A DNA stretch of 52,940 bases from Treponema sp. (GTDB taxonomy: Bacteria; Spirochaetota; Spirochaetia; Treponematales; Breznakiellaceae). Position numbers and translations under genes: made by a program. Position 1 is the first letter of the stretch. Every line of letters begins with the position of its first letter. Of the stretch, positions 1 through 52,940 are shown in pieces. The notes below the pieces were generated by a model. It made no database searches. It worked only from the letters and a program-made list of their open reading frames with translations, and was not told where the DNA came from. Location: assembly GCA_031288495.1 (NCBI GenBank), contig JAITRH010000246.1, positions 1-52,940 of the forward strand. Direction: 5' to 3'.

Positions 1-203
1 GATCGTTCGATCTTCCGGCCTTTAAGAAGCGCCGCGGCTTCCCACAGGTCCTCTATGCGTCCGTTGGTACAGGAGCCGATGTAAACCTGCCCCTCAAGTT
101 CCCTGATGGATTTGACCTGATCCGGCTTGTACCCCAGGGTGGCCAAAGGCTCAAGGCCGGCGCAGATTCGGCGTGTTTCTTTTTGCTCATGGATAGCCTT
201 CGG
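1..203 (-). pseudogene. Aconitase-family dehydratase large-subunit (LeuC/HacA-like) C-terminal fragment; 3' end runs off the window
   Basis: The minus-strand frame is open from 203 to 1 and reads ...[59 protein letters not shown] is the cluster-ligand motif of isopropylmalate isomerase/aconitase large subunits and normally lies about 300 aa into the protein. There is an in-frame TAG at 204-206 and no in-frame ATG or GTG (only a TTG at 144-146). The upstream space is taken by the 229..1917 CDS. Confidence 0.4.
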
Positions 204-228
204 CTATCTTACCCTTCCGGGGCTATGA

Positions 229-1917
229 TTAGGTACTGCCGGTAGAGGGGTAACGGCGTAGCTCTTTCAGGGTCATCTCAAAGAGTGTGAGCAGGGGGTC
301 GATTTCTATACGTACCCGTTTCAAAAAGGAAAGGTCCTTTCCTGAAGGACGGCGGCCCTCTGCTCCGGCACATTCAGGAAAATGCGCCCAAAGGTAATCG
401 CCCTCGTCGAGCAGGGCTTCGAGGGTTTCAGGATCCTGGGATCCGTTTCCCGTGAGTATATCCCGAAGCCGCATCAGGGCATCTCGTTCCCGGCAGATAA
501 AGGCCGCTACTGCCGCGGTTATGGCGGCCCCCGTATACCAGGGTTTAGGAATTGTGCCGGCTACGCCGGGGACGCCTTTCCCCAACACCTTAAGGGCCCC
601 TTCCAAGGATAGGCTTCGTAGTCCTAAAGGCAGGCCAAGCCCGGTAATATCCTGGATCCGGGAGTCTTGGGCAAATTCCTGTTCAAAGAGGTCCCGATAG
701 GTTTTCATTCCAGGATCGCTCCGCTGGGATAGCCCTGCTTTTGAACGGACCCCCCCCGTACCGGGCCGAAACGCCGCATCGGCCATGAGGATGCTCCTCA
801 AACGGGTTTGCCGGTACAATCCTTCCCGGTGCCCCGGGGTGGATCGGGCATGAAATCTATCCAGGGTAAAAGCAAAATCCAGGCCCCCGATGATGATAGG
901 CCCGGTGGAAAGACGCCGGGCTAGGGCTACTGCGGTAAGGCCCACCGAACCCAGGGGCGGGAAGGTTTCCGGGAGCAGCCCTGCCGATGCAAGCCGCTTG
1001 AACAGGCGAAGCCTGGTCCACGGAGTGGCAAAGAGCCACGGGTGGCCGCCAAGGACTTCCCGGGTGGCAGGAAGCGCGGAAAGATCCATAGCCAGAGGAA
1101 TTTCCCAGGAACCCATGCCGATGAAGTCCCGGAGGTTCCAATGCTGACTTTCCAGGGCAACCACGAGATCCGGTTTGATGTTCCAGTCTTTTAAGGATTG
1201 CAAACAGGTATCCACCCCGATTATCTTGAAGGGTCGAGAACCTTCAGAGAGGGCCGCGCCCCAAAAGCGGTGCAGCCCCTCCAATACCCCATCCAGGGAA
1301 GGACCTGCCCCTAACACCAACACCGGGGAAGCCCCCAGGGTACCGACCCGGAGAGCAGGGGCGTGGGGAATGAGGGCCAGGTTGCGGATGGCATTCCGAA
1401 CATACCGCCGGCCCATCTTCATGAGGGTCATGGCGTTACCCCAGTCAAGGGCCGTATCCCGGCGCAGCGCCTCTGCGAGGGTTGCATACCGATCCCCGTA
1501 TAGTTGCCAGCCTCCAGACAAACGAAGGATTTCTATGCGCCGGAACCGGCGGCTCCCCCAGGTGTTTTTGACCCACCCGCAGAGCCTTGCCGGATCGCCG
1601 GAACCGCTGACCAGAGCCAAGGCGGGATTTTTTTTCAGTACCTCTCCCAGGGCTTTGCTGGATAAGGGGAGGAGCTTTTCATCAAGCTCCACGCAGAGGA
1701 TTGCCGAATCAGGGCCTATATGGCTCAACAGCCACTCAATACCGTAGCCGTACAAGGGGGAAGGGCAAAAGTAGAGGATCCCTGCTCCCAAAGGAGCTGC
1801 CCTGGCAAGCCGTTCCCCCTGGGCAATGGGGTCTATAAGAGAGAGGAGGGTCTTACCTTTATAAGCAACGGAAAATCCCCGGCGAGCTTTACACTGCCGA
1901 GGCGGTTCATCGGGCAT
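229..1917 (-). CDS. Motility-associated-factor (Maf) / DUF115 MptE-like family protein, putative flagellin glycosyltransferase
   Basis: 562-aa ORF. VLVLGAGPSLDG ... FKIIGVDTCLQSLKDWNIKPDLVVALESQ matches the GAGPSL / IKPD / acidic-residue layout of the DUF115 (Maf) domain. It starts 7 nt after the preceding CDS on the same strand. Confidence 0.55.
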   Translation of the reverse strand: MPDEPPRQCKARRGFSVAYKGKTLLSLIDPIAQGERLARAAPLGAGILYFCPSPLYGYGIEWLLSHIGPDSAILCVELDEKLLPLSSKALGEVLKKNPALALVSGSGDPARLCGWVKNTWGSRRFRRIEILRLSGGWQLYGDRYATLAEALRRDTALDWGNAMTLMKMGRRYVRNAIRNLALIPHAPALRVGTLGASPVLVLGAGPSLDGVLEGLHRFWGAALSEGSRPFKIIGVDTCLQSLKDWNIKPDLVVALESQHWNLRDFIGMGSWEIPLAMDLSALPATREVLGGHPWLFATPWTRLRLFKRLASAGLLPETFPPLGSVGLTAVALARRLSTGPIIIGGLDFAFTLDRFHARSTPGHREGLYRQTRLRSILMADAAFRPGTGGVRSKAGLSQRSDPGMKTYRDLFEQEFAQDSRIQDITGLGLPLGLRSLSLEGALKVLGKGVPGVAGTIPKPWYTGAAITAAVAAFICRERDALMRLRDILTGNGSQDPETLEALLDEGDYLWAHFPECAGAEGRRPSGKDLSFLKRVRIEIDPLLTLFEMTLKELRRYPSTGST

Positions 1918-1924
1918 GGGGGTC

Positions 1925-3454
1925 TCAATCTAAGGGCTGGATATACTTAAGATAGATGTCAAAGAAGCGATCCTCCAGTTTTTTGTTAGAGAGAAAATAG
2001 TCCCGCAGGTTCTGATTAATAAAGGAACTCATCCAATAGGAGGCATAGGCGGTTTCTATATACTCCCCGTTGGTTTCATCTTCAGCGATCTCTTCTGAGG
2101 GGTAGAGAACGACTACGGTATTGCCGAGTACCAGGGGCTGAGAAGGGGTGTTTAAAGGGGTAGAGAAGGCGGTCTGCCAAAAAAGTTCATTTGATCCGGC
2201 TCCGCTCAGTTCAGGGACGGAGAAAGAAGAAAGGCCCGTAAAGATCGGCACCTCTCCATAATTGAGAGGCAGGGGCCCAAAGGTGCGTTCCAAAAGCCCT
2301 TTTTGGATGAGGGCATCAGGAAAACTACTCTCCCTAACCGCGGCTCTAAAGGATTCCGCCTCGGTAATAAAGTAGTCCTCCACCCGGCCCCGTTCATACT
2401 CCATGATATAAGTACGGATTTTGTCCAATAACGCCGCGTCCCCGGTATCCGCAGGATACGAGGCCTCTTCGGCCCTGAAAAAGGCCCAGCCTCTGGAAAC
2501 CTTCACGAGGGGGCTTAGGTCTCCCTTGGCCAGGTGGATAAGGGATTCCCGGGCCTGTTCGTCCGGCACCTCTGGGGTAAGCTCATAGGCCATTTTAATC
2601 CCCATATCTCCACTTCGTTCAGCATAGGTATCCTGGGAATAGGTCTGGGCAGCCTCCTCAAAAGTACTGGTGCCGTCGCTAATCGTACTGCGGATCTGCT
2701 GAGCTTCCCGCTCGCTGGAGGTGATGGTAATACAGGAGAGATGGATAACCCGGAAAAGGGCATCCTGAGCCGCGGCATAGGCGATGAGTTCCGTATCAGG
2801 ATAAGCCCGTAAAGGAAGGACCGCCATAGAAAAACTCCGCTTGGGAGACGCCATAGCCCGGATAAAGGCCTTTTCCTGGGAGGAGATTCGGAGTTCCTCT
2901 ATATCCTGCTGGTAATAGGTTTTGGTGATGCTGTCTTGCACCTGCCGCCATAGGGCCATCCGGGAGGTGGTATCCAGGGCACGGTATTTGGAGGTGGAAA
3001 ACCGGCCGTTTTCCTGGAATTGGGGGAGCTGGGCCACTTCCCGGTCCACTACCTCAGGAGGGACCTTATACCCTGTCTGGTTCATCTCATCCAGTATCGC
3101 GGTATGGATGACCGTTTCCTCAAAAGCCTCCCGCCAAATCTGGTAATTGGTAATTTGATAATTAGTATCCCTCATCGAAGACTGCCGGTATCGGGCTATC
3201 ATCTCCCGGATCTGGGAGAAGTAATTCCCCGGTACATAGGTCAGGGGAATCTTATTATAGGAACCAAAGCTGAGATCCACCGAAGCCCCGGCACTTGGTA
3301 CGATAGCAGGAACAAACACAAAGGCCACAATAACGATAACCAACACGATGATGGTTCCGATAAAAAGGAAGGGATGGGTCTTAAAGCGGCGCATGAGGTC
3401 GGCTACCGCAGAATCATCTGAAGGTCTGAGCGTTTTTTTGTCTTTTGAAGCCAT
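1925..3454 (-). CDS. Membrane-anchored periplasmic chaperone, PpiD/SurA-N-like
   Basis: 509-aa ORF with an N-terminal TM anchor (FLFIGTIIVLVIVIVAFVFV) followed by a long soluble region. This layout is typical of PpiD-type chaperones. No parvulin motif was recognised by eye. Confidence 0.4.
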   Translation of the reverse strand: MASKDKKTLRPSDDSAVADLMRRFKTHPFLFIGTIIVLVIVIVAFVFVPAIVPSAGASVDLSFGSYNKIPLTYVPGNYFSQIREMIARYRQSSMRDTNYQITNYQIWREAFEETVIHTAILDEMNQTGYKVPPEVVDREVAQLPQFQENGRFSTSKYRALDTTSRMALWRQVQDSITKTYYQQDIEELRISSQEKAFIRAMASPKRSFSMAVLPLRAYPDTELIAYAAAQDALFRVIHLSCITITSSEREAQQIRSTISDGTSTFEEAAQTYSQDTYAERSGDMGIKMAYELTPEVPDEQARESLIHLAKGDLSPLVKVSRGWAFFRAEEASYPADTGDAALLDKIRTYIMEYERGRVEDYFITEAESFRAAVRESSFPDALIQKGLLERTFGPLPLNYGEVPIFTGLSSFSVPELSGAGSNELFWQTAFSTPLNTPSQPLVLGNTVVVLYPSEEIAEDETNGEYIETAYASYWMSSFINQNLRDYFLSNKKLEDRFFDIYLKYIQPLD

Positions 3455-3460
3455 GAAGTT

Positions 3461-3727
3461 TCATACCTCTACAAATAATGGACTTGATACAGAGCCTTTT
3501 TCACCATTCGGTTTTCTCACGATCCGGCTTTTTGAAAAATCCGCTCCATACCTAAGAATGTAATCACCATACCTTATCACCGGGAAATCGTCAATGCGCC
3601 TACCGGTGAAACCACACCAAGGCAAGGGGACGGCAAAGCCCCGGGTCTTGTGTATCCCTATACCAGCATCCGCCGCTGGATATTTGACATCCTGAATAGG
3701 ATTCTGAACCGCAGCGCTTGCTTTCAC
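3461..3727 (-). CDS. Hypothetical small protein (88 aa)
   Basis: The ORF lies between tsaB and the PpiD-like gene on the same strand and stops 6 nt before the next start. No recognisable motif. Confidence 0.3.
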   Translation of the reverse strand: MKASAAVQNPIQDVKYPAADAGIGIHKTRGFAVPLPWCGFTGRRIDDFPVIRYGDYILRYGADFSKSRIVRKPNGEKGSVSSPLFVEV

Positions 3728-3790
3728 CGGTAGGTTCCAGGGTGAGTTCGCCGAACCTTAGTTCGCAACCAGCGGGCCGTCGTATCCCCC

Positions 3791-4606
3791 TCAATAGAGA
3801 ACCTGTGGAGGGATCAGTCCTCCCAAACCCTCTATAGGCGCTTCATGATCCGGCCGCCCTAATTCAGCATCGCTTTTCCGCAGGTACAGGGGGCCTGAAA
3901 AAACTTCGCTTCTCACCGGGAGTTCTTTTATAAGCTCCCCGTTCCTTGCTTGGAGCCTTCTTTGGGCAAGTTCCACCAGTTCCTTGCCCCAGCCCTTGTT
4001 GCCCCGGGGATCCAGCCGGATCTGGTCCTGCATGTCAGGGACGGTGGAGAGTAATGCCTGTAATACCGGTAATACCCGCTCTCCATCAGGGCCGGTAAGG
4101 AGGATCTCCCTTATCCCGGAGGCATTGGGGGAGGTGTTTTTGCTATCCTGGAGGATAAGCTCCGCGATTCGGGCAGGAGCCACGTTCAGGTACTCGGTGA
4201 TCCGTTGTTCCTTTCGATAAAAGGCGGTAAAATAACCCTGTTTTTTCGCATCTATCACCGGAATGACCATACCGGGCCATAGGGAACAAGCAATAGCCAT
4301 ACAGTCTAGGGTAGGGACCGTAAGCAGCGGTATCTTCAGGGCCAGGGCCATCCCCTTGGCTGCGGCAAAACCAATACGAAGGCCGGTAAACGAACCAGGA
4401 CCTTTCATGCAAACCACCAGATCCACAGCACCCGGTTTGATTCCTGCGGTTTTGACGAGCCGGTCGCTTACCTCCATGAGCAGTTCCCCATGCCGCTGAC
4501 CTGCATTGATTTCAAAATACCACTCTTCCTTTTGGGCAGTAAAAGCTCCCGAAACGAGGGCAACCGATAGAATAGAGGTAGCCGTATCCAAAGCGATGAT
4601 AGTCAC
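3791..4606 (-). CDS. tsaB: tRNA N6-threonylcarbamoyladenosine (t6A) biosynthesis protein TsaB
   Basis: IIALDTATSILSVALV ... GPGSFTGLRIGFAAAKGMA is the TsaB/YeaZ signature. I moved the start to GTG at 4606, which forms a GTGA overlap with the tsaE stop. The track ORF start at 4711 lies inside tsaE. Confidence 0.8.
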   Translation of the reverse strand: MTIIALDTATSILSVALVSGAFTAQKEEWYFEINAGQRHGELLMEVSDRLVKTAGIKPGAVDLVVCMKGPGSFTGLRIGFAAAKGMALALKIPLLTVPTLDCMAIACSLWPGMVIPVIDAKKQGYFTAFYRKEQRITEYLNVAPARIAELILQDSKNTSPNASGIREILLTGPDGERVLPVLQALLSTVPDMQDQIRLDPRGNKGWGKELVELAQRRLQARNGELIKELPVRSEVFSGPLYLRKSDAELGRPDHEAPIEGLGGLIPPQVLY

Positions 4607-5055
4607 TGAGGCATATTCCTTAGGGTAATCAGGCGTTGATTTTGTTCTTGCAGGGTAATCTCCACGATGAGGGCATCTTTTGGTATGGATTGAGGGATCC
4701 GTTCGCTCCATTCAATCACCGAAACCCCTGATCCATAGAGCAGCTCTTCCGCGCCGAGGCTGCTGAAATCCTCATCCCCTTCAAGGCGATAGGCATCTAT
4801 ATGGTAAAAGGGAAGGTTCCCTTGATATTCGGCAATTATCGTATAGGTAGGACTGGTAACTTCTTCCCGTACTCCAAGCCCTCGGGCAATACCCTTGGTA
4901 AAATACGTCTTCCCGACTCCTAAACCTCCTCGGAGGGCAACCACACTGCCCGGACGCAGCCGGAGGGCAAGCCGTTCTCCTGCCGCAATGGTTTCTTCGG
5001 GAGAAGCGGTAGTAATATTACAGAGGCAATTCTCCATGACTATCAAGCTTATCAA
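4603..5055 (-). CDS. tsaE: tRNA t6A biosynthesis ATPase TsaE
   Basis: P-loop GGLGVGKTYFTKGIARGLG, SPTYTIIAEY and HIDAYRL form the TsaE/YjeE signature. The true start may be the internal ATG at 5037. Confidence 0.85.
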   Translation of the reverse strand: MISLIVMENCLCNITTASPEETIAAGERLALRLRPGSVVALRGGLGVGKTYFTKGIARGLGVREEVTSPTYTIIAEYQGNLPFYHIDAYRLEGDEDFSSLGAEELLYGSGVSVIEWSERIPQSIPKDALIVEITLQEQNQRLITLRNMPQ

Positions 5056-5281
5056 TATGTTGTTTTAATTCCCTAATGAGGGGAACGAGAGGATAATCAA
5101 CCGGCGCCGCAATAGTAACTAAAATGTCCTTTTGGCCCGTAGGTTTGATTTCAATAGAAAAATCAATAGACCGCTCTATTAGTTTATTCATTACCTGTAA
5201 AACCGCAATACCTGAAAAAAACATACGGTAATATATAGGAACATCTTTTCTGATAATGTCTTTAATTTCAAGTACTTTCAT
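5018..5281 (-). CDS. Hypothetical protein (87 aa) in the fliD-tsaE interval
   Basis: AT-rich ORF on the operon strand. It has no obvious SD and overlaps the annotated tsaE start by about 20-38 nt. No motif recognised. Confidence 0.35.
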   Translation of the reverse strand: MKVLEIKDIIRKDVPIYYRMFFSGIAVLQVMNKLIERSIDFSIEIKPTGQKDILVTIAAPVDYPLVPLIRELKQHIDKLDSHGELPL

Positions 5282-5307
5282 GGAGTTATTTTACTGTTTT
5301 CATACCT

Positions 5308-6135
5308 TTAGGTCAATTCGTCTTTGACCGTGGTGTACAGTTTCAACAAGCGGGGAGAAAGCTCATATTCCGCTAAATCGCCTATCAAGACGACATCCTG
5401 GGCAGTGTAGGCGGCTAAGAGCTCTTTGAGGGTAGCGCTGAATTCACCAATAAACTCATAAAACGGAAGCGTATCTATGGATAGGGTCTCTAAGGCAAGC
5501 CCCTGTACCTTCAAGAGCTTTAAAAGCCGAAACAACTTCTCCGCGGTATGGGAAAAGAGGCGTACCGTTTCTGCAGCCCTGCGGTCTTTGCCGGTTTGAA
5601 TATCCAGGGGGAGATCCTCAAGCCGGGCTGCAATGCCTGAAATCAAGGTACTGGCATGGTGGAATTCCGTTCTGGGATCTACCAATTCCCGAATCCGTTC
5701 ATCCAAAAGGGTATACATCTCTGGAAGAAGCATTTCCCCGGAAAAAGCTTTCTGAAGTAATGCATAGATATCGGGAATTTGTTCGGATAAAAAGTGAGCC
5801 GCCGGGCTTGCTTCCCATTCATTCTGGATACCGTGCCGATCTTCAAAGGAACGGTTTTCATAAGCCCTAAGAAGCTCTTGGCTATGGCACAAGGCTTCAA
5901 GGGCAAGCTGGGGCACCGTGCTGATGGTAATATCAAGGCGCTCTATGTCTTTTAGATCCTGTACAAAGACTTCTGCAAGGAATTCACCGGTAATGATGGA
6001 GCCGTTTATACGTAAACCACTGATGCGGTTTTCGGATCCTCCAAGCCACGTTTCAATACCCGCTAAAACATCTCCGAGGGTCTTTTCCGATTCCAGGGTA
6101 ATGCCTGCGGGCTGCTCGTTAATGAATATATCCAT
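5308..6135 (-). CDS. Hypothetical protein (275 aa), translationally coupled to fliD
   Basis: Its ATG shares one nucleotide with the fliD TAA stop (TAATG at 6133-6137). It is soluble and helical-looking. It is not FliS-like by eye. Confidence 0.6.
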   Translation of the reverse strand: MDIFINEQPAGITLESEKTLGDVLAGIETWLGGSENRISGLRINGSIITGEFLAEVFVQDLKDIERLDITISTVPQLALEALCHSQELLRAYENRSFEDRHGIQNEWEASPAAHFLSEQIPDIYALLQKAFSGEMLLPEMYTLLDERIRELVDPRTEFHHASTLISGIAARLEDLPLDIQTGKDRRAAETVRLFSHTAEKLFRLLKLLKVQGLALETLSIDTLPFYEFIGEFSATLKELLAAYTAQDVVLIGDLAEYELSPRLLKLYTTVKDELT

Positions 6136-8093
6136 TACTTACTGTTACCCTGCTGACTAAACTGATCCAGGGATGATGACATCCGTTCCATGCGATTATA
6201 GGCTCCTTCCATTTGGCCGTATTGGTTTTTGAGACTCGCTTCTTTGAGGGCAAGCTGCCGCTCTAAAGTCTCTACCCGCCGCTGTTCCTGATTTATCTGG
6301 GAATCTATAGTTCCGCTTTTGAGGGCGATGATGCCTCCGATTTCCACGAATGGTTTAGCCAGGGTTTCAAGGGTATAGGCAAGCCCTGCATCCACAATGA
6401 AATCCTCATTGGTATCGGAACCAAAGAGCTGGGCAATGGCAGGTAAATTAGTTTGTAATGCCTCATCCAAGACCTTCTCATTGATTTCCAGGTATCCCCG
6501 CAGCCGTGCAGGATCATACCCACTGCTTCCCCCTCGCCGGATATCCGTACCGATCCCGATCTGGGCTAATAAGGCAAGATCCCGGTTTGCTAACGTAGGA
6601 TAGGTTGCTGCCGCAGCCCTTTGAAGACTGGCTTTAAACTGAGTCAAGATAGAATCCCCGCTAAAAACCCCTAAGCGTTTGCGCAGATCCGCTTGTTCCT
6701 CCTCTGAGAGGTAGGAAAGCTCTTGAATAACCCGCTCGTCATTGCGGGTGAGCACATTAAGATCCGCCATAAGGCGATTATAGTTTCCTACCAAAGCTAT
6801 GATGGCGTCTTTGACCGCTGCCCGGTCAGGTTCGACCTTCAGTTGGATAGGTTTATCCGATGGGTTTCTGGCGGTGATGGTAAGCCCGGGGATAAGATCA
6901 TCGATCTTATTGGTAGGACGGGTAATCTCGATCCCTTCCATGGTAATCACCGCATCTTGGGCCAAAGACACCGGATTACGGGGTTTACTCCCTCCTTCCC
7001 CTTCGGAGTCTATGAACTGCAGGTTCCTAATAGAAACCTCCCGATGGGTATTTTGGTTGACAATTTCAAGGGAAACGATGGTTTTATCGATTTTATCCCC
7101 TAGTACATCGCTAAATCGGTAGTGATAGGTATTGAAATCGCTGGAATCCACAATAGGAGGCAATGCACTGTTCGTACCATCCGAATAGGTCAAATATAAA
7201 ACCTGCATAGCATCTACCTGGGCTACCGGTTCTAGGGGTGTCCAAGAAGGAATAGCACCGGCAGAAGAGGTCTCATCAGAACCTTCCTCAGCAACCGCTT
7301 CAGGAGAAAACTCCGCCGGTTCCTCTGAGGAGACCCTGTTTTCAAGTACCTTTGTGGCAATTTCAAATTGCAAAACCGCAGTCTGAGCAGAAAATTGCCC
7401 TAGATTAAAGGGTATGAACGCGGTCCCTCCAGGCTCTACGGTAAGAACCTCTTCCCGCAAGGATTTGGCTACCCCCTCTGCTGATTCCAACATACCGGAA
7501 CGTAAGCCCAAGGTTTCAGCGGTTTCTGAAAAGATCAGGGAATTCTCTGCGCCGGTTATCCGAGATTCAATAAAAAGCGATTTTTTCCCTGGCTGGACCG
7601 CGATAAGACTCCCTCCTATCTTATCCCGTCCCCGCCGGTTTAAGATTTCGGTAAATTCCCGTACCGATCCACCCCGAAAGGAAAAGGATATGCTTTCCTG
7701 TCCGATGGAAAAAGTATAGGTTCCTTCATCCACCGTAAAAGCATCTTCTAGAGGATCCGATAAGAAACGGTCCGACTGAGCAACTTGTTTAACGGTAAAG
7801 CTCAATTCCTGGTCTACCGCTTCCCTTGTGGAAATCCCGGAAAGAACCGATGGATCTGAAGAGTTGACAATCCGCTCATTGAAAGGATTTTGAAAAGAAT
7901 ACAGAAACCGGGCGCTATCCCTGAGGGTACTCATACGACGACTCAGATCTTGCCAATAGGTCTTTTCAGCCTGTAAATGTTCTACCTGCTTCTCAGAACG
8001 CTCCTTGGGGATACGTTCAACCTTCATAAGACCTTCAACGAGTTTTTCTGTATCAAACCGGCTTTTTAACCCCGGTACATAAATATCGGACAT
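6135..8093 (-). CDS. fliD: Flagellar filament cap protein FliD (hook-associated protein 2)
   Basis: 652 aa. The N-terminus MSDIYVPGLKSRFDTEKLVEGLMKVERIP and the C-terminal coiled coil ...LERQLALKEASLKNQYGQMEGAYNRME are typical of FliD. It lies downstream of two flagellin genes. Confidence 0.85.
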   Translation of the reverse strand: MSDIYVPGLKSRFDTEKLVEGLMKVERIPKERSEKQVEHLQAEKTYWQDLSRRMSTLRDSARFLYSFQNPFNERIVNSSDPSVLSGISTREAVDQELSFTVKQVAQSDRFLSDPLEDAFTVDEGTYTFSIGQESISFSFRGGSVREFTEILNRRGRDKIGGSLIAVQPGKKSLFIESRITGAENSLIFSETAETLGLRSGMLESAEGVAKSLREEVLTVEPGGTAFIPFNLGQFSAQTAVLQFEIATKVLENRVSSEEPAEFSPEAVAEEGSDETSSAGAIPSWTPLEPVAQVDAMQVLYLTYSDGTNSALPPIVDSSDFNTYHYRFSDVLGDKIDKTIVSLEIVNQNTHREVSIRNLQFIDSEGEGGSKPRNPVSLAQDAVITMEGIEITRPTNKIDDLIPGLTITARNPSDKPIQLKVEPDRAAVKDAIIALVGNYNRLMADLNVLTRNDERVIQELSYLSEEEQADLRKRLGVFSGDSILTQFKASLQRAAAATYPTLANRDLALLAQIGIGTDIRRGGSSGYDPARLRGYLEINEKVLDEALQTNLPAIAQLFGSDTNEDFIVDAGLAYTLETLAKPFVEIGGIIALKSGTIDSQINQEQRRVETLERQLALKEASLKNQYGQMEGAYNRMERMSSSLDQFSQQGNSK

Positions 8094-8353
8094 ACTCTCT
8101 TATAGTCTTCCCCTACAGCCTCTGCCCTGGGAACCTTGAAAACAATTAAAGTGAGGCTCTTTTCATCTAACACGGTGAAACAAGCCCTGGTATCACAAGG
8201 ATCTCCCGCTCTTTTATTCCATTTAACCTTTCAAAAGAAACCCTCACTTCCAAAACAGTACCATTATCCCTCGGTATTGATTCATTACAAAAAACACACC
8301 CTTCCTTAATTCGAGCATAAAACCTCGGCAATGCTTCAAAAGGCCACCTTTAT

Positions 8354-8380
8354 TTATCGGTCCTCAAATCTAGTGCCTTG
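8354..8380 (-). promoter_or_regulatory. Weak sigma-28-like promoter candidate for fliD
   Basis: The minus strand reads CAAGGCAC-N11-ACCGATAA. The -10 element matches GCCGATAA at 7 of 8 positions. The -35 element matches TAAAGTTT at only 3 of 8. It sits about 260 nt upstream of the fliD ATG. Confidence 0.25.
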
Positions 8381-8658
8381 ACAGCAATTTCATGGTACAG
8401 GCAAGTCCTATCTCCTCAATAGGTGATATCTAGAACCTACCTTGCCTCCCGCTTCCCTTACTGTATGAATAACAAAGTTTAGATTGTTCGATTATGCTAT
8501 TTTTCCTCTCTTGCCCACGGAACCGGCCCTCAAAATGTATACGCCTCGTATCCCTTTCGAGAGAGCAGGGCACGCTAAACGCATTCCTCCCTATACTACC
8601 ATAGGGACCTCTTGATAATTAAAATATACTATAAAACCTATGCTTATGAAAAGATTTA

Positions 8659-8700
8659 AGAAAAAAGAAAAAGACAGGGAAAGGCGCGATATTCCCTGTC
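8659..8700 (-). terminator. Rho-independent terminator after the downstream flaB
   Basis: Perfect 8-bp stem GACAGGGA/TCCCTGTC (8673-8680 / 8693-8700) with a 12-nt loop. On the minus strand it is followed by TTTTTCTTTTTTCTT (8659-8672). Confidence 0.75.
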
Positions 8701-8767
8701 TTGGATTTCAAAAGGCGACGTCCAGGTGCCTCTCAACCATATCCAATTTTAAAAACTGAAAACCCCA

Positions 8768-9601
8768 TTAACCAAGAAGTTGCAACACCGACTGGGTCCG
8801 CGTATTAGCCTGAGCCAACATGGCATTCCCCGCTTGGGACAGGATCTGATTTTTGGTATAACTAACCATTTCCGATGCCATATTCGTATCCCGAACCTGC
8901 GATTCTGAAGCCTGAAAATTTTCCGCTGCAATTGCCAAACCCTTAGCTGCCTCTTCAAAGCGGTTTTGATAAGCCCCAAGGTCAGCTCGCTGCTTAGAAA
9001 GTTGCCTTAAAGCATTATCCAGCGTTCCGATTCCCCCATTTGCCTTTTCAGCGTCGGTTATATCAAGACCCTCTATACCCAAAGCACTAGCAGTCATGGC
9101 CTCAATATAGACCCGTTCATTCTGATCCATATTAGCCCCAACCTGGAATACCGCGCCCTGATTACCCTCGGTCTCCCGCCCAAAACGCCCCGTTAGAATA
9201 TTCAACGTGTTAAATTGGGCATGACTTGCAACCCGATTGATTTCATCCACCAACTGGGAAACTTCTACCTGAATCTGGATACGATCTTCATCGGTATAAA
9301 TACCGTTGGCAGATTGGACCGACAATTCCCGAATACGATGCAGAATATCCTGGGTTTCCTGAAGATACCCTTCAGCGGTCTGAATAAAAGACACGCCATT
9401 TTGAACATTTCGTTCAGCCTGATTTAGACCCCGAATCTGACTCCGAAATTTTTCAGAAACCGCAAGCCCAGAAGCATCATCCGCCGCTTTATTGATCCGT
9501 TGCCCTGAGCTTAAACGCTCAATGTTCTGCGAAATTTCAGCCTGAGTGATACCCAGATTACGATTAGCATATTGAGCACTCAGGTTATGATTAATTATCA
9601 T
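8768..9601 (-). CDS. flaB: Flagellar filament core protein FlaB (flagellin), copy 1
   Basis: 277 aa. [17 protein letters not shown]... at the N-terminus and ...[19 protein letters not shown] at the C-terminus are the spirochaete FlaB/flagellin N and C domains. Confidence 0.95.
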
Positions 9602-9787
9602 ATAACCCTCCTTGGGTTAATAACCCCTACTATCCATAGTTAGGGTCGAACCGCACGATCGGAAACTCCAGAACCTGTTCACGCCACATATCCTGACATT
9701 TCCAAAAACGGCACGAATCGATCATCAGATGATTAAAAGTAACCCATCACCTAATAAACAATCCCTGCTATCGTACACTTGCTCTAT

Positions 9788-9816
9788 AATATACACCAAA
9801 AGGGATTTTTTGTCAA
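9788..9816 (-). promoter_or_regulatory. Sigma-70-type promoter candidate upstream of flaB copy 1
   Basis: The minus strand reads TTGACA-aaaaatcccttttggtg(17)-TATATT. It lies in the 340-nt flaB-flaB spacer, about 190 nt upstream of the ATG. Confidence 0.5.
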
Positions 9817-9940
9817 AATCGTAAGGTTAAAAATTACCGTTTTTTTTAAATTTTTATCCTGAAAATTAAGTCGTTCTGCTCTTTACTAGAGAGTCCCTCG
9901 GTCAAACAACCAAGGGCCCCCTACATTGTCAAAATACGAC

Positions 9941-10801
9941 CTATTGAAGAAGCTGCAGTACCGACTGGGTCCGCTGATTTGCCTGAGCCAACATAGCCGT
10001 ACCGGCTTGGGAAAGAATCTGATCCCGGGTAAAGGAAACCATCTGCTTTGCCATGTCAGTATCCCTAATCCGAGATTCCGAGGCCTGGAAATTTTCAGCA
10101 CCAATGTCAATGCCACCAATGGCATGTTCAAGCCGATTCTGGTAAGCTCCGAGGTCTGCCCGCTGCTTACTAACTATCTTGAGGGCTTCATCCAAAACCC
10201 CAATAGCCCGGTTGGAATCTTCCGCGCTTTCAAGGCTCACAAAGCTCTGATCCTCCACATTCCGCAATCCCAGTCCCGTCGAAGTCATGGTACCCACAAA
10301 TACCTGCTCCCGCTGATCAATATTGGCCCCAATATGAAGCCACATCGAAGCGGTAAGGGTATTCTCCCCATCCTGGCGAGCATACCGACCGGTAAGCATG
10401 TTCAATCCATTGAACTGGGCGTGGCTGGCAATACGATCGATTTCGTCCACCAACTGGGAAACCTCAATCTGAATCTGCATACGATCTTCTTCAGTATAAA
10501 TGCCGTTGGCCGATTGAACCGCCAATTCCCGAACCCGCTGAAGAATATCCTGGGTTTCCTGGAGATACCCCTCGGTGGTTTGGATAAAAGAAATCCCATC
10601 CGCAGCATTGGCAGACGCCCGATTTAAGCCCTTAATCTGACTCCGAAATTTTTCGGAAACTGCAAGCCCAGAAGCGTCATCTCCCGCCCGGTTAATCCGA
10701 AGCCCCGAAGTGAGCTTCTCCATATTCTTGGTAAGATTACCCTGGGTAACATTAAGAGACCTGTCGGCAAACTGAGCACTCAGGTTATGATTGATGATCA
10801 T
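9941..10801 (-). CDS. flaB: Flagellar filament core protein FlaB (flagellin), copy 2
   Basis: 286 aa. [17 protein letters not shown]... and ...[19 protein letters not shown] mark it as a paralogue of the downstream copy. Confidence 0.95.
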
Positions 10802-10955
10802 GTCATCCTCCTTGATAATTAATAAGGCATCCTTGCCTTGACTTTTACTTAAGTGTTTTTGCTCTTAAACCGATATTTATTATTAATACCAGTCACTCGA
10901 ACCAAGAGAAACAACACCGCGGATGTCCTTCTCTCACTGTCATTTTATACTTATA

Positions 10956-10982
10956 ATATCGGTAATGTCCATAAAAACTTTA
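10956..10982 (-). promoter_or_regulatory. Sigma-28 (FliA-type) promoter of flaB copy 2
   Basis: The minus strand reads TAAAGTTT-ttatggacatt(11)-ACCGATAT. The consensus is TAAAGTTT-N11-GCCGATAA, so the -35 element is perfect and the -10 element matches 6 of 8. It lies about 155 nt upstream of the ATG. Confidence 0.75.
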
Positions 10983-11154
10983 GCATATTTTTTATTTTTT
11001 GCCCGAGCATCTTAGACTTTATCTTAATATCCTCCTGTTCAGAGTACTGCTTGGCTTGTAGGAAAGCTTGTTTTCTATTAGGGTGTATATAAGAAGCTGT
11101 ATGGTATAGCGTATATCAGAGAGGAGCTGTAGGAGCCAAAACGTTAGATTAGCT

Positions 11155-12036
11155 ATGATAGATTTACATACCCATTCAAGCGCTTCTGACGGCACTTTAA
11201 GCCCTGCACAGCTCGTTGAAAATGCCCTGCAGCAGGGTTTATCGGCTTTAGCCTTGACGGATCATGATACTATTGCCGGCCTTGACGAGGCAAAACAGGA
11301 AGCGGAGAAAAGCGCCCTCCGGTTTATTCCGGGAATTGAAATTGAGATAACCTGGGAACCAGGGGAATTTCACCTATTGGGCCTGGGAATCTATCAGCCC
11401 AGGGCGGCTTTTTTGGAAGCCCTTGCTGAATTAGCCCATCTGCGGGAAATGCGGAACCGAAAGATTATCCAACGGATGCAGGAATGGAGTATCCCGGTTA
11501 CCTATGAGGATATCCTTTCCCTCTTTAGATCCAGCGGCAAGTCCATAGGGCGGCCGCATTTTGCCTCTCTCCTGATAAAACTGGGAGTGGTTAAAAATCA
11601 AGAACAGGCCTTTTCCCAGTATCTCGGAAGGGGAAGGCCTTTCTATGTTCCCAAGGAAGGGATGGAATTCCGTCGAGCGGTACAGGTTATCCAGGATGCA
11701 GGAGGCATTGCCGTATTAGCTCATCCCATGTCTCTGTATGTTGCCTGGGGTCATCTCCCGGCTCTGGTAAAGGCGCTCAAGGAGCAGGGACTTAACGGTA
11801 TTGAAGCCTGGCACCCCACTGCCAAGGTTCGATCCTGCAAGCGACTTGAGGAACTGGGAAAATCCCTCGGACTCTGTATCACCGCAGGAAGTGATTTCCA
11901 CGGCGAAACCCGGCCTGAAAGGAAATTGGGCATCACCGCAGGAAATATAAAAATCGACGATGCGATTTTAGCTGCCATACCAGCCTTGGAAGGGCTTAGG
12001 TCGAGGGCTATTACCCCTAAAAGCTTAGCATCTTGA
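11155..12036 (+). CDS. PHP-domain phosphoesterase (TrpH/YciV-like)
   Basis: MIDLHTHSSASDGTLSPAQLV...LALTDHDTIAGL is the PHP-family metal-binding N-terminus. 293 aa. Confidence 0.85.
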   Translation: MIDLHTHSSASDGTLSPAQLVENALQQGLSALALTDHDTIAGLDEAKQEAEKSALRFIPGIEIEITWEPGEFHLLGLGIYQPRAAFLEALAELAHLREMRNRKIIQRMQEWSIPVTYEDILSLFRSSGKSIGRPHFASLLIKLGVVKNQEQAFSQYLGRGRPFYVPKEGMEFRRAVQVIQDAGGIAVLAHPMSLYVAWGHLPALVKALKEQGLNGIEAWHPTAKVRSCKRLEELGKSLGLCITAGSDFHGETRPERKLGITAGNIKIDDAILAAIPALEGLRSRAITPKSLAS

Positions 12037-12121
12037 GGCTTTTCAAAGGTCAAGTTTGAAAAAGCTTCTTTATGTATTAACCCGGTTCCAACAGGGGCTA
12101 TTGCGGAACCGCCTCTATGGT

Positions 12122-12163
12122 AAACTAGAGAGAAAAAAAATTGGTTTTCCTCTCTAGTTTTTC
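12122..12163 (+). terminator. Rho-independent terminator after the PHP gene
   Basis: Stem AAACTAGAGAG / CTCTCTAGTTT (12122-12132 / 12150-12160), followed by TT. Confidence 0.65.
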
Positions 12164-12186
12164 TATATTTATAAAGGAGTATCTGT

Positions 12187-12597
12187 ATGTTTACTACTAC
12201 AGTAAGTCCCCGATTCGGCGATGCAGACGGCTTGGGGCATATCAATAATACGGTTTTAGCCGTCTGGTTTGAACTGGCACGGAATCCCCTCTTTAGAATT
12301 TTTAATCCCACCCTGGATCTGTCTTTCCAACATTGGCCCCTCATCATGGCCCACACGGAGTATGATTTTGTGGGTGAGCTTTTTTTACCCTATGATGTGG
12401 AGATTCGTACTTTCATCAGCCATATCGGTACCACGTCTTTTACGCTGTACCATGAAGCCTGGCAACAGGGCAGACTCTGCGTCACAGGGAAGGCGGTAGT
12501 GGTTCATTATGATTTTATCAAAAAACAAAGCACGCCCCTTCCTGAAGATAAGAAGCTCCTCCTGGCAGAACACCTCCTTAACGCTGCTAAAGGGTAA
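12187..12597 (+). CDS. Hotdog-fold acyl-CoA thioesterase (4HBT/YbgC-like)
   Basis: 136 aa. VSPRFGDADGLGHINNTVLAVWFE is the typical 4HBT-family N-terminal catalytic region. An AAGGAG SD precedes the ATG. Confidence 0.75.
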   Translation: MFTTTVSPRFGDADGLGHINNTVLAVWFELARNPLFRIFNPTLDLSFQHWPLIMAHTEYDFVGELFLPYDVEIRTFISHIGTTSFTLYHEAWQQGRLCVTGKAVVVHYDFIKKQSTPLPEDKKLLLAEHLLNAAKG

Positions 12598-12620
12598 TGC
12601 CTTCGATGTTCACCGACCTA

Positions 12621-13502
12621 TCATGCTACATAACTTTCCAGGAGCCGCTGACAAGAAGGATGCTGTAAGCGTTTGAGGGCTTTCTTTTCAATCTGACGGA
12701 TCCGTTCTTTGGTCAAATTAAAGTAATCCCCTATTTCTTTTAAAGACATAGGCGCCTTATTTCCTAAACCAAAGCGAAACCGGATAATTTCCGCTTCTTT
12801 AGGGTTGAGCGTACGCAGTACGGTTTCAATGTCATCATGGAGCGCACTGGTTACCGCATGCTCGTCTGGGGAGCGATAATGCTCATCTTCAATAAAATCA
12901 CCCAAAAGGGAAGAATCTTTATCCGCATAGACCGGGTTTTCCAGGGATATAAGATCCCGACTAATGTTGACCAGGTCCTCTACATGAGCGACATCCATAT
13001 CCAGCAACCGGGCTATTTCGGTGATCTCTGCCTCTGCACCATGGCCGTCCTGGACGAGCTTCCGCGCCTTTTCAATCTGGACCAATTCATTGGCCCGATT
13101 AAGCGGAAGCCGGATCATCCGGGATTTTTCACAAATCGCCTTAAGAATGGCCTGGCGGATCCACCAGACTGCATAGGAAATGAAATGATACCCTTTATTT
13201 ACATCATACCGTTCGATAGCATTTAAGAGTCCTATATTGCCTTCACTGATAAGATCCGACAAGGGGAGTCCCTGACCTTGATATTTCTTGGCCACATTGA
13301 CTACAAATCGAAGGTTCGCACTAGCCAGCTTATCCTGAGCAAGCTTACTGCCCTGGGCTGCGGCCCGGGCGATCTGATCTTCTTCTTCTTTGGTCAGCAA
13401 AGGAATCCGGTTAATTTCTTTTAAATACAGGGAAAGAATATTTTCATCGGAATTACTAGTTCCCGCAGAGGTATTCTTTTTTTTGTTTTTTACGCTCGTC
13501 AT
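12621..13502 (-). CDS. Sigma-70 family RNA polymerase sigma factor (short SigA/RpoS-like, regions 1.2-4)
   Basis: LYLKEINRIPLLTKEEE (region 1.2), RFVVNVAKKYQGQGLPLSDLISEGNIGLLNAIERYD...YAVWWIRQAI (region 2) and LKEIGDYFNLTKERIRQIEKKALKRL (region 4.2). It is not FliA-like, because region 1.2 is present. From memory, T. pallidum also has a sigA-type gene next to groES; this needs checking. Confidence 0.85.
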   Translation of the reverse strand: MTSVKNKKKNTSAGTSNSDENILSLYLKEINRIPLLTKEEEDQIARAAAQGSKLAQDKLASANLRFVVNVAKKYQGQGLPLSDLISEGNIGLLNAIERYDVNKGYHFISYAVWWIRQAILKAICEKSRMIRLPLNRANELVQIEKARKLVQDGHGAEAEITEIARLLDMDVAHVEDLVNISRDLISLENPVYADKDSSLLGDFIEDEHYRSPDEHAVTSALHDDIETVLRTLNPKEAEIIRFRFGLGNKAPMSLKEIGDYFNLTKERIRQIEKKALKRLQHPSCQRLLESYVA

Positions 13503-13813
13503 TGTTGTACCTCCTCGTAGCGTGAGTTTATATATAAAATATATGCAAAAACCATACCAACTTGTAAAGAATACCGATTATAGGCAATAAAATCGAGTAT
13601 TATCTGATAAGGTTGGATATAATATCTCATAAAAGCAGGCATAGAGGAAGACCTCAGCCTGGTTTTTCCAGGAGCAGGAAGGCTTTGTGCTGTCTTCCCT
13701 GGGGCAATCGTTCCATAATGACCCATTTTCGCTAAATTGTTTGAAAAATGTATCAAATTGACTCTCTCTTTGATTCGATTCGATGCATACCATAGGCAGC
13801 ACCTCAATAATTC

Positions 13814-13842
13814 TTGACCTTTGGAAGAATTTTTCGTATATT
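13814..13842 (+). promoter_or_regulatory. Sigma-70-type promoter candidate for groES
   Basis: TTGACC-tttggaagaatttttcg(17)-TATATT, about 50 nt upstream of the groES ATG. No CIRCE inverted repeat was seen. Confidence 0.55.
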
Positions 13843-13892
13843 CTATTTATCCAAATATTCAACAATTATTATTAAGATAATGGAGGAAACTT

Positions 13893-14159
13893 ATGAAAGT
13901 AAAGCCCTTAGCAGATCGGGTCATAGTCAAACTTGAGAAAAACGAAGCTAAAACTGCGGGGGGGATTATTATTCCCGATACGGCTCAAGAAAAAACCCAG
14001 ACTGGCGTGGTGGTGGAAATTGGCGACGACAGTGAAGTGATCAAAGTAAAACCGGGCCAAAAGGTGCTGTACGATAAGTACGCCGGGACCCAGATAAAAA
14101 TCGACGGGGTAGAGCACCTGATTCTTAAGATGGCGGATATTATCGCGGTTATTGAGTAG
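13893..14159 (+). CDS. groES: Co-chaperonin GroES
   Basis: 88 aa. MKVKPLADRVIVKLEKNEAKTAGGIIIPDTAQEKTQTGVVVEIG is the canonical Cpn10 sequence. Confidence 0.95.
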   Translation: MKVKPLADRVIVKLEKNEAKTAGGIIIPDTAQEKTQTGVVVEIGDDSEVIKVKPGQKVLYDKYAGTQIKIDGVEHLILKMADIIAVIE

Positions 14160-14195
14160 CGTTTTGTCTGCAACCCTTATATAGCGGGGCATCAA

Positions 14196-14228
14196 CAAAA
14201 AACCCGGTTCGTATGACCGGGTTTTTTG
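14196..14228 (+). terminator. Rho-independent terminator after groES
   Basis: AAAAAACCCGGT-tcgtatg-ACCGGGTTTTTT. The A-tract and T-tract flanks make it potentially bidirectional. Confidence 0.8.
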
Positions 14229-14601
14229 GTTTGCGCTGGTTTCCGGGATCCCCAACCCCTCAGGGTGCTCCTTATGGGTCTACGGACATGGTGGACCGAG
14301 GTAAGGAAACGACTGCGATCCTCTGTGCCGCTCTTGACTTAGGCCGCTCAAACCCCTTCTTTAGCCTTCTCGACTATTTCTTCCTTAATCTATCCCGTTC
14401 CGGGAGATACCGCCGCTATACGGATGGCCGCTCTCTACCGCCATAACACACCCTCTTCCCTTCCTAGCGGTAGCCGCCACCGCCTCATAGGTCCGCCCGC
14501 ATCGTGGTTTTGAAACCGGTTCATATTACCCCAGCCCCAGCGTCCTAGCATAAATTACCCCGCCGGTATATAACAGTAGTAACAAAGAAAGGAGAACCAT
14601 T

Positions 14602-15570
14602 ATGGTTACAACTGACGCGGATCTGCTTATTCTGGGGGCCGGTCCCGCAGGGCTTACCGCAGCCCAATATGGAGCCCGGGCTAATATGCGGGTCCTGGTG
14701 ATTGAAGAACTGGCTCCCGGCGGACAAGCCCTCCTCATTGATGCTTTGGAAAATTATCCCGGCTATATAGCATCGGTTCCTGGAACATGTAGATCCGGGT
14801 TTGAGCTTGCCCAGGATATGCACCGCCAGGCTGCAAGTTTTGGAGCCGCCTTTATCACCCAAACCGCCCGGTCCCTGCACAAAGAGGGGGATATTTTTAC
14901 GGTATGTTTGGAAACGGGCGACACCCTTCGGGGCTTTGCGGTGATTGTGGCTACCGGGGCTAAACACCGGATCCTGGATGTTCCTGGGGAGATTGAATTC
15001 ACCGGCCGCGGGGTCTCCTATTGCGCCAACTGTGACGGCCCCTTCTTCAAAGGGAAAAAGGTCTTTGTAATGGGCGGCGGCGATGCGGCCTGTGATGAAG
15101 CCCAGTTCCTTTCCCGTCTGGCGTCCCAGGTGGTGCTGGTTCACCGCCGGGATCGCTTCCGTTCCCAGAAAGCCCTGGCTGAACGGGTATTGCGCAATCC
15201 CCATATTACGGTGCGTTTCAATACCCGGCTGCTCGAGATCCGGGGGGCAAATACAGTAAGCTCCGTACTTTTGGAAAACATCCTAACCGGGGAATCCTAT
15301 GAGGAAGCAGGGGACGGGGTTTTTATCTTTGTAGGGACCATTCCCCAGACGTCCCTGGTTCCCTCTGTCGAGAAAGATGAGAATGGCTATATCATCACCG
15401 ATCAGGAAATGGCCGCTTCCATTCCTGGGATCTTCTGTGCCGGAGATGTCCGGGCCTGTCCCTTCCGCCAAGTGGTGGTTGCCGCAGGGGAAGGGGCGGT
15501 TGCAGCCCATAGCGCGGTAGCCTATATCGACCGGATTAAAGAGCAAGGGGATTGGGGTGCGGCGCTTTAG
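14602..15570 (+). CDS. trxB: Thioredoxin-disulfide reductase
   Basis: DLLILGAGPAGLTAAQYGAR (FAD motif), redox centre VSYCANCDG and second dinucleotide motif VFVMGGGDAA. 322 aa. Confidence 0.9.
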   Translation: MVTTDADLLILGAGPAGLTAAQYGARANMRVLVIEELAPGGQALLIDALENYPGYIASVPGTCRSGFELAQDMHRQAASFGAAFITQTARSLHKEGDIFTVCLETGDTLRGFAVIVATGAKHRILDVPGEIEFTGRGVSYCANCDGPFFKGKKVFVMGGGDAACDEAQFLSRLASQVVLVHRRDRFRSQKALAERVLRNPHITVRFNTRLLEIRGANTVSSVLLENILTGESYEEAGDGVFIFVGTIPQTSLVPSVEKDENGYIITDQEMAASIPGIFCAGDVRACPFRQVVVAAGEGAVAAHSAVAYIDRIKEQGDWGAAL

Positions 15571-17305
15571 ACCAAAACCTCCTCTATCGGCGATGCTCGT
15601 TGTGCTCTTTGGGCTGTCCCTCCAGGGTTTCTCTCTGGACTTTACGGATCCGGGGAGGCTTGGGGATATAGATTCCCATGCCGCTGCCTTGGTGGAACAC
15701 ATGTCTGATGCACAGGCCCTTGCCCAAACCTTCATGCTGGGCTGGGTGGGGGCCACCCCGTCGCCCCTGATTCTCGACTGGATTCGGGATCGCCATATCG
15801 GGGGCATTAAAATCTTCGGCTGGAACACCGAAGATACCACCAAACTGGCAGAAACCGTAGGGGCCCTCCAGGCTGAAGCCTTACGAGGGCCCTTTCATAT
15901 ACCCCTTCTGGTTGCCACGGACCAGGAAGGAGGCTGGATTCGGCATGTGAAAGGCGCCACCAGTGAAACCCCGGGCAACATGGCCATCGGCGCCTCAGGA
16001 CGTCCCATGGACGCCTATTGGTCGGGCTATTATATAGGCCGGGAACTGGCGGTGCTGGGAATTAATATGAATTTTGCCCCAACGGTGGATGTCTATACCA
16101 ATCGAGATTCGGTAATCATCGGTCCCCGTGCTTTTGGCGCGGATCCGGCCCGGGTAGGCATTCTGGGAACCGCCTTTATGAAGGGCCAGCATGCCGCAGG
16201 GATCATCGCTACGGCAAAGCATTATCCGGGACACGGCGATACGAACCTGGATTCTCATGGGGTGCTTCCCCGGATCGACGCCTCTTTTGAGCAGTTGTGG
16301 GAGCGGGAACTCATCCCCTATCGGCTCCTTACCAAGGAGGGGCTCACCGCGGTTATGAGCGGCCATCTCGCGTTTCCCAACACCCGGGCAGGGTTGACCC
16401 CGGCCTCCCTTTCATCCTGGTTTTTGCAGGACCTGCTGCGGGGTACCCTGGGGTTTAAGGGAATCATCATTACCGATGACCTTATGATGAACAGCGCCAC
16501 CATGAGCGCGGGGAGTCTTTCCCAGGCTGCGAAGGAAGCCCTTCTTGCGGGAAACGATATCATCATGCTTTCCAAGACCCCCCGCTTGTATGACCCTATT
16601 TGGACCCGCCTGGTGGATGCTATGGACCAAGAACCCCGGTTTCGCGAGCGGGTCAGAGATGCGGCCCGGCGGGTACTGGGGATTAAACTTACCTACCTCC
16701 GGGGCGAGCAGGCGGTCCCGTGGATACCGGATCTCAAAAAGGTTGCATCCAATCTGCCGGATCCCGAAGGGACGGCTTTTTTTTTGAATCTCGCGGCCCG
16801 GAGTGCTACCGTGGTGAAGGGGGCGATGGAAACCCCTGTAGTTCAGGAACTCAGCCCGGGAAAACCCCAAGAGCCGGATAAGGGGAGGAGAGGGACCGCG
16901 GTTTTTCCCCTGAGCCCTGAGAAAGCAGGGAAGGTGCTGCTGGCAGGCCAGTACGAGGATTTTTTCACGGTTGGAAAAAAGGCCTATCCCGAAGCTTCCG
17001 GGTATTGGTACGATCCTGAGGAAGGCACCGACTTGGTGCAGTACGCCCAAAAGGCGGATACGATTATCTTTTGCATCGCCAACGCCGATGGTTTGCCTTT
17101 CCTGCAAAGCCTGCAAGGGCTGCGCAAACGGGTGATCGTCCTGTCGGTGCTGAGCCCGGTCCATCTTGATACGGTTCCCTGGGTGGACGGGGCCGTCGCG
17201 GTGTACAGTTATGCCCGGGAATCCTTTATTGCCGGGTTTTCAGTGCTCCTCGGCAGGATTCCTCCGGGAGGAACCCTGCCTTTTTCATTGAACGAAACTC
17301 CATGA
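15557..17305 (+). CDS. Secreted glycoside hydrolase family 3 protein (beta-N-acetylhexosaminidase, NagZ-like)
   Basis: ATDQEGGWIRH and KHYPGHGDTNLDSH are GH3 N-domain motifs. It has an N-terminal signal peptide. The GTG start overlaps the trxB end by 14 nt; an alternative ATG lies at 15593. Confidence 0.8.
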   Translation: MRRFRPKPPLSAMLVVLFGLSLQGFSLDFTDPGRLGDIDSHAAALVEHMSDAQALAQTFMLGWVGATPSPLILDWIRDRHIGGIKIFGWNTEDTTKLAETVGALQAEALRGPFHIPLLVATDQEGGWIRHVKGATSETPGNMAIGASGRPMDAYWSGYYIGRELAVLGINMNFAPTVDVYTNRDSVIIGPRAFGADPARVGILGTAFMKGQHAAGIIATAKHYPGHGDTNLDSHGVLPRIDASFEQLWERELIPYRLLTKEGLTAVMSGHLAFPNTRAGLTPASLSSWFLQDLLRGTLGFKGIIITDDLMMNSATMSAGSLSQAAKEALLAGNDIIMLSKTPRLYDPIWTRLVDAMDQEPRFRERVRDAARRVLGIKLTYLRGEQAVPWIPDLKKVASNLPDPEGTAFFLNLAARSATVVKGAMETPVVQELSPGKPQEPDKGRRGTAVFPLSPEKAGKVLLAGQYEDFFTVGKKAYPEASGYWYDPEEGTDLVQYAQKADTIIFCIANADGLPFLQSLQGLRKRVIVLSVLSPVHLDTVPWVDGAVAVYSYARESFIAGFSVLLGRIPPGGTLPFSLNETP

Positions 17306-17326
17306 GACCCCCTGCTTGAGCTTGGT

Positions 17327-18202
17327 ATGATTCCGTTTCATGCTCCCTCTGCTTGGTATATGCTCGAAACCAATCCCCCGGAGGCGCTCCGCTTACAGGT
17401 AGCGGCATTCCTGCAAACCCGGGAACCCTATTGCGTGGCTGCGTCCGCCCGGTTTCTTCAGCGGAACCGCCAGGATCAGATCTGGGTACAGGAAAACCGC
17501 TGTACCCGGCCAAGAAGGATTGCAGGGCTTATCATCCACAGCAAAGGCACCCTGTTTCCCGTCTTTAACCGCATGAGCCCGGGGTTCCTTAAGGATTTCC
17601 CGGTTCGTGCGCTGCAAAGCCCGGGCTTTTATGCTATCCAGGGTATCCGTGGGGATGTGGCATTACTGGAGCAGGTCTTTGCTTTGCGTGGGCTATGCTC
17701 CGCAAAGCGTCTTGACTATGATTTGATGACCCTGGATCAGGAACCGCCTTGGCTTCTCTCCCCGGTCCCAGGACTCATCCTCCGATACGCCGAACCCCGG
17801 GATATGGAGGAGGTGTTGCGCCTGCAGGCAGCCTATGAACAGGAAGAAGTGATCCCCCGGGGAGAGGTATTTAATCCTGCCCTGTGCCGCCTGTCTCTGG
17901 AACATACCCTGCGCCATGAATACCTGCTGCTGGCCCAGGGGAAATCAAAAATCCTGGGGAAGATCAACACCAACGCCGCGTCTTTTTCCCGGTACCAGAT
18001 AGGCGGGGTGTATGTCTGTCCTGATTACCGGGGCTTAGGTATCGCCTCTTACATGAGCGCCGCCTTTGCCCGGGACCTGCATACTGCCGGAAGGGGGCTG
18101 AGCCTTTTCGTGAAGAAGCAAAACCCCGGGGCCCGAGAGGTGTACCGGCGTATCGGGTTTAAGGTTGTGGAGGATTACCGGATAAGCTACTACGAAACGT
18201 GA
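17327..18202 (+). CDS. GNAT family N-acetyltransferase with an N-terminal extra domain
   Basis: The C-terminal QIGGVYVCPDYRGLGIASYMSAAFARDL ... VYRRIGFK is GNAT motif A (acetyl-CoA binding). Confidence 0.7.
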   Translation: MIPFHAPSAWYMLETNPPEALRLQVAAFLQTREPYCVAASARFLQRNRQDQIWVQENRCTRPRRIAGLIIHSKGTLFPVFNRMSPGFLKDFPVRALQSPGFYAIQGIRGDVALLEQVFALRGLCSAKRLDYDLMTLDQEPPWLLSPVPGLILRYAEPRDMEEVLRLQAAYEQEEVIPRGEVFNPALCRLSLEHTLRHEYLLLAQGKSKILGKINTNAASFSRYQIGGVYVCPDYRGLGIASYMSAAFARDLHTAGRGLSLFVKKQNPGAREVYRRIGFKVVEDYRISYYET

Positions 18203-18379
18203 ATTCCGCGGGGTCGACGGGCGATACCGGTACCGGAATGATAAGCGACTGTGCGGTGAGACAAAGAAGCAAAAGTCCGCTCAGGTTTTAGCTTCATCCT
18301 ATCTCCTTGCCTGTATCGGGCCAATCCAGAACCCGCCCATTAAGGTACCTCCTGCTTCATGCACTGGAGGGAAGGCTCC

Positions 18380-18576
18380 CACGGTCAACAAGGTAAAGAA
18401 TGGTGTTCACCGATGACCCAGATTGCGGGCTAAAGTCCGGCACCGGTTAAGCGGATTGTTTGGACGAAAAAGCTGGGTAATCCAGGTAATCGGTGTAATC
18501 GCGGACCTCCGGTCCGGCGGACCAGAGGTCCGTGAAGACCTCTTTTGGTTTCCGGCCCCTTACCGTGTTGACCGTG
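18380..18576 (+). repeat. Structured repeat element, copy A (~195 nt)
   Basis: The ends CACGGTCAACAaGGTAA.. and ..TTACCgTGTTGACCGTG are reverse complements, forming a closing helix. Internal hairpins are conserved with copies B, C and D. A terminator-like hairpin GAGGTC/GACCTC followed by TTTTGGTTT lies at 18525-18551. Confidence 0.8.
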
Positions 18577-18643
18577 AGAAGCCAGGGTATGGGCGTTTAC
18601 TTTTGTAATTTCTTGTAAAACAAGGAATGAGATTTCCTAGATG

Positions 18644-18712
18644 GAAGGCCTGAAGCTGCCCAGCTTTAAGGCCTGAAGCTGCTTAGCTTTAAGGCCTGAA
18701 GCTGCCCAGATG
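18644..18712. repeat. 23-bp tandem repeat, about 3 units (AAGGCCTGAAGCTGCYYAGCTTT)
   Basis: Read directly: ...aaggcctgaagctgcccagcttt aaggcctgaagctgcttagcttt aaggcctgaagctgcccag.... It lies between repeat copies A and B. Confidence 0.8.
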
Positions 18713-18727
18713 GAAGGTACGAGGTTT

Positions 18728-18919
18728 CCCACGATCAACAAGGTAAGGAATGGTGTCCACCGATTGTGAACTAAGGTTCGACACCGGTTAAGCGGATTGT
18801 TTGGACGAAAAAGCTGGGTAATCCAGGTAATCGGTGTAATCACGGACCTCCGGTCCGGCGGACCAGAGGTCCGTGGAGACCTCTTTTGGTTTCCGGCCCC
18901 TTACCGTGTTGACCGTGGG
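18728..18919 (+). repeat. Structured repeat element, copy B (~190 nt)
   Basis: Near-identical to copy A over most of its length. The closing helix is CCCACGATCAACAAGGTAAGG / CCTTACCGTGTTGACCGTGGG. Mutually exclusive hairpins lie at 18844-18872 and 18866-18883, followed by a T-tract at 18884-18892. Confidence 0.8.
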
Positions 18920-19160
18920 CAGGCGCTCCCCCTCCCTAGCCCTCGGGTCCGCCTCCGCAAAGCCCCTCGCTAAGGAAGGGTCCCGGGGCCCTGTTCCACC
19001 CCGCCCCGGGCGGGGATGTACAGCAAGACCAACACCCCGGAAATAGCGCGGCGCCGCCGGGTATGGCCGGGTCTTTTGTTGGCCAATCCCGTACCGGACC
19101 GGCTCCGGGAATTAGCGGAATGCCTGGGGCTTCCTATGCCATGACCTGCCGCGCGGATCA

Positions 19161-19189
19161 TTGACCCGCTTAGGAAGGAGCAGTATGAT
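19161..19189 (+). promoter_or_regulatory. Sigma-70-type promoter candidate for the Stn-like operon
   Basis: TTGACC-cgcttaggaaggagcag(17)-TATGAT, about 330 nt upstream of the first operon ATG. It overlaps an SD-preceded 43-codon ORF (19185-19316), so only one of the two readings can be right. Confidence 0.35.
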
Positions 19190-19520
19190 AAAGGTATGCC
19201 CAGTTTATATACAACCCGGTTTTACGACAGGCAGTCCGCATCTTTTGCTTCTGAAGGGTCTTATCATCCCCCTGCGCTGGTCCGTGGTCTTGATTTCTAG
19301 GATTTTTTACCGGTAAACCACTCAATATTATGATGTACCTGGGGCATCTTACGATTCCCTCAGGGTCGTTCAGGCCTGCCTAAGCGAATCCGGGTGGCGG
19401 CTGAACTCAAGCCCATAAGGGACTTATTTGTTTCGTCCACAGTATCGGTTTTCTGTGGACACCATAAGGCCGGATGCAGCCGGTTTACAGTCCGGCGGAC
19501 CCGGTCATAAGGAGCGATGT

Positions 19521-20075
19521 ATGCTCTGTAGGAGTACAGACAAACAACATGCCGTTTCTCTCGGAGAACCCTCCGAAACCATACCCGTGCTTATAGAAGC
19601 CCGGGAGATTGTGAGCCTTGTCGGTTCCGCGCCGGAATACGCCATTCCTCTTTTACAGGAAATCCAGCGCCGCCACCGCTACCTTCCCCAAGACCTGGTG
19701 GAAGCGGTATCCCGGGAATCCCAAATTCCCCTTTCCACCCTTTACGGGGTGGCGACCTTCTATGCTCAGTTCCGTTTTAAACCCCAGGGAACCTATCTTA
19801 TCCGGGTCTGTCAGGGAACCGCCTGCCATGTAGGGGGCGCGGCATTGGCCGCTGCGGTGATACGCCAGGAACTGGGCATCCAAGAAGGAGAAACCACCGG
19901 GGACCGCTGTTTTTCCTTGGAATCCGTGGCCTGTCTCGGATGCTGCTCCCTTGCACCGGTCCTCATGATCGGGGAGACCATCTATGCCAAGCTCAGCGTC
20001 GCCAAGATCAAGGCGGTCCTTAAGGAATATCAAGAATCTGCTGCCCCGAAGGAGGCTTCTCATGGCGGTTCCTAA
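19521..20075 (+). CDS. NuoE/HydC-like [2Fe-2S] thioredoxin-fold subunit (StnA-like)
   Basis: VCQGTACHVGGA ... SVACLGCCSLAPVLMI is the NuoE-family four-Cys motif. I moved the start to ATG 19521, which is preceded by AAGGAG; the track ORF began at 19428. Confidence 0.85.
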   Translation: MLCRSTDKQHAVSLGEPSETIPVLIEAREIVSLVGSAPEYAIPLLQEIQRRHRYLPQDLVEAVSRESQIPLSTLYGVATFYAQFRFKPQGTYLIRVCQGTACHVGGAALAAAVIRQELGIQEGETTGDRCFSLESVACLGCCSLAPVLMIGETIYAKLSVAKIKAVLKEYQESAAPKEASHGGS

Positions 20076-21825
20076 ACTCCTTGTGGGCCTTGGTTCCTGC
20101 GGTATCGCGGCAGGGGCCCAAAGGGTATACACCTATTTGCAGGATACCCTGTCCCCTCAGGTAGCCACGGTGGACCTTACCTCCTGTGTGGGTATGTGCT
20201 ATGCAGAGCCTTTGGTAGAGTTCGTCCACGGAAAAGAGCGGGTCCTCTTTGGCCCGGTGGATCAGGCCTTTGCAGCGGAGCTCTGCCGGGACCTCCAGCA
20301 GGGAACCCTCCCCGCCGCGCACCGGGTCCGGGAAACCGGAGAAGGCCGGGCCTACCTTTCCCCACAGGTCAAGGTGGCCCTGCGGAACTGCGGGCGTATC
20401 AATCCTGAAAAGATCCAGGACTACCTGGATGCCGGGGGCTATGAGGCCCTTAAAACCTGCCTTACCCGTTACACCCCGGAAGAGGTCATTGCCCAGATCA
20501 CCGAATCGGCGCTAGCGGGCCGAGGCGGGGGCTTCTTCCCCACCGGCCGCAAGTGGTCCTTTCTCGCCGGCGCCCCGGTAAAAAAGGGGGAGGATAAATA
20601 CCTGGTTTGTAATGCCGATGAAGGAGACCCGGGGGCCTTTATGGACCGGGCCATGATTGAAGGAGATCCCCACGGCCTCTTGGAGGGCATGCTCATTGCC
20701 GCGTATGCCACCGGCGCGCGGTATGGCTACATCTACTGCCGGGCAGAGTATCCCCTGGCCATTAAACGGCTCCGCATCGCCCTGGATGAAGCGCGGGCGT
20801 ACCGGTTCCTGGGAGAACATATCCTGGGTACGGAGTTTTCCTTCGACCTCGGCATCAAGGAAGGAGCCGGGGCCTTTGTCTGCGGGGAAGAAACCGCCCT
20901 CATTGCATCTATCGAGGGACGCCGGGGGATGCCTAGTCTGCGGCCTCCCTTTCCCGCGGAATCAGGGATCCGGGGAAGCCCTACCAACATCAACAACGTA
21001 GAGACCTATGAGAACGTGCCCTTCATCATCAGCCGGGGCCCCGGGGCATTCAACCGGTACCGAAGCGGCAAAACCGTAGGGACTAAGGTCTTTGCCCTTG
21101 CAGGCAAGGTCAAACGGGTGGGCTTGGTGGAAATCCCTGTGGGCATGACGATCCGGGAACTGGTAGAAGGTATCGGCGGCGGCAGTTCCACCGGCAGACC
21201 CCTCAAGGCGGTTCAAATGGGAGGGCCTTCCGGGGGCTGTATTCCTGAGCGGCTTTTTGACATTCCTATCGACGTGGAATCCATCACCGCTACGGGGGCG
21301 ATCATGGGTTCCGGGGGCCTTGTGGTTATGGACGAAAAGACCTGCATGGTGGATGTGGCCCGGTATTTCCTCACCTTCATCCAAAACGAGAGTTGCGGGA
21401 AGTGTACCTTCTGCAGAATCGGGACGAAACGGATGCTGGACATCCTCACCATGTTTACCCGGGGGGAAGGGAGCGAAGAGGACCTGGTGCTATTGGAGGA
21501 CCTGGCAAACCATGTGAAGAAGACCTCCCTCTGCGGCCTCGGGCAACTGGCCCCGAATCCGGTGCTTACCACCCTCCGGTATTTCCGGGAGGAATACGAG
21601 GCCCATAGTAAGGAGAAACGCTGTCCCGCCAAGGTCTGTAAGCCCCTGATCCGATTTAGCATTCAGGAGGAGGCCTGTACCGGGTGCGGGGCTTGTGCCC
21701 GTACTTGTCCGGTTAAGGCGATTTCAGGAGAGAAGAAACGCCCCCATCATCTGGATTCCCTGAGCTGTACCCGTTGCGGTCTGTGCCAGGAAACCTGTAT
21801 GTTCCATGCCATTGAGGTCGAGTAG
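20062..21825 (+). CDS. NuoF/HydB-like NADH- and FMN-binding Fe-S subunit (StnB-like)
   Basis: GRGGGFFPTGRKW (FMN/NADH site), ESCGKCTFCRIG (N3-type cluster) and a C-terminal 2x[4Fe-4S] region CTGCGACARTCP...CTRCGLCQETC. The start is ATG 20062 after GAAGGAGG and overlaps the previous gene by 14 nt. Confidence 0.85.
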   Translation: MAVPKLLVGLGSCGIAAGAQRVYTYLQDTLSPQVATVDLTSCVGMCYAEPLVEFVHGKERVLFGPVDQAFAAELCRDLQQGTLPAAHRVRETGEGRAYLSPQVKVALRNCGRINPEKIQDYLDAGGYEALKTCLTRYTPEEVIAQITESALAGRGGGFFPTGRKWSFLAGAPVKKGEDKYLVCNADEGDPGAFMDRAMIEGDPHGLLEGMLIAAYATGARYGYIYCRAEYPLAIKRLRIALDEARAYRFLGEHILGTEFSFDLGIKEGAGAFVCGEETALIASIEGRRGMPSLRPPFPAESGIRGSPTNINNVETYENVPFIISRGPGAFNRYRSGKTVGTKVFALAGKVKRVGLVEIPVGMTIRELVEGIGGGSSTGRPLKAVQMGGPSGGCIPERLFDIPIDVESITATGAIMGSGGLVVMDEKTCMVDVARYFLTFIQNESCGKCTFCRIGTKRMLDILTMFTRGEGSEEDLVLLEDLANHVKKTSLCGLGQLAPNPVLTTLRYFREEYEAHSKEKRCPAKVCKPLIRFSIQEEACTGCGACARTCPVKAISGEKKRPHHLDSLSCTRCGLCQETCMFHAIEVE

Positions 21826-21834
21826 AGGTACCCC

Positions 21835-23919
21835 ATGTCCTTAGTTACCATAAGCATCAATAACCAAACCCTGCGCGTCGAAGCAGGTTCGAGCATCCTG
21901 CAAGCTGCCCGGCAGGGAGGATTCGATATTCCTACGTTCTGCCATGCAGACCATCTTAAACCCTTTACGAGCTGCTTTATCTGTGTGGTTAAGGTGCACG
22001 GCGGCAGGGACATGCTGGTCCCTGCCTGTTCCACCACGGTACGGGAGGGTATGATCGTTACCGTAGAAGACCCGGAGTTAGACGCTTCTCGTCGCATGTG
22101 TATTGATCTGCTCCTCTCGGATCACTGCGGAGACTGCCAGTCCCCCTGCCAAAGCGCCTGTCCTGCAAACATTGACATCGAGGGCTTTCTAGCCCTGATA
22201 CAGGAGGGAAAGACCGCTGAAGCGGCGCAACGTATCCGGGAACAGGCCCCTTTCCCCGGTATTCTGGGCCGGATCTGTCCCCGGCCCTGTGAAGAGGTCT
22301 GCCGCAGACGGCGGGTGGATGAGCCGATTGCCATTTGCAGCATGAAACGGCACATCGCGGATGCGGAGTTGCAGCAGTTTGGAAGTCCAAAGCTTCCTCC
22401 TCCCGGATCCCTCACGGGGAAACGGGTGGCCATTGTCGGCGCCGGCCCTGCAGGGATGAGCGCAGCCTACTACTTACGCCTCCAGGGTCATGGGGTACAG
22501 GTCTTTGAGCAGCACCCTGCCGGCGGGGGAATGCTCCGCTACGGTATTCCCTACTACCGGCTCCCTGAGGAAGTACTCAAGGCCGAGTTTGACGCAGTAG
22601 CGGATCTTGGGGTGGAACTCCGTTTCGGGGTACGGGTGGGAACCGACCTAGCGGTCAAGGCCCTGGAGCAGGACTTTGACGCCCTGATTTTGGGAATCGG
22701 CGCGCAAGGGGCCGTGCCTCTGGGGATTCCGGGAGCGGAACTTCCCGGGGTTTGGCCGGGGATAGCCTATCTTGAGGCCGTTGCCCAAAGAAACCCTCCT
22801 GAACTGGGAGACCGGGTCGCGGTAATAGGCGGCGGCAATACCGCGATTGACTGCGCCCGGACCGCCCTGAGGGAAGGAAAAGGAAGAACCCAGGTGAGCA
22901 TCCTGTATCGCCGGAGCCGTCATGAGATGCCTGCGGAGGATGCAGAGATTGCCGAGGCCCTGCACGAAGGGGTTAGGATTGAATACCTCACCGCGCCGCA
23001 GGAGATCCTTCGGGAAGGGGACAGGCTTATCCTTACCCTAAGCCGTATGGAACTCACCGCTCAGGATGCTTCGGGCAGGTGCAGCCCTGTACCGGTTCCC
23101 GGGTCGGAGTACCGGGTACGGGTAAGCGCGGTTTTAGCCGCCCTGGGGCAGCAGGTCTTACCGGACCTTGCCCGGGACCTGGGGCTTGAAACCACCCGAA
23201 GCGGGGCGGTTAAGACGGACCCCCGGACGTTTCAGACCGGACGGCCGGGGATATTTGCCTGCGGGGATTGTCAGAGCGGCGCGGATACCGTGGTACGGGC
23301 CGTGGGCAATGGCCGGAAAACCGCATATTCCGTTCATCAGTATCTCTCGGGGCTTCCCCTTACCGGAGAACCGGTCCTGTTTAACTCCTCAATGGGCCCC
23401 TTGGAAGACCTGGATGCCGAACTTTTCGCCGGGTATACGCAGGCAGAACGGGTGCGGATTCCGGTCATCCGCGATGAGGAGCGCCGAACCACGGATAAAG
23501 AGGTGGAGACCGGTGTTGAACCTGCCCTGGCGGTGAAAGAAGCGGCCCGCTGTCTGAGCTGCGGCTGCGATGCCCGGAAGGATTGCAAGCTCCGGCGCTA
23601 CGCCACCCGCTACCAGGGGGATCAGGGCCGGTTCGGGCCGCCGGTTTCCGGGAAGAGGCGGGCCTACAGCCTCGACGAAAGCCACGAAAAGATAAAGATA
23701 GCGGTACATAAGTGCATCAACTGTGGGGCCTGCGTGCGGGCCTGCGCGGAGATTAAAGGCCTTACGGTGCTTACCTATATCAATCGGGGTTTTACAACCC
23801 GTATCCACGTACCCTTTGGCCGTTCTTTGGTAGATACGGCCTGTGACGGCTGCGGCGAGTGTACCAAGGTGTGCCCTACGGCGGGGATCATGCCGCGGCA
23901 GGCAGGAACAGCCCTATAA
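21835..23919 (+). CDS. Fusion of a NuoG/HydA-N-terminal-type [2Fe-2S] domain, a GltD/NfnB-like NADPH-flavin oxidoreductase and C-terminal ferredoxin domains (StnC-like)
   Basis: The N-terminus is ISINNQTLRVEAGSSILQAARQGGFDIPTFCH...CFICVV...ACST. The GltD core has ICPRPCEEVCRR and KRVAIVGAGPAGMSAAYYL...GGMLRYGIPYYRLP. The C-terminus is CINCGACVRAC...CDGCGECTKVCP. No H-cluster motifs are present. Confidence 0.8.
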   Translation: MSLVTISINNQTLRVEAGSSILQAARQGGFDIPTFCHADHLKPFTSCFICVVKVHGGRDMLVPACSTTVREGMIVTVEDPELDASRRMCIDLLLSDHCGDCQSPCQSACPANIDIEGFLALIQEGKTAEAAQRIREQAPFPGILGRICPRPCEEVCRRRRVDEPIAICSMKRHIADAELQQFGSPKLPPPGSLTGKRVAIVGAGPAGMSAAYYLRLQGHGVQVFEQHPAGGGMLRYGIPYYRLPEEVLKAEFDAVADLGVELRFGVRVGTDLAVKALEQDFDALILGIGAQGAVPLGIPGAELPGVWPGIAYLEAVAQRNPPELGDRVAVIGGGNTAIDCARTALREGKGRTQVSILYRRSRHEMPAEDAEIAEALHEGVRIEYLTAPQEILREGDRLILTLSRMELTAQDASGRCSPVPVPGSEYRVRVSAVLAALGQQVLPDLARDLGLETTRSGAVKTDPRTFQTGRPGIFACGDCQSGADTVVRAVGNGRKTAYSVHQYLSGLPLTGEPVLFNSSMGPLEDLDAELFAGYTQAERVRIPVIRDEERRTTDKEVETGVEPALAVKEAARCLSCGCDARKDCKLRRYATRYQGDQGRFGPPVSGKRRAYSLDESHEKIKIAVHKCINCGACVRACAEIKGLTVLTYINRGFTTRIHVPFGRSLVDTACDGCGECTKVCPTAGIMPRQAGTAL

Positions 23920-24122
23920 GTCCCTTCTATGGAATACGGGCTCTTACCGTTCAGGTTCACGAATCATGGGGATGACCGTAAGCGTACCTTTGGTCGCGGG
24001 GTGGACCTTTTTCTCTTGGTCAAAGCTCCGGTATACAGGCTACAGGTGACCCACAACAGTACCGGGGTTCTGAACCGGATTGCCGGGATCCCGGGATGCT
24101 GCGGGTCCCCTTCAGTATAAAG

Positions 24123-24163
24123 GCCGGGGCTTTCCCAAAGCCGAAGGGGTGGAAAGCCCCGGC
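24123..24163. other. 13-bp perfect GC-rich hairpin downstream of the Stn-like operon
   Basis: GCCGGGGCTTTCC (24123-24135), a 15-nt loop, then GGAAAGCCCCGGC (24151-24163). No T-tract on either side. Confidence 0.6.
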
Positions 24164-24300
24164 GCTCTCAAACGAGGGGCCTCTCGGTACCCCATAGCGG
24201 CATAGAGCCTGCACAGGTCCGGCTCGTTCCGCAGGACCAAACCCCTGATCAGGGACGGCCGCGCCCGGTAAGGCAGGGTCCTGCCCGGCATGAGGGAAGG

Positions 24301-24666
24301 CACCGTCAACACGGCAAGGAATGGTATCCACCGGTTGTGGGCTAAAACCCAGCACCGATGAGGCGGGTTTTTTGGACGAACCAGGGATGTAATCCAGGTA
24401 ATCCGATGCTATTTGGTCAAACGGAACCCCCTGGTTCTCCCAATCTTGTACGCTTGGGATGAGGCAGCTTCTTTTCCCCTGTTGCCTCATCCATGCCACG
24501 GTACCATGCACGCCGCCTCAGCAACCGCCGGGCCGGCGGTACCATCCTATCGCCGCCGTGCTCCCGCCGCCTGAGCCTACCGCTTCACGGTCTTCCCGCC
24601 CCATCGCCCTGTTCATGGTCGTCTGTGGACCTCTTTTGTTTCCAGCCGCTTACCGTATTGACGGTG
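24301..24666 (+). repeat. Structured repeat element, copy C (~366 nt, carries an internal insertion)
   Basis: The 5' part (CACCGTCAACACGGCAAGGAATGGTATCCACCGG...GTAATCCAGGTAATCC) and the 3' part (GGACCTCTTTTGTTTCCAGCCGCTTACCGTATTGACGGTG) align to copies A and B. About 170 nt of unrelated GC-rich sequence replaces the central hairpin. Confidence 0.7.
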
Positions 24667-24836
24667 GGAGGCTTCCAGCTATTCCCTCTCTATTCAGCGT
24701 ACGGAAAGATTTTCCCCCTGCTCTACTGCCCGCTGAGCCTTGCGGCGGTCCTCCATGCTCGTCGGTCTTAAGCCCGTGCCCCTCAATCCTCCCTCAGTCC
24801 GGAACGCATCCATTCCCGGCTTAGAGGAGGGCCCAC

Positions 24837-25027
24837 CCCACGGTCAACACCGCAAGGAATGTGGTCCACCGGTTGCGGGTTAAAGCCCGGCACCGGCGAA
24901 GCGGGTTGTTTGGACGAACCAGCGGTGTAATCCAGGTAATCGGTGGAACCCCGGACCTCCGGTCCGGCGGACCAGAGGTCCGAGGGGACCGCTTTTGTTT
25001 TCCAAGCCCTTACCTTATGGACGGTAG
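24837..25027 (+). repeat. Structured repeat element, copy D (~190 nt, diverged)
   Basis: It aligns to A and B along its whole length (…ACGGTCAACACCGCAAGGAATGTGGTCCACCGGTTGCGGGTTAAAGCCCGGCACCGG…GGACCTCCGGTCCGGCGGACCAGAGGTCC…GCTTTTGTTTT…). The closing helix is eroded. It ends about 90 nt before the HD gene. Confidence 0.7.
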
Positions 25028-25117
25028 CCGTCCTACCCATTGCTATGGATTTATCCTGCTCCCTAGACATGCGTAAGGTATACCGTATAGGCTCTTTATG
25101 TATGAGCGCTCACAGGT

Positions 25118-26392
25118 ATGCATGATACGTATGCGGCACTAGAAAAAGGTTTTACCGCCCCTATTCGGGATGTCTTATGGGGGCATATATACCTTACCCC
25201 CGCCCTTGAGGCTTTGACGAAATCCGCGCCTTTTATGCGGCTGCATAGAATTTTCCAATTGGGGCCGGCGTATTGCGTATATCCCGGCGCAACCCATACC
25301 CGGGCAGCGCATTCCCTGGGAGTCTATCATCTGGCCCGCAGGCTGCTACGGAACTTCCTGGAACGAGGCGCCGATGTCTGGACCAGCCCCGGAGGGATCC
25401 GCTCTTTTCTCTGTGCCGCCCTCCTGCATGACCTGGGCCATTTTCCCTATGCCCACTCCCTCAAGGAACTGCCCCTTGAGGACCATGAGGCGCTGACCGG
25501 TACCCGGCTGTTAACCGAGCCCCTTAAAAGCCTCATAGGAGCCGCCGGGGCGGATCCGTATATAACCGCGGCGATTATTAATACCGCGCTTCCCGGGGCC
25601 AAGGAACAGGAACTGCGGTTCTACCGGAAATTGCTCTCCGGGGTCTTGGATCCGGATAAACTGGATTACCTAAACCGGGACGCCCGGTATTGCGGGGTTC
25701 CTTACGGCGCCCAGGATGTGGATTTCATCCTTTCCCGCTTACATCCTCATCCTGAACGGGGGGCGGATATTGATTCCCGGGGTATTCCCAGTGTAGAATC
25801 GGTCCTTTTTTCAAAATACCTGATGTATAAAACCGTTTATTGGCATCCCTCGGTCCGATCCGCTACGGCGATGATTAAAAAGGTGATTCTCCGAGGGCTT
25901 CAGCGTGGGGCCCTCCCCAAGGAGAAACTCTACGATCTGGATGATCAGGGCCTTTTCGCCCTCTTGGCAGCGGATCCCCTCTTTGCCCTGGGCGAGAGGG
26001 TCCGGAATGGCCGCCTTTTTGCGGCGGCCGCTGAATTCCCCTATGATCCGGTATGCCATAAGGAACTCCTCGATATTACCAGTCGTTCCCGGCATGAGGA
26101 AGCAGTAGCCGCGGATCTTTCGGATGCTCTTGGGTTTACGCTCGGGCCGGAAGCGGTGATCATCGATATACCTGAACAAATTACCTTTGAAACCGGTCTG
26201 TATGTACGGGATGAAGGGTGCTATTTTGAGCAGAGTTCCGGTATTTTTAAGGCTGAAACCGTAAAGGCTTTTATCAGATCCTTACAGGTCATACGCATCT
26301 TTATAGATCCGGACCCGGTAAGCGGTTATGCCGGTCATAGATATGCCTCTGTACTCAACGAGATATTGCATGTAAAGAGAAAATGGATATAG
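25118..26392 (+). CDS. HD-domain phosphohydrolase, SAMHD1/dGTPase-like (COG1078-type)
   Basis: THTRAAHSLGVYHLARRL, AALLHDLGHFPYAHS and DKLDYLNRDARYCGVPYG are the HD motif set of dNTP-triphosphohydrolase-like proteins. 424 aa. Confidence 0.75.
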   Translation: MHDTYAALEKGFTAPIRDVLWGHIYLTPALEALTKSAPFMRLHRIFQLGPAYCVYPGATHTRAAHSLGVYHLARRLLRNFLERGADVWTSPGGIRSFLCAALLHDLGHFPYAHSLKELPLEDHEALTGTRLLTEPLKSLIGAAGADPYITAAIINTALPGAKEQELRFYRKLLSGVLDPDKLDYLNRDARYCGVPYGAQDVDFILSRLHPHPERGADIDSRGIPSVESVLFSKYLMYKTVYWHPSVRSATAMIKKVILRGLQRGALPKEKLYDLDDQGLFALLAADPLFALGERVRNGRLFAAAAEFPYDPVCHKELLDITSRSRHEEAVAADLSDALGFTLGPEAVIIDIPEQITFETGLYVRDEGCYFEQSSGIFKAETVKAFIRSLQVIRIFIDPDPVSGYAGHRYASVLNEILHVKRKWI

Positions 26393-26556
26393 TTTATAGA
26401 GAAGAGAGGCTTGCAAAGGTGCACTTTTACCGATTTTACTCTCAAAATAAAAAACGACGCATACGGTTACGTAATAACCGGATTCTCGGTTTGGATAGTA
26501 TAGGTATCTGTACGAAACAAAAGGGGGAAACCCTCAAGACATTGGGGAGTAAAACT

Positions 26557-27282
26557 ATGGGATTTTATAATATCAATGAGGATAGGGTTACAACCGAAGT
26601 GAATGCAATCTTTGAGCTTATTAAAAGAAGAGGTAATCCGCAAAAAATCTGTACTTGCAGCCAATGCCGTACCGATATCATCTGTTATGTGCTTAACCGT
26701 ATGGAACCCCATTATGTGGCTTCAAACCGGGGACTTGCCAGAGCTATAGGGAAATCAATTAAATACCAGCAAAAAAAGGCAGATATAGTCAGCTTGATAT
26801 ATGAGGGGATAAACCAGATACGTCATCACCGGCGGCCTTTTACGGAACATAAAGGCCGGGAGGATAATTTCTGGAACAACCAGAAACCGGTATTCATCGT
26901 CCCCGTGATACTCGGACAGATCTTCAATGGTATCAATTTTGCACCCCTGGAAGAGGCTCAGATAGAACTCAGACACGAACAGAGTTTGGTGCCTATGATG
27001 AACAGTAATTGGCAGAATCCCTATAATCTGGTGAGCTACATTGCGGGGATTTTTACCTTTTTGCCCTGTCCTATACCGGCCGCATCCATAGGGATCCATA
27101 AAAACCTGGGATTTTCTCTCATCATTAAGGCTCCGGGATTTGAAGAATTGCCCTCCAGCTTTGAAATTCCGGTAATGAGTGAAATACTTGCGAGCAACCC
27201 CTTTTCTATGAAGCGAATCTTCAGATTACCGGATATTTATATGTTTCCTCCTGAAGAAGAAACCCCTCCCGTACAGGCCTAG
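26557..27282 (+). CDS. ComFB-domain protein with an uncharacterised C-terminal domain
   Basis: CTCSQCRTDIICYVLNRMEPHYV is the Cys-rich ComFB motif. I moved the start to ATG 26557 (GGGGAG SD 7 nt upstream); the track ORF began at 26383 inside the HD gene end. The gene is visibly more AT-rich than its neighbours. Confidence 0.55.
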   Translation: MGFYNINEDRVTTEVNAIFELIKRRGNPQKICTCSQCRTDIICYVLNRMEPHYVASNRGLARAIGKSIKYQQKKADIVSLIYEGINQIRHHRRPFTEHKGREDNFWNNQKPVFIVPVILGQIFNGINFAPLEEAQIELRHEQSLVPMMNSNWQNPYNLVSYIAGIFTFLPCPIPAASIGIHKNLGFSLIIKAPGFEELPSSFEIPVMSEILASNPFSMKRIFRLPDIYMFPPEEETPPVQA

Positions 27283-27345
27283 GGGTCCATTGTTCTCCAC
27301 CCGATATGGCTATTGAGTCCCGGCGGCTCCTCGGGTCTTTTCTAT

Positions 27346-27418
27346 TCGGAGGAGGGGGATTTGAACCCCCGACATCCAGCTCCCAAAGCTGGCGGTATAG
27401 CCACTAACCTACCCTCCG
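27346..27418 (-). tRNA. tRNA-Pro (anticodon UGG)
   Basis: Hand-folded: acceptor CGGAGGG/TCCTCCG, anticodon stem CCAGC/GCTGG with loop TTTGGGA (anticodon TGG, G37), T-arm GGGGG-TTCAAAT-CCCCC, discriminator A. 73 nt, CCA not encoded. Confidence 0.9.
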
Positions 27419-27427
27419 TAGTTCTTA

Positions 27428-27457
27428 ACTATAGGTTAAACCCCTGGAGGCTGTCAA
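27428..27457 (-). promoter_or_regulatory. Sigma-70-type promoter of tRNA-Pro
   Basis: The minus strand reads TTGACA-gcctccaggggtttaacc(18)-TATAGT. It ends 9 nt before the mature tRNA 5' end. Confidence 0.7.
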
Positions 27458-28006
27458 TCCGGGGTGATCAGGTACAGGGCAACAGTATGTACTTTTCAGT
27501 ATAGCAGGAGCGGAAAGGAGACGATAACGCTCAATTTAGGGGAAATCTGACGAAGCCATCCATGGAAGGAAACCATGGAAACAGGGTCAGCGCATATAAA
27601 AAGGGGTAAAGCAGAAGAAAGGAGCTATCGATAAAAGCAGATTGGAGGGGAATAGGATCAACCAACCTATACCGCCCTTATTGGCAATAGTTCATACCAC
27701 CAATCTTTTCCAGTCATCTTTTTATTATACCGCAAACGCATAATTACCGGAACCCCTGCAAATCCTCAAAGAAACATGCCGGTTAAGTTCCTGTTACCTC
27801 CCAGGTGGCCCTTAGTCCCAACCCCCAGGGCCACGTACCGTACCTTAATAACCCCTATAGCGGCCCGCATCCCCACTACAATTCCGGGTGTGCGTGATAA
27901 AAACCCAAGTACAATTCCGGTTTAAAAGTCAGGTTACAGGCGGGCTTTTATGGGGAGGCCGGTATATACTTGAGGCGGTATAAGCATATAGTAAGGGTAG
28001 GAGAGC

Positions 28007-28552
28007 ATGATGAGTGGGTTGATCCATCTGTATATAGGTGATGGGAAAGGTAAGACCACCGCAGCGGTGGGTTTATCGGTCCGGGCGGCGGGAAGGGATA
28101 AGCAGGTCCTCTTTGCCCAGTTTTTAAAGAGCAGCTTTACGGGGGAACTCGGTTCTCTGGAAAAGCTCGGCGTCAGGGTCATCCGTTCCACCCTAGCCTT
28201 GGGCTTCACCCACCAGATGAATGAGGAGACCAGGGCCCGGTGCAAAGCTGAACAAAGGCAGATCCTAGAAAAAATTCGAGCGGCCCTATACGGTGAAACC
28301 AGGGAACCTGGAATCGGCGAACCGGATCTCGTGGTCTTGGATGAAGCGCTGGATGCGGTTAATACGGGGATGCTTGATGAAGGGGACTTACGGTCCCTCG
28401 TGGAAACCAAAGCCCCGGCGCTGGAACTCGTCCTCACCGGACGGAACCCTCCTCTATGGCTCCTTGATGCGGCGGATTATGTTTCGGAAATCAAGAAGAT
28501 TAAACATCCCTACGACCGGGGTATACCTGCGCGCCTGGGCATTGAACGCTGA
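28007..28552 (+). CDS. cobO: Cob(I)yrinic acid a,c-diamide / cob(I)alamin adenosyltransferase (CobO/BtuR type)
   Basis: YIGDGKGKTTAAVGLSVRAAG P-loop, VVLDE and KHPYDRGIPARLGIE are typical of the CobA/CobO family. The start could be the second ATG at 28010. Confidence 0.9.
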   Translation: MMSGLIHLYIGDGKGKTTAAVGLSVRAAGRDKQVLFAQFLKSSFTGELGSLEKLGVRVIRSTLALGFTHQMNEETRARCKAEQRQILEKIRAALYGETREPGIGEPDLVVLDEALDAVNTGMLDEGDLRSLVETKAPALELVLTGRNPPLWLLDAADYVSEIKKIKHPYDRGIPARLGIER

Positions 28553-28705
28553 AAGGTCCGGCCTGTGCCGGGGTTCGTTCTCGAGCGAAAAATCAGCCTC
28601 ATCAATGGACCCGTTTCCCCTTGGTGGACCGTGGATTTTCTACCGCAGCCTGCAAGACCTAGCACCCATAGAAAGACCCAGAGCCCGAGGCTGGTCCCTA
28701 CTGAT

Positions 28706-28981
28706 TCAGGCCCTGGGCTTTCTTGCATCCTTCGGTTCATCCTCGGATGTATCCTCGGATTTAGCGGAGGCTTTCTTTTCTTTCTTGAGTTTGAGCTTTG
28801 GTTTAGAAACCTCCGACGCGATCTTACGGCGGAATCGGACTACATAGGACACAAGAGAAAAATATACAATCAATCCCAGGCTTACCCCAATTACTTCCCT
28901 AGAAGTAAGAGTCTGGACTAGAAGGCTGGTAAGTTCATTAGAAATCATAACTATACTAAAATAGTATTTCCATACCAACAT
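28706..28981 (-). CDS. Hypothetical small membrane protein with a charged Lys/Glu-rich tail
   Basis: 91-aa ORF with one TM segment (VIGVSLGLIVYFSLVSYVV) followed by KPKLKLKKEKKASAKSEDTSEDEPKD. Convergent with cobO. Confidence 0.35.
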   Translation of the reverse strand: MLVWKYYFSIVMISNELTSLLVQTLTSREVIGVSLGLIVYFSLVSYVVRFRRKIASEVSKPKLKLKKEKKASAKSEDTSEDEPKDARKPRA

Positions 28982-29162
28982 AATTGCAACTAGTGTACGG
29001 ACATACCTTCCCTATAGAGGAGCAATGGCCTAGTCGGACTGAAAGGCGCTGAAGCAGCCCTGTGAAAGGCCGCCGGCCTATTTTGGGGGCCATTTCCCAG
29101 AAGTTTTCCCTGAAGACGTCGGATGTACATGACAAACCGCTATGGAATATATATAATACCCT

Positions 29163-29753
29163 ATGTTTACGATAATTACCTGTGCCGCAGGGTGCGGTCG
29201 TACTGCCATTACCGGCTCTCAGATTTGCGCGGTTCATGCAGCGAATCCAGAAACAGAGGCCGCTCGAATTGTAGACCATATTCAAAAGCAAAAAAAGGTT
29301 ACCGACCTCAATGCTCCCGGCTTACACTTTAAGAACGCCGACTTCTCGGGCCGCTATTTTTGCGGATGTAATTTCAAGGGTTCCTCCTTTTCTAACTGCC
29401 TCTTTACCAGGACGGTGATGCGGATGGTCTTTTTCGATTTTTCCTACTTCCTGGACTGTGATTTTACGAAAAGCGACCTGCAATTTTTATCTTTTGCCGG
29501 GTCTAGAATACATTATTGTACCTTTGAAGGCTCTGAACTGGTACATATTAATTACGGCGGTACTCATACGGCCCACTGTATCTTCAATAACTCCAATCTC
29601 TATAACAGCCGGTTTATCAATGCCCAGGTAGAATATTCCGATTTTATTAACTGTAATACCAAACGAGTCAATTTCATTAAGGCCCGGAAAGAAGGTCTTA
29701 CCTTTAAGGCGTCCAATACGGCGGAGGCGATATTTGAACCGGACCCCTACTAA
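29163..29753 (+). CDS. Pentapeptide-repeat protein
   Basis: There are successive A(D/N)LxX-type pentads: NADFSGRYFCGCNFKGSSFSNCLFTRT...CDFTKSDLQFLSFAGSRIHYCTFEGSELVHINYGG...NNSNLYNSRFINAQVEYSDFINCN. The N-terminus has a Cys cluster (CAAGC...C). Confidence 0.7.
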   Translation: MFTIITCAAGCGRTAITGSQICAVHAANPETEAARIVDHIQKQKKVTDLNAPGLHFKNADFSGRYFCGCNFKGSSFSNCLFTRTVMRMVFFDFSYFLDCDFTKSDLQFLSFAGSRIHYCTFEGSELVHINYGGTHTAHCIFNNSNLYNSRFINAQVEYSDFINCNTKRVNFIKARKEGLTFKASNTAEAIFEPDPY

Positions 29754-29783
29754 GCAGCATAAGCCTATGCTCAGGATAGTACT

Positions 29784-30410
29784 ATGAAGTTATTTTTTCA
29801 TTATTGTCCCGTGAGTTTTAGTAACTGTTATGTGTTAGGCGACGAATTTCCCGTTAAGGGGACGTTCCACAAGAAAGAGGCGGTCCTCATCGATCCTGGG
29901 TATATGGATGAAGCCATAGTCAATTTTATAGAAAATAACGAATATCACTTGCGGGCAGTGCTTATTACCCATGATCATAGAAATCATGTACGGGGCTTAC
30001 AGACCCTCATGCGGATATACGATGCGGATATTTATGCGGTGAACCAGATCGTTTTAGAGTATAAGACCATCCTGGTACGGGACCGGGATATGTGCCGGAT
30101 AGGACCCTTCCGGTTTGAGATCATTTCCGTCCCCGGTCATTCCCCTGATGCTGCGGTGTTTAAGATTGATAACCTGCTTTTTACCGGAGACGTCTTGAGC
30201 GCAGGGCTTGTAGGCCGAACCGTCAGCAGTTATGGCGCTACAACCCAGATACATGCCCTGCAGAGTAAGCTCTTCTCCTTGCCCGGGGATTTTACCGTGC
30301 TGCCTGGTCACGGCCCCCCTTCTTCCTTGGAGGCGGAACGGCGTTTCAATGCGGGGATTCAGCTCTATGAACAGCGTAAGCCCAAACGCCGGGTATTTAC
30401 GCTTGAGTGA
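29784..30410 (+). CDS. MBL-fold metallo-hydrolase (glyoxalase II-like)
   Basis: VLITHDHRNHVRG (variant of the HxHxDH motif), SVPGHSPD, FTGDVL and LPGHG follow the order of MBL motifs 2-5. Confidence 0.75.
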   Translation: MKLFFHYCPVSFSNCYVLGDEFPVKGTFHKKEAVLIDPGYMDEAIVNFIENNEYHLRAVLITHDHRNHVRGLQTLMRIYDADIYAVNQIVLEYKTILVRDRDMCRIGPFRFEIISVPGHSPDAAVFKIDNLLFTGDVLSAGLVGRTVSSYGATTQIHALQSKLFSLPGDFTVLPGHGPPSSLEAERRFNAGIQLYEQRKPKRRVFTLE

Positions 30411-30444
30411 GCTCAGGCACCGCTGATTTCTCGTTCCCAATCCT

Positions 30445-30573
30445 CTCGTAATCGACGTGAGTTCAATGGGACCGTAAGGGTCCGGGAAGTATTCGGATCC
30501 ATGGGCGTAATTTCGGACCAAGGTCTGGTGGACTAAGCTCCGGCGGACACGGCCGCTTACCGTGTGGACCGTG
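30445..30573 (+). repeat. Degenerate copy (E) of the structured repeat, mainly the 3' half
   Basis: ...GGATCCATGGGCGTAATTTCGGACCAAGGTCTGGTGGAC...CGGCCGCTTACCGTGTGGACCGTG aligns with ...ATCCAGGTAATCGGTGTAATCACGGACC...GGACCAGAGGTCCGTGGAGAC...CGGCCCCTTACCGTGTTGACCGTG of copy B. The left arm is not recognisable. Confidence 0.45.
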
Positions 30574-30580
30574 ATGCTTC

Positions 30581-31684
30581 TCAGCTCAATGCGTCATAGG
30601 TGGTTTTAAGGGTTTTCTCTTGAGCAAAACGCCGGAGGGCCAGTTCAATAAGCCTATCAATCAGCGCGGTATAGGAAAGGCCGCTGGCTTCCCATAGTTT
30701 GGGGTACATGCTGATCTTAGTAAAGCCCGGCATGGTATTGATCTCATTAACCAAGAGGGTCCCCTCGGGTTTAAGAAAGCAATCAACCCGGGCAAGTCCT
30801 TCTGCGCCCAGGGTCTTAAAGGTTTTCACCGCCAATGCCTGTACCGCCTTCGCCGTATGTTCCTGGATTGGGGCGGGAATTTCCAGAACCGCCCCCTGTT
30901 CATCAATATATTTGGCCTCATACGAATAAAACTCATGGGAAGCAATCACCTCCCCGGGAACCGATGCCCAAGGGTCCTCGTTACCCAGGACCGAACATTC
31001 CAGTTCCCGGCCTTGAATATATGCTTCAATAATGATCTTGCGGTCATAGGTGAAGGCTTCTTCAATACTGCGTTTAAATTCGGTTTCATCGTGGATCTTA
31101 CTCACCCCCACGGAAGAGCCCATATTGGCGGGTTTAACAAAGAAGGGCAGCCCCAAGGCCTCCCGAAGCCCGGCAAAATCCGGCATCCCCTCATGGGCCT
31201 TGAGGACTCTGAAATCAGCAATGGGGATCCCTGCCTCTCGGAGGAGGCGTTTCATCACATCCTTATCCATCCCGATGGCAGAACCCAGTACCCCGGCACC
31301 TACAAAGGGGATATCCGCCAGCTTCAAAAGCCCCTGGACCGTCCCATCCTCTCCAAAAGGACCATGCAGCAGGGGGAACATCACATCAATGAACTGCTCC
31401 GGTTTCCCGGTTTGGATATTGGAAATGGCCCCGCTGCTCTGGGGGATAAGGGCCACCGAATCCCCTGCGGGATTAAGCCTAATCCCTTGAGGATCCTCTG
31501 GATTAAGGAGAAACTGCGCCGCATCCTTCAGCAGCCACCTGCCGGATTTGTCGATACCGATAAGGACGGGGGTGTATTTCTCCCGGTCCATGGCATCAAA
31601 CACATGTTTCGCAGACTGGAGGGATACCTCATGTTCCGCGGATTTTCCCCCGAATAAAATACCTACCCTGATTTTTTTATCCAT
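30581..31684 (-). CDS. ddl: D-alanine--D-alanine ligase
   Basis: 367 aa. KIRVGILFGGKSAEHEVSLQSA, HGPFGEDGTVQGLL, FVKPANMGSSVG and VNEINTMPGFT are canonical Ddl motifs. Confidence 0.95.
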   Translation of the reverse strand: MDKKIRVGILFGGKSAEHEVSLQSAKHVFDAMDREKYTPVLIGIDKSGRWLLKDAAQFLLNPEDPQGIRLNPAGDSVALIPQSSGAISNIQTGKPEQFIDVMFPLLHGPFGEDGTVQGLLKLADIPFVGAGVLGSAIGMDKDVMKRLLREAGIPIADFRVLKAHEGMPDFAGLREALGLPFFVKPANMGSSVGVSKIHDETEFKRSIEEAFTYDRKIIIEAYIQGRELECSVLGNEDPWASVPGEVIASHEFYSYEAKYIDEQGAVLEIPAPIQEHTAKAVQALAVKTFKTLGAEGLARVDCFLKPEGTLLVNEINTMPGFTKISMYPKLWEASGLSYTALIDRLIELALRRFAQEKTLKTTYDALS

Positions 31685-31889
31685 GGTTTCCTCATGTTCC
31701 TTTTCCTGTTGGCGCTATTCGTTTTAACCGCCCTCGGGGGTTCAAAATAGCCCCTGGTGAAGCCGGTTCAAACTGCTCTAATTATATACATTACCTCGGG
31801 TGAAGGGTAGGGAGGAACGAAAAAAGGAAGGGCCTTTTTGTTTCAACTTTTACTTGCCCTTTGCTTCTCCTTGTGGGTATAGTAATATC

Positions 31890-32423
31890 ATGGTTTCTTT
31901 ATCGGTCCGCCGACGGGTTGCGCGGCTTATTTTTATCATAGGCCTTTTATTCATGTTCCTGGGGAGTGCCTTTCTCTTGGGAAATCTGGCGGGAACTTCC
32001 CGGATATCGGTTTTACTCGCCTTTTTTTTTGTTATCCTGGGTTCAGGCTGCGCGGTTTTAGCGATAAAACTCAATAAACGTTCTCTCTATCTTTTCTTTG
32101 CTGCTTTTTTTATGTTAGTAGGTTTTTTCCTGTTCCTCGCTGCCTTGAAGCTCATCCCCGTGGCGTTCTCGGAAGCCTGGCCCCTCATATCGGTTTTTTC
32201 AGGACTCGCCCTCTTTCCTGCAGGCTGGCATCGGTATGGGGCGCTGCGGAGCTGGTATGTGGTCCCTTCCCTGGCCTTTGTCATTTTAGGGTCGGTGTTG
32301 CTTATTTTTTCTTTTAATATAGTCCCCTTTTCCTTTTCCCATTTCATGATACGGTGGTGGCCTCTCTTGGTGGTACTCACCGGCCTCATGTTGGTCCTCA
32401 TTTCCCTAGGTACTAAACACTAA
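31890..32423 (+). CDS. Hypothetical multi-pass membrane protein
   Basis: About 5 hydrophobic segments. I moved the start to ATG 31890 (MVSLSVRRRVARLIF...); the track ORF used GTG 31800. No family recognised. Confidence 0.5.
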   Translation: MVSLSVRRRVARLIFIIGLLFMFLGSAFLLGNLAGTSRISVLLAFFFVILGSGCAVLAIKLNKRSLYLFFAAFFMLVGFFLFLAALKLIPVAFSEAWPLISVFSGLALFPAGWHRYGALRSWYVVPSLAFVILGSVLLIFSFNIVPFSFSHFMIRWWPLLVVLTGLMLVLISLGTKH

Positions 32424-32508
32424 GGAGGGTGGGTGAGCGGATGCTAAAAGAGTTGCTTTTTTTTTCCCTATAACCCCGCCTATACGTCGGGAGAGGGGCC
32501 TTGTTTTC

Positions 32509-34191
32509 TTGGGGAGCCTGTTAGGGGTATGCCTAAGTATTTCCTGCGGTACCCAGGTTCCAGTCCATGAAAGGCCCATCAGAATCGAGACGGTGCCGGA
32601 GCTTCAGCCTGAGGCTCCGGTACGGTCCGCCGATAGGGGTACGGGGGACGAGATCCGGTCTTTAACCGAGGAGGGAACCCCTTCGTCCCTCCTTCGGGCT
32701 TTGGACTTGATCCGCATCAGGGAACTGGGGGGCAGTGAATTTGGCCGGGTAATGAACGGGGTGATCCAGAGCTTGATCCAGAACCTCTACCCCCATCTAT
32801 CGATCTCTGTTTCTACCCTGTACCAATCCCAGACCCATATTTACAGCCGAATCCTCAGAAATGCCCGGGAGCGGGTGTATACGCCCCCCCGGCAAAGCAC
32901 CCAAGACTATCTTGAACTGGTCCTGCCTTTCTTAGCCTTTGTTTCTGATCTTTCCCCCTATTCGGAGGAACGCTTATTGGAGGTTCTCCAGGATTTACGC
33001 CGGGGGGAAGCCCTCAATCCCGATTCGGTCCTGGCTCCCTATTTCAGGGGACTTGTCTTGGAACGCTTAAACCGCCCCAATCAGGCCCTCGGCGCCTATA
33101 TGCGGGCTTACCGGCTGTCTGCAGAATGTTACCCCGCGGCATTGGGTCAGGTCCGGGTTCTGGATAAAACCGGGCGGAAACAGGAATCCATGCATCTGCT
33201 GCAGGAGCTGCTTATTCAGTTCCCGGATAATAGCTCTATCAAACAGCAGCTTGCCCGGCTTTATTACGCTGACCGGGACTGGCCTCGAGCAGAATCAGCC
33301 ATTGCAGAGATCCTGCAGCAGGATAGCCAGAACCCGGAATTGCTCCTTTTGTACGCCCATATCCTGGTAGAAGAGGGGCGCTTTTTTAAAGCTCTGGATC
33401 CTCTGGACCGCTACGAGCTTAGCCATGGGAATCGGCGGCTGTACCTGTTTCTCCGGGCCAGGATTCAGTACGAGGGCTACCATAACCGGGGCGCAGCCCT
33501 CAACTACCTGCGCTCGATCCTCAAGAGCTTTCCCGGGGATGCGGAGGTATCGGCATATACGGCGGCCTTGCTTTTGGAATCCCCCCAAGAGGAGGAGCAA
33601 GCAGAGGGGCGGGAACTGCTGCAGAATTTATTAAAGGAAGAAAAGCCCGCCTTGGCGGTAGTGGACCTGGCCTTTCGGGATGCAGTCAGGCGGGAAGCCT
33701 GGGAAGAGGCTAAAAGCTATACGGCCCCGCTTCTTGAAGCGGACCGCGCTCAGTATCTCTTGGACGTGTCCAAAGTTGCGCAGGGCATGGGAAACACGGA
33801 GGAGGCTTTTTCCTATGCCCAGGAATTGCATGCACAAAATCCTGCGGATGAAGCGGGGACCATGATCTATGTGTCCGTGTTGATTGATACAGGAGCGCAG
33901 GATGAGGCCCGGAGGATCATAGAAAGCCGGCTTACCACCGCGGAAAGGCAGGTAAAGGGGGAGTATTATTACCTGCGAAGCCGTATCCAAGGGACCGAAG
34001 GGGATGCATTGCAGGATCTCCGATCCAGTCTCTTGGAAGATCCCCGGAACCTCCACGCCCTCATAGGCATGGTTGAACTGTACCATCGCCGCCAGGACCA
34101 GCGCCGGCTGGTATACTACCTGAAACAGGCCCTGAGCTTTGCTCCGGATAATTCCCGGCTACGGCAGTACGCCCAGGAATACCTGCTCTAG
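32509..34191 (+). CDS. TPR-repeat protein, probable lipoprotein
   Basis: 560 aa. The N-terminus has LGVCLSISCG (lipobox-like). Repeated 34-aa TPR-like helices occur, e.g. LARLYYADRDWPRAESAIAEILQQDSQNPELLLLYAHILVEEGRFFKA. The TTG start is uncertain. Confidence 0.65.
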   Translation: MGSLLGVCLSISCGTQVPVHERPIRIETVPELQPEAPVRSADRGTGDEIRSLTEEGTPSSLLRALDLIRIRELGGSEFGRVMNGVIQSLIQNLYPHLSISVSTLYQSQTHIYSRILRNARERVYTPPRQSTQDYLELVLPFLAFVSDLSPYSEERLLEVLQDLRRGEALNPDSVLAPYFRGLVLERLNRPNQALGAYMRAYRLSAECYPAALGQVRVLDKTGRKQESMHLLQELLIQFPDNSSIKQQLARLYYADRDWPRAESAIAEILQQDSQNPELLLLYAHILVEEGRFFKALDPLDRYELSHGNRRLYLFLRARIQYEGYHNRGAALNYLRSILKSFPGDAEVSAYTAALLLESPQEEEQAEGRELLQNLLKEEKPALAVVDLAFRDAVRREAWEEAKSYTAPLLEADRAQYLLDVSKVAQGMGNTEEAFSYAQELHAQNPADEAGTMIYVSVLIDTGAQDEARRIIESRLTTAERQVKGEYYYLRSRIQGTEGDALQDLRSSLLEDPRNLHALIGMVELYHRRQDQRRLVYYLKQALSFAPDNSRLRQYAQEYLL

Positions 34192-34597
34192 GAACCGGTT
34201 GCAGGGGCGGATTTTTTTATCTATGCATGAAGGAATAACGGAGACGGATACCCCGGGGGCGGCGTTTCATGGGAACAGGCCCTCTTGCGGGGTATTGCAG
34301 GTACGGCGAAACCGTCCGTGCTATTTTCAGGGTAAGGCGAGCCTATAAGGCCGCTTATATCATGGCTGATTGCGGCGCTCACCCTTGGAGGCAGGATAGC
34401 CGGGATCGTCGCCGCATTCCGGTAAAGAAAACATACAAGCCCCCGTCCCTTCCGCCACCCTAACCCGGGCTTGCTGTTCTCCAGAGCAATTTCTATCTCC
34501 GCAGAGCTTCATGGTTACAGGGACCCTGCCGTTTCAACACCCCCTACAGAAGCTCCATCATTGTACCGATAACATAGAGGAGAAGGGTTAAGAAAAA

Positions 34598-35095
34598 ATG
34601 GGCTTTGTAAAATCATGGAGGGTGATTTTATTGTTGCATAGTTATATTGTTTTTCCGCTTTCCGGTGCAACCATAAGCTTTCTGATTATGGAGGCAGGGC
34701 CCCCCAAGGAAAGGCCGGTGTATGAATTTTCAAGACTCTGGGAAAACAGTTTGATGGATGTGTTTTTTGAGGCAGGCCATATCGTAAGCAATGCTCCTAT
34801 TATGCGGCTTAAGGCTGCATCCACAGGAGTGTTTCCCGATGAAGCCCAAAAAGAGTTCCAAGAGGCCATTGCCGGGGGCTCTGATTTTTTTATCCTCGTC
34901 CTGCTTGAGTACCCCGGTATGCCCGAGGGCGCTCTCCAAAGACCCCAGTCAATTTCCCTCAGGCTTTTTAGCACTAAGCCTTATCGCTCTTTGGCAGAAC
35001 AACACTACCCAAGGGCCACAGACCTCTCTCCTGCTGAAGAACTCCTGGAGGTCAAAAAAGCGGCCCGGACCCTCCTGGCGCACCTGGGAAGATGA
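34598..35095 (+). CDS. Hypothetical secreted protein (165 aa)
   Basis: It has an N-terminal hydrophobic signal-like segment and a good SD (GAGGAGAAGG) upstream. No motif recognised. Confidence 0.5.
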   Translation: MGFVKSWRVILLLHSYIVFPLSGATISFLIMEAGPPKERPVYEFSRLWENSLMDVFFEAGHIVSNAPIMRLKAASTGVFPDEAQKEFQEAIAGGSDFFILVLLEYPGMPEGALQRPQSISLRLFSTKPYRSLAEQHYPRATDLSPAEELLEVKKAARTLLAHLGR

Positions 35096-35179
35096 CCAAA
35101 GCGTATCGTGAGGGTATCTTTTGAAGGCCGGATCATGCTCTCTGTGCCGATTCAGTAAAAAATACCTTGGAGGATGGGT

Positions 35180-36841
35180 ATGCCTATGAAATATATGAAA
35201 AAAAAGCGGTTGGTGGGCTCTATCGTAACCGCGTGTATCCTATTAGTGAACGCATCCGAATGGGAAGGAAGCATCTGGGAAGGAAATGCGGTGGTCGCTG
35301 CTCCGGGGGACCTTCCTGCAGAAGGGCACTACGTGGCTACCAATGTATTTCCCCGGAATACGGTGGTGTATATTACCAATCTTGAAACAGAAAAAACCAT
35401 TCCCGTTATCGTTGCCGCCAGCTTAGACAATCCGGGGCTCTTGATTACCCTGACGAGGGAGGCTGCCGAGGCAATAGGGATGCCCATAGGAGCCCTTGGC
35501 CGAATCAAGATGATACAGCCTGCAGACCCGGAAGCCTTTTCCAAATATCTTGCTCAGGTGGCTCAAAATAGAGGGGGTCCATCTTTTGATGAAGCCGCTC
35601 AAAGGAACGAGCGGGGAGCCGGGGATGCGGAGTCCGCGCTTCCTGAAAAGCCTGCCCTAAGTCCATCTGCCGCCGGATCCGGCCGTCCGGATTCGGTACC
35701 GCAAGAAAACGCCCCCCGCAAGGAGGCGATAGAGATCCCTGAAGCCTATAAACCCGGTACCCTTTCAGAGGTAAGGGTAGGGGAGAAACCTAAAGCGGAT
35801 CCGGAGTTGCTGGTGCTCCATGCGGCAGACCCGGAAGCCCCCGGCACGAATCATCCCGAGGTGAGCATCTTTCCTGACATCACCGGAGAGTCCAGGGTCG
35901 TCATCAATGAAAAGCCGGAAGAACGGCTGGAACAGCCTGAAATCTATTGGACGGGAACCCTAAGCGCCAACGAGCCTGAACGGACCGGTATGGAAGAAGC
36001 GCCGGGTAGGGGTAAAGAACCGGCAATGCCGGTACACTTTCCCCCTCAAGTACGGGGTGATCTGGCCGAGAGGCCCGGAACTTCCGGCAAAGGACCGGAC
36101 ATACCTGACGTCAATCCTCCGGAAGCCCTCCCCTCGGGCAGTTCCGATAGGGAGTCCCTGGCGATACAGGAAAAACCTATTTTGGAAGACAGCCTCATAA
36201 GGCCGGAAACCCATTTGCCCCTCCACATTCCCTCCCTTGCCAAGGGGGATCCGGGCCTTCAGATACAGGAGAAGCCGAGCACCGAGGCGATAGCCGCAAT
36301 AAGTCCAGAAAGTTCCGAAGGGCCCCGATATCCGGGGGATGCCTACAGCCTGAGGCTGACTCCTGCAGAAGAGCGGCCTCCTGCGGAACGGAAGGGTACC
36401 GGCCTTCCTGAGGAAGCGGAAATAGCCCCTATTGCCCATCCGGCGGAGGATGACCAAACCATCGACCCCAGTTTGATCATTGATGCAATCACCTATCCTG
36501 CGGCGGATTTCCAGGGACCTTTAGCGCCCGTCATACCTCCTATCCCGGAGGCCTCGAGAAGCGCCGGGTTTCCGCCGAAGTTTTCGGTTCCCCTGATCCG
36601 CCGTTTGGAAAAGGGTAAGTATTACCTCCAATTAGGGGCGTACCATAAAGCCGAGCTGGTAGAGCCCGAATTAGCTAAGATAGGAACCGTCTATCCCTTA
36701 GCCATTCAACATGCCGGGATGCCTGAGCTGCCCCTGTATCGGATTTTACTGGGCCCCCTGAATCTAGGGGAGAGCGGCACCCTTTTGCAGCGTTTCAGGG
36801 GTATTGGATACCACGACGCCTTTCTGAGATTGGGGACCTAG
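35180..36841 (+). CDS. RlpA-like (DPBB) protein with a long Pro/Glu-rich linker and a C-terminal SPOR domain
   Basis: The N-terminal region HYVATNVFPRNTVVYITNLETEKTIPVIVAASLDNPGLLITLTREAAEAIG resembles the RlpA double-psi barrel. The C-terminal KGKYYLQLGAYHKAELVEP...YRILLGPLNLGESGTLLQRFRGIGYHDAFL is a SPOR domain. I chose ATG 35180 as the start (GGAGG 6 nt upstream); the track ORF started at 35174. Confidence 0.7.
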   Translation: MPMKYMKKKRLVGSIVTACILLVNASEWEGSIWEGNAVVAAPGDLPAEGHYVATNVFPRNTVVYITNLETEKTIPVIVAASLDNPGLLITLTREAAEAIGMPIGALGRIKMIQPADPEAFSKYLAQVAQNRGGPSFDEAAQRNERGAGDAESALPEKPALSPSAAGSGRPDSVPQENAPRKEAIEIPEAYKPGTLSEVRVGEKPKADPELLVLHAADPEAPGTNHPEVSIFPDITGESRVVINEKPEERLEQPEIYWTGTLSANEPERTGMEEAPGRGKEPAMPVHFPPQVRGDLAERPGTSGKGPDIPDVNPPEALPSGSSDRESLAIQEKPILEDSLIRPETHLPLHIPSLAKGDPGLQIQEKPSTEAIAAISPESSEGPRYPGDAYSLRLTPAEERPPAERKGTGLPEEAEIAPIAHPAEDDQTIDPSLIIDAITYPAADFQGPLAPVIPPIPEASRSAGFPPKFSVPLIRRLEKGKYYLQLGAYHKAELVEPELAKIGTVYPLAIQHAGMPELPLYRILLGPLNLGESGTLLQRFRGIGYHDAFLRLGT

Positions 36842-37254
36842 CCGGAACGCTTGGCTTCGTTGATGGGAACCCCGGCTGTTCCTTACCGCCCTAAGCAGGT
36901 TCCTTGCCGTCTTGAGGGTTTTACCCTATGGGTGGGTGTAAGGAGTAAAAAAGATGCAGGGCTTAGTAAAGAAAGAGTAGCCCTATTAGGAGGGGATACG
37001 GAGGTATATCCCGAATGCCCGGCGCCGCAAAGGTTCTTTTCGTTTTTTATGAGCCCTGTTCGGAAACCGAAACTCCAAACAGTTTCCGGTAAAGCCGCTC
37101 TTTCCCGGAAGTTCGACGGGCGCTAGCCATCGGGCTTTTTCTTCTTTATCTCATCCTATTGGTTACAATCCGAATCCACCCCATCCCCATTCCGGCCCGG
37201 TATCGCCTGTCATTCCGGGCCGGCAGTATCCGGGCTTAACGGGAGCTCGATGTA

Positions 37255-37290
37255 AGAGTCCGCAGGTTACGGCGGACTCTTTTCTTCTTT
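37255..37290 (+). terminator. Orphan rho-independent terminator
   Basis: AGAGTCCGC-aggttacg-GCGGACTCT followed by TTTTCTTCTTT. The nearest upstream plus-strand CDS I trust ends 414 nt away, at 36841. Confidence 0.6.
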
Positions 37291-37485
37291 GTCGAGCTCA
37301 TGTTATTCACCCAAAGGGGAGGGCCTTTTCCTCCGGGTCGCTTTCCTGGATTGGGCCACCTATGCTCGTCTTAAAGATGGGGATTGCCCGGATCACAGTC
37401 CGGGTAATTCGCGGACAATCTTTGAGCTTGTTGACCCTAGACATGAAGGGACCGCAAGCCCTGGGACATCAAGCCTCCTTTAGAT

Positions 37486-38073
37486 TTAGAACATAAAGCC
37501 TACAGCGGCTTTTGCAAGGAGGCCGTGGCCTACTTGCGGACTTAATTCAGTGTCGCCGAAAGGAAGAACCACGCCATAGATAAGGTGGCTTCTCAGGAAG
37601 AGGGTGTCGGTGAAGAAAAAGTCAATCCCCAGGCCGCCTCGGATCCAAATATCGCTCCACCAGTCTTTCTCAAAATTAAGTTCCACATCCACCCCTCCGG
37701 TAGGGAAGAACACAAAGGCGTCTGAAATGGGGATGGGGTATTTCCCATACACCCCAAAGCCGAGAGCCGAGGTAGGTTGAGGAACCCCCTCATCAGGAAC
37801 TGAGGTCGTGGTACCCTCAACAGTTACCTCTGCCTCACCTGATTTATACATGAAGGCAAGATTGAACTCCACCCATTGGCTGAGACCGAAAAAGGCACAG
37901 GCCCCGAAGGATCCCCGGTTAAAGGTCCACTCATAATTGTACCCATAGAGGCTCTCTGTTCCTCCCTGGAAGGTATACCCTCCCAGGAGCCCGCCGCCTG
38001 CGGCCTTCTCTAATGCAAATGCCCCGCTCCCCAGGAGCACCAGGCAAAACCCTACAATAATACCCTTTTTCAC
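37486..38073 (-). CDS. Small outer-membrane beta-barrel protein (OmpW/OmpA-barrel-like)
   Basis: Signal peptide KKGIIVGFCLVLLGSGAFA, alternating hydrophobic beta-strand pattern and a C-terminal ...AAVGFMF aromatic terminus. I moved the start to GTG 38073 (GAGGTG SD). Confidence 0.65.
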   Translation of the reverse strand: MKKGIIVGFCLVLLGSGAFALEKAAGGGLLGGYTFQGGTESLYGYNYEWTFNRGSFGACAFFGLSQWVEFNLAFMYKSGEAEVTVEGTTTSVPDEGVPQPTSALGFGVYGKYPIPISDAFVFFPTGGVDVELNFEKDWWSDIWIRGGLGIDFFFTDTLFLRSHLIYGVVLPFGDTELSPQVGHGLLAKAAVGFMF

Positions 38074-38169
38074 AGAACACCTCGTTACGCGCAAATTCCT
38101 ATATCCATGGAAAACTTCCATGCCTGAATCGATCCCGTGGCGGGATCGGTTTCATTCCCTAAAACCGGC

Positions 38170-39114
38170 TTAAAACCGTTCCGACGCCATAGCCATGATT
38201 TCCGCGGTCTTCACATCCAGGGCCTTTGCCCGCAGCCGCCGGGTTGCCCCGCTGCCGCTGATGCTGCCGGTTATGACGATAGACGCCCCCAGCATCTTTC
38301 CTATGGACACCGCGGAATTATCATCCACCTCGCCGGAGAATTGGAAATCCTGTTCCGCCCGGATAGCGTCAAGGCTCTTTCTATCCACGATTTTGAATTT
38401 TCTGGTTTCCACCAGCAGATAGGCCAGTTCTTCGATGACAAAGTCCGACATATCCCGGTCCCGTGAAGCAATGCTTATGATTGCCAGGGTCGAGTTCCTC
38501 GGCAGGACCTGGATTAATTCTTCTGCGGCCCGGTACACCGCTCCTTCTATGGTAGTATCCGCGGCAATCTGGGGACGGGGAGTCTGCACCGGTTCGGGAT
38601 TCCGTACCGCTACCGGTTCGGGGTTCCGCGCCGGCTGAAAGGTCTGTACCGGCTCAGGAGCCGGCAAGGCCCTAGCCGCCGCCAAGGAGCCCTGCTCGGA
38701 ACTCCTCGGCCGGGGGCTTATGGCGATAGTTTGCTGGATCTCCGTATTGATAAGCCTGCCGTACCGCATGAGGGGCCTGATGGTTACCCGGTTTGAAACG
38801 GAATCCACCACTACCTGTTTTTTATCCCCGATATTCCATACCCCTCCTTTGGGGGTGGTTTCCGCGAGATGAACAATGTTTCTCCCATCCCGGACGATTA
38901 TTTTTTCCGTGGTTTTTTGAAACACATGGGCCACAATAGCGTCATTAACCCATACGGCAATATCTTTCTCCACATTCGTCCCGTTAATGACAATTTCCGA
39001 CTCTCCCTGCCGTGCCACGGCGTTTGGAGCATTCGGCGGCGCCAGTCTTGCCTGAGGGTACAGTGCCCCGGTGAGGGCCAGTCCCCATACTAACCCTAGT
39101 ATTTTTCCTTTCAT
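38170..39114 (-). CDS. Secreted protein with a C-terminal CsgG/HfaB-FlgO-LpoB-type domain
   Basis: It has a signal peptide and a Pro-rich linker with RNPEPV x2. The C-terminal region is TLAIISIASRDRDMSDFVIEELAYLLVETRKFKIVDRKSLDAIRAEQDFQFSGEVDDNSAVSIGKMLGASIVITGSI. Confidence 0.5.
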   Translation of the reverse strand: MKGKILGLVWGLALTGALYPQARLAPPNAPNAVARQGESEIVINGTNVEKDIAVWVNDAIVAHVFQKTTEKIIVRDGRNIVHLAETTPKGGVWNIGDKKQVVVDSVSNRVTIRPLMRYGRLINTEIQQTIAISPRPRSSEQGSLAAARALPAPEPVQTFQPARNPEPVAVRNPEPVQTPRPQIAADTTIEGAVYRAAEELIQVLPRNSTLAIISIASRDRDMSDFVIEELAYLLVETRKFKIVDRKSLDAIRAEQDFQFSGEVDDNSAVSIGKMLGASIVITGSISGSGATRRLRAKALDVKTAEIMAMASERF

Positions 39115-39201
39115 GTTTCTCCGTTACTCCATTACAAACCTATGGCTCGGATGGGGGTACAGAGGGCAGGGGAACCCCGCCATCTGTACCCTGCAACTTG
39201 G

Positions 39202-39753
39202 CTATAAGCCAAGCAGTTGATTCAGTTCTTGGTCGGTCTTCTCAAACACCGTGTCCACGTACTCGTTGATGTCTTTTTTGAAACTGTTCTTATCCAAGTA
39301 GACCACCACGTAGGTGTTGCCCCGGCCGTTCATATAGGGTCCAAAGGTCTTTACCTTCCGCAGGGTTTGGGTAACGATCTGCTTGGTGGAATCCTGAAAA
39401 CGGGCCACCCGGTCGGTTTCCCCATTGGCCTCGGCCCGCCGAACCGCGTTCTCGCCGATAGCCGCCACCTCGGTCTCCAAACTCCCCGCCAGGTTCTCCC
39501 GGGCGAGGAGGGTAGCCTGCTGTAAGGCATCCGACTCGTTCTGGAATTCCGAGATCCCCATGCCGTAGTACACGTCATCCGTGGTCTGATGCCCCTGTAT
39601 CCACTGGGCGACTTCATTCGGCGGCCCCCCTTGAGGTTGTTGCGGCTGGCTCGCTGCGGGCTCTGAGGGCGGAGCGCTGACACAGCTTATAAGCAAAGCC
39701 CCTGCTGCTACGGCCGCCCATACGACTGATACGATTCGCTTTTTCATCTTCAA
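39202..39753 (-). CDS. LPP20/FlgP-family-like lipoprotein
   Basis: Lipobox LLISC. DDVYYGMGISEFQNESDALQQATLLARENLAGSLETEV... resembles the LPP20 domain. A GGAGG SD is present. Confidence 0.5.
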   Translation of the reverse strand: MKMKKRIVSVVWAAVAAGALLISCVSAPPSEPAASQPQQPQGGPPNEVAQWIQGHQTTDDVYYGMGISEFQNESDALQQATLLARENLAGSLETEVAAIGENAVRRAEANGETDRVARFQDSTKQIVTQTLRKVKTFGPYMNGRGNTYVVVYLDKNSFKKDINEYVDTVFEKTDQELNQLLGL

Positions 39754-39789
39754 TCCTCCTTAAGATTGATACGAAATAGAGAAAATAAT

Positions 39790-40782
39790 TTAATCACCTA
39801 AAAAGGCGTTAAATTCATGGATAAAGTTCGCTTCCAGGTCCTTTTCTATTTCCCGGAAGGCGATGGTATAGGCCATATCCCGGTTCCGGGCCCCTTGGCG
39901 CTCATAATTCTTGGTGTAGGAAAAGAGGAGGTCCCCGGCCTTGCTACTGAGCTGCAAGGTGATCCCTGAATGGATGAAAACCCCCGCGGGGAAGTGCTCT
40001 TCATTACAAGAGATCTCTCCGGTAATGGCGTAGTCTCCCTGGTTCCGCACCGCCACATAGCCGCTTTTTTCCAGCACATCCAAGAGTTTACGCTGGATCC
40101 GGCCCTGCGGATCCGCTTCAATCGCCGCACTAAACCGCAGTTTGGAACGAAAGGTTCTGCTGTCGGCCATGATGTTCCGGGTATACTCCAGGGTTTCCCG
40201 ATACTCGGTTCCGGCATCGGACAGTTCTCCCAAGCCGAGGATATCCGCTTCAATGCATTGGGCAATGGAAGCGGCCCGCTTAAAGGTCTGGTATTGCTGC
40301 AAGGGGTCTCCGGTTTCCTTCAGCATGGTTTCCAGCATGGTCAGGTTCGTGGCGATCCGGTTTTGATAGAGTTCCGCGGCTTCCTGTTTGTTGATGTAGG
40401 CCAGGACATACCAGTTCCGGTTCTGGTCGTTATACCAGGGAGAGGTAAAATGGGCGCCCAGGAATTCCGCCTGACTTGCGATCCGTACCTGGTTGCTCAT
40501 AGCGGTTTGCTTTACCGCCTGTTTCTGGCTGCCGGAAACCACTTCGTTATACCGGTCAAGCAGTTCCTGCTGTACGGAAACGGTGCTCTTAAAATAGAGG
40601 GAAAGTCCCTTCATCGCGGCATTCTTCGCTTCCTCATCCCCTGTCCCCATACCCATGGCGCTTATGAACCGGGAGTCCGGATATTCCTGTTCCCGAAACC
40701 GGACCCACCGGGGTTCGGGTCCAACCGCAAAGACCCTGAGGCCCGTAACGAGGCCCAGGATCAGCATCATGTTCTTACCCAT
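39790..40782 (-). CDS. Secreted protein with an N-terminal LPP20-like domain and an unknown C-terminal domain
   Basis: It has a signal peptide. SRFISAMGMGTGDEEAKNAAMKGLSLYFKSTVSVQQEL...WYVLAYINKQEA resembles the LPP20 pattern. A GGAGGTG SD lies 4 nt upstream. Confidence 0.45.
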   Translation of the reverse strand: MGKNMMLILGLVTGLRVFAVGPEPRWVRFREQEYPDSRFISAMGMGTGDEEAKNAAMKGLSLYFKSTVSVQQELLDRYNEVVSGSQKQAVKQTAMSNQVRIASQAEFLGAHFTSPWYNDQNRNWYVLAYINKQEAAELYQNRIATNLTMLETMLKETGDPLQQYQTFKRAASIAQCIEADILGLGELSDAGTEYRETLEYTRNIMADSRTFRSKLRFSAAIEADPQGRIQRKLLDVLEKSGYVAVRNQGDYAITGEISCNEEHFPAGVFIHSGITLQLSSKAGDLLFSYTKNYERQGARNRDMAYTIAFREIEKDLEANFIHEFNAFLGD

Positions 40783-40793
40783 CTGCCACCTCC

Positions 40794-41333
40794 TTAGGGG
40801 GACAAAAGCTGATTATACATGGTGAGGTACTTGCCCCCGGAAAGCTCCGTGCTCCCGCTGGTCAAGATCTCCCCGGTCCGGGTATCGATGGTTTTCATGT
40901 GAACCTCGATCTTCCGGCCCACCTTGATCAAGGTGCCCAAGACCACCGCAGAGGCCCCGAGCATTCCCCCCAAGGCTACGGCGGAGTTGTCGCTCACATA
41001 ACCGGAGGCGCTGAAATCAAACTCTGCCGCGAGACGGTCGATCTGGGAACGTTCAACCAGGGTGATATTGGGGCGCTTCGTAAGATAATGGCCGGTCTGT
41101 TCCGCAAAATAGCGGCCCAGCACGCTTTGGTGTCCGTCCACATTAAGAAAATCCAGGACCGCCACGGTCATCTTCTCTTCTGTTGTACCGGAGGAGGAAG
41201 CCCCGGAACCGGTAAGGCCCTGGAGGAGGCCCTTCTTTTCCATGTCCCGGCTTACCGTGGGGTCCTCTTGAGAAAATCCGAAACCCCCGGCCAGGACCAG
41301 CATCGCCGCCATGGAAAAGAGTGTTCGTTTCAT
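40794..41333 (-). CDS. Secreted CsgG/HfaB-FlgO-LpoB-type domain protein
   Basis: Signal peptide MKRTLFSMAAMLVLAGGFGFS. The core is TVAVLDFLNVDGHQSVLGRYFAEQTGHYLTKRPNITLVERSQIDRLAAEFDFSASGYVSDNSAVALGGMLGASAVVLGTL. I moved the start to ATG 41333 (AAGGAG SD). Confidence 0.5.
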   Translation of the reverse strand: MKRTLFSMAAMLVLAGGFGFSQEDPTVSRDMEKKGLLQGLTGSGASSSGTTEEKMTVAVLDFLNVDGHQSVLGRYFAEQTGHYLTKRPNITLVERSQIDRLAAEFDFSASGYVSDNSAVALGGMLGASAVVLGTLIKVGRKIEVHMKTIDTRTGEILTSGSTELSGGKYLTMYNQLLSP

Positions 41334-41416
41334 GTAATTCTCCTTAAAAACTGGCAACTGTACGACTGCGGCGGAACCCCGGGGGCCTCAACCGCAGATC
41401 CGATCAAGCCGGGGCG

Positions 41417-43075
41417 TTACGGTATTTTCTGTATAGCCCGTTTCTGCGAGGGTACGGTCCCTATCGAATAGTACCCGCTCAAATCAACAGACTCATAGGT
41501 TGATTTCTCGCTTTCCACACCCGCAGCATTGACCACGGCTACTTTGAAATAGGCGGTACCCGTACCACTCCAATCCTCACTGTAAAAGTAAGTTTGAGGA
41601 GCAGTTACCTCACCATCATAGTTATAGGGCCCATTTGCATTCCGTGACCAATAAATGACATACTTCACCGCGCCACTTACCGAATTCCACGAAACATATA
41701 CCTTATCTGATGATGATCGGTATGCCCATATAGTACCCGGCGGAGAAAGAGCAGATCCGCTGTTTCCACTTGAAGACCAGGTTGTTGCAGAACCCTTTGA
41801 TGATTGGGTGCTTTCCCCAGCGCTATTCACCGCGCTTACCTTGTAATAATAGGTAGAGCCTGGAGATAAACCCGTATCAGAATAGGATAAAGCAGATGAT
41901 GAGGAAGATACCGTTACCTCCTTATGGAAAGAATAGTAGATATCTGCAGAACTACGGTAAATCTTATAACTGGTAGCGCCAGGAACCTCAGACCAATATA
42001 CGGTAATGCTGCTTGAAGAGCTTGCCGACGCATATACTGATTGAGGAGCAGAAGGGATGGCCTCTTGGGTTTTTGCAGAAACCGCTGTTGATTTTGGGCT
42101 TTCTCCATAGGCATTATACGCAGATATCCTATAATAATACGTCGTACCCTGGTACAATCCCTCATCAGTATAGAAAGTGGAACTAGTGGTTCTCAGGAAT
42201 GACTCGATATCATCGTCCTGCATCTTACGGTAGATATTATAACCGGAAGCGCCTTGAACCGAAGACCAGCTTAGGGTAATACTGGTTGAAGAACTTGCCG
42301 ATGTACTGATGTTAGAAGGAGTGGAAGGCGGGGACCCACTGCTTCCTTCCCCTGAATATGTTCCAAACGAGGCAGTAGCAGACTTAGGGCCTTCACCGGC
42401 GGCATTGAATGCGCTGACTTTGAAATATCCATGGTTATACTTCGTCCAGTCCACACTGATATATGGAGGTGCCTCAATCGACTCTTCGCGCTCATATTCC
42501 TCTTCTTTGTCTTCAAATGCCCAATAAACAAAATAGAGCAAAGCCCCATCCACCGGATTCCATGTAACAGATACTTCATCTTCGGATATACGGGTTGCGG
42601 TTACACCGGTTGGCGCAACTGGCGGCTGAACACCATTACCTCCACCCGCGGTTGTGTTTCCTGGAACGATTGATGAGTCGGGACCATATCCCTTACCATT
42701 ATACGCCCCTACTTTATAATAATAGAAGGTATTCGGGGATAATCCGGTATCGGTATAGGATGTACCTTTTATCTCCTCTTTCCGCACACTATAGGGGCCG
42801 TCGGCACTATCCGCACGGGATACCCTATAATTAGTAGCGCTTTCGACTTTAGACCACGTTAGGGTAATAGTGCCGGAAGTTCTTGCTGATACAGTTACGC
42901 CTGTAGGAGCAAGAGTAGGAGCAGCCGCGGCTTCGCCACCCCTGCCCACGGCTTCCTCTAGGGCACCCCCAAAGCCGCCGCCGTCTCCGCCGTCACTGTC
43001 GCATGCGCTCAGGACTAACCCGAATACCAGCACAAGGCTGCATATTCCCGTCATAATTGTCTGATACTTTTTCAT
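41417..43075 (-). CDS. Lipoprotein composed of five fibronectin type III-like repeats
   Basis: Lipobox LVLSAC. There are five units of about 90-95 aa, e.g. SITLSWSSVQGASGYNIYR...YTDEGLYQGTTYYYRISAYNAYGESPKS. The start ATG 43075 follows AAAGGAGG and forms an ATGA overlap with the upstream ORF stop. Confidence 0.8.
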   Translation of the reverse strand: MKKYQTIMTGICSLVLVFGLVLSACDSDGGDGGGFGGALEEAVGRGGEAAAAPTLAPTGVTVSARTSGTITLTWSKVESATNYRVSRADSADGPYSVRKEEIKGTSYTDTGLSPNTFYYYKVGAYNGKGYGPDSSIVPGNTTAGGGNGVQPPVAPTGVTATRISEDEVSVTWNPVDGALLYFVYWAFEDKEEEYEREESIEAPPYISVDWTKYNHGYFKVSAFNAAGEGPKSATASFGTYSGEGSSGSPPSTPSNISTSASSSTSITLSWSSVQGASGYNIYRKMQDDDIESFLRTTSSTFYTDEGLYQGTTYYYRISAYNAYGESPKSTAVSAKTQEAIPSAPQSVYASASSSSSITVYWSEVPGATSYKIYRSSADIYYSFHKEVTVSSSSSALSYSDTGLSPGSTYYYKVSAVNSAGESTQSSKGSATTWSSSGNSGSALSPPGTIWAYRSSSDKVYVSWNSVSGAVKYVIYWSRNANGPYNYDGEVTAPQTYFYSEDWSGTGTAYFKVAVVNAAGVESEKSTYESVDLSGYYSIGTVPSQKRAIQKIP

Positions 43076-43422
43076 GAAGTACCTCCTTTTTGCAGAAACC
43101 CCACCGGAATAGGCCAAGAAGGGTCTTTTCCCGCGGCTCCCATATATAATGCCCTTATGGGCAAGGTTTCTGAGGGTAATTGCAGGAAGAAGTCCCCCGG
43201 TTCCACCGGAGCGCCATACCGGTCATGAAGTTCCAAGGTCCCGGCTACGGCTTGGCCTATCCAGGAACCTTGAACAAACCCGGCAGCTTCAGGACCGGTA
43301 CAGCTCTGCGGGGACAAAGAATGGCAGAGGTTTCCCCTTAGATACTGCATGGCTTCTAAATAAACTGCCAAACCTACGGCTGCGTTGGGCATACCATAAT
43401 AAGAGAAGGTTCTTTTATGCAT
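43072..43422 (-). CDS. Hypothetical 116-aa protein, first gene of the envelope operon
   Basis: Its stop overlaps the next start (ATGA at 43072-43075). It has no signal peptide and no recognised motif. Confidence 0.45.
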   Translation of the reverse strand: MHKRTFSYYGMPNAAVGLAVYLEAMQYLRGNLCHSLSPQSCTGPEAAGFVQGSWIGQAVAGTLELHDRYGAPVEPGDFFLQLPSETLPIRALYMGAAGKDPSWPIPVGFLQKGGTS

Positions 43423-43440
43423 CTCATCACCGCCTTTAAA

Positions 43441-43486
43441 GGTATTGGTAATACCGTATATTTACTTGTTTATACCAAGTAAATAT
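43441..43486. promoter_or_regulatory. Two adjacent palindromes (putative operator) in the divergent intergenic region
   Basis: GGTATT-ggt-AATACC lies at 43441-43455. A perfect 11-bp inverted repeat ATATTTACTTG-tttatac-CAAGTAAATAT lies at 43458-43486. Both sit between the envelope operon (minus strand) and the first XRE gene (plus strand). Confidence 0.55.
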
Positions 43487-43584
43487 GAAAAAAATCCGGT
43501 ACCACCTTAGTATGCACTTGTTATTACCTAGTTGTCAATACCCGGTAAAGACCTATCATACCAATTGAAGAATGTAAATACACT

Positions 43585-43944
43585 ATGAACATAGGACCAG
43601 AAAGATTGCGAAAATTGCTCTCCTTGAATATCAAGAGCCGCAGGAGATTCTTAGGCATATCCCAGGAGAAACTGGCGGAAACCGCGGACCTTTCCGCCCA
43701 GACCGTGAACGATATCGAGGGTTGCCGTATGTGGGTGAGCGATAAGACCCTCGTGAAACTCGCCAAGGCCCTGGACGTGGAGGCATACCAGCTTTTACTC
43801 CCCACTATTGAAGAAAAAACAACCGGAGAAACTCCGGAAGCCGCCCATTCCCCGGCAGAAACCTTACTCACCCTTCAGCATAATCTCAAAAAACAAATCG
43901 ACCGGCAATTTGATGAAGTCCTCAGATCCGGCCTATGGCGGTAA
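43585..43944 (+). CDS. XRE-family helix-turn-helix transcriptional regulator, copy 1
   Basis: LRKLLSLNIKSRRRFLGISQEKLAETADLSAQTVNDIEGCRMWVSDKTLVKLAKALDVEAYQLL is a Cro/C1-type HTH. 119 aa. Confidence 0.8.
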   Translation: MNIGPERLRKLLSLNIKSRRRFLGISQEKLAETADLSAQTVNDIEGCRMWVSDKTLVKLAKALDVEAYQLLLPTIEEKTTGETPEAAHSPAETLLTLQHNLKKQIDRQFDEVLRSGLWR

Positions 43945-44108
43945 GTCTCCATGTATGAATCCGGTAAGACCGGGGTAAGCCCTTGCTCATACCAAAAGAC
44001 GCCTTGCCGGTAACAATCCGTATATTGGTTTTAACAAGTTGTCAGTCCTTAGGATTGCCGAGTACCGTAATGAGCACAGTACTATCATCAAGGAGTTTAC
44101 GAGAAAAA

Positions 44109-44465
44109 ATGAACAACATGAGTGGAGGACCGGAATCATTGCGGACCCTGTTAGCCCTGAACATCAAATACCGGCGAAAAGTCCTGGGGATATCCCAGGA
44201 AAAACTCGCCAAAACCGCGGAGCTTTCGGCTCAGACCGTGAACGATATCGAGGCTTGTCGTATCTGGGTGAGCGACAAGACCATCGTGAACCTCGCCAAG
44301 GCCCTCAAGGTGGAGGCGTACCAGCTTCTCCTCCCGGTCTCTGAAGCCGAAAAAGGGCTTCCCGCCCCTTCGTCAACAGAAATCTTACTCACCTTACAGC
44401 AGAAGATTAAAAATGAGATCGATATGCAATTTTATAGGATCTTGAAACCCCGGGGCTTACCGTAA
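44109..44465 (+). CDS. XRE-family helix-turn-helix transcriptional regulator, copy 2 (tandem paralogue)
   Basis: LRTLLALNIKYRRKVLGISQEKLAKTAELSAQTVNDIEACRIWVSDKTIVNLAKALKVEAYQLL. I moved the start to ATG 44109; an alternative is 44118 and the track ORF began at 43983. Confidence 0.75.
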   Translation: MNNMSGGPESLRTLLALNIKYRRKVLGISQEKLAKTAELSAQTVNDIEACRIWVSDKTIVNLAKALKVEAYQLLLPVSEAEKGLPAPSSTEILLTLQQKIKNEIDMQFYRILKPRGLP

Positions 44466-44948
44466 AGGGGGACTAGGTGAAGGGGCGCTTAGGGTATTTT
44501 CCCGGATAAGCTGAGACAAGAGCCTGTCAAAACTGTCTGCAAAGGCTTTGATCTCCCGCCTGCCGTAGGTGCGGACCCGGGTTCCGATAAGGCCGTTTTC
44601 TGCCAGGTTAAGCATAAAATCCCTGAGGGAACGGTATTCCCTCAGGTTTTCCTGGGTATACACCCGCCCCCGGTCGTCCATAACCCGAATCGACCCTTCC
44701 ACCAAACGGCAGGCCAGGGGGATGTCCCGGGTTACCGCCAAGTCTCCGGGACGGGCCAACTCGACCATACGGTCGTCCGCGGCCCCTTCCCCTTTAGGAC
44801 ACAGTTCCATCACCGCGGTGTCCCCGAGTATACCGGGGATACCGCGGTTTGCCACAAAAAACGCCCTTATCCCGGTTCTCCGGGCAGCCCGTAACACCGC
44901 TTCCCGAGCCGGGCGGGGACAGGAATCAGCATCCACCAGTATTTTCAT
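44457..44948 (-). CDS. yaiI: YaiI/YqxD family protein (UPF0178, DUF188)
   Basis: MKILVDADSCPRPAREAVL...FVANRGIP...DDRMVELARPGDLAVTRDIPLA is the UPF0178 signature. I moved the start to ATG 44948; the track ORF began at 45107 inside manA. Confidence 0.8.
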   Translation of the reverse strand: MKILVDADSCPRPAREAVLRAARRTGIRAFFVANRGIPGILGDTAVMELCPKGEGAADDRMVELARPGDLAVTRDIPLACRLVEGSIRVMDDRGRVYTQENLREYRSLRDFMLNLAENGLIGTRVRTYGRREIKAFADSFDRLLSQLIRENTLSAPSPSPPLR

Positions 44949-44979
44949 GTTTCTTCTATAATATAAAAATATAAAGAAT

Positions 44980-46200
44980 CTATAAGGAACCAGGGCCTGC
45001 CCCATAGAGGGTGTAGGTTCCGCTGAAACGGATATCTTCAGGCGTCCCTTGCGGGATGAACACCGATTCCCCTTGGGTGAGGGTCCATTCGCCTTCCCCG
45101 CTGGCAAGGGTGATGTGGAGCGTTCCCTGGGTTACGATAAGGATCCCCGGAAGGCTCTCCGGGTATTGTACCTCGTCCCCAAAGCCTTCCCTGACCCACA
45201 GGGAGAATTCTTGAGCCTGAGTCCTGAACCCTGAGTCCTGAGCCTGGAGGATCTGGGGATGAAACACGGAGAAATCCAATATATGCAGGAGTTCCTGGAC
45301 ATCCACATGCTTGGAACTTAATCCTCCCCTCAGTACGTTGTCCGAGTTGGCCATAAGCTCCACCCCAAAACCGCGTATATACCCGTGGAGGACCCCTGCA
45401 GGAAGATAGATCCCTTCACCGGGTTCGAGGGCAATCCGGTGAAGGTACAGCGGAGCCATCACCGCCGGATCCCCGGGGTGTAGTTCCGCAAAATAGGCAA
45501 TGAGTTTCCATGCTTCCGTATATGCAGGATACTCGCGGATAAGCCTCTGCTGGTGATCTTTCCCATAGGCGCTCAATGCCAGCCCTAGGGCTGGGGGAAG
45601 CGCGAAAAGCCCCTGGAGAAATGCCCGGAGGCGTTGGTCCGCAGCGCCGGTTTGCAGGGTTTGGGAGAGCCTATTCAGGGCCCTCCCCAGAGGTTCCGGT
45701 GCGGATTGAGCAAACTTCGTCAAACCTTGGACAATCTGGTCTGGTTCTTGGAATCCGCAAAGGGCCGTGAAGGGACTCAGGGCACAGATAATTTCCGGTT
45801 TATGCTGGGGATCTTTGTAATTCCGGTAAGGCGCCTCAAGGGGTATACCGAGTTGATTTTCCCGTTCCCAGCCCTTTTGAGCCTGGTCCCGGTTTGGGTG
45901 GGCTTGGATGGAAAGGGGCTTGTCCACCGCTAAGAGTTTAAACAAAAACGGCAGGGTCCCAAAGGCCCGCTGTACCGCGGTTCCTACATACAAAGCAGGA
46001 TCTTGGGCTATCAACAAGGAGAGGGGCAACAGGGTCCCCTCATATTCGGTGAGGGACGGCCCATCGGGATGAACCCCCATCCATAATTCCGCCCAGGGAA
46101 GCCCTTCAGGATTTGCCACCCTCAAAATGCGGGGAATCCACTGAGGAGATCCCCAGTCATAATGCTTAACCGGGTTTTTGAGTCTAAAAATACGATTCAT
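44980..46200 (-). CDS. manA: Mannose-6-phosphate isomerase, class I
   Basis: NPVKHYDWGS, ELWMGVHP and LPFLFKLLAVDKPLSIQAHPN are type I PMI motifs. 406 aa. Confidence 0.9.
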   Translation of the reverse strand: MNRIFRLKNPVKHYDWGSPQWIPRILRVANPEGLPWAELWMGVHPDGPSLTEYEGTLLPLSLLIAQDPALYVGTAVQRAFGTLPFLFKLLAVDKPLSIQAHPNRDQAQKGWERENQLGIPLEAPYRNYKDPQHKPEIICALSPFTALCGFQEPDQIVQGLTKFAQSAPEPLGRALNRLSQTLQTGAADQRLRAFLQGLFALPPALGLALSAYGKDHQQRLIREYPAYTEAWKLIAYFAELHPGDPAVMAPLYLHRIALEPGEGIYLPAGVLHGYIRGFGVELMANSDNVLRGGLSSKHVDVQELLHILDFSVFHPQILQAQDSGFRTQAQEFSLWVREGFGDEVQYPESLPGILIVTQGTLHITLASGEGEWTLTQGESVFIPQGTPEDIRFSGTYTLYGAGPGSL

Positions 46201-46223
46201 AGCATACCATAGGGATCCTTACC

Positions 46224-46571
46224 CTAAGGGTCATAGGATAAGACTTCATCAATACGGGCGATCAAATTCAACGCAATCTGTTCGGTTTCACGGGCTTCGG
46301 CCTCGTGTTCCGCAACTTCTCGACTGAATATGCGCTGTATTTCATCACAAAGTAAAAATCCCGTGAGAATGGCAATTTTAAGGGGATCCCGTAAACCCGT
46401 TGAATTTTGAGTACTTTCGAGGGCTAAACGGTAGTTGTTCAGGATACGTTCAAGATACACGGGATTTTCTTCGGCAGCAATAGAAAAAGAGGTCCCCAAT
46501 AGTTCAATCCGTAAATCACTTTTCATCGATCGAACGTTTTTTGCAGTTTGACCACTTTTTGACATGAACAC
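46224..46571 (-). CDS. zapA: Cell division protein ZapA
   Basis: LRIELLGTSFSIAAEENPVYLERILNNYR...LKIAILTGFLLCDE is the ZapA pattern. The start may be the internal ATG (MKSDLRIEL...). Confidence 0.7.
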   Translation of the reverse strand: MFMSKSGQTAKNVRSMKSDLRIELLGTSFSIAAEENPVYLERILNNYRLALESTQNSTGLRDPLKIAILTGFLLCDEIQRIFSREVAEHEAEARETEQIALNLIARIDEVLSYDP

Positions 46572-46574
46572 CTC

Positions 46575-46907
46575 TTACGACTGAGCCTGATCCGGGTGTG
46601 GTGTATCATCATGAGCGGGAGGGGCTCCTCCGGTTGCCGGCTCAGCAGGGGTCAGTACGTGGGAAAGGCGATCTGCTATGGCATCTTCAAAGTGATTAAG
46701 CTGATTGAGGGCAGAAAGGATCCCCTCCTCAATCTGAGCATATTCGTCTTTATAGGCTTGAATCAGCTGTTTCAGTTCTTCAATCTGTTTCTGCTGGGTT
46801 TTGGCCTGCTCTTTTAACTGACGGTTTTCCTCGCTTACCTGCTTCACAAAATCCAGGGCGCTTATCACCTTGGCTTCCAGTAATTTGACGTGATCCAGTG
46901 TGCCCAT
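46575..46907 (-). CDS. Coiled-coil protein, ZapB-like (DUF904-like)
   Basis: 110 aa with a heptad-rich region LEAKVISALDFVKQVSEENRQLKEQAKTQQKQIEELKQLIQAYKDEY. It lies between rplT and zapA. Confidence 0.5.
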   Translation of the reverse strand: MGTLDHVKLLEAKVISALDFVKQVSEENRQLKEQAKTQQKQIEELKQLIQAYKDEYAQIEEGILSALNQLNHFEDAIADRLSHVLTPAEPATGGAPPAHDDTPHPDQAQS

Positions 46908-46908
46908 C

Positions 46909-47268
46909 TTAAGCTCCCAATGCCGCTTTAGCCTGAGATACCACCGCCTTAAAGGCCGTGGTATCCTCCACTGCGAGGAAGGCGAGGGCTTTCCGGTTGA
47001 TGGTTATACCGGCCTTATAGAGGCCCGCAATAAACCGGGAATAGGAGAGTCCCTCTCCCCGGCAGGCCGCGTTAATGCGGGTGATCCACAACTGCCTAAA
47101 GTCGCCTTTCCGGTCTCTCCGGTCCCGGTAGGCATAGGACAAGCCCTTAGCCACCGCATCCTTGGCGGTTTTGTAGTTTGAATGGCGGCGTCCCCAATAG
47201 CCCTTGGCTTGTTTAAGGATCTTCTTCCTATGGTCCTTTCTTCTTGAACCGTCTACTGCTCTTGACAT
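46909..47268 (-). CDS. rplT: 50S ribosomal protein L20
   Basis: [27 protein letters not shown]...[24 protein letters not shown] is canonical L20. Confidence 0.97.
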
Positions 47269-47280
47269 AACATACCGCTC

Positions 47281-47481
47281 CTATCCGTAGGGTAATAATC
47301 GTTTTTTGATTGTCTGCACATTGTCGCTGGACAATATACCTGCATGGCGGAGATTCCGCTTCCGTTTACGGGACTTCTTGGTAAGAATATGACGAAGGTT
47401 CTGTTTTTTATATTTTACCTTCCCCGTCCCTGTAAAAGAATAACGCTTGGCGGCGCTTTTCTTGGTTTTCATTTTTGGCAT
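47281..47481 (-). CDS. rpmI: 50S ribosomal protein L35
   Basis: [37 protein letters not shown] is canonical L35. I moved the start to ATG 47481; the track ORF was extended to 47610. Confidence 0.95.
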
Positions 47482-47816
47482 CTTGTTACCCTCAATGTAA
47501 AAAATGTAAAAATCCACCCCTTTCCCCACACTCGCTTGATTTGGGGAGAGGCGCTTGAAAAAGCGGTTGGAACCCCGCTTTTTCCCATAAATCCACGGGA
47601 GCTTTCCCAAAAACTGAAATTAAGAAAAGCCCCATCGTATACCTCAAAACTTCATTCTTCATCATCCTCGTGAAAAAATCAACAATGGGGTTATGGATAC
47701 TGCGGTAAACCAGGAAAAGCCGGCCCTTCTGGTATATAGACCCGGCAGGCTTCTCCCTTAAACCGTAAAACGGCAGCTTTCAAACCTGCCCGCTCTTATG
47801 GTATAGACGTACATCC

Positions 47817-48335
47817 TTATTTTTTAGACTTGGGACTCACGACCATAGACATGAACCGGCCTTCCATAGTCGGCGCCTTATCCATCACATATTCCCCTTC
47901 AATACGTTTCAGCACATCTTTGAGGACCTCTAATCCCAGTTCGGTATGGGCAAGTTCCCTGCCTCTGAAGCGGATGGTAACCTTGACCTTATTACCTTCC
48001 GCAAGAAATTCCCGTACATGCTTCGACTTGAACTCAATATCATGTTCATCGATCTTCGGCTGCATACGGATTTCTTTGAGTTTCAGCAGCTTCTGCTTCT
48101 TTTTTGAATCCCGGATCTTCTTTTCATTCTCGAATTTGAACTTACCATAATCCATGATCTTAACCACCGGTGGAACCGCCTGGGGAGCAACTTCCACGAG
48201 ATCAAGACCTTGTAATCTCGCAATCGCCAGTGCTTCCAGGGTAGGAATAATTCCCTGTTGCTCACCCTCATCCCGAATGAGGCGAACTTCCCGCACCCGA
48301 ATCTGTTCATTAATCCGTAAATCCTTATCCGACAA
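47817..48335 (-). CDS. infC: Translation initiation factor IF-3
   Basis: [45 protein letters not shown] and KPGQ...[12 protein letters not shown]-type C domain. It uses a TTG start codon at 48335 preceded by GAGGAGG. Confidence 0.95.
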
Positions 48336-48449
48336 CTGACCTCCTCGTACAGTTCCTTCAGGAACTGAAGTTCCCAGTGCAACGGGGTATGCACCGATCG
48401 CTCAAATAGTATTATAACGAATAAGCGATTCGTATGTCTAGTGGTAGCA

Positions 48450-48594
48450 TTGCCTCATCAGGATAAACCCATAGAAATTCGTATTTCCTTATAAAATAAA
48501 CCCTTAGGTGAAACGATAAAAAGCCGACTCTATTTACTAGTTCCTTATACAGTATAGAATTAATAAATTCTATGGGTTTATCCTGTTGCCTCAT
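48450..48594. mobile_element. MITE-like insertion: 127-bp AT-rich element with 18-bp perfect terminal inverted repeats and a 9-bp target-site duplication
   Basis: TTGCCTCAT (48450-48458), then CAGGATAAACCCATAGAA (48459-48476), ..., TTCTATGGGTTTATCCTG (48568-48585), then TTGCCTCAT (48586-48594). The element has no ORF. Confidence 0.8.
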
Positions 48595-49085
48595 GTAAAA
48601 TCCAACCCAAGGGGCTGGGGAATCTCATGGTAACAATCTGCCCATAGGAGATCAATACTTTCCCCCGATAACGAGCCGGGGGTACCCATGAGGCTCTCAC
48701 TATGACTCAAAAAAGACATGGGCGGATATACCCGGTCCGCGCTATCGTAAAGGGGGAAAGGCAAGGAAAAGCGCCATTCTGGAAAACCGGGTATAACCGC
48801 AAGTACGCAAGTACCCTGCTCCACCATGCAGGAAAAACCTAACTGCGGAGCATAGGTAAACAGATGGTGAAGGTCGCTATCGCCACCCAAGGACGCAGGA
48901 AACGGGTCTCCAAGAGGATTTACGATGAAGCGGTAAAAGGCCGTCCTTGCCATCTGGGACTGCTTCCACCGTCTCTGCGGTAAGCGCCTGGTTCCCCTGA
49001 TCCGGGCGAACCTGAAAGCCCTAGCCGCAGCGTTCAAGATACCCCCGGAGGTACAAGCGAAACCGGCACGGGTCAGTTCTTCCAC
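48591..49085 (-). CDS. Hypothetical protein (164 aa), possibly the 3' part of a disrupted gene
   Basis: It has a GTG start and an Arg-rich, non-protein-like N-terminus. The C-terminal 110 aa look genuine. Two further open stretches in other frames lie upstream (see findings). The stop codon lies within the MITE target duplication. Confidence 0.35.
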   Translation of the reverse strand: MEELTRAGFACTSGGILNAAARAFRFARIRGTRRLPQRRWKQSQMARTAFYRFIVNPLGDPFPASLGGDSDLHHLFTYAPQLGFSCMVEQGTCVLAVIPGFPEWRFSLPFPLYDSADRVYPPMSFLSHSESLMGTPGSLSGESIDLLWADCYHEIPQPLGLDFT

Positions 49086-49479
49086 CGTGAAGCGGTCGGG
49101 AATGGAAAGGGCATAAAGCCAAGGGAAAGGGCTCCAGTAAACTCTTCAAACAGCCTATCTCGGTCAGAACCTTCTGGTATGGGGAGGATAAAAAGGCAGG
49201 CTTTTTGCGAAATCGACACCATTTCCCCCGATGGCGGCTTCGCCCAAGGGGATTATGCCTTCACCTTAAGCCTCATCAATGTCCCTACCTGCTGGTCTGT
49301 TTTCCGTCCCCGCTCTAATGCCCCGAGCTTTCATGCCTTCTCTTCCCACCCGGAAGGCATGACCGATACTCAGTGCTCAAACCTTATGTTTCCTCATCCA
49401 TAGGTGGGAACTTATCTTGTTTTTAACGCCCTGGTACGTAAACGCATATGCCCCTAAGCCCCGGAAGTTTTCTCTATGT

Positions 49480-50472
49480 TTAGGGTACATAGCGTTTAAG
49501 GGTATTGGCCTTACCTGGAGTAACTCCACTGGTGGCGGTGATATACCAATCCTCGGCCTTGTTACGGTCAGGGGCGGTTTCATTCCGGGAAATACTCCTC
49601 GTAACCGTGGTACCCTTGGTGGGTACCGCATCGTGAGGATCTGGGGAAGGGAACCAGCCCCCTTGGCTGTTTACCCGGTTGGCAGCCTCAGCCAATTCCG
49701 CCTTGGCCCAGGAGGTATCGGAGTTTTCGCTGAGTACCACTCCATCCAGTATGCGATCATCTTGATCCAGGAAAAAGACCACATCGGTTTTTCTGAGCCT
49801 TTCCTTTGTATCAGGGACCCAAAAATCCCGGGAGTCCGGGAAGGCTTCGGTACCCTGGGAAGCACCCCGATCCGTACCGGTCTCGTTGCGGATTCCTTCT
49901 TCCAGGCTGCGTAAATGGATGACGAGGTACTCCCCGGCGCCTACCTCTACGGGAGGAAATTCAAATACCGGTTTATCCCCATTGCTGGCAATGAAGAGCC
50001 GCAAGGCTCCGAGGTTCCCGGGGCTCAGGGTTTTCAGTTCTACAAATTCCGCTTTTGGCTTGGCATACTCGGTACGAAGCTCGGTAATTATAACCGAGGG
50101 AAGCCGGTCGTTCTTGGTTCTAAACGGAACAAGCAGGTTCAGGGTATTCCGCTGACTATCTTCTACCAGCATATTCACGGTTACCGCTGCTCCCCCCTGA
50201 AGCTCCTGATTCACCATGACATCCACCTGGGTACCCTCCGTGATGGAGGTAACTTCCAGGGGAGGATCAAAGTGCAGGGATACCACCCTTACCGGAAGAG
50301 AGAATTGAAAGGATATTTCCTGGGTGGAAACCGCCTTACACCCAAGGAAGACCGGCGCTTCTGCCCTGACTCCCAGAACCTGCTGAATGGCCGATTCAGA
50401 GGAACAGGACCAACCGGTACAGAGGACTAAAGCCCCTATACCGCTGAGTATATACCCGTATTTGTTCATCAC
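49480..50472 (-). CDS. Lipoprotein with a lamin-tail-domain (LTD)-like region
   Basis: Signal/lipobox GALVLCTGWSC. VIITELRTEYAKPKAEFVELKTLSPGNLGALRLF resembles the LTD motif (INE...EfiEL.N.....dL.g). Confidence 0.5.
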   Translation of the reverse strand: MMNKYGYILSGIGALVLCTGWSCSSESAIQQVLGVRAEAPVFLGCKAVSTQEISFQFSLPVRVVSLHFDPPLEVTSITEGTQVDVMVNQELQGGAAVTVNMLVEDSQRNTLNLLVPFRTKNDRLPSVIITELRTEYAKPKAEFVELKTLSPGNLGALRLFIASNGDKPVFEFPPVEVGAGEYLVIHLRSLEEGIRNETGTDRGASQGTEAFPDSRDFWVPDTKERLRKTDVVFFLDQDDRILDGVVLSENSDTSWAKAELAEAANRVNSQGGWFPSPDPHDAVPTKGTTVTRSISRNETAPDRNKAEDWYITATSGVTPGKANTLKRYVP

Positions 50473-50705
50473 CTACCTCTAGATATGTATAAGGGCTCAG
50501 TATGGGGATTGCTTCAAAGGGCTTTTGTACCATGGCAGATGGTGAAAAAATCATCAATTATATTCAAATAAGGGTATGTTTAAACGGTGCGGCCCAGGGC
50601 AGACCCTTACAAGACCGGTATGGCTGTGTATGGTTCCGCCGGTATCCGGGCTCATCCTTTGCGTACCTTTTCTAAGTTTAGGGATTTAAGTATCCTTAAA
50701 AGACC

Positions 50706-51137
50706 ATGAATCCCCTCAGGATAGTACAACTGGATCTTCGCGCCCCGCTGGTGTATCGCAAAGCTGAGGACCTTAGCCCCTTTACCCATACCGGCTTACC
50801 GGAAGACAGCCTCTTCTGTTTTGACCTCTCCCCGGATCAGCACCTGAGCATTGAACCTGCGGAAGATCACTACCTGGGCCCAGTCCTGTTTGCAGGTACC
50901 CTGCCCCTTGATCCTGATACCCTGGCAGGACCCCCGCTCATTGAGCTTCCCCAGGGAACCTATATGTTTGCCCAAGTCCGGGAACTGCTTGGCCGGGAAG
51001 GGTTTATATGGCTGGCCACGGAGGTACAAAAGGAAGGGCTTTGGCAGCGCCTGACCCTGGAAAGACGGCTGTATCTCCGGTATCTTGTGGAAGAGGGAAA
51101 AACCATCACCCAGGTTTTCCGGCCCTATAGGGCATAG
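50706..51137 (+). CDS. Hypothetical protein (143 aa)
   Basis: Clean ORF, convergent with the next gene. No motif recognised; it might be a GyrI-like effector-binding fold. Confidence 0.45.
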   Translation: MNPLRIVQLDLRAPLVYRKAEDLSPFTHTGLPEDSLFCFDLSPDQHLSIEPAEDHYLGPVLFAGTLPLDPDTLAGPPLIELPQGTYMFAQVRELLGREGFIWLATEVQKEGLWQRLTLERRLYLRYLVEEGKTITQVFRPYRA

Positions 51138-51138
51138 C

Positions 51139-51972
51139 CTACAGGACCACCGCTTCCACCATATACCGGATATCGATCCCCTGGTCCCCTTGTTTTCTCA
51201 TTTCAATCACAAATATGAGGGACGTGTACTGGGGAGCGGCGATTACCTTCTTAACCCGATAGGAGCTAATCAGCGGCCGTTTCACCTGGGGAGTCCCTAC
51301 GGTATAGAGAATCCTCGAACGGTCCTTCTGGACCCGCTCAAGGGCAATAAAAAAAGAGGATTTTAAATCAGGGCCGCTGCCTTCAATAGCAGGTACCAGT
51401 TGCGCCTTGTAGGAAATTGCAGGTTCAAAATCACGGAATTCTATGGTTTCTCCTGAAATCCCCCCATCCACCCCATTCAGAGAAACGTACAGGGCATGCC
51501 CCAACAGCAGGTAATCGATCCCGTAGCGATCCGCCAGCGCGGTATTCCGGGAAAGGATACGGTACAAGGCCCCGGAACCATCCTGGCCTGCATGTACCGG
51601 GCTATCATGCACAAAGGAAACCCTGCCGCCGCTTACAAAGGCATTCTTAGATACATCCACCGCAAATAAATCCGCCCAGGGCCGTAAGGTTTTCTCTTGG
51701 ACCCCATACTGGGCAAACATATAGGTTTTTCCATCCGGCGAAAACCCCAGATCCACATAGGATGCAATATCTCCTGCCCATAAACAGGAGCCGCCCAAAC
51801 AAAAAAGCACCCCCAGGATGATGGGGTGAGCACATCCTCTGCTATAGGGTATGGGCTTTTTACCCTCCGGATAGGTACCGGCAGGGTACGTTTTAGCTGC
51901 GGGTATGTGCTTTCTCCACCGGGGACAGGTACGTTCAGCCATAAAAGCCTCCTTTTGAAACAGTTTCACCAT
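51139..51972 (-). CDS. Hypothetical secreted protein, DUF2259-like
   Basis: It has a hydrophobic anchor or signal (PIILGVLFCLGGSCLWA). LGFSPDGKTYMFAQYGVQE...DGSGALY resembles the DUF2259 pattern. The real start is probably an internal ATG. Confidence 0.4.
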   Translation of the reverse strand: MVKLFQKEAFMAERTCPRWRKHIPAAKTYPAGTYPEGKKPIPYSRGCAHPIILGVLFCLGGSCLWAGDIASYVDLGFSPDGKTYMFAQYGVQEKTLRPWADLFAVDVSKNAFVSGGRVSFVHDSPVHAGQDGSGALYRILSRNTALADRYGIDYLLLGHALYVSLNGVDGGISGETIEFRDFEPAISYKAQLVPAIEGSGPDLKSSFFIALERVQKDRSRILYTVGTPQVKRPLISSYRVKKVIAAPQYTSLIFVIEMRKQGDQGIDIRYMVEAVVL

Positions 51973-52082
51973 TTGACCCTTTGAAACAGCCTCTATTCCT
52001 TACTTATTATCGGAAGAAACCGATACCCCTTAAGCGGTCTGAGGGCTTGAGTTACCCCGCCGTGGCGGCTTATGCTTAGGGT

Positions 52083-52916
52083 ATGACTTTGCCAGAACGG
52101 AACACCCTATTCAAAGGGGAAATAGGTATCGCTTTCCTGATCCTGATTGGGGTGGGTATCGCCGCGTGCTCCATAATGCCGGTTTATCCTGCGGTACTGG
52201 CAGCAATAGCCCGGCGGTCTTCGGGAATGTTCCAGTCCCTGGGGGCGTATTTCTTAGAGCCCAACCCTTATGTGCCCTTTGTGTCCATGCTTTGCGCCAT
52301 GCTCTACGGGTGCATCACCATGGTGATTATTTACCGGTACTTTGAAAAAACCTATTCCCCGGAGATTCTCTACATTGCCCTGTTTGTGCTTTCTTTTGCA
52401 CTGGAGGGCAGCCGTATCATGGTGCCCTTAAAGCTCAAATACGAACTTCCCGGTGTGTACCTCATCATGGCCTCAAGGGTCCTCCTCTTTGGCCGGTATC
52501 TGGGTATTCTTTCATTGTTTGTAGCCAGTGTGTGCGCCGCAGGGCTGGAAGTCCAGAAACAACATATCATGATCGGGATCATCATCTTTAGTACCCTGAT
52601 GATTACCCGGGGCGTTCCCATTGACGGGCTTTCCTGGGACAGCAGTTTCTGTATGATAAGCGGGTATCCTGCCATGTTCAGAATCCTTGAAGGGGGCATG
52701 GCCTTAATAACCGTGGTGAGCTTCTTTATTTCAGCCTATTCCAGGGGGGCTAAGGAGTATATTTTTATCGGTATCGGTTCCCTCCTGGTTATGGCGGGAA
52801 GGAACATGCTCTTAGGGGCGGATACCTGGATAAGCCCCTTCCCCGGTTTGGGGATCCTTTGTATAGGAACCTGGGTTATCTGTACCTACTTGCATCGGGT
52901 ATACCTCTGGTTGTAA
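52083..52916 (+). CDS. Hypothetical multi-pass integral membrane protein
   Basis: 277 aa with about 8 hydrophobic segments. No family recognised. Confidence 0.55.
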   Translation: MTLPERNTLFKGEIGIAFLILIGVGIAACSIMPVYPAVLAAIARRSSGMFQSLGAYFLEPNPYVPFVSMLCAMLYGCITMVIIYRYFEKTYSPEILYIALFVLSFALEGSRIMVPLKLKYELPGVYLIMASRVLLFGRYLGILSLFVASVCAAGLEVQKQHIMIGIIIFSTLMITRGVPIDGLSWDSSFCMISGYPAMFRILEGGMALITVVSFFISAYSRGAKEYIFIGIGSLLVMAGRNMLLGADTWISPFPGLGILCIGTWVICTYLHRVYLWL

Positions 52917-52940
52917 CGACCGGGGATGAAGGGCGCCCCC

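Follow-up and report, generated by a model that had tools for sequence, protein, structure and literature searches.

TD-1 and TD-2, multi-copy structured motifs from Treponema, are represented in Rfam. REPINs are doublets of REP sequences that form hairpins and are mobilised by RAYT (TnpA-REP) tyrosine transposases; they occur in tandem clusters that include flanking sequence and as solo remnants, and insert beside existing copies (PMC3116915). The Correia, RUP and Nezha MITEs, the modular pneumococcal BOX elements and SPRITE offer further points of comparison (PMC3049150).

Here we describe a repeated unit of ~190 nt which most likely represents a new family of hairpin repeat, selfish and mobile rather than a conserved regulatory RNA.

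Four co-oriented copies and a solo 3′ end in one contig

The DNA analysed here, hereafter the window, is one whole contig of 52.9 kb. A repeat search and an nhmmer profile located four full copies of the element (A to D), all on the + strand. The profile, built from these four copies, recovered them at E values of 6e-63 to 5e-50 and, beyond them, matched just one partial 3′ end (E) in the 52.9-kb window:

18380-18576, + strand: copy A, 197 nt; nhmmer E 6.7e-62; closing helix 17/19 Watson-Crick
18414-18422, + strand: 9-nt insert of copy A (GACCCAGAT), relative to B, C and D
18730-18917, + strand: copy B, 188 nt; nhmmer E 6.1e-63; 94.1% identity to A; closing helix 17/19 Watson-Crick
24301-24666, + strand: copy C, 366 nt, damaged; nhmmer E 4.8e-50; closing helix 16/19 Watson-Crick
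24839-25026, + strand: copy D, 188 nt; nhmmer E 4.2e-60; closing helix degraded, 12/19 Watson-Crick
30504-30573, + strand: fragment E, solo 3′ end; nhmmer E 0.046, model positions 104-188

A preliminary description of this DNA had reported two near-identical ~190-nt units lying 350 nt apart. The units are real, A and B being identical at 177 of 188 positions (11 substitutions), but 350 nt is the distance from start to start, and the gap between them is 153 nt; element homology continues for ~10 nt past the ends given in that description. Both A and B share 80-82% identity with D (33 of 188 positions differ between A and D), while C and D are 84% identical over the parts they have in common, the closest pairs by identity being A with B and C with D, and not combinations across these pairs. 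Within copy C, ~210 nt of unrelated sequence (~24405-24615) stands where the other copies have all of hairpin P4 and the 3′ strand of the long-range helix (both described below); judged from its sequence, C is a damaged copy and not a long variant.

The terminal 24 nt of fragment E (30550-30573, CGGCCGCTTACCGTGTGGACCGTG) agree with the 3′ terminus of the element at 22 of 24 positions (local alignment z 8.7), and the fragment lies between two convergent genes, one at 29784-30410 (+) and ddl at 30581-31684 (-). A single orientation is common to all five window copies, and every locus has a + strand gene upstream of it. Including two copies found elsewhere, seven were examined in total, so that statistical power is low throughout, and the covariation and orientation statistics reported here are based on 3-7 copies.

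Fold, helices and conserved motifs

The predicted RNA fold of the + strand reached -97.1 kcal/mol in A (z -7.7) and -96.6 kcal/mol in B (z -6.5), with none of 200 shuffles folding as well as either. On the minus strand the corresponding values were -91.1 kcal/mol (z -7.1) and -85.1 kcal/mol (z -7.0), and the + strand of B folded as ssDNA reached -43.3 kcal/mol (z -4.9), while a neighbouring 196-nt insertion without the element gave -68.8 kcal/mol (z -0.4). Since the two strands and ssDNA hardly differ in how well they fold, folding names neither the strand nor the molecule.

The architecture proposed in the preliminary description, namely a ~20-bp helix formed by the ends of each unit, a long-range pairing (CACCGATT/AATCGGTG) and a hairpin with a CTAA(A/G) loop, was borne out, the closing helix measuring 19 bp with the Watson-Crick counts listed above. 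In the minimum free energy structure of C (z -3.0) no 19-bp closing helix forms between its ends, and in that of D the closing helix forms on neither strand. The inverted ends span ~19 bp and seem to reach ~29 bp in some copies; when 10 nt of flank is added to the left end of A and to the right end of C, the two can pair along 27 nt (85%). The interior of the element consists of nested palindromes, in which the following features were located:

18426-18439, + strand: variable hairpin P3 of copy A, CGGGC-UAAA-GUCCG
18767-18780, + strand: variable hairpin P3 of copy B, UGAAC-UAAG-GUUCG
18818-18841, + strand: three 9-nt tandem units of copy B starting GTAATC (at 18818, 18827 and 18836), found by eye in the sequence
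18502-18532 (A), 18843-18873 (B) and 24952-24982 (D), + strand: GC-rich hairpin P4, 31 nt, CGGACCTCCGGTCCGGCGGACCAGAGGTCCG, with four GGWCC half-sites

P4 (-29.2 kcal/mol) is identical in A, B and D and absent from C; it carries no substitution between A/B and D, whereas the remainder of the element differs at 17.5% (P ~0.003 by our own arithmetic). P3 is the hot spot of substitution between A and B, with 6 of the 11 differences falling within its 15 alignment columns. The GTAATC triple has the same layout in A, and its third unit is degenerate in D. Unpaired motifs, among them AAGGAAUGGUGUCCACC and UUUGGACGAA, are invariant in all four full copies.

Compensatory changes and the question of strand

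Compensatory changes had been claimed for the stem of the CTAA hairpin (P3) and for the closing helix (G:C in A and B, C:G in C); such changes are present, and they are few. The P3 stems read CGGGC/GUCCG in A, CGGGU/GCCCG in D, UGGG/CCCA in C and UGAAC/GUUCG in B, with three of the five pairs altered on both sides, and P3 is the sole helix with several compensatory pairs. At position 4 of the closing helix, A and B have G:C and C has C:G, while D has G.G. Under an RNAalifold consensus, 89.2% of cells were paired compared with 85.0% in shuffles, and 10 pairs were changed on both sides compared with 4.0 +/- 1.4, although four of these ten fall in P4 columns, where the sequence of C is non-homologous. 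The solid compensatory pairs are three in P3 and one in the closing helix, and real covariation amounts to about 4-5 pairs in four sequences.

Transition mismatches in the closing helix, which represent ~5 independent events, invariably read A.C on the + strand, so that the minus strand would show G.U at these places. Contrary to this signal, the inner helices show G.U on the + strand.

Such observations could mean that the units are a functional structured RNA family of the + strand, present as multi-copy small RNAs or 3′-UTR elements, young or mobile, with the unpaired motifs acting as binding sites. The very strong fold would suit this reading, as would the compensatory pairs in P3 and the closing helix, pair counts above those of every shuffle and every slid register, the inner-helix changes from A-U to G.U, the shared orientation of all copies with the upstream gene, and the combination of invariant unpaired motifs and an invariant P4 with a P3 that varies and is always paired. 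Against this, the minus strand folds equally well, core helices have been lost in two of the four full copies, the closing-helix mismatches are all A.C on the very strand in question, and four of the ten pairs changed on both sides owe their change to the part of C that is non-homologous. REPINs, which are mobile DNA hairpins, are themselves described as commonly showing compensatory changes (PMC3116915), and such changes are therefore on their own no proof of a functional RNA. Taking these points together with those raised in the following sections, we consider a functional RNA family unlikely.

Coding potential, RNA families and regulatory signals

Substitutions between A and D fall at codon positions 1, 2 and 3 of the + strand ORF frame in the numbers 7/10/8, and the absence of a third-position bias argues against coding, as had been noted in the preliminary description. 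Apart from spurious ORFs, no frame of the element has protein homologues, and a coding region was rejected on these two grounds.

At the gathering threshold, a search of the whole window against Rfam 15 returned only tRNA and Termite-flg, both outside the element. When 4227 Rfam models were run at E values up to 10 on 18200-25200 and 18700-18950, the only matches were microRNA-type hairpins that we attribute to chance (15-20 bits compared with cut-offs of 40-100). Membership of TD-1 or TD-2, a question raised in the preliminary description, is excluded, as the units match neither model, even at these permissive E values, nor any other Rfam family. A Y-RNA-like closing stem was likewise rejected (no Rfam match, and no TROVE-domain gene among the contig ORFs), as were a retron ncRNA, there being no reverse transcriptase nearby, and an omega- or bridge-type guide RNA beside its enzyme, there being no TnpB, IscB or IS110-type gene nearby.

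No promoter-like site was found upstream of any copy, which also counts against a functional RNA. In all four full copies, C included, a terminator-like hairpin with a U-run after it (18544-18552 in A and 18885-18893 in B) is found close to the 3′ end and would fit a functional RNA; however, at -7 to -11.5 kcal/mol (z about -0.6 to -1.0) this hairpin folds no more stably than shuffled sequence does and loses out to P4. It is a weak candidate for a functional intrinsic terminator and could in principle be the terminator of an expression platform, in competition with an alternative helix.

Absence of the element from syntenic relatives

For the NuoF-like protein, relatives ~87-90% identical are found in Treponema sp. 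MAGs and in Hollandina sp. SP2, with DNA identity of 79-85%. The gene order of the window is kept in five relatives (L050, L052, L058, L059 and L060), and L050 shows full synteny with the window at ~85% nucleotide identity. Where C and D lie, the 694-aa gene is separated from the HD-domain gene by 1182 nt in the window (23920-25101), to which 125 nt correspond in L050. In the five syntenic relatives this site holds plain spacers of 142-166 nt with no element, which have in common a recognisably homologous terminator hairpin and a TACCCCATAGC motif. At the A/B site, the window carries 915 nt (18196-19110) instead of the LysR gene and the 192-aa gene of L050, and no remnant of either gene was found there.

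The nhmmer profile detected no element copy in 92,056 nt of the relatives' DNA. Absence from the syntenic sites indicates that the copies are lineage-specific arrivals and not conserved partners of the adjacent genes; the conserved position beside orthologous genes that marks a cis-regulatory RNA is not seen across these five relatives. A riboswitch or leader of the downstream operon was rejected on the same synteny, the relatives having the same gene order without the element, and the absence weighs likewise against a functional RNA family in a broader sense.

The two sites can be delimited as lineage-specific blocks, of 915 nt for A/B (18196-19110) and ~890 nt for C/D (24200-25093, read by eye), which share one further repeat:

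19022-19073, + strand: repeat G, ~50 nt; partner (G′) at 24230-24280, just upstream of C; local alignment z 5.6

The blocks are ordered A-B-G, then the operon, then G′-C-D. If the units were not mobile at all, they could be relics of one ~900-nt intergenic block that was segmentally duplicated and rearranged to either side of the operon and whose copies gene conversion has kept alike. The similar sizes of the blocks, the presence in each of two elements and the G repeat, and the higher similarity within the A-B and C-D pairs than across them would agree with such a history. We nevertheless find it highly improbable, given that no similarity between the blocks was found outside the elements and G, that the solo end E sits in an unrelated spacer at a distance of 5.5 kb, and that two further copies occur on other contigs. 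A larger exact composite unit was rejected too, the spacers being unrelated.

Synteny with the element-free relatives extends to the operon of three genes that separates B from C, an observation that bears on integrons. Integron core sites follow the consensus RYYYAAC and GTTRRRY, and the imperfect inverted ends of the element hold GTCAAC and GTTGAC, which loosely resemble them; the single orientation of the copies and the ssDNA fold (z -4.9) would also suit attC-type single-strand recombination sites bounding gene cassettes. We consider this extremely improbable, however, as the operon is ancestral and hence no cassette, the A-B and C-D 'cassettes' would be empty, the interior of the element is conserved in sequence, unlike that of attC sites, and the contig has no integrase.

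Further copies outside the contig

A phmmer search with a spurious 95-aa minus-strand ORF that runs across D returned two foreign ORFs, P0123 (a Treponema sp. MAG; MDR3115656.1) and P0124 (a JGI contig), which were confirmed by profile at E values of 3e-22 and 7e-16, respectively. We infer that both are spurious ORFs reading through two further copies of the element, the features of which were traced back from the protein sequences through the ORF frame. On this basis the foreign copies appear to keep the 5′ motif (VDTIP = GGAATGGTGTCCAC), the left end (Y-x-VDRG) and GGACGA, and to lack 18 nt that correspond to two of the three 9-nt GTAATC units. P0124 has the 9-nt insert of A, with the P4 palindrome in the opposite sense. 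Both the lack of 18 nt in the supposed inner helices and the flipped P4 count against a functional RNA family.

Pattern scans of DNA added no further copies. The core TGGACGAA-N6-10-GTAATCCAGGT(AA) had two matches in genome contigs, both coding and taken as chance, and 31 in metagenome contigs, with no further similarity to the element by BLAST; in viral contigs, GGACGAA-N6-10-GTAATCCAGG had 16 matches, all ascribed to chance, which were coding and mostly in one conserved phage gene, and which had nothing in common with the element outside the pattern. Because these patterns span the 9-nt expansion missing from the foreign copies, the negative scans say little about the range of the family. 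Viral contigs were also scanned with three parts of the element (3′ end, P4 hairpin and 5′ motif), without any real match, and plasmid and phage sequences showed nothing similar by blastn. Nor did a protein query concatenated from all six frames return a match, probably through a saturated candidate list, since the single-ORF phmmer search found P0123 and P0124. In total, the element is dispersed over at least three loci of the contig, with at least two further copies elsewhere.

Evidence on possible mobility

Target-site duplications were sought in the flanks of the four full copies. With 14-nt flanks the best direct repeat was at the level of chance (p about 0.5), and 30-nt flanks were no better than random pairs (p 0.47-0.93). 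Comparison with the relatives revealed no empty site with a clean junction coinciding with the ends of the element, and no transposase, RAYT, Y1, integrase, recombinase or IS was found among the ORFs of the 52.9-kb contig. The preliminary description had held that the units would be an ordinary MITE if they carried target-site duplications and sat in random orientation; what we found was no duplication and the same orientation in all copies.

A classical DDE-transposase MITE, mobilised by an IS located elsewhere with the same ends, would have to have had its duplications eroded or to make very short ones (e.g. 2-3 bp). The 19-bp terminal inverted repeats, paired at 17 of 19 positions in both A and B, speak for such an element, and a unit shorter than 200 bp that is non-coding, structured, intergenic and clustered answers to the description of MITEs (PMC3049150). 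We still regard it as quite unlikely, as none of the four copies, not even the 94%-identical pair A and B, has a flanking direct repeat beyond chance, the element is not AT-rich (54-61% GC compared with 52% for the contig), its copies share a single orientation, and the contig contains no IS. The lack of target-site duplication and the single orientation make an HUH/Y1-type ssDNA transposase or a site-specific recombinase likelier than a DDE enzyme. Transposition of the 190-nt unit itself is a candidate process only, and the A/B and C/D blocks may have arrived or been rearranged as wholes.

Comparison with described repeat families

With classical MITEs the element shares terminal inverted repeats, a length of 188-197 nt, lack of coding, multiple copies and absence from the corresponding sites of five relatives. 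Like Correia, RUP and Nezha, it is shorter than 200 bp, has no ORF, ends in inverted repeats, adopts a highly paired fold, clusters in intergenic DNA and could act on a co-transcribed mRNA (PMC3049150). It differs from them in lacking a target-site duplication, in not being AT-rich, in its single orientation and in having no known IS with matching ends.

The likeness to REPINs lies in two inverted conserved ends which, with their spacer, pair into a long hairpin (as ssDNA or mRNA) with compensatory changes, in the lack of target-site duplication, and in the intergenic location, tandem near-identical clusters, insertion beside copies already present, solo remnants and lineage-specific occurrence. 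However, the element measures ~190 nt compared with ~70-110 nt for a REPIN, its ends are not themselves palindromic REPs of 20-40 nt with a GTAG motif, its interior is complex, with three nested hairpins and conserved unpaired motifs, and no RAYT or Y1 gene was seen in the one contig searched.

Pneumococcal BOX is likewise modular and varies in the number of its internal modules, as the element appears to do with three GTAATC units compared with one in the inferred foreign copies; SPRITE resembles it in having a hairpin and a U-rich terminator-like tract, and both BOX and SPRITE form repeat clusters (PMC3049150). The module of the element is 9 nt compared with 45 nt, there is no sequence similarity to either family, and its terminator-like hairpin is weak and out-competed by P4.

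Interpretation and significance

These findings suggest that the units are probably a lineage-restricted, non-coding, non-autonomous interspersed DNA repeat of the REPIN/MITE/BOX kind, with a hairpin structure whose RNA fold would be a by-product of palindromic DNA. The preliminary description had called them a conserved structured RNA as opposed to a simple sequence repeat. Much of that characterisation stands, in that the units are non-coding, fold strongly, show some compensatory changes and are not a simple repeat; 'conserved structured RNA' does not, in view of the absence at five syntenic loci, the decay of copies, the lack of a strand signal and covariation at ~4-5 pairs.

As a mobile repeat, the element would have arrived in intergenic DNA, given rise to tandem pairs by local duplication, and would now be decaying. 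Copying would depend on a trans-acting enzyme whose gene lies elsewhere in the genome; it may recognise the conserved ends and perhaps also P4, the invariant hairpin rich in GGWCC. A copy co-transcribed within a 3′ UTR would be predicted to form a long hairpin, which could alter mRNA stability or read-through.

Counting against the mobile-repeat explanation, the invariant unpaired motifs, the invariant P4 and a P3 that is hypervariable yet paired look like functional constraint. With seven copies, mobile repeats and functional or mobile RNAs are statistically inseparable. One speculative possibility, which we consider very unlikely, is that of a structured nucleic acid which is mobile and has a working core, formed by the unpaired motifs and P4 with P3 as a specificity module, which would spread without duplications through a single-stranded or hairpin intermediate. 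It would represent either a new class of HUH- or recombinase-mobilised elements within the Spirochaetota or an RNA acting as guide for its own enzyme, and the apparent flip of P4 in one foreign copy (P0124) would fit a hairpin intermediate.

If the mobile hairpin repeat is the true explanation, the element adds one more selfish hairpin-repeat family, the first that this analysis has placed in termite-gut Treponema. It also cautions that a strong fold with a few compensatory changes does not equal an RNA gene. In annotation, copies of the element are called as spurious ORFs (P0121-P0124), and in MAG assembly they probably cause breaks. In this genome, an electron-bifurcating-type oxidoreductase operon is bordered by two rearrangement-prone junctions that the element marks. 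Its weight would be greater if duplication-free insertion in one orientation and the invariant hairpin reflect a new mechanism of mobilisation.

Genomic setting of the element copies

Comparison with syntenic contigs of relatives showed that the interval between the GNAT gene and the three-gene oxidoreductase operon, where element copies A and B lie in the window, has a different gene content elsewhere. In the closest relative (L050, 4009-6540), this interval holds two genes, one for a LysR-type regulator and one of 192 aa, to which three further relatives (L058, L059, and L060) add a second NuoE/NuoF/ferredoxin gene set. At this place (18196-19110) the window contains only the A-B-G block and lacks the LysR-type regulator, the 192-aa gene, and the second NuoE/NuoF/ferredoxin set. 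G is a ~50-nt repeat found downstream of B (19022-19073) and again upstream of copy C (24230-24280); being common to both flanks, it leaves the operon bracketed by A-B-G and G'-C-D. Within the A-B spacer, positions 18645-18713 are taken up by three to four 23-nt tandem units, AAGGCCTGAAGCTGCCCAGCTTT, and every unit has a small hairpin. GC content is 0.56-0.61 over ~12 kb (14000-26000), versus 0.43-0.49 in the neighbouring sequence on both sides, and this stretch includes the two element blocks as well as the operon and the Pyr_redox-GH3-GNAT genes.

Immediately 3' of the 694-aa gene's stop codon is a second insertion specific to this lineage, 196 nt long (23920-24115), with a perfect 5-bp direct repeat, TATAA, on either side (23915-23919 and 24116-24120). 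Relatives carry the uninterrupted site CC(C/A)TATAAAGG. Its predicted fold was no better than that of shuffled sequences (z -0.4), and it showed no relation to the ~190-nt element.

Open reading frames across the element

Three ORFs of 68-163 aa run through element copies:

24020-24511, minus strand, ORF through an element
24783-25070, minus strand, ORF through an element
18637-18843, minus strand, ORF through an element

These ORFs are annotation artefacts of the repeat, at least two of which are listed as predicted proteins in public collections (P0121 and P0122). In P0124, a predicted protein from a foreign copy on a JGI contig, the minus-frame reading of the GC-rich palindromic hairpin P4, DLRSGGPEVR, equals the plus-frame reading in the window. 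Judging from this protein reading, the asymmetric bulge and loop of the palindrome appear to be inverted in the P0124 copy.

Other repeats and origin of the window

Two direct repeats of 223 nt (43580-43802 and 44113-44335; 78% identical, 533 nt apart) occur further downstream, the second inside an HTH_3-domain ORF (43983-44465). The pair (43580-44335) may represent a duplicated small regulator gene. Repeats spaced 1200 nt apart are accounted for by a second flagellin paralogue. The flagellin region comprises:

8768-9601, minus strand, flagellin gene
9619-9723, minus strand, Termite-flg RNA (Rfam RF01729; score 44.9 bits, cut-off 40 bits)
9941-10801, minus strand, second flagellin paralogue

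The presence of a Termite-flg RNA upstream of the first flagellin gene supports a termite-gut spirochaete origin of the window.

Follow-up and report, generated by a model that had tools for sequence, protein, structure and literature searches.

A Treponema envelope gene cluster resembling the lpp20 operon of Helicobacter pylori

In Helicobacter pylori, HP1454, HP1456 (Lpp20) and HP1457 are encoded in one operon, and the first domain of HP1454 is Lpp20-like (PMC11756786). HP1457 is a homologue of LpoB, and its orthologue Cj0091, from the cj0089-cj0091 lipoprotein operon of Campylobacter jejuni (PMC3100323), has also been discussed as an LpoB homologue (PMC11394524). In Vibrio cholerae, the lipoproteins FlgO and FlgP assemble into paired rings (bioRxiv 10.64898/2025.12.02.691832). 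The long beta-hairpin of FlgP, which lies after the SHS2 helix and before strand 2, correlates with ring formation. Escherichia coli LpoB has a disordered linker ahead of its folded domain and activates PBP1B through the UB2H domain of that enzyme, and several lipoproteins of the LptE/PelC/GNA1162/PqiC/CsgG type dock on or ring outer-membrane barrels.

The locus described here lies in a 52,940-nucleotide stretch of a termite-gut Treponema genome (contig JAITRH010000246.1, hereafter the window) and consists of seven ORFs, g1 to g7, on the minus strand between positions 43422 and 37486 (Table 1). As an earlier note on this DNA had described, these ORFs are co-oriented and closely spaced, with an ATGA overlap between g1 and g2 (43075-43072) and 11-96 nt between the remaining genes. 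Each of g3, g4, and g5 has a Shine-Dalgarno sequence of the AAGGAG type. The signal peptide or lipobox attributed to each of the six products downstream of g1 was likewise seen in the translations, which were read by inspection only and with no predictor: g2 and g5 have lipoboxes (LVLSAC and LLISC, respectively), and g3, g4, g6, and g7 have signal peptides without cysteine and with an Ala/Ser-type cleavage site. Guided by fold precedents and gene linkage, we infer that the cluster encodes an outer-membrane-anchored periplasmic assembly of the "Lpp20 operon" type, a reading to which we assign a probability of about one half.

Table 1. Features of the cluster and of its divergent control region (positions in the window).
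Feature	Position	Strand	Basis
g1, 116-aa ORF	43072..43422	-	no Pfam/NCBIfam match
g2, 552-aa lipoprotein, five FN3 repeats	41417..43075	-	Pfam fn3
g3, 179-aa secreted protein, LpoB/FlgO/CsgG-N-type domain	40794..41333	-	Pfam CsgG, FlgO, LpoB
g4, 330-aa secreted three-domain protein, HP1454-like	39790..40782	-	AF2 model, Foldseek 4kzs
g5, 181-aa lipoprotein, Lpp20 (HP1456) homologue	39202..39747	-	phmmer 5ok8, Pfam LPP20
g6, 314-aa secreted protein, beta-sandwich + linker + LpoB-like domain	38170..39114	-	AF2, Foldseek 4q6l
g7, 195-aa small outer-membrane beta-barrel, GTG start	37486..38073	-	NCBIfam TDE1717 family
Divergent control region, promoter-like sites + palindromes	43423..43584	.	conserved in L002, L003
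XRE-family HTH regulator, divergent	43585..43944	+	Pfam HTH_3 6.9e-9
Second XRE-family HTH regulator, paralogous	44118..44465	+	Pfam HTH_3 6.1e-9

The lipid-anchored Lpp20 of H. pylori is matched over its full length by g5, which has a Pro/Gln-rich tether (phmmer against the PDB: 5ok8, E 2e-5, residues 1-158), and the g5 family profile retrieved 5ok8 as its sole PDB match (E 4.5e-9). In the AF2 model of g4 (pLDDT 82.8), a three-helix bundle separates an LPP20/SHS2-like N-domain from an LptE/PelC/GNA1162-like C-domain, and the best Foldseek match of the model was HP1454 (4kzs, E 9.2e-7, 290 columns). Both g4 and HP1454 are secreted three-domain proteins with an Lpp20-like first domain, but the likeness is at the level of fold only, and sequence profiles do not retrieve 4kzs. 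LPP20-like domains had been assigned to both g4 and g5 in the earlier note; the assignment holds for g5 at 25.7 bits, just under the Pfam cut-off of 25.9, and for the g4 N-domain through its homology to g5 in a profile-profile comparison (96%, E 3e-9), but not through Pfam, where g4 scored only 16.2 bits. The g4 family spans 2,079 clusters at 50% identity, with named members from Treponema and Bacteroidota. The LpoB-family member of the H. pylori operon, HP1457 by its published description, has its probable counterpart in g3, which unlike it is not a lipoprotein. Since g5 resembles Lpp20, g4 resembles HP1454 and an LpoB-like component is present, the domain set of g3-g4-g5 is that of the lpp20 operon, and in both cases the envelope proteins are encoded in neighbouring genes. 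The Treponema cluster differs in adding g6, the barrel g7, the FN3 lipoprotein and the XRE regulators. The C. jejuni operon shares the LpoB-like protein (Cj0091, compared by published description), but an LPP20/HP1454-like partner has not been reported for it.

After HP1454, the next Foldseek matches, which concern the g4 C-domain, were LptE, GNA1162, PelC, and the CsgG pre-pore. This domain has the alpha/beta fold of LptE, PelC, GNA1162 (DUF799), PqiC and the CsgG N-domain (Foldseek E 1e-4 to 1e-2), but no sequence relationship to them, and it differs in being non-lipidated and fused to LPP20 and helical domains and in its linkage to a small barrel, g7.

An LPP20-family protein paired with a protein of the FlgO/LpoB clan is also found in the Vibrio FlgO/FlgP system (H-ring), with which we group the Campylobacter FlgP/FlgQ basal disk. 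In these systems both partners sit on the periplasmic side of the outer membrane, a structural precedent for the two folds pairing directly. Spirochaete flagella, in contrast, are periplasmic. The cluster could be read as a flagellar accessory, with a ring or disk like that of FlgO/FlgP either surrounding the periplasmic motor or placed above it at the outer membrane. The g3 match exceeds the Pfam FlgO cut-off, FlgP is a member of the LPP20 family, and in one related locus (L012; loci used for comparison carry the prefix L) the cluster adjoins flgD-flgE-flbD-motA-motB. H. pylori Lpp20 and HP1454 moreover associate with FlgP and FapH by co-purification and two-hybrid signals, but a delta-hp1456 mutant is like wild type in motility, motor structure, and bacitracin response (PMC11756786). 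Near the cluster, neither the window nor L002-L010 showed any flagellar genes, g3 does not have the lipid anchor of FlgO, and g5 aligns end-to-end with Lpp20, with no FlgP chain among its PDB matches. Where FlgP has its long beta-hairpin, after the SHS2 helix and before strand 2, the g4 model is helical or disordered, and the ring-forming hairpin is missing. We therefore consider a flagellar role quite unlikely.

The common core that had been noticed in g3 and g6 is borne out by 32% identity over 102 aa between g3 and the g6 C-domain (E 4.5e-16) and by their Pfam matches, which exceed the cut-offs for CsgG (29.4 bits, 6e-7) and FlgO (27.6 bits, 2.9e-6) in g3 and for CsgG (37 bits) and LpoB (25.7 bits) in g6; g3 also matches LpoB at 8e-4. 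In the non-lipidated g3, a Gly/Ser-rich linker precedes the alpha/beta domain, and the protein is 65-88% identical to its counterparts in L002-L007 and 47% in L008. In the g6 model (pLDDT 83.5), a disordered Pro-rich linker of ~55 aa connects an 8-strand beta-sandwich to an LpoB-like domain of 125 aa, which superposes on LpoB (Foldseek, 4q6l) with E 1.5e-7, TM 0.76, and rmsd 2.8 Å. Homologues of g6 (n = 294) are mostly full length, and the C-terminal ASERF is conserved. Relatives of g6 are annotated by NCBI as "CsgG/HfaB family protein".

This annotation and the Pfam CsgG matches would fit g3 or g6 being the CsgG/HfaB channel of a secretion system like those for curli or holdfast. However, these matches cover model positions 6-102 and 43-99 of 210, under half of the model, and the domains of ~120-125 aa have no transmembrane hairpins. 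Neither protein has a lipobox, LpoB ranks above CsgG structurally, with CsgG outside the best 50 Foldseek matches of g6, and no CsgA/B/E/F-like or HfaA/D-like genes were found in the cluster with Pfam and NCBIfam, all of which makes such a system highly improbable. A CsgG export channel was excluded as a candidate, since g3 and g6 have only the N-terminal alpha/beta part and no lipid anchor.

LpoB being the best superposition of the g6 C-domain, g3 and g6 might instead regulate peptidoglycan synthesis, spanning the periplasm from the outer membrane so as to activate or position a class A penicillin-binding protein while the remaining cluster proteins serve as their outer-membrane dock. The disordered linker of g6, as in E. 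coli LpoB, its score above the Pfam LpoB cut-off and the discussion of HP1457 and Cj0091 as LpoB homologues point in this direction. Yet g3 and g6 are both non-lipoproteins, g6 having a beta-sandwich where LpoB has its lipid anchor, and their scores against the NCBIfam LpoB equivalog (31 and 19 bits) are far under its cut-off of 110. Further, we know of no UB2H-type PBP1B partner in spirochaetes, and a PBP gene was linked to the cluster in none of the loci examined. Regulation of a peptidoglycan synthase is thus unlikely.

The small barrel proposed for g7, which ends in GFMF with a C-terminal Phe, is upheld by a weak match, under the cut-off, to the NCBIfam TDE1717 barrel family (6.8e-10) and by its orthologue in L010, which passes Pfam OMP_b-brl at 32.6 bits. 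This gene always follows g6, and their adjacency is kept in L002-L005, L007, L010, and L012, just as the order g3-g4-g5 is kept in L002-L008. The seven-gene operon suggested earlier is thus not conserved as a unit, and we observed two conserved sub-modules (g3-g4-g5 and g6-g7) and variable parts (g1 and g2). Behind g6-g7, L010 and L012 carry genes for a small LPP20-like lipoprotein and an HP1454-like protein, and the fold set is thus found again in a different order. Among Bacteroidota-type contigs, an LpoB-like gene lies near an HP1454-like gene in L013 and, weakly, in L015. The HP1454-like genes of L016-L020 have no detectable LpoB-like neighbour, and the pairing is therefore frequent but not obligate.

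For g1, tblastn gave no match in L002-L007, and equivalent positions hold only ORFs of 43 aa (L002) and 37 aa (L003) that have their first residues alone in common. With a GC3 of 0.48, g1 is probably part of a long 5' leader rather than a conserved protein gene, and a short uORF start, MHK(R/S)xF, is possibly conserved in this leader. The lipoprotein with five FN3 repeats was correctly recognized in g2 (Pfam fn3, E 4.5e-34; the repeats align at 23-48% pairwise identity). As g2 heads the gene row and diverges fast, as surface proteins often do (57% identity to its L002 counterpart versus 82-89% for g3-g6), it could be the functional product, acting at the surface as an adhesin or binding glycans in the termite gut, with the other products exporting or holding it. 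However, among the loci compared the core genes are kept without an FN3 gene in L007, L008, L010, and L012. The gene is located elsewhere in L006, has a different repeat set with varying repeat number in L003, and differs in GC3 from g3-g7 (0.42 vs 0.58-0.72). None of the components has a secretion-channel architecture. These observations make surface display improbable and the export-and-anchoring device once suggested for the FN3 protein unlikely. Judged from sequence, g2 is a variable accessory gene, a passenger on a putative common transcript and not the reason for the system.

A candidate sigma-70-like promoter for the cluster (TTGACA-18-CATACT, 43538-43509, minus strand) lies in the control region together with a promoter-like site on the plus strand (TTGTCA-16-TATCAT) and an inverted repeat, ATATTTACTTG-N7-CAAGTAAATAT (43458-43486), which is a palindromic candidate operator and was also found in L002. 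The region is ~80% identical in L002 and L003, and the -35 and -10 elements are invariant. The two XRE-family regulators are 65% identical (pairwise E 3.7e-49), and the pair is kept in L002, L003, and L007. A divergent HTH gene precedes every cluster arrangement (L002, L003, L007, L008, L010, and L012), and the divergent XRE gene appears repressor-like. A conserved promoter/palindrome region is likewise present with each version of the cluster.

Taken together, the fold calls of the earlier note were correct at the superfamily level (five FN3 repeats, CsgG/FlgO/LpoB-type, LPP20-type, and a small barrel), with Pfam and, for g4 and g6, AF2 and Foldseek recovering LPP20- and CsgG/FlgO/LpoB-type folds. 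Because the products of g2-g7 are all periplasmic or outer-membrane proteins, its scaffold interpretation remains the best one, and the cluster most likely encodes a periplasmic scaffold rather than a flagellar ring or a channel of the curli type. In such an assembly, the lipid of g5 and the barrel g7 would fix the complex to the periplasmic side of the outer membrane. The two fold classes would be bridged by g4: g5 would pair with its LPP20 domain, and g3 or g6 with its LptE-like domain. The one-to-one pairing of Vibrio FlgP (LPP20 family) with FlgO through edge beta-sheets offers a precedent. FlgO is the family that g3 matches in Pfam. The long linker of g6 may allow its LpoB-like head to reach toward the peptidoglycan/inner-membrane layer, as E. 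coli LpoB does.

The nearest characterised relatives are Lpp20, HP1454 and the LpoB fold, which replaces the FlgO/FlgP- or CsgG-like module proposed earlier, and the cluster is thus similar to a locus that has been named before. Its supposed novelty in spirochaetes agrees with the literature searched, which gave no such description; as to being an already known system, the cluster does resemble the lpp20 operon, but that operon has no established function, so the match names the Treponema cluster and does not explain it. The cluster is a previously undescribed version of a known, functionally uncharacterised module, and its likely role would be the organisation or maintenance of the envelope under conditional expression.

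The seven genes of the cluster, g1 to g7, all lie on the minus strand and are closely packed. The stop of g1 overlaps the start of g2 in an ATGA at 43075-43072, the remaining intergenic gaps measure 11-96 nt, and g3, g4, and g5 each start behind a ribosome-binding site of the AAGGAG type. Signal sequences of g2 to g7 were read by eye from the translations, which gave lipoboxes for g2 (…LVLSAC/D) and g5 (…LLISC/V) and Cys-free signal peptides for g3, g4, g6, and g7. Coordinates and translations thus bear out the layout described in the earlier note, with its same-strand genes, ATGA overlap, Shine-Dalgarno sites, and signal peptides or lipoboxes. The source organism is a termite-gut Treponema, and its closest protein relatives are found in Hollandina sp. 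SP2 and Treponema MAGs. GC3 is 0.42 in g2 and 0.48 in g1 versus 0.58-0.72 in g3 to g7, and GC is also lower (0.487) in the 42-44 kb bin of the window, which suggests a more recent origin or different evolutionary dynamics of the g1-g2 stretch (41417-43422). Elsewhere in the window, positions 8001-14000 have a GC of 0.43-0.48 versus 0.56-0.61 in the adjoining 14-26 kb, with a GC skew of -0.23 at 8-10 kb, and may be of foreign origin or distinct in some other way.

Features of the cluster, its control region, and the domains of the g4 product
Feature	Position	Strand	Size or remark
g1	43422-43072	minus	116 aa
g2	43075-41417	minus	552 aa counted from ATG
g3	41333-40794	minus	179 aa
g4	40782-39790	minus	330 aa
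g4 domain 1	~residues 24-131		SHS2/LPP20-like (AlphaFold2 model)
g4 domain 2	residues 132-214		three-helix bundle (AlphaFold2 model)
g4 domain 3	residues 216-328		alpha/beta domain (AlphaFold2 model)
g5	39747-39202	minus	181 aa
g6	39114-38170	minus	314 aa
g7	38073-37486	minus	195 aa counted from GTG
Two tandem paralogous XRE HTH genes	43585-43944, 44118-44465	plus	65% identical
Promoter-like site for cluster, TTGACA-18-(C/T)ATACT	43538-43509	minus	invariant in window, L002, and L003; overlaps divergent site for HTH gene
Palindrome ATATTTACTTG-N7-CAAGTAAATAT	43458-43486		downstream of cluster promoter-like site; 0.01 expected by chance in window; also in L002
Second palindrome GGTATTACCAATACC	within 43423-43584		downstream of cluster promoter-like site

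The g5 product lies at the Pfam LPP20 cut-off (25.7 bits versus 25.9), and its sole PDB match is the Helicobacter pylori lipoprotein Lpp20 (5ok8), to which it aligns from end to end, lipobox included (E 2e-5 with the single sequence, 4.5e-9 with the family profile). The g4 product reaches only 16.2 bits for LPP20, and a profile-profile comparison (E 3e-9, probability 96%) shows its N-domain to be a homologue of g5, so that the 330-aa and 183-aa proteins of the earlier note were rightly called LPP20-like. The three-domain AlphaFold2 model of g4 (pLDDT 82.8) has as its top PDB match in Foldseek the secreted H. pylori protein HP1454 (4kzs; E 9.2e-7, 290 aligned columns, TM 0.55 normalised on the target). 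Neither the narrow (A1) nor the broad (A3) g4-family profile retrieved HP1454 or any other meaningful match from the PDB; the relation between the predicted structure and HP1454, as seen with Foldseek alone, is one of fold only. Further Foldseek matches, to LptE, GNA1162, PelC, PqiC, and the CsgG pre-pore, involve just the C-domain of g4. Since the profile-profile match between the g4 and g6 families was confined to signal peptides, homology of this C-domain to LpoB-like domains is not demonstrable at the sequence level. Literature on DUF799, DUF4810, and GNA1162 yielded no functional lead. An exhaustive search for the g4 family recovered 2,079 clusters at 50% identity with E <= 1e-3 (1,195 with E <= 1e-10); those members that are named belong to Treponema and Bacteroidota, under the annotation 'LPP20 family lipoprotein'. 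One related contig (L017, 3413-6211) encodes a 932-aa protein, P0162, with four stretches that match the g4 profile and an LPP20 score of 44.8 bits; it represents an HP1454-like architecture fused or expanded into several modules.

The earlier note had also pointed out a common core in the 179-aa and 314-aa proteins, and g3 and the C-domain of g6 indeed proved to be paralogous (32% identity over 102 aa, E 4.5e-16). Pfam matches were to CsgG (29.4 bits), FlgO (27.6 bits, cut-off 22.6), and LpoB (19.7 bits) for g3, and to CsgG (37 bits) and LpoB (25.7 bits) for g6; sequence searches of the PDB gave no relevant match for either. In the AlphaFold2 model of g6 (pLDDT 83.5), an eight-strand beta-sandwich (residues 38-131) is followed by a Pro-rich linker of ~55 residues, unstructured at 132-187 and of low confidence (disordered) at 135-179, and by an alpha/beta domain of 125 residues (189-313). 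The best Foldseek match of this domain is the C-domain of LpoB (4q6l; E 1.5e-7, TM 0.76, rmsd 2.8 A), with GNA1162, PelC, FlgT, and TolB-N next, and CsgG is missing from the top 50. An LpoB fold behind a long disordered linker would suit a regulator of peptidoglycan synthases comparable to E. coli-type LpoB, the PBP1B activator that binds and activates a class A PBP, a comparison made for g6 by predicted fold and by sequence only. Such a regulator is nevertheless rather doubtful, as both g3 and g6 lack a lipobox and score far below the 110.55-bit cut-off of the NCBIfam LpoB equivalog TIGR02722 (18.7 and 31.2 bits, respectively). The g6 family comprises 294 matches, and the best 120 of these are mostly full length and named 'CsgG/HfaB family' or 'TolB-like'. 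Its C-terminus (…MASERF) is nearly invariant in the family alignment, and the terminal Phe sits on a soluble-looking domain; g7 likewise ends in Phe (…GFMF). The identification of g7 as an outer-membrane barrel agrees with a weak match to the TDE1717 barrel family (NCBIfam) and with an orthologue in L010, a locus from another Treponema, that passes Pfam OMP_b-brl. In the literature, TDE1717 is only shown adjoining the flaA cluster of T. denticola, and nothing was found on g6-like neighbours.

The H. pylori genes for HP1454 and HP1456 (Lpp20) share an operon, and domain 1 of HP1454 resembles Lpp20 (PMC11756786); HP1457 has been described as homologous to LpoB and orthologous to C. jejuni Cj0091 (PMC11394524). 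The Treponema cluster shares with this lpp20 operon a lipidated Lpp20 homologue, g5, and, at the fold level, an adjacent secreted three-domain HP1454-like protein, g4. HP1457 itself reportedly belongs to the HP1454/HP1456 operon (structural study of Lpp20 by Vallese et al. 2017). Its counterpart would be g3, which falls in the LpoB/FlgO/CsgG-N clan of Pfam and is likened to HP1457 by the published description of the latter only. With g3 of the LpoB clan, g4 HP1454-like, and g5 an Lpp20, the triad would match the lpp20 operon in its set of domains. The cluster is a variant of this known but functionally unexplained type of module, to which the LpoB-like g6 and the barrel g7 are added as a pair. 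We found no description of the cluster from a spirochaete in the literature, and nothing on a combination of LPP20, CsgG, and FlgO.

Six Treponema MAG loci (L002-L007) were compared with the window by tblastn. The order g3-g4-g5-g6-g7 is syntenic in L002, L003, L004, L005, and L007 at 61-89% identity, and L006 keeps g3-g4-g5 with a diverged g6. Beside its HTH gene, a more distant relative (L008) has just g3-g4-g5, and other Treponema (L010/L011, L012) have g6, g7, a small LPP20-like lipoprotein, and an HP1454-like protein, which is the same fold set reordered and without g3. We further collected, one by one, 11 independent contexts of g4-like genes. An LpoB/CsgG-like gene is located nearby in six (the window lineage, L008, L010, L012, L013, and, weakly, L015) and in none of the other five (L016-L020). 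Among the latter, the HP1454-like gene comes after large Pfam-less proteins in both L016 (1631-5919; 750, 404, and 261 aa) and L020 (1464-5992; 767 and 738 aa), unrelated contigs that may hold a different recurrent partner set. In L013 (10100-12241), from a Bacteroidota-type genome, LpoB-like and HP1454-like genes stand beside genes for a Peptidase_C14 (caspase-like) and PEGA-domain protein and a cohesin-domain protein.

The seven genes proposed earlier are not conserved as one unit; g3-g4-g5 and g6-g7 form conserved sub-modules, g1 is not conserved, and g2 is variable or absent. We rejected g1 as a real leader gene because its protein is not conserved in relatives; it has no match in Pfam or NCBIfam, and its position holds only a 43-aa ORF in L002 (4982-5113) and a 37-aa ORF in L003 (5861-5974), with the common start MHK(R/S)xF. 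The beginning of a short ORF (SD plus ATG CAT/C AAA…) is kept at this site in relatives, with differing lengths and sequences downstream. The conserved start could represent a leader peptide (uORF) in a ~430-nt 5' UTR, or just conserved UTR. The five repeats of g2 (Pfam fn3 E 4.5e-34) are 23-48% identical to one another; its counterpart is 57% identical in L002 and has another repeat set plus an additional C-terminal domain in L003, and FN3 genes of L006 are located elsewhere than beside the cluster. No g2 counterpart is present at L007, L008, L010, or L012, although the core persists, and we consider it unlikely that the locus primarily serves an FN3 adhesin. The same persistence without g2 led us to reject the suggestion that the cluster exports or anchors the FN3 protein. 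Also rejected as a member, for not being kept beside the cluster in relatives, was the convergent plus-strand gene at 35174-36841. Its secreted, Pro/Glu-rich 555-aa product has no Pfam match at E 1e-3, and its ends resemble, by eye, RlpA-like and SPOR-like segments.

A divergent XRE-family HTH gene was found beside every cluster arrangement compared, as a pair in L002, L003, and L007 and as a single gene in the more distant L008, L010, and L012. The intergenic control region (43423-43584) is ~80% identical in L002 and L003, where the overlapping promoter-like sites and both palindromes are conserved; they are partly conserved in L007. The palindromes are candidate operators of the XRE regulators, judging from their sequence. 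Together, the divergent regulators, conserved promoter-like sites, and palindromes suggest that the cluster is under repressor control.

The CsgG pore has 36 strands and is built by two transmembrane beta-hairpins per full-length CsgG fold. Pfam CsgG matches in g3 and g6 are restricted to the N-terminal alpha/beta part (positions 6-102 and 43-99, respectively, of the 210 in the model), both domains are too short for transmembrane hairpins, and that of g6 has no hairpin extension and matches LpoB best. Neither protein has a lipobox, and none of the cluster products belongs to the csgA/B/E/F or hfaA/D families (Pfam, NCBIfam). These results speak against the CsgG-type export device considered earlier, and we regard a channel like those of curli or holdfast as extremely improbable.

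The proposed likeness to FlgO and FlgP is seen at the level of domains, with an LPP20/SHS2 domain in g5 and the g4 N-domain and a FlgO/LpoB-clan alpha/beta domain in g3. In V. cholerae, FlgO is an outer-membrane lipoprotein (Cys16) paired with FlgP in a flagellar ring (bioRxiv 10.64898/2025.12.02.691832), whereas the signal peptide of g3 has no Cys and so provides no such lipid anchor. A beta-hairpin insert in FlgP correlates with ring formation (PMC12222027); at this place the g4 model has a helix and a disordered stretch (residues 68-108), and g5, by its alignment, appears to follow Lpp20 rather than FlgP and has no large insertion. Flagellar genes adjoin the cluster neither in the window nor in L002-L010, with L012 as the sole exception. 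There (1-4759), flgD-flgE-flbD-motA-motB and a 900-aa gene come immediately upstream of the g6-g7-LPP20-HP1454-like cluster, an adjacency seen in no other locus examined. H. pylori Lpp20 and HP1454 co-purify with FlgP and FapH and also give two-hybrid signals, and a delta-hp1456 mutant is wild-type in flagellation, motility, bacitracin resistance, and motor structure (PMC11756786). By the features compared (hairpin, Lpp20-type g5, unlipidated g3, and gene context), the cluster would not form a FlgP/FlgO flagellar ring, and any flagellum-associated structure seems improbable. Overall, the observation reported earlier was confirmed and its interpretation supported in part.

We favour, with a probability of about one half, the view that the cluster forms an outer-membrane-anchored periplasmic scaffold. 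The lipid of g5 and the barrel g7 would be its outer-membrane anchors, and g4, with one domain of each fold class, would bridge LPP20-fold and LpoB/LptE-fold partners. That these folds can pair directly is indicated by the V. cholerae H-ring, in which FlgP and FlgO form two concentric C58 rings (58 FlgP copies are stated) joined by edge beta-sheets (bioRxiv 10.64898/2025.12.02.691832). Like LpoB, the g6 product would consist of an anchor, a long linker, and a globular head, but its anchor would be the beta-sandwich in place of a lipid. Since g6 always precedes g7 in the loci compared, g7 may be the docking site of the sandwich, with the LpoB-like head extending to the peptidoglycan layer. More speculatively, and with a low probability, the Treponema cluster, the lpp20 operon, and FlgO/FlgP might be versions of one ancient and widespread module, in which proteins of the LPP20/SHS2 and LpoB/FlgO folds jointly build a ring or lattice beneath the outer membrane. 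The H-rings and basal disks of flagella would then represent a specialised branch, and the spirochaete form with g6 and g7 a so far unseen periplasmic structure linking the outer membrane to peptidoglycan across the flagellar space.

Lpp20 is a long-known H. pylori antigen, and no cellular function has, to our knowledge, been assigned to its operon. The recurrence of its fold set in distant gut spirochaetes, where it is conserved and apparently regulated, together with some 2,000 HP1454-like clusters at 50% identity, points to an envelope module of general occurrence and not to a peculiarity of Helicobacter. The value of the finding lies in a defined gene set with clear tests, not in a solved mechanism; the families are familiar ones and the function is a proposal, and recurrence across phyla offers a tangible way into an operon that has long lacked an explanation. 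Because the classical lipoproteins that tether the outer membrane are, as far as we know, missing from treponemes, an outer-membrane-anchored scaffold whose long linker reaches through would be a candidate organiser of their envelope.
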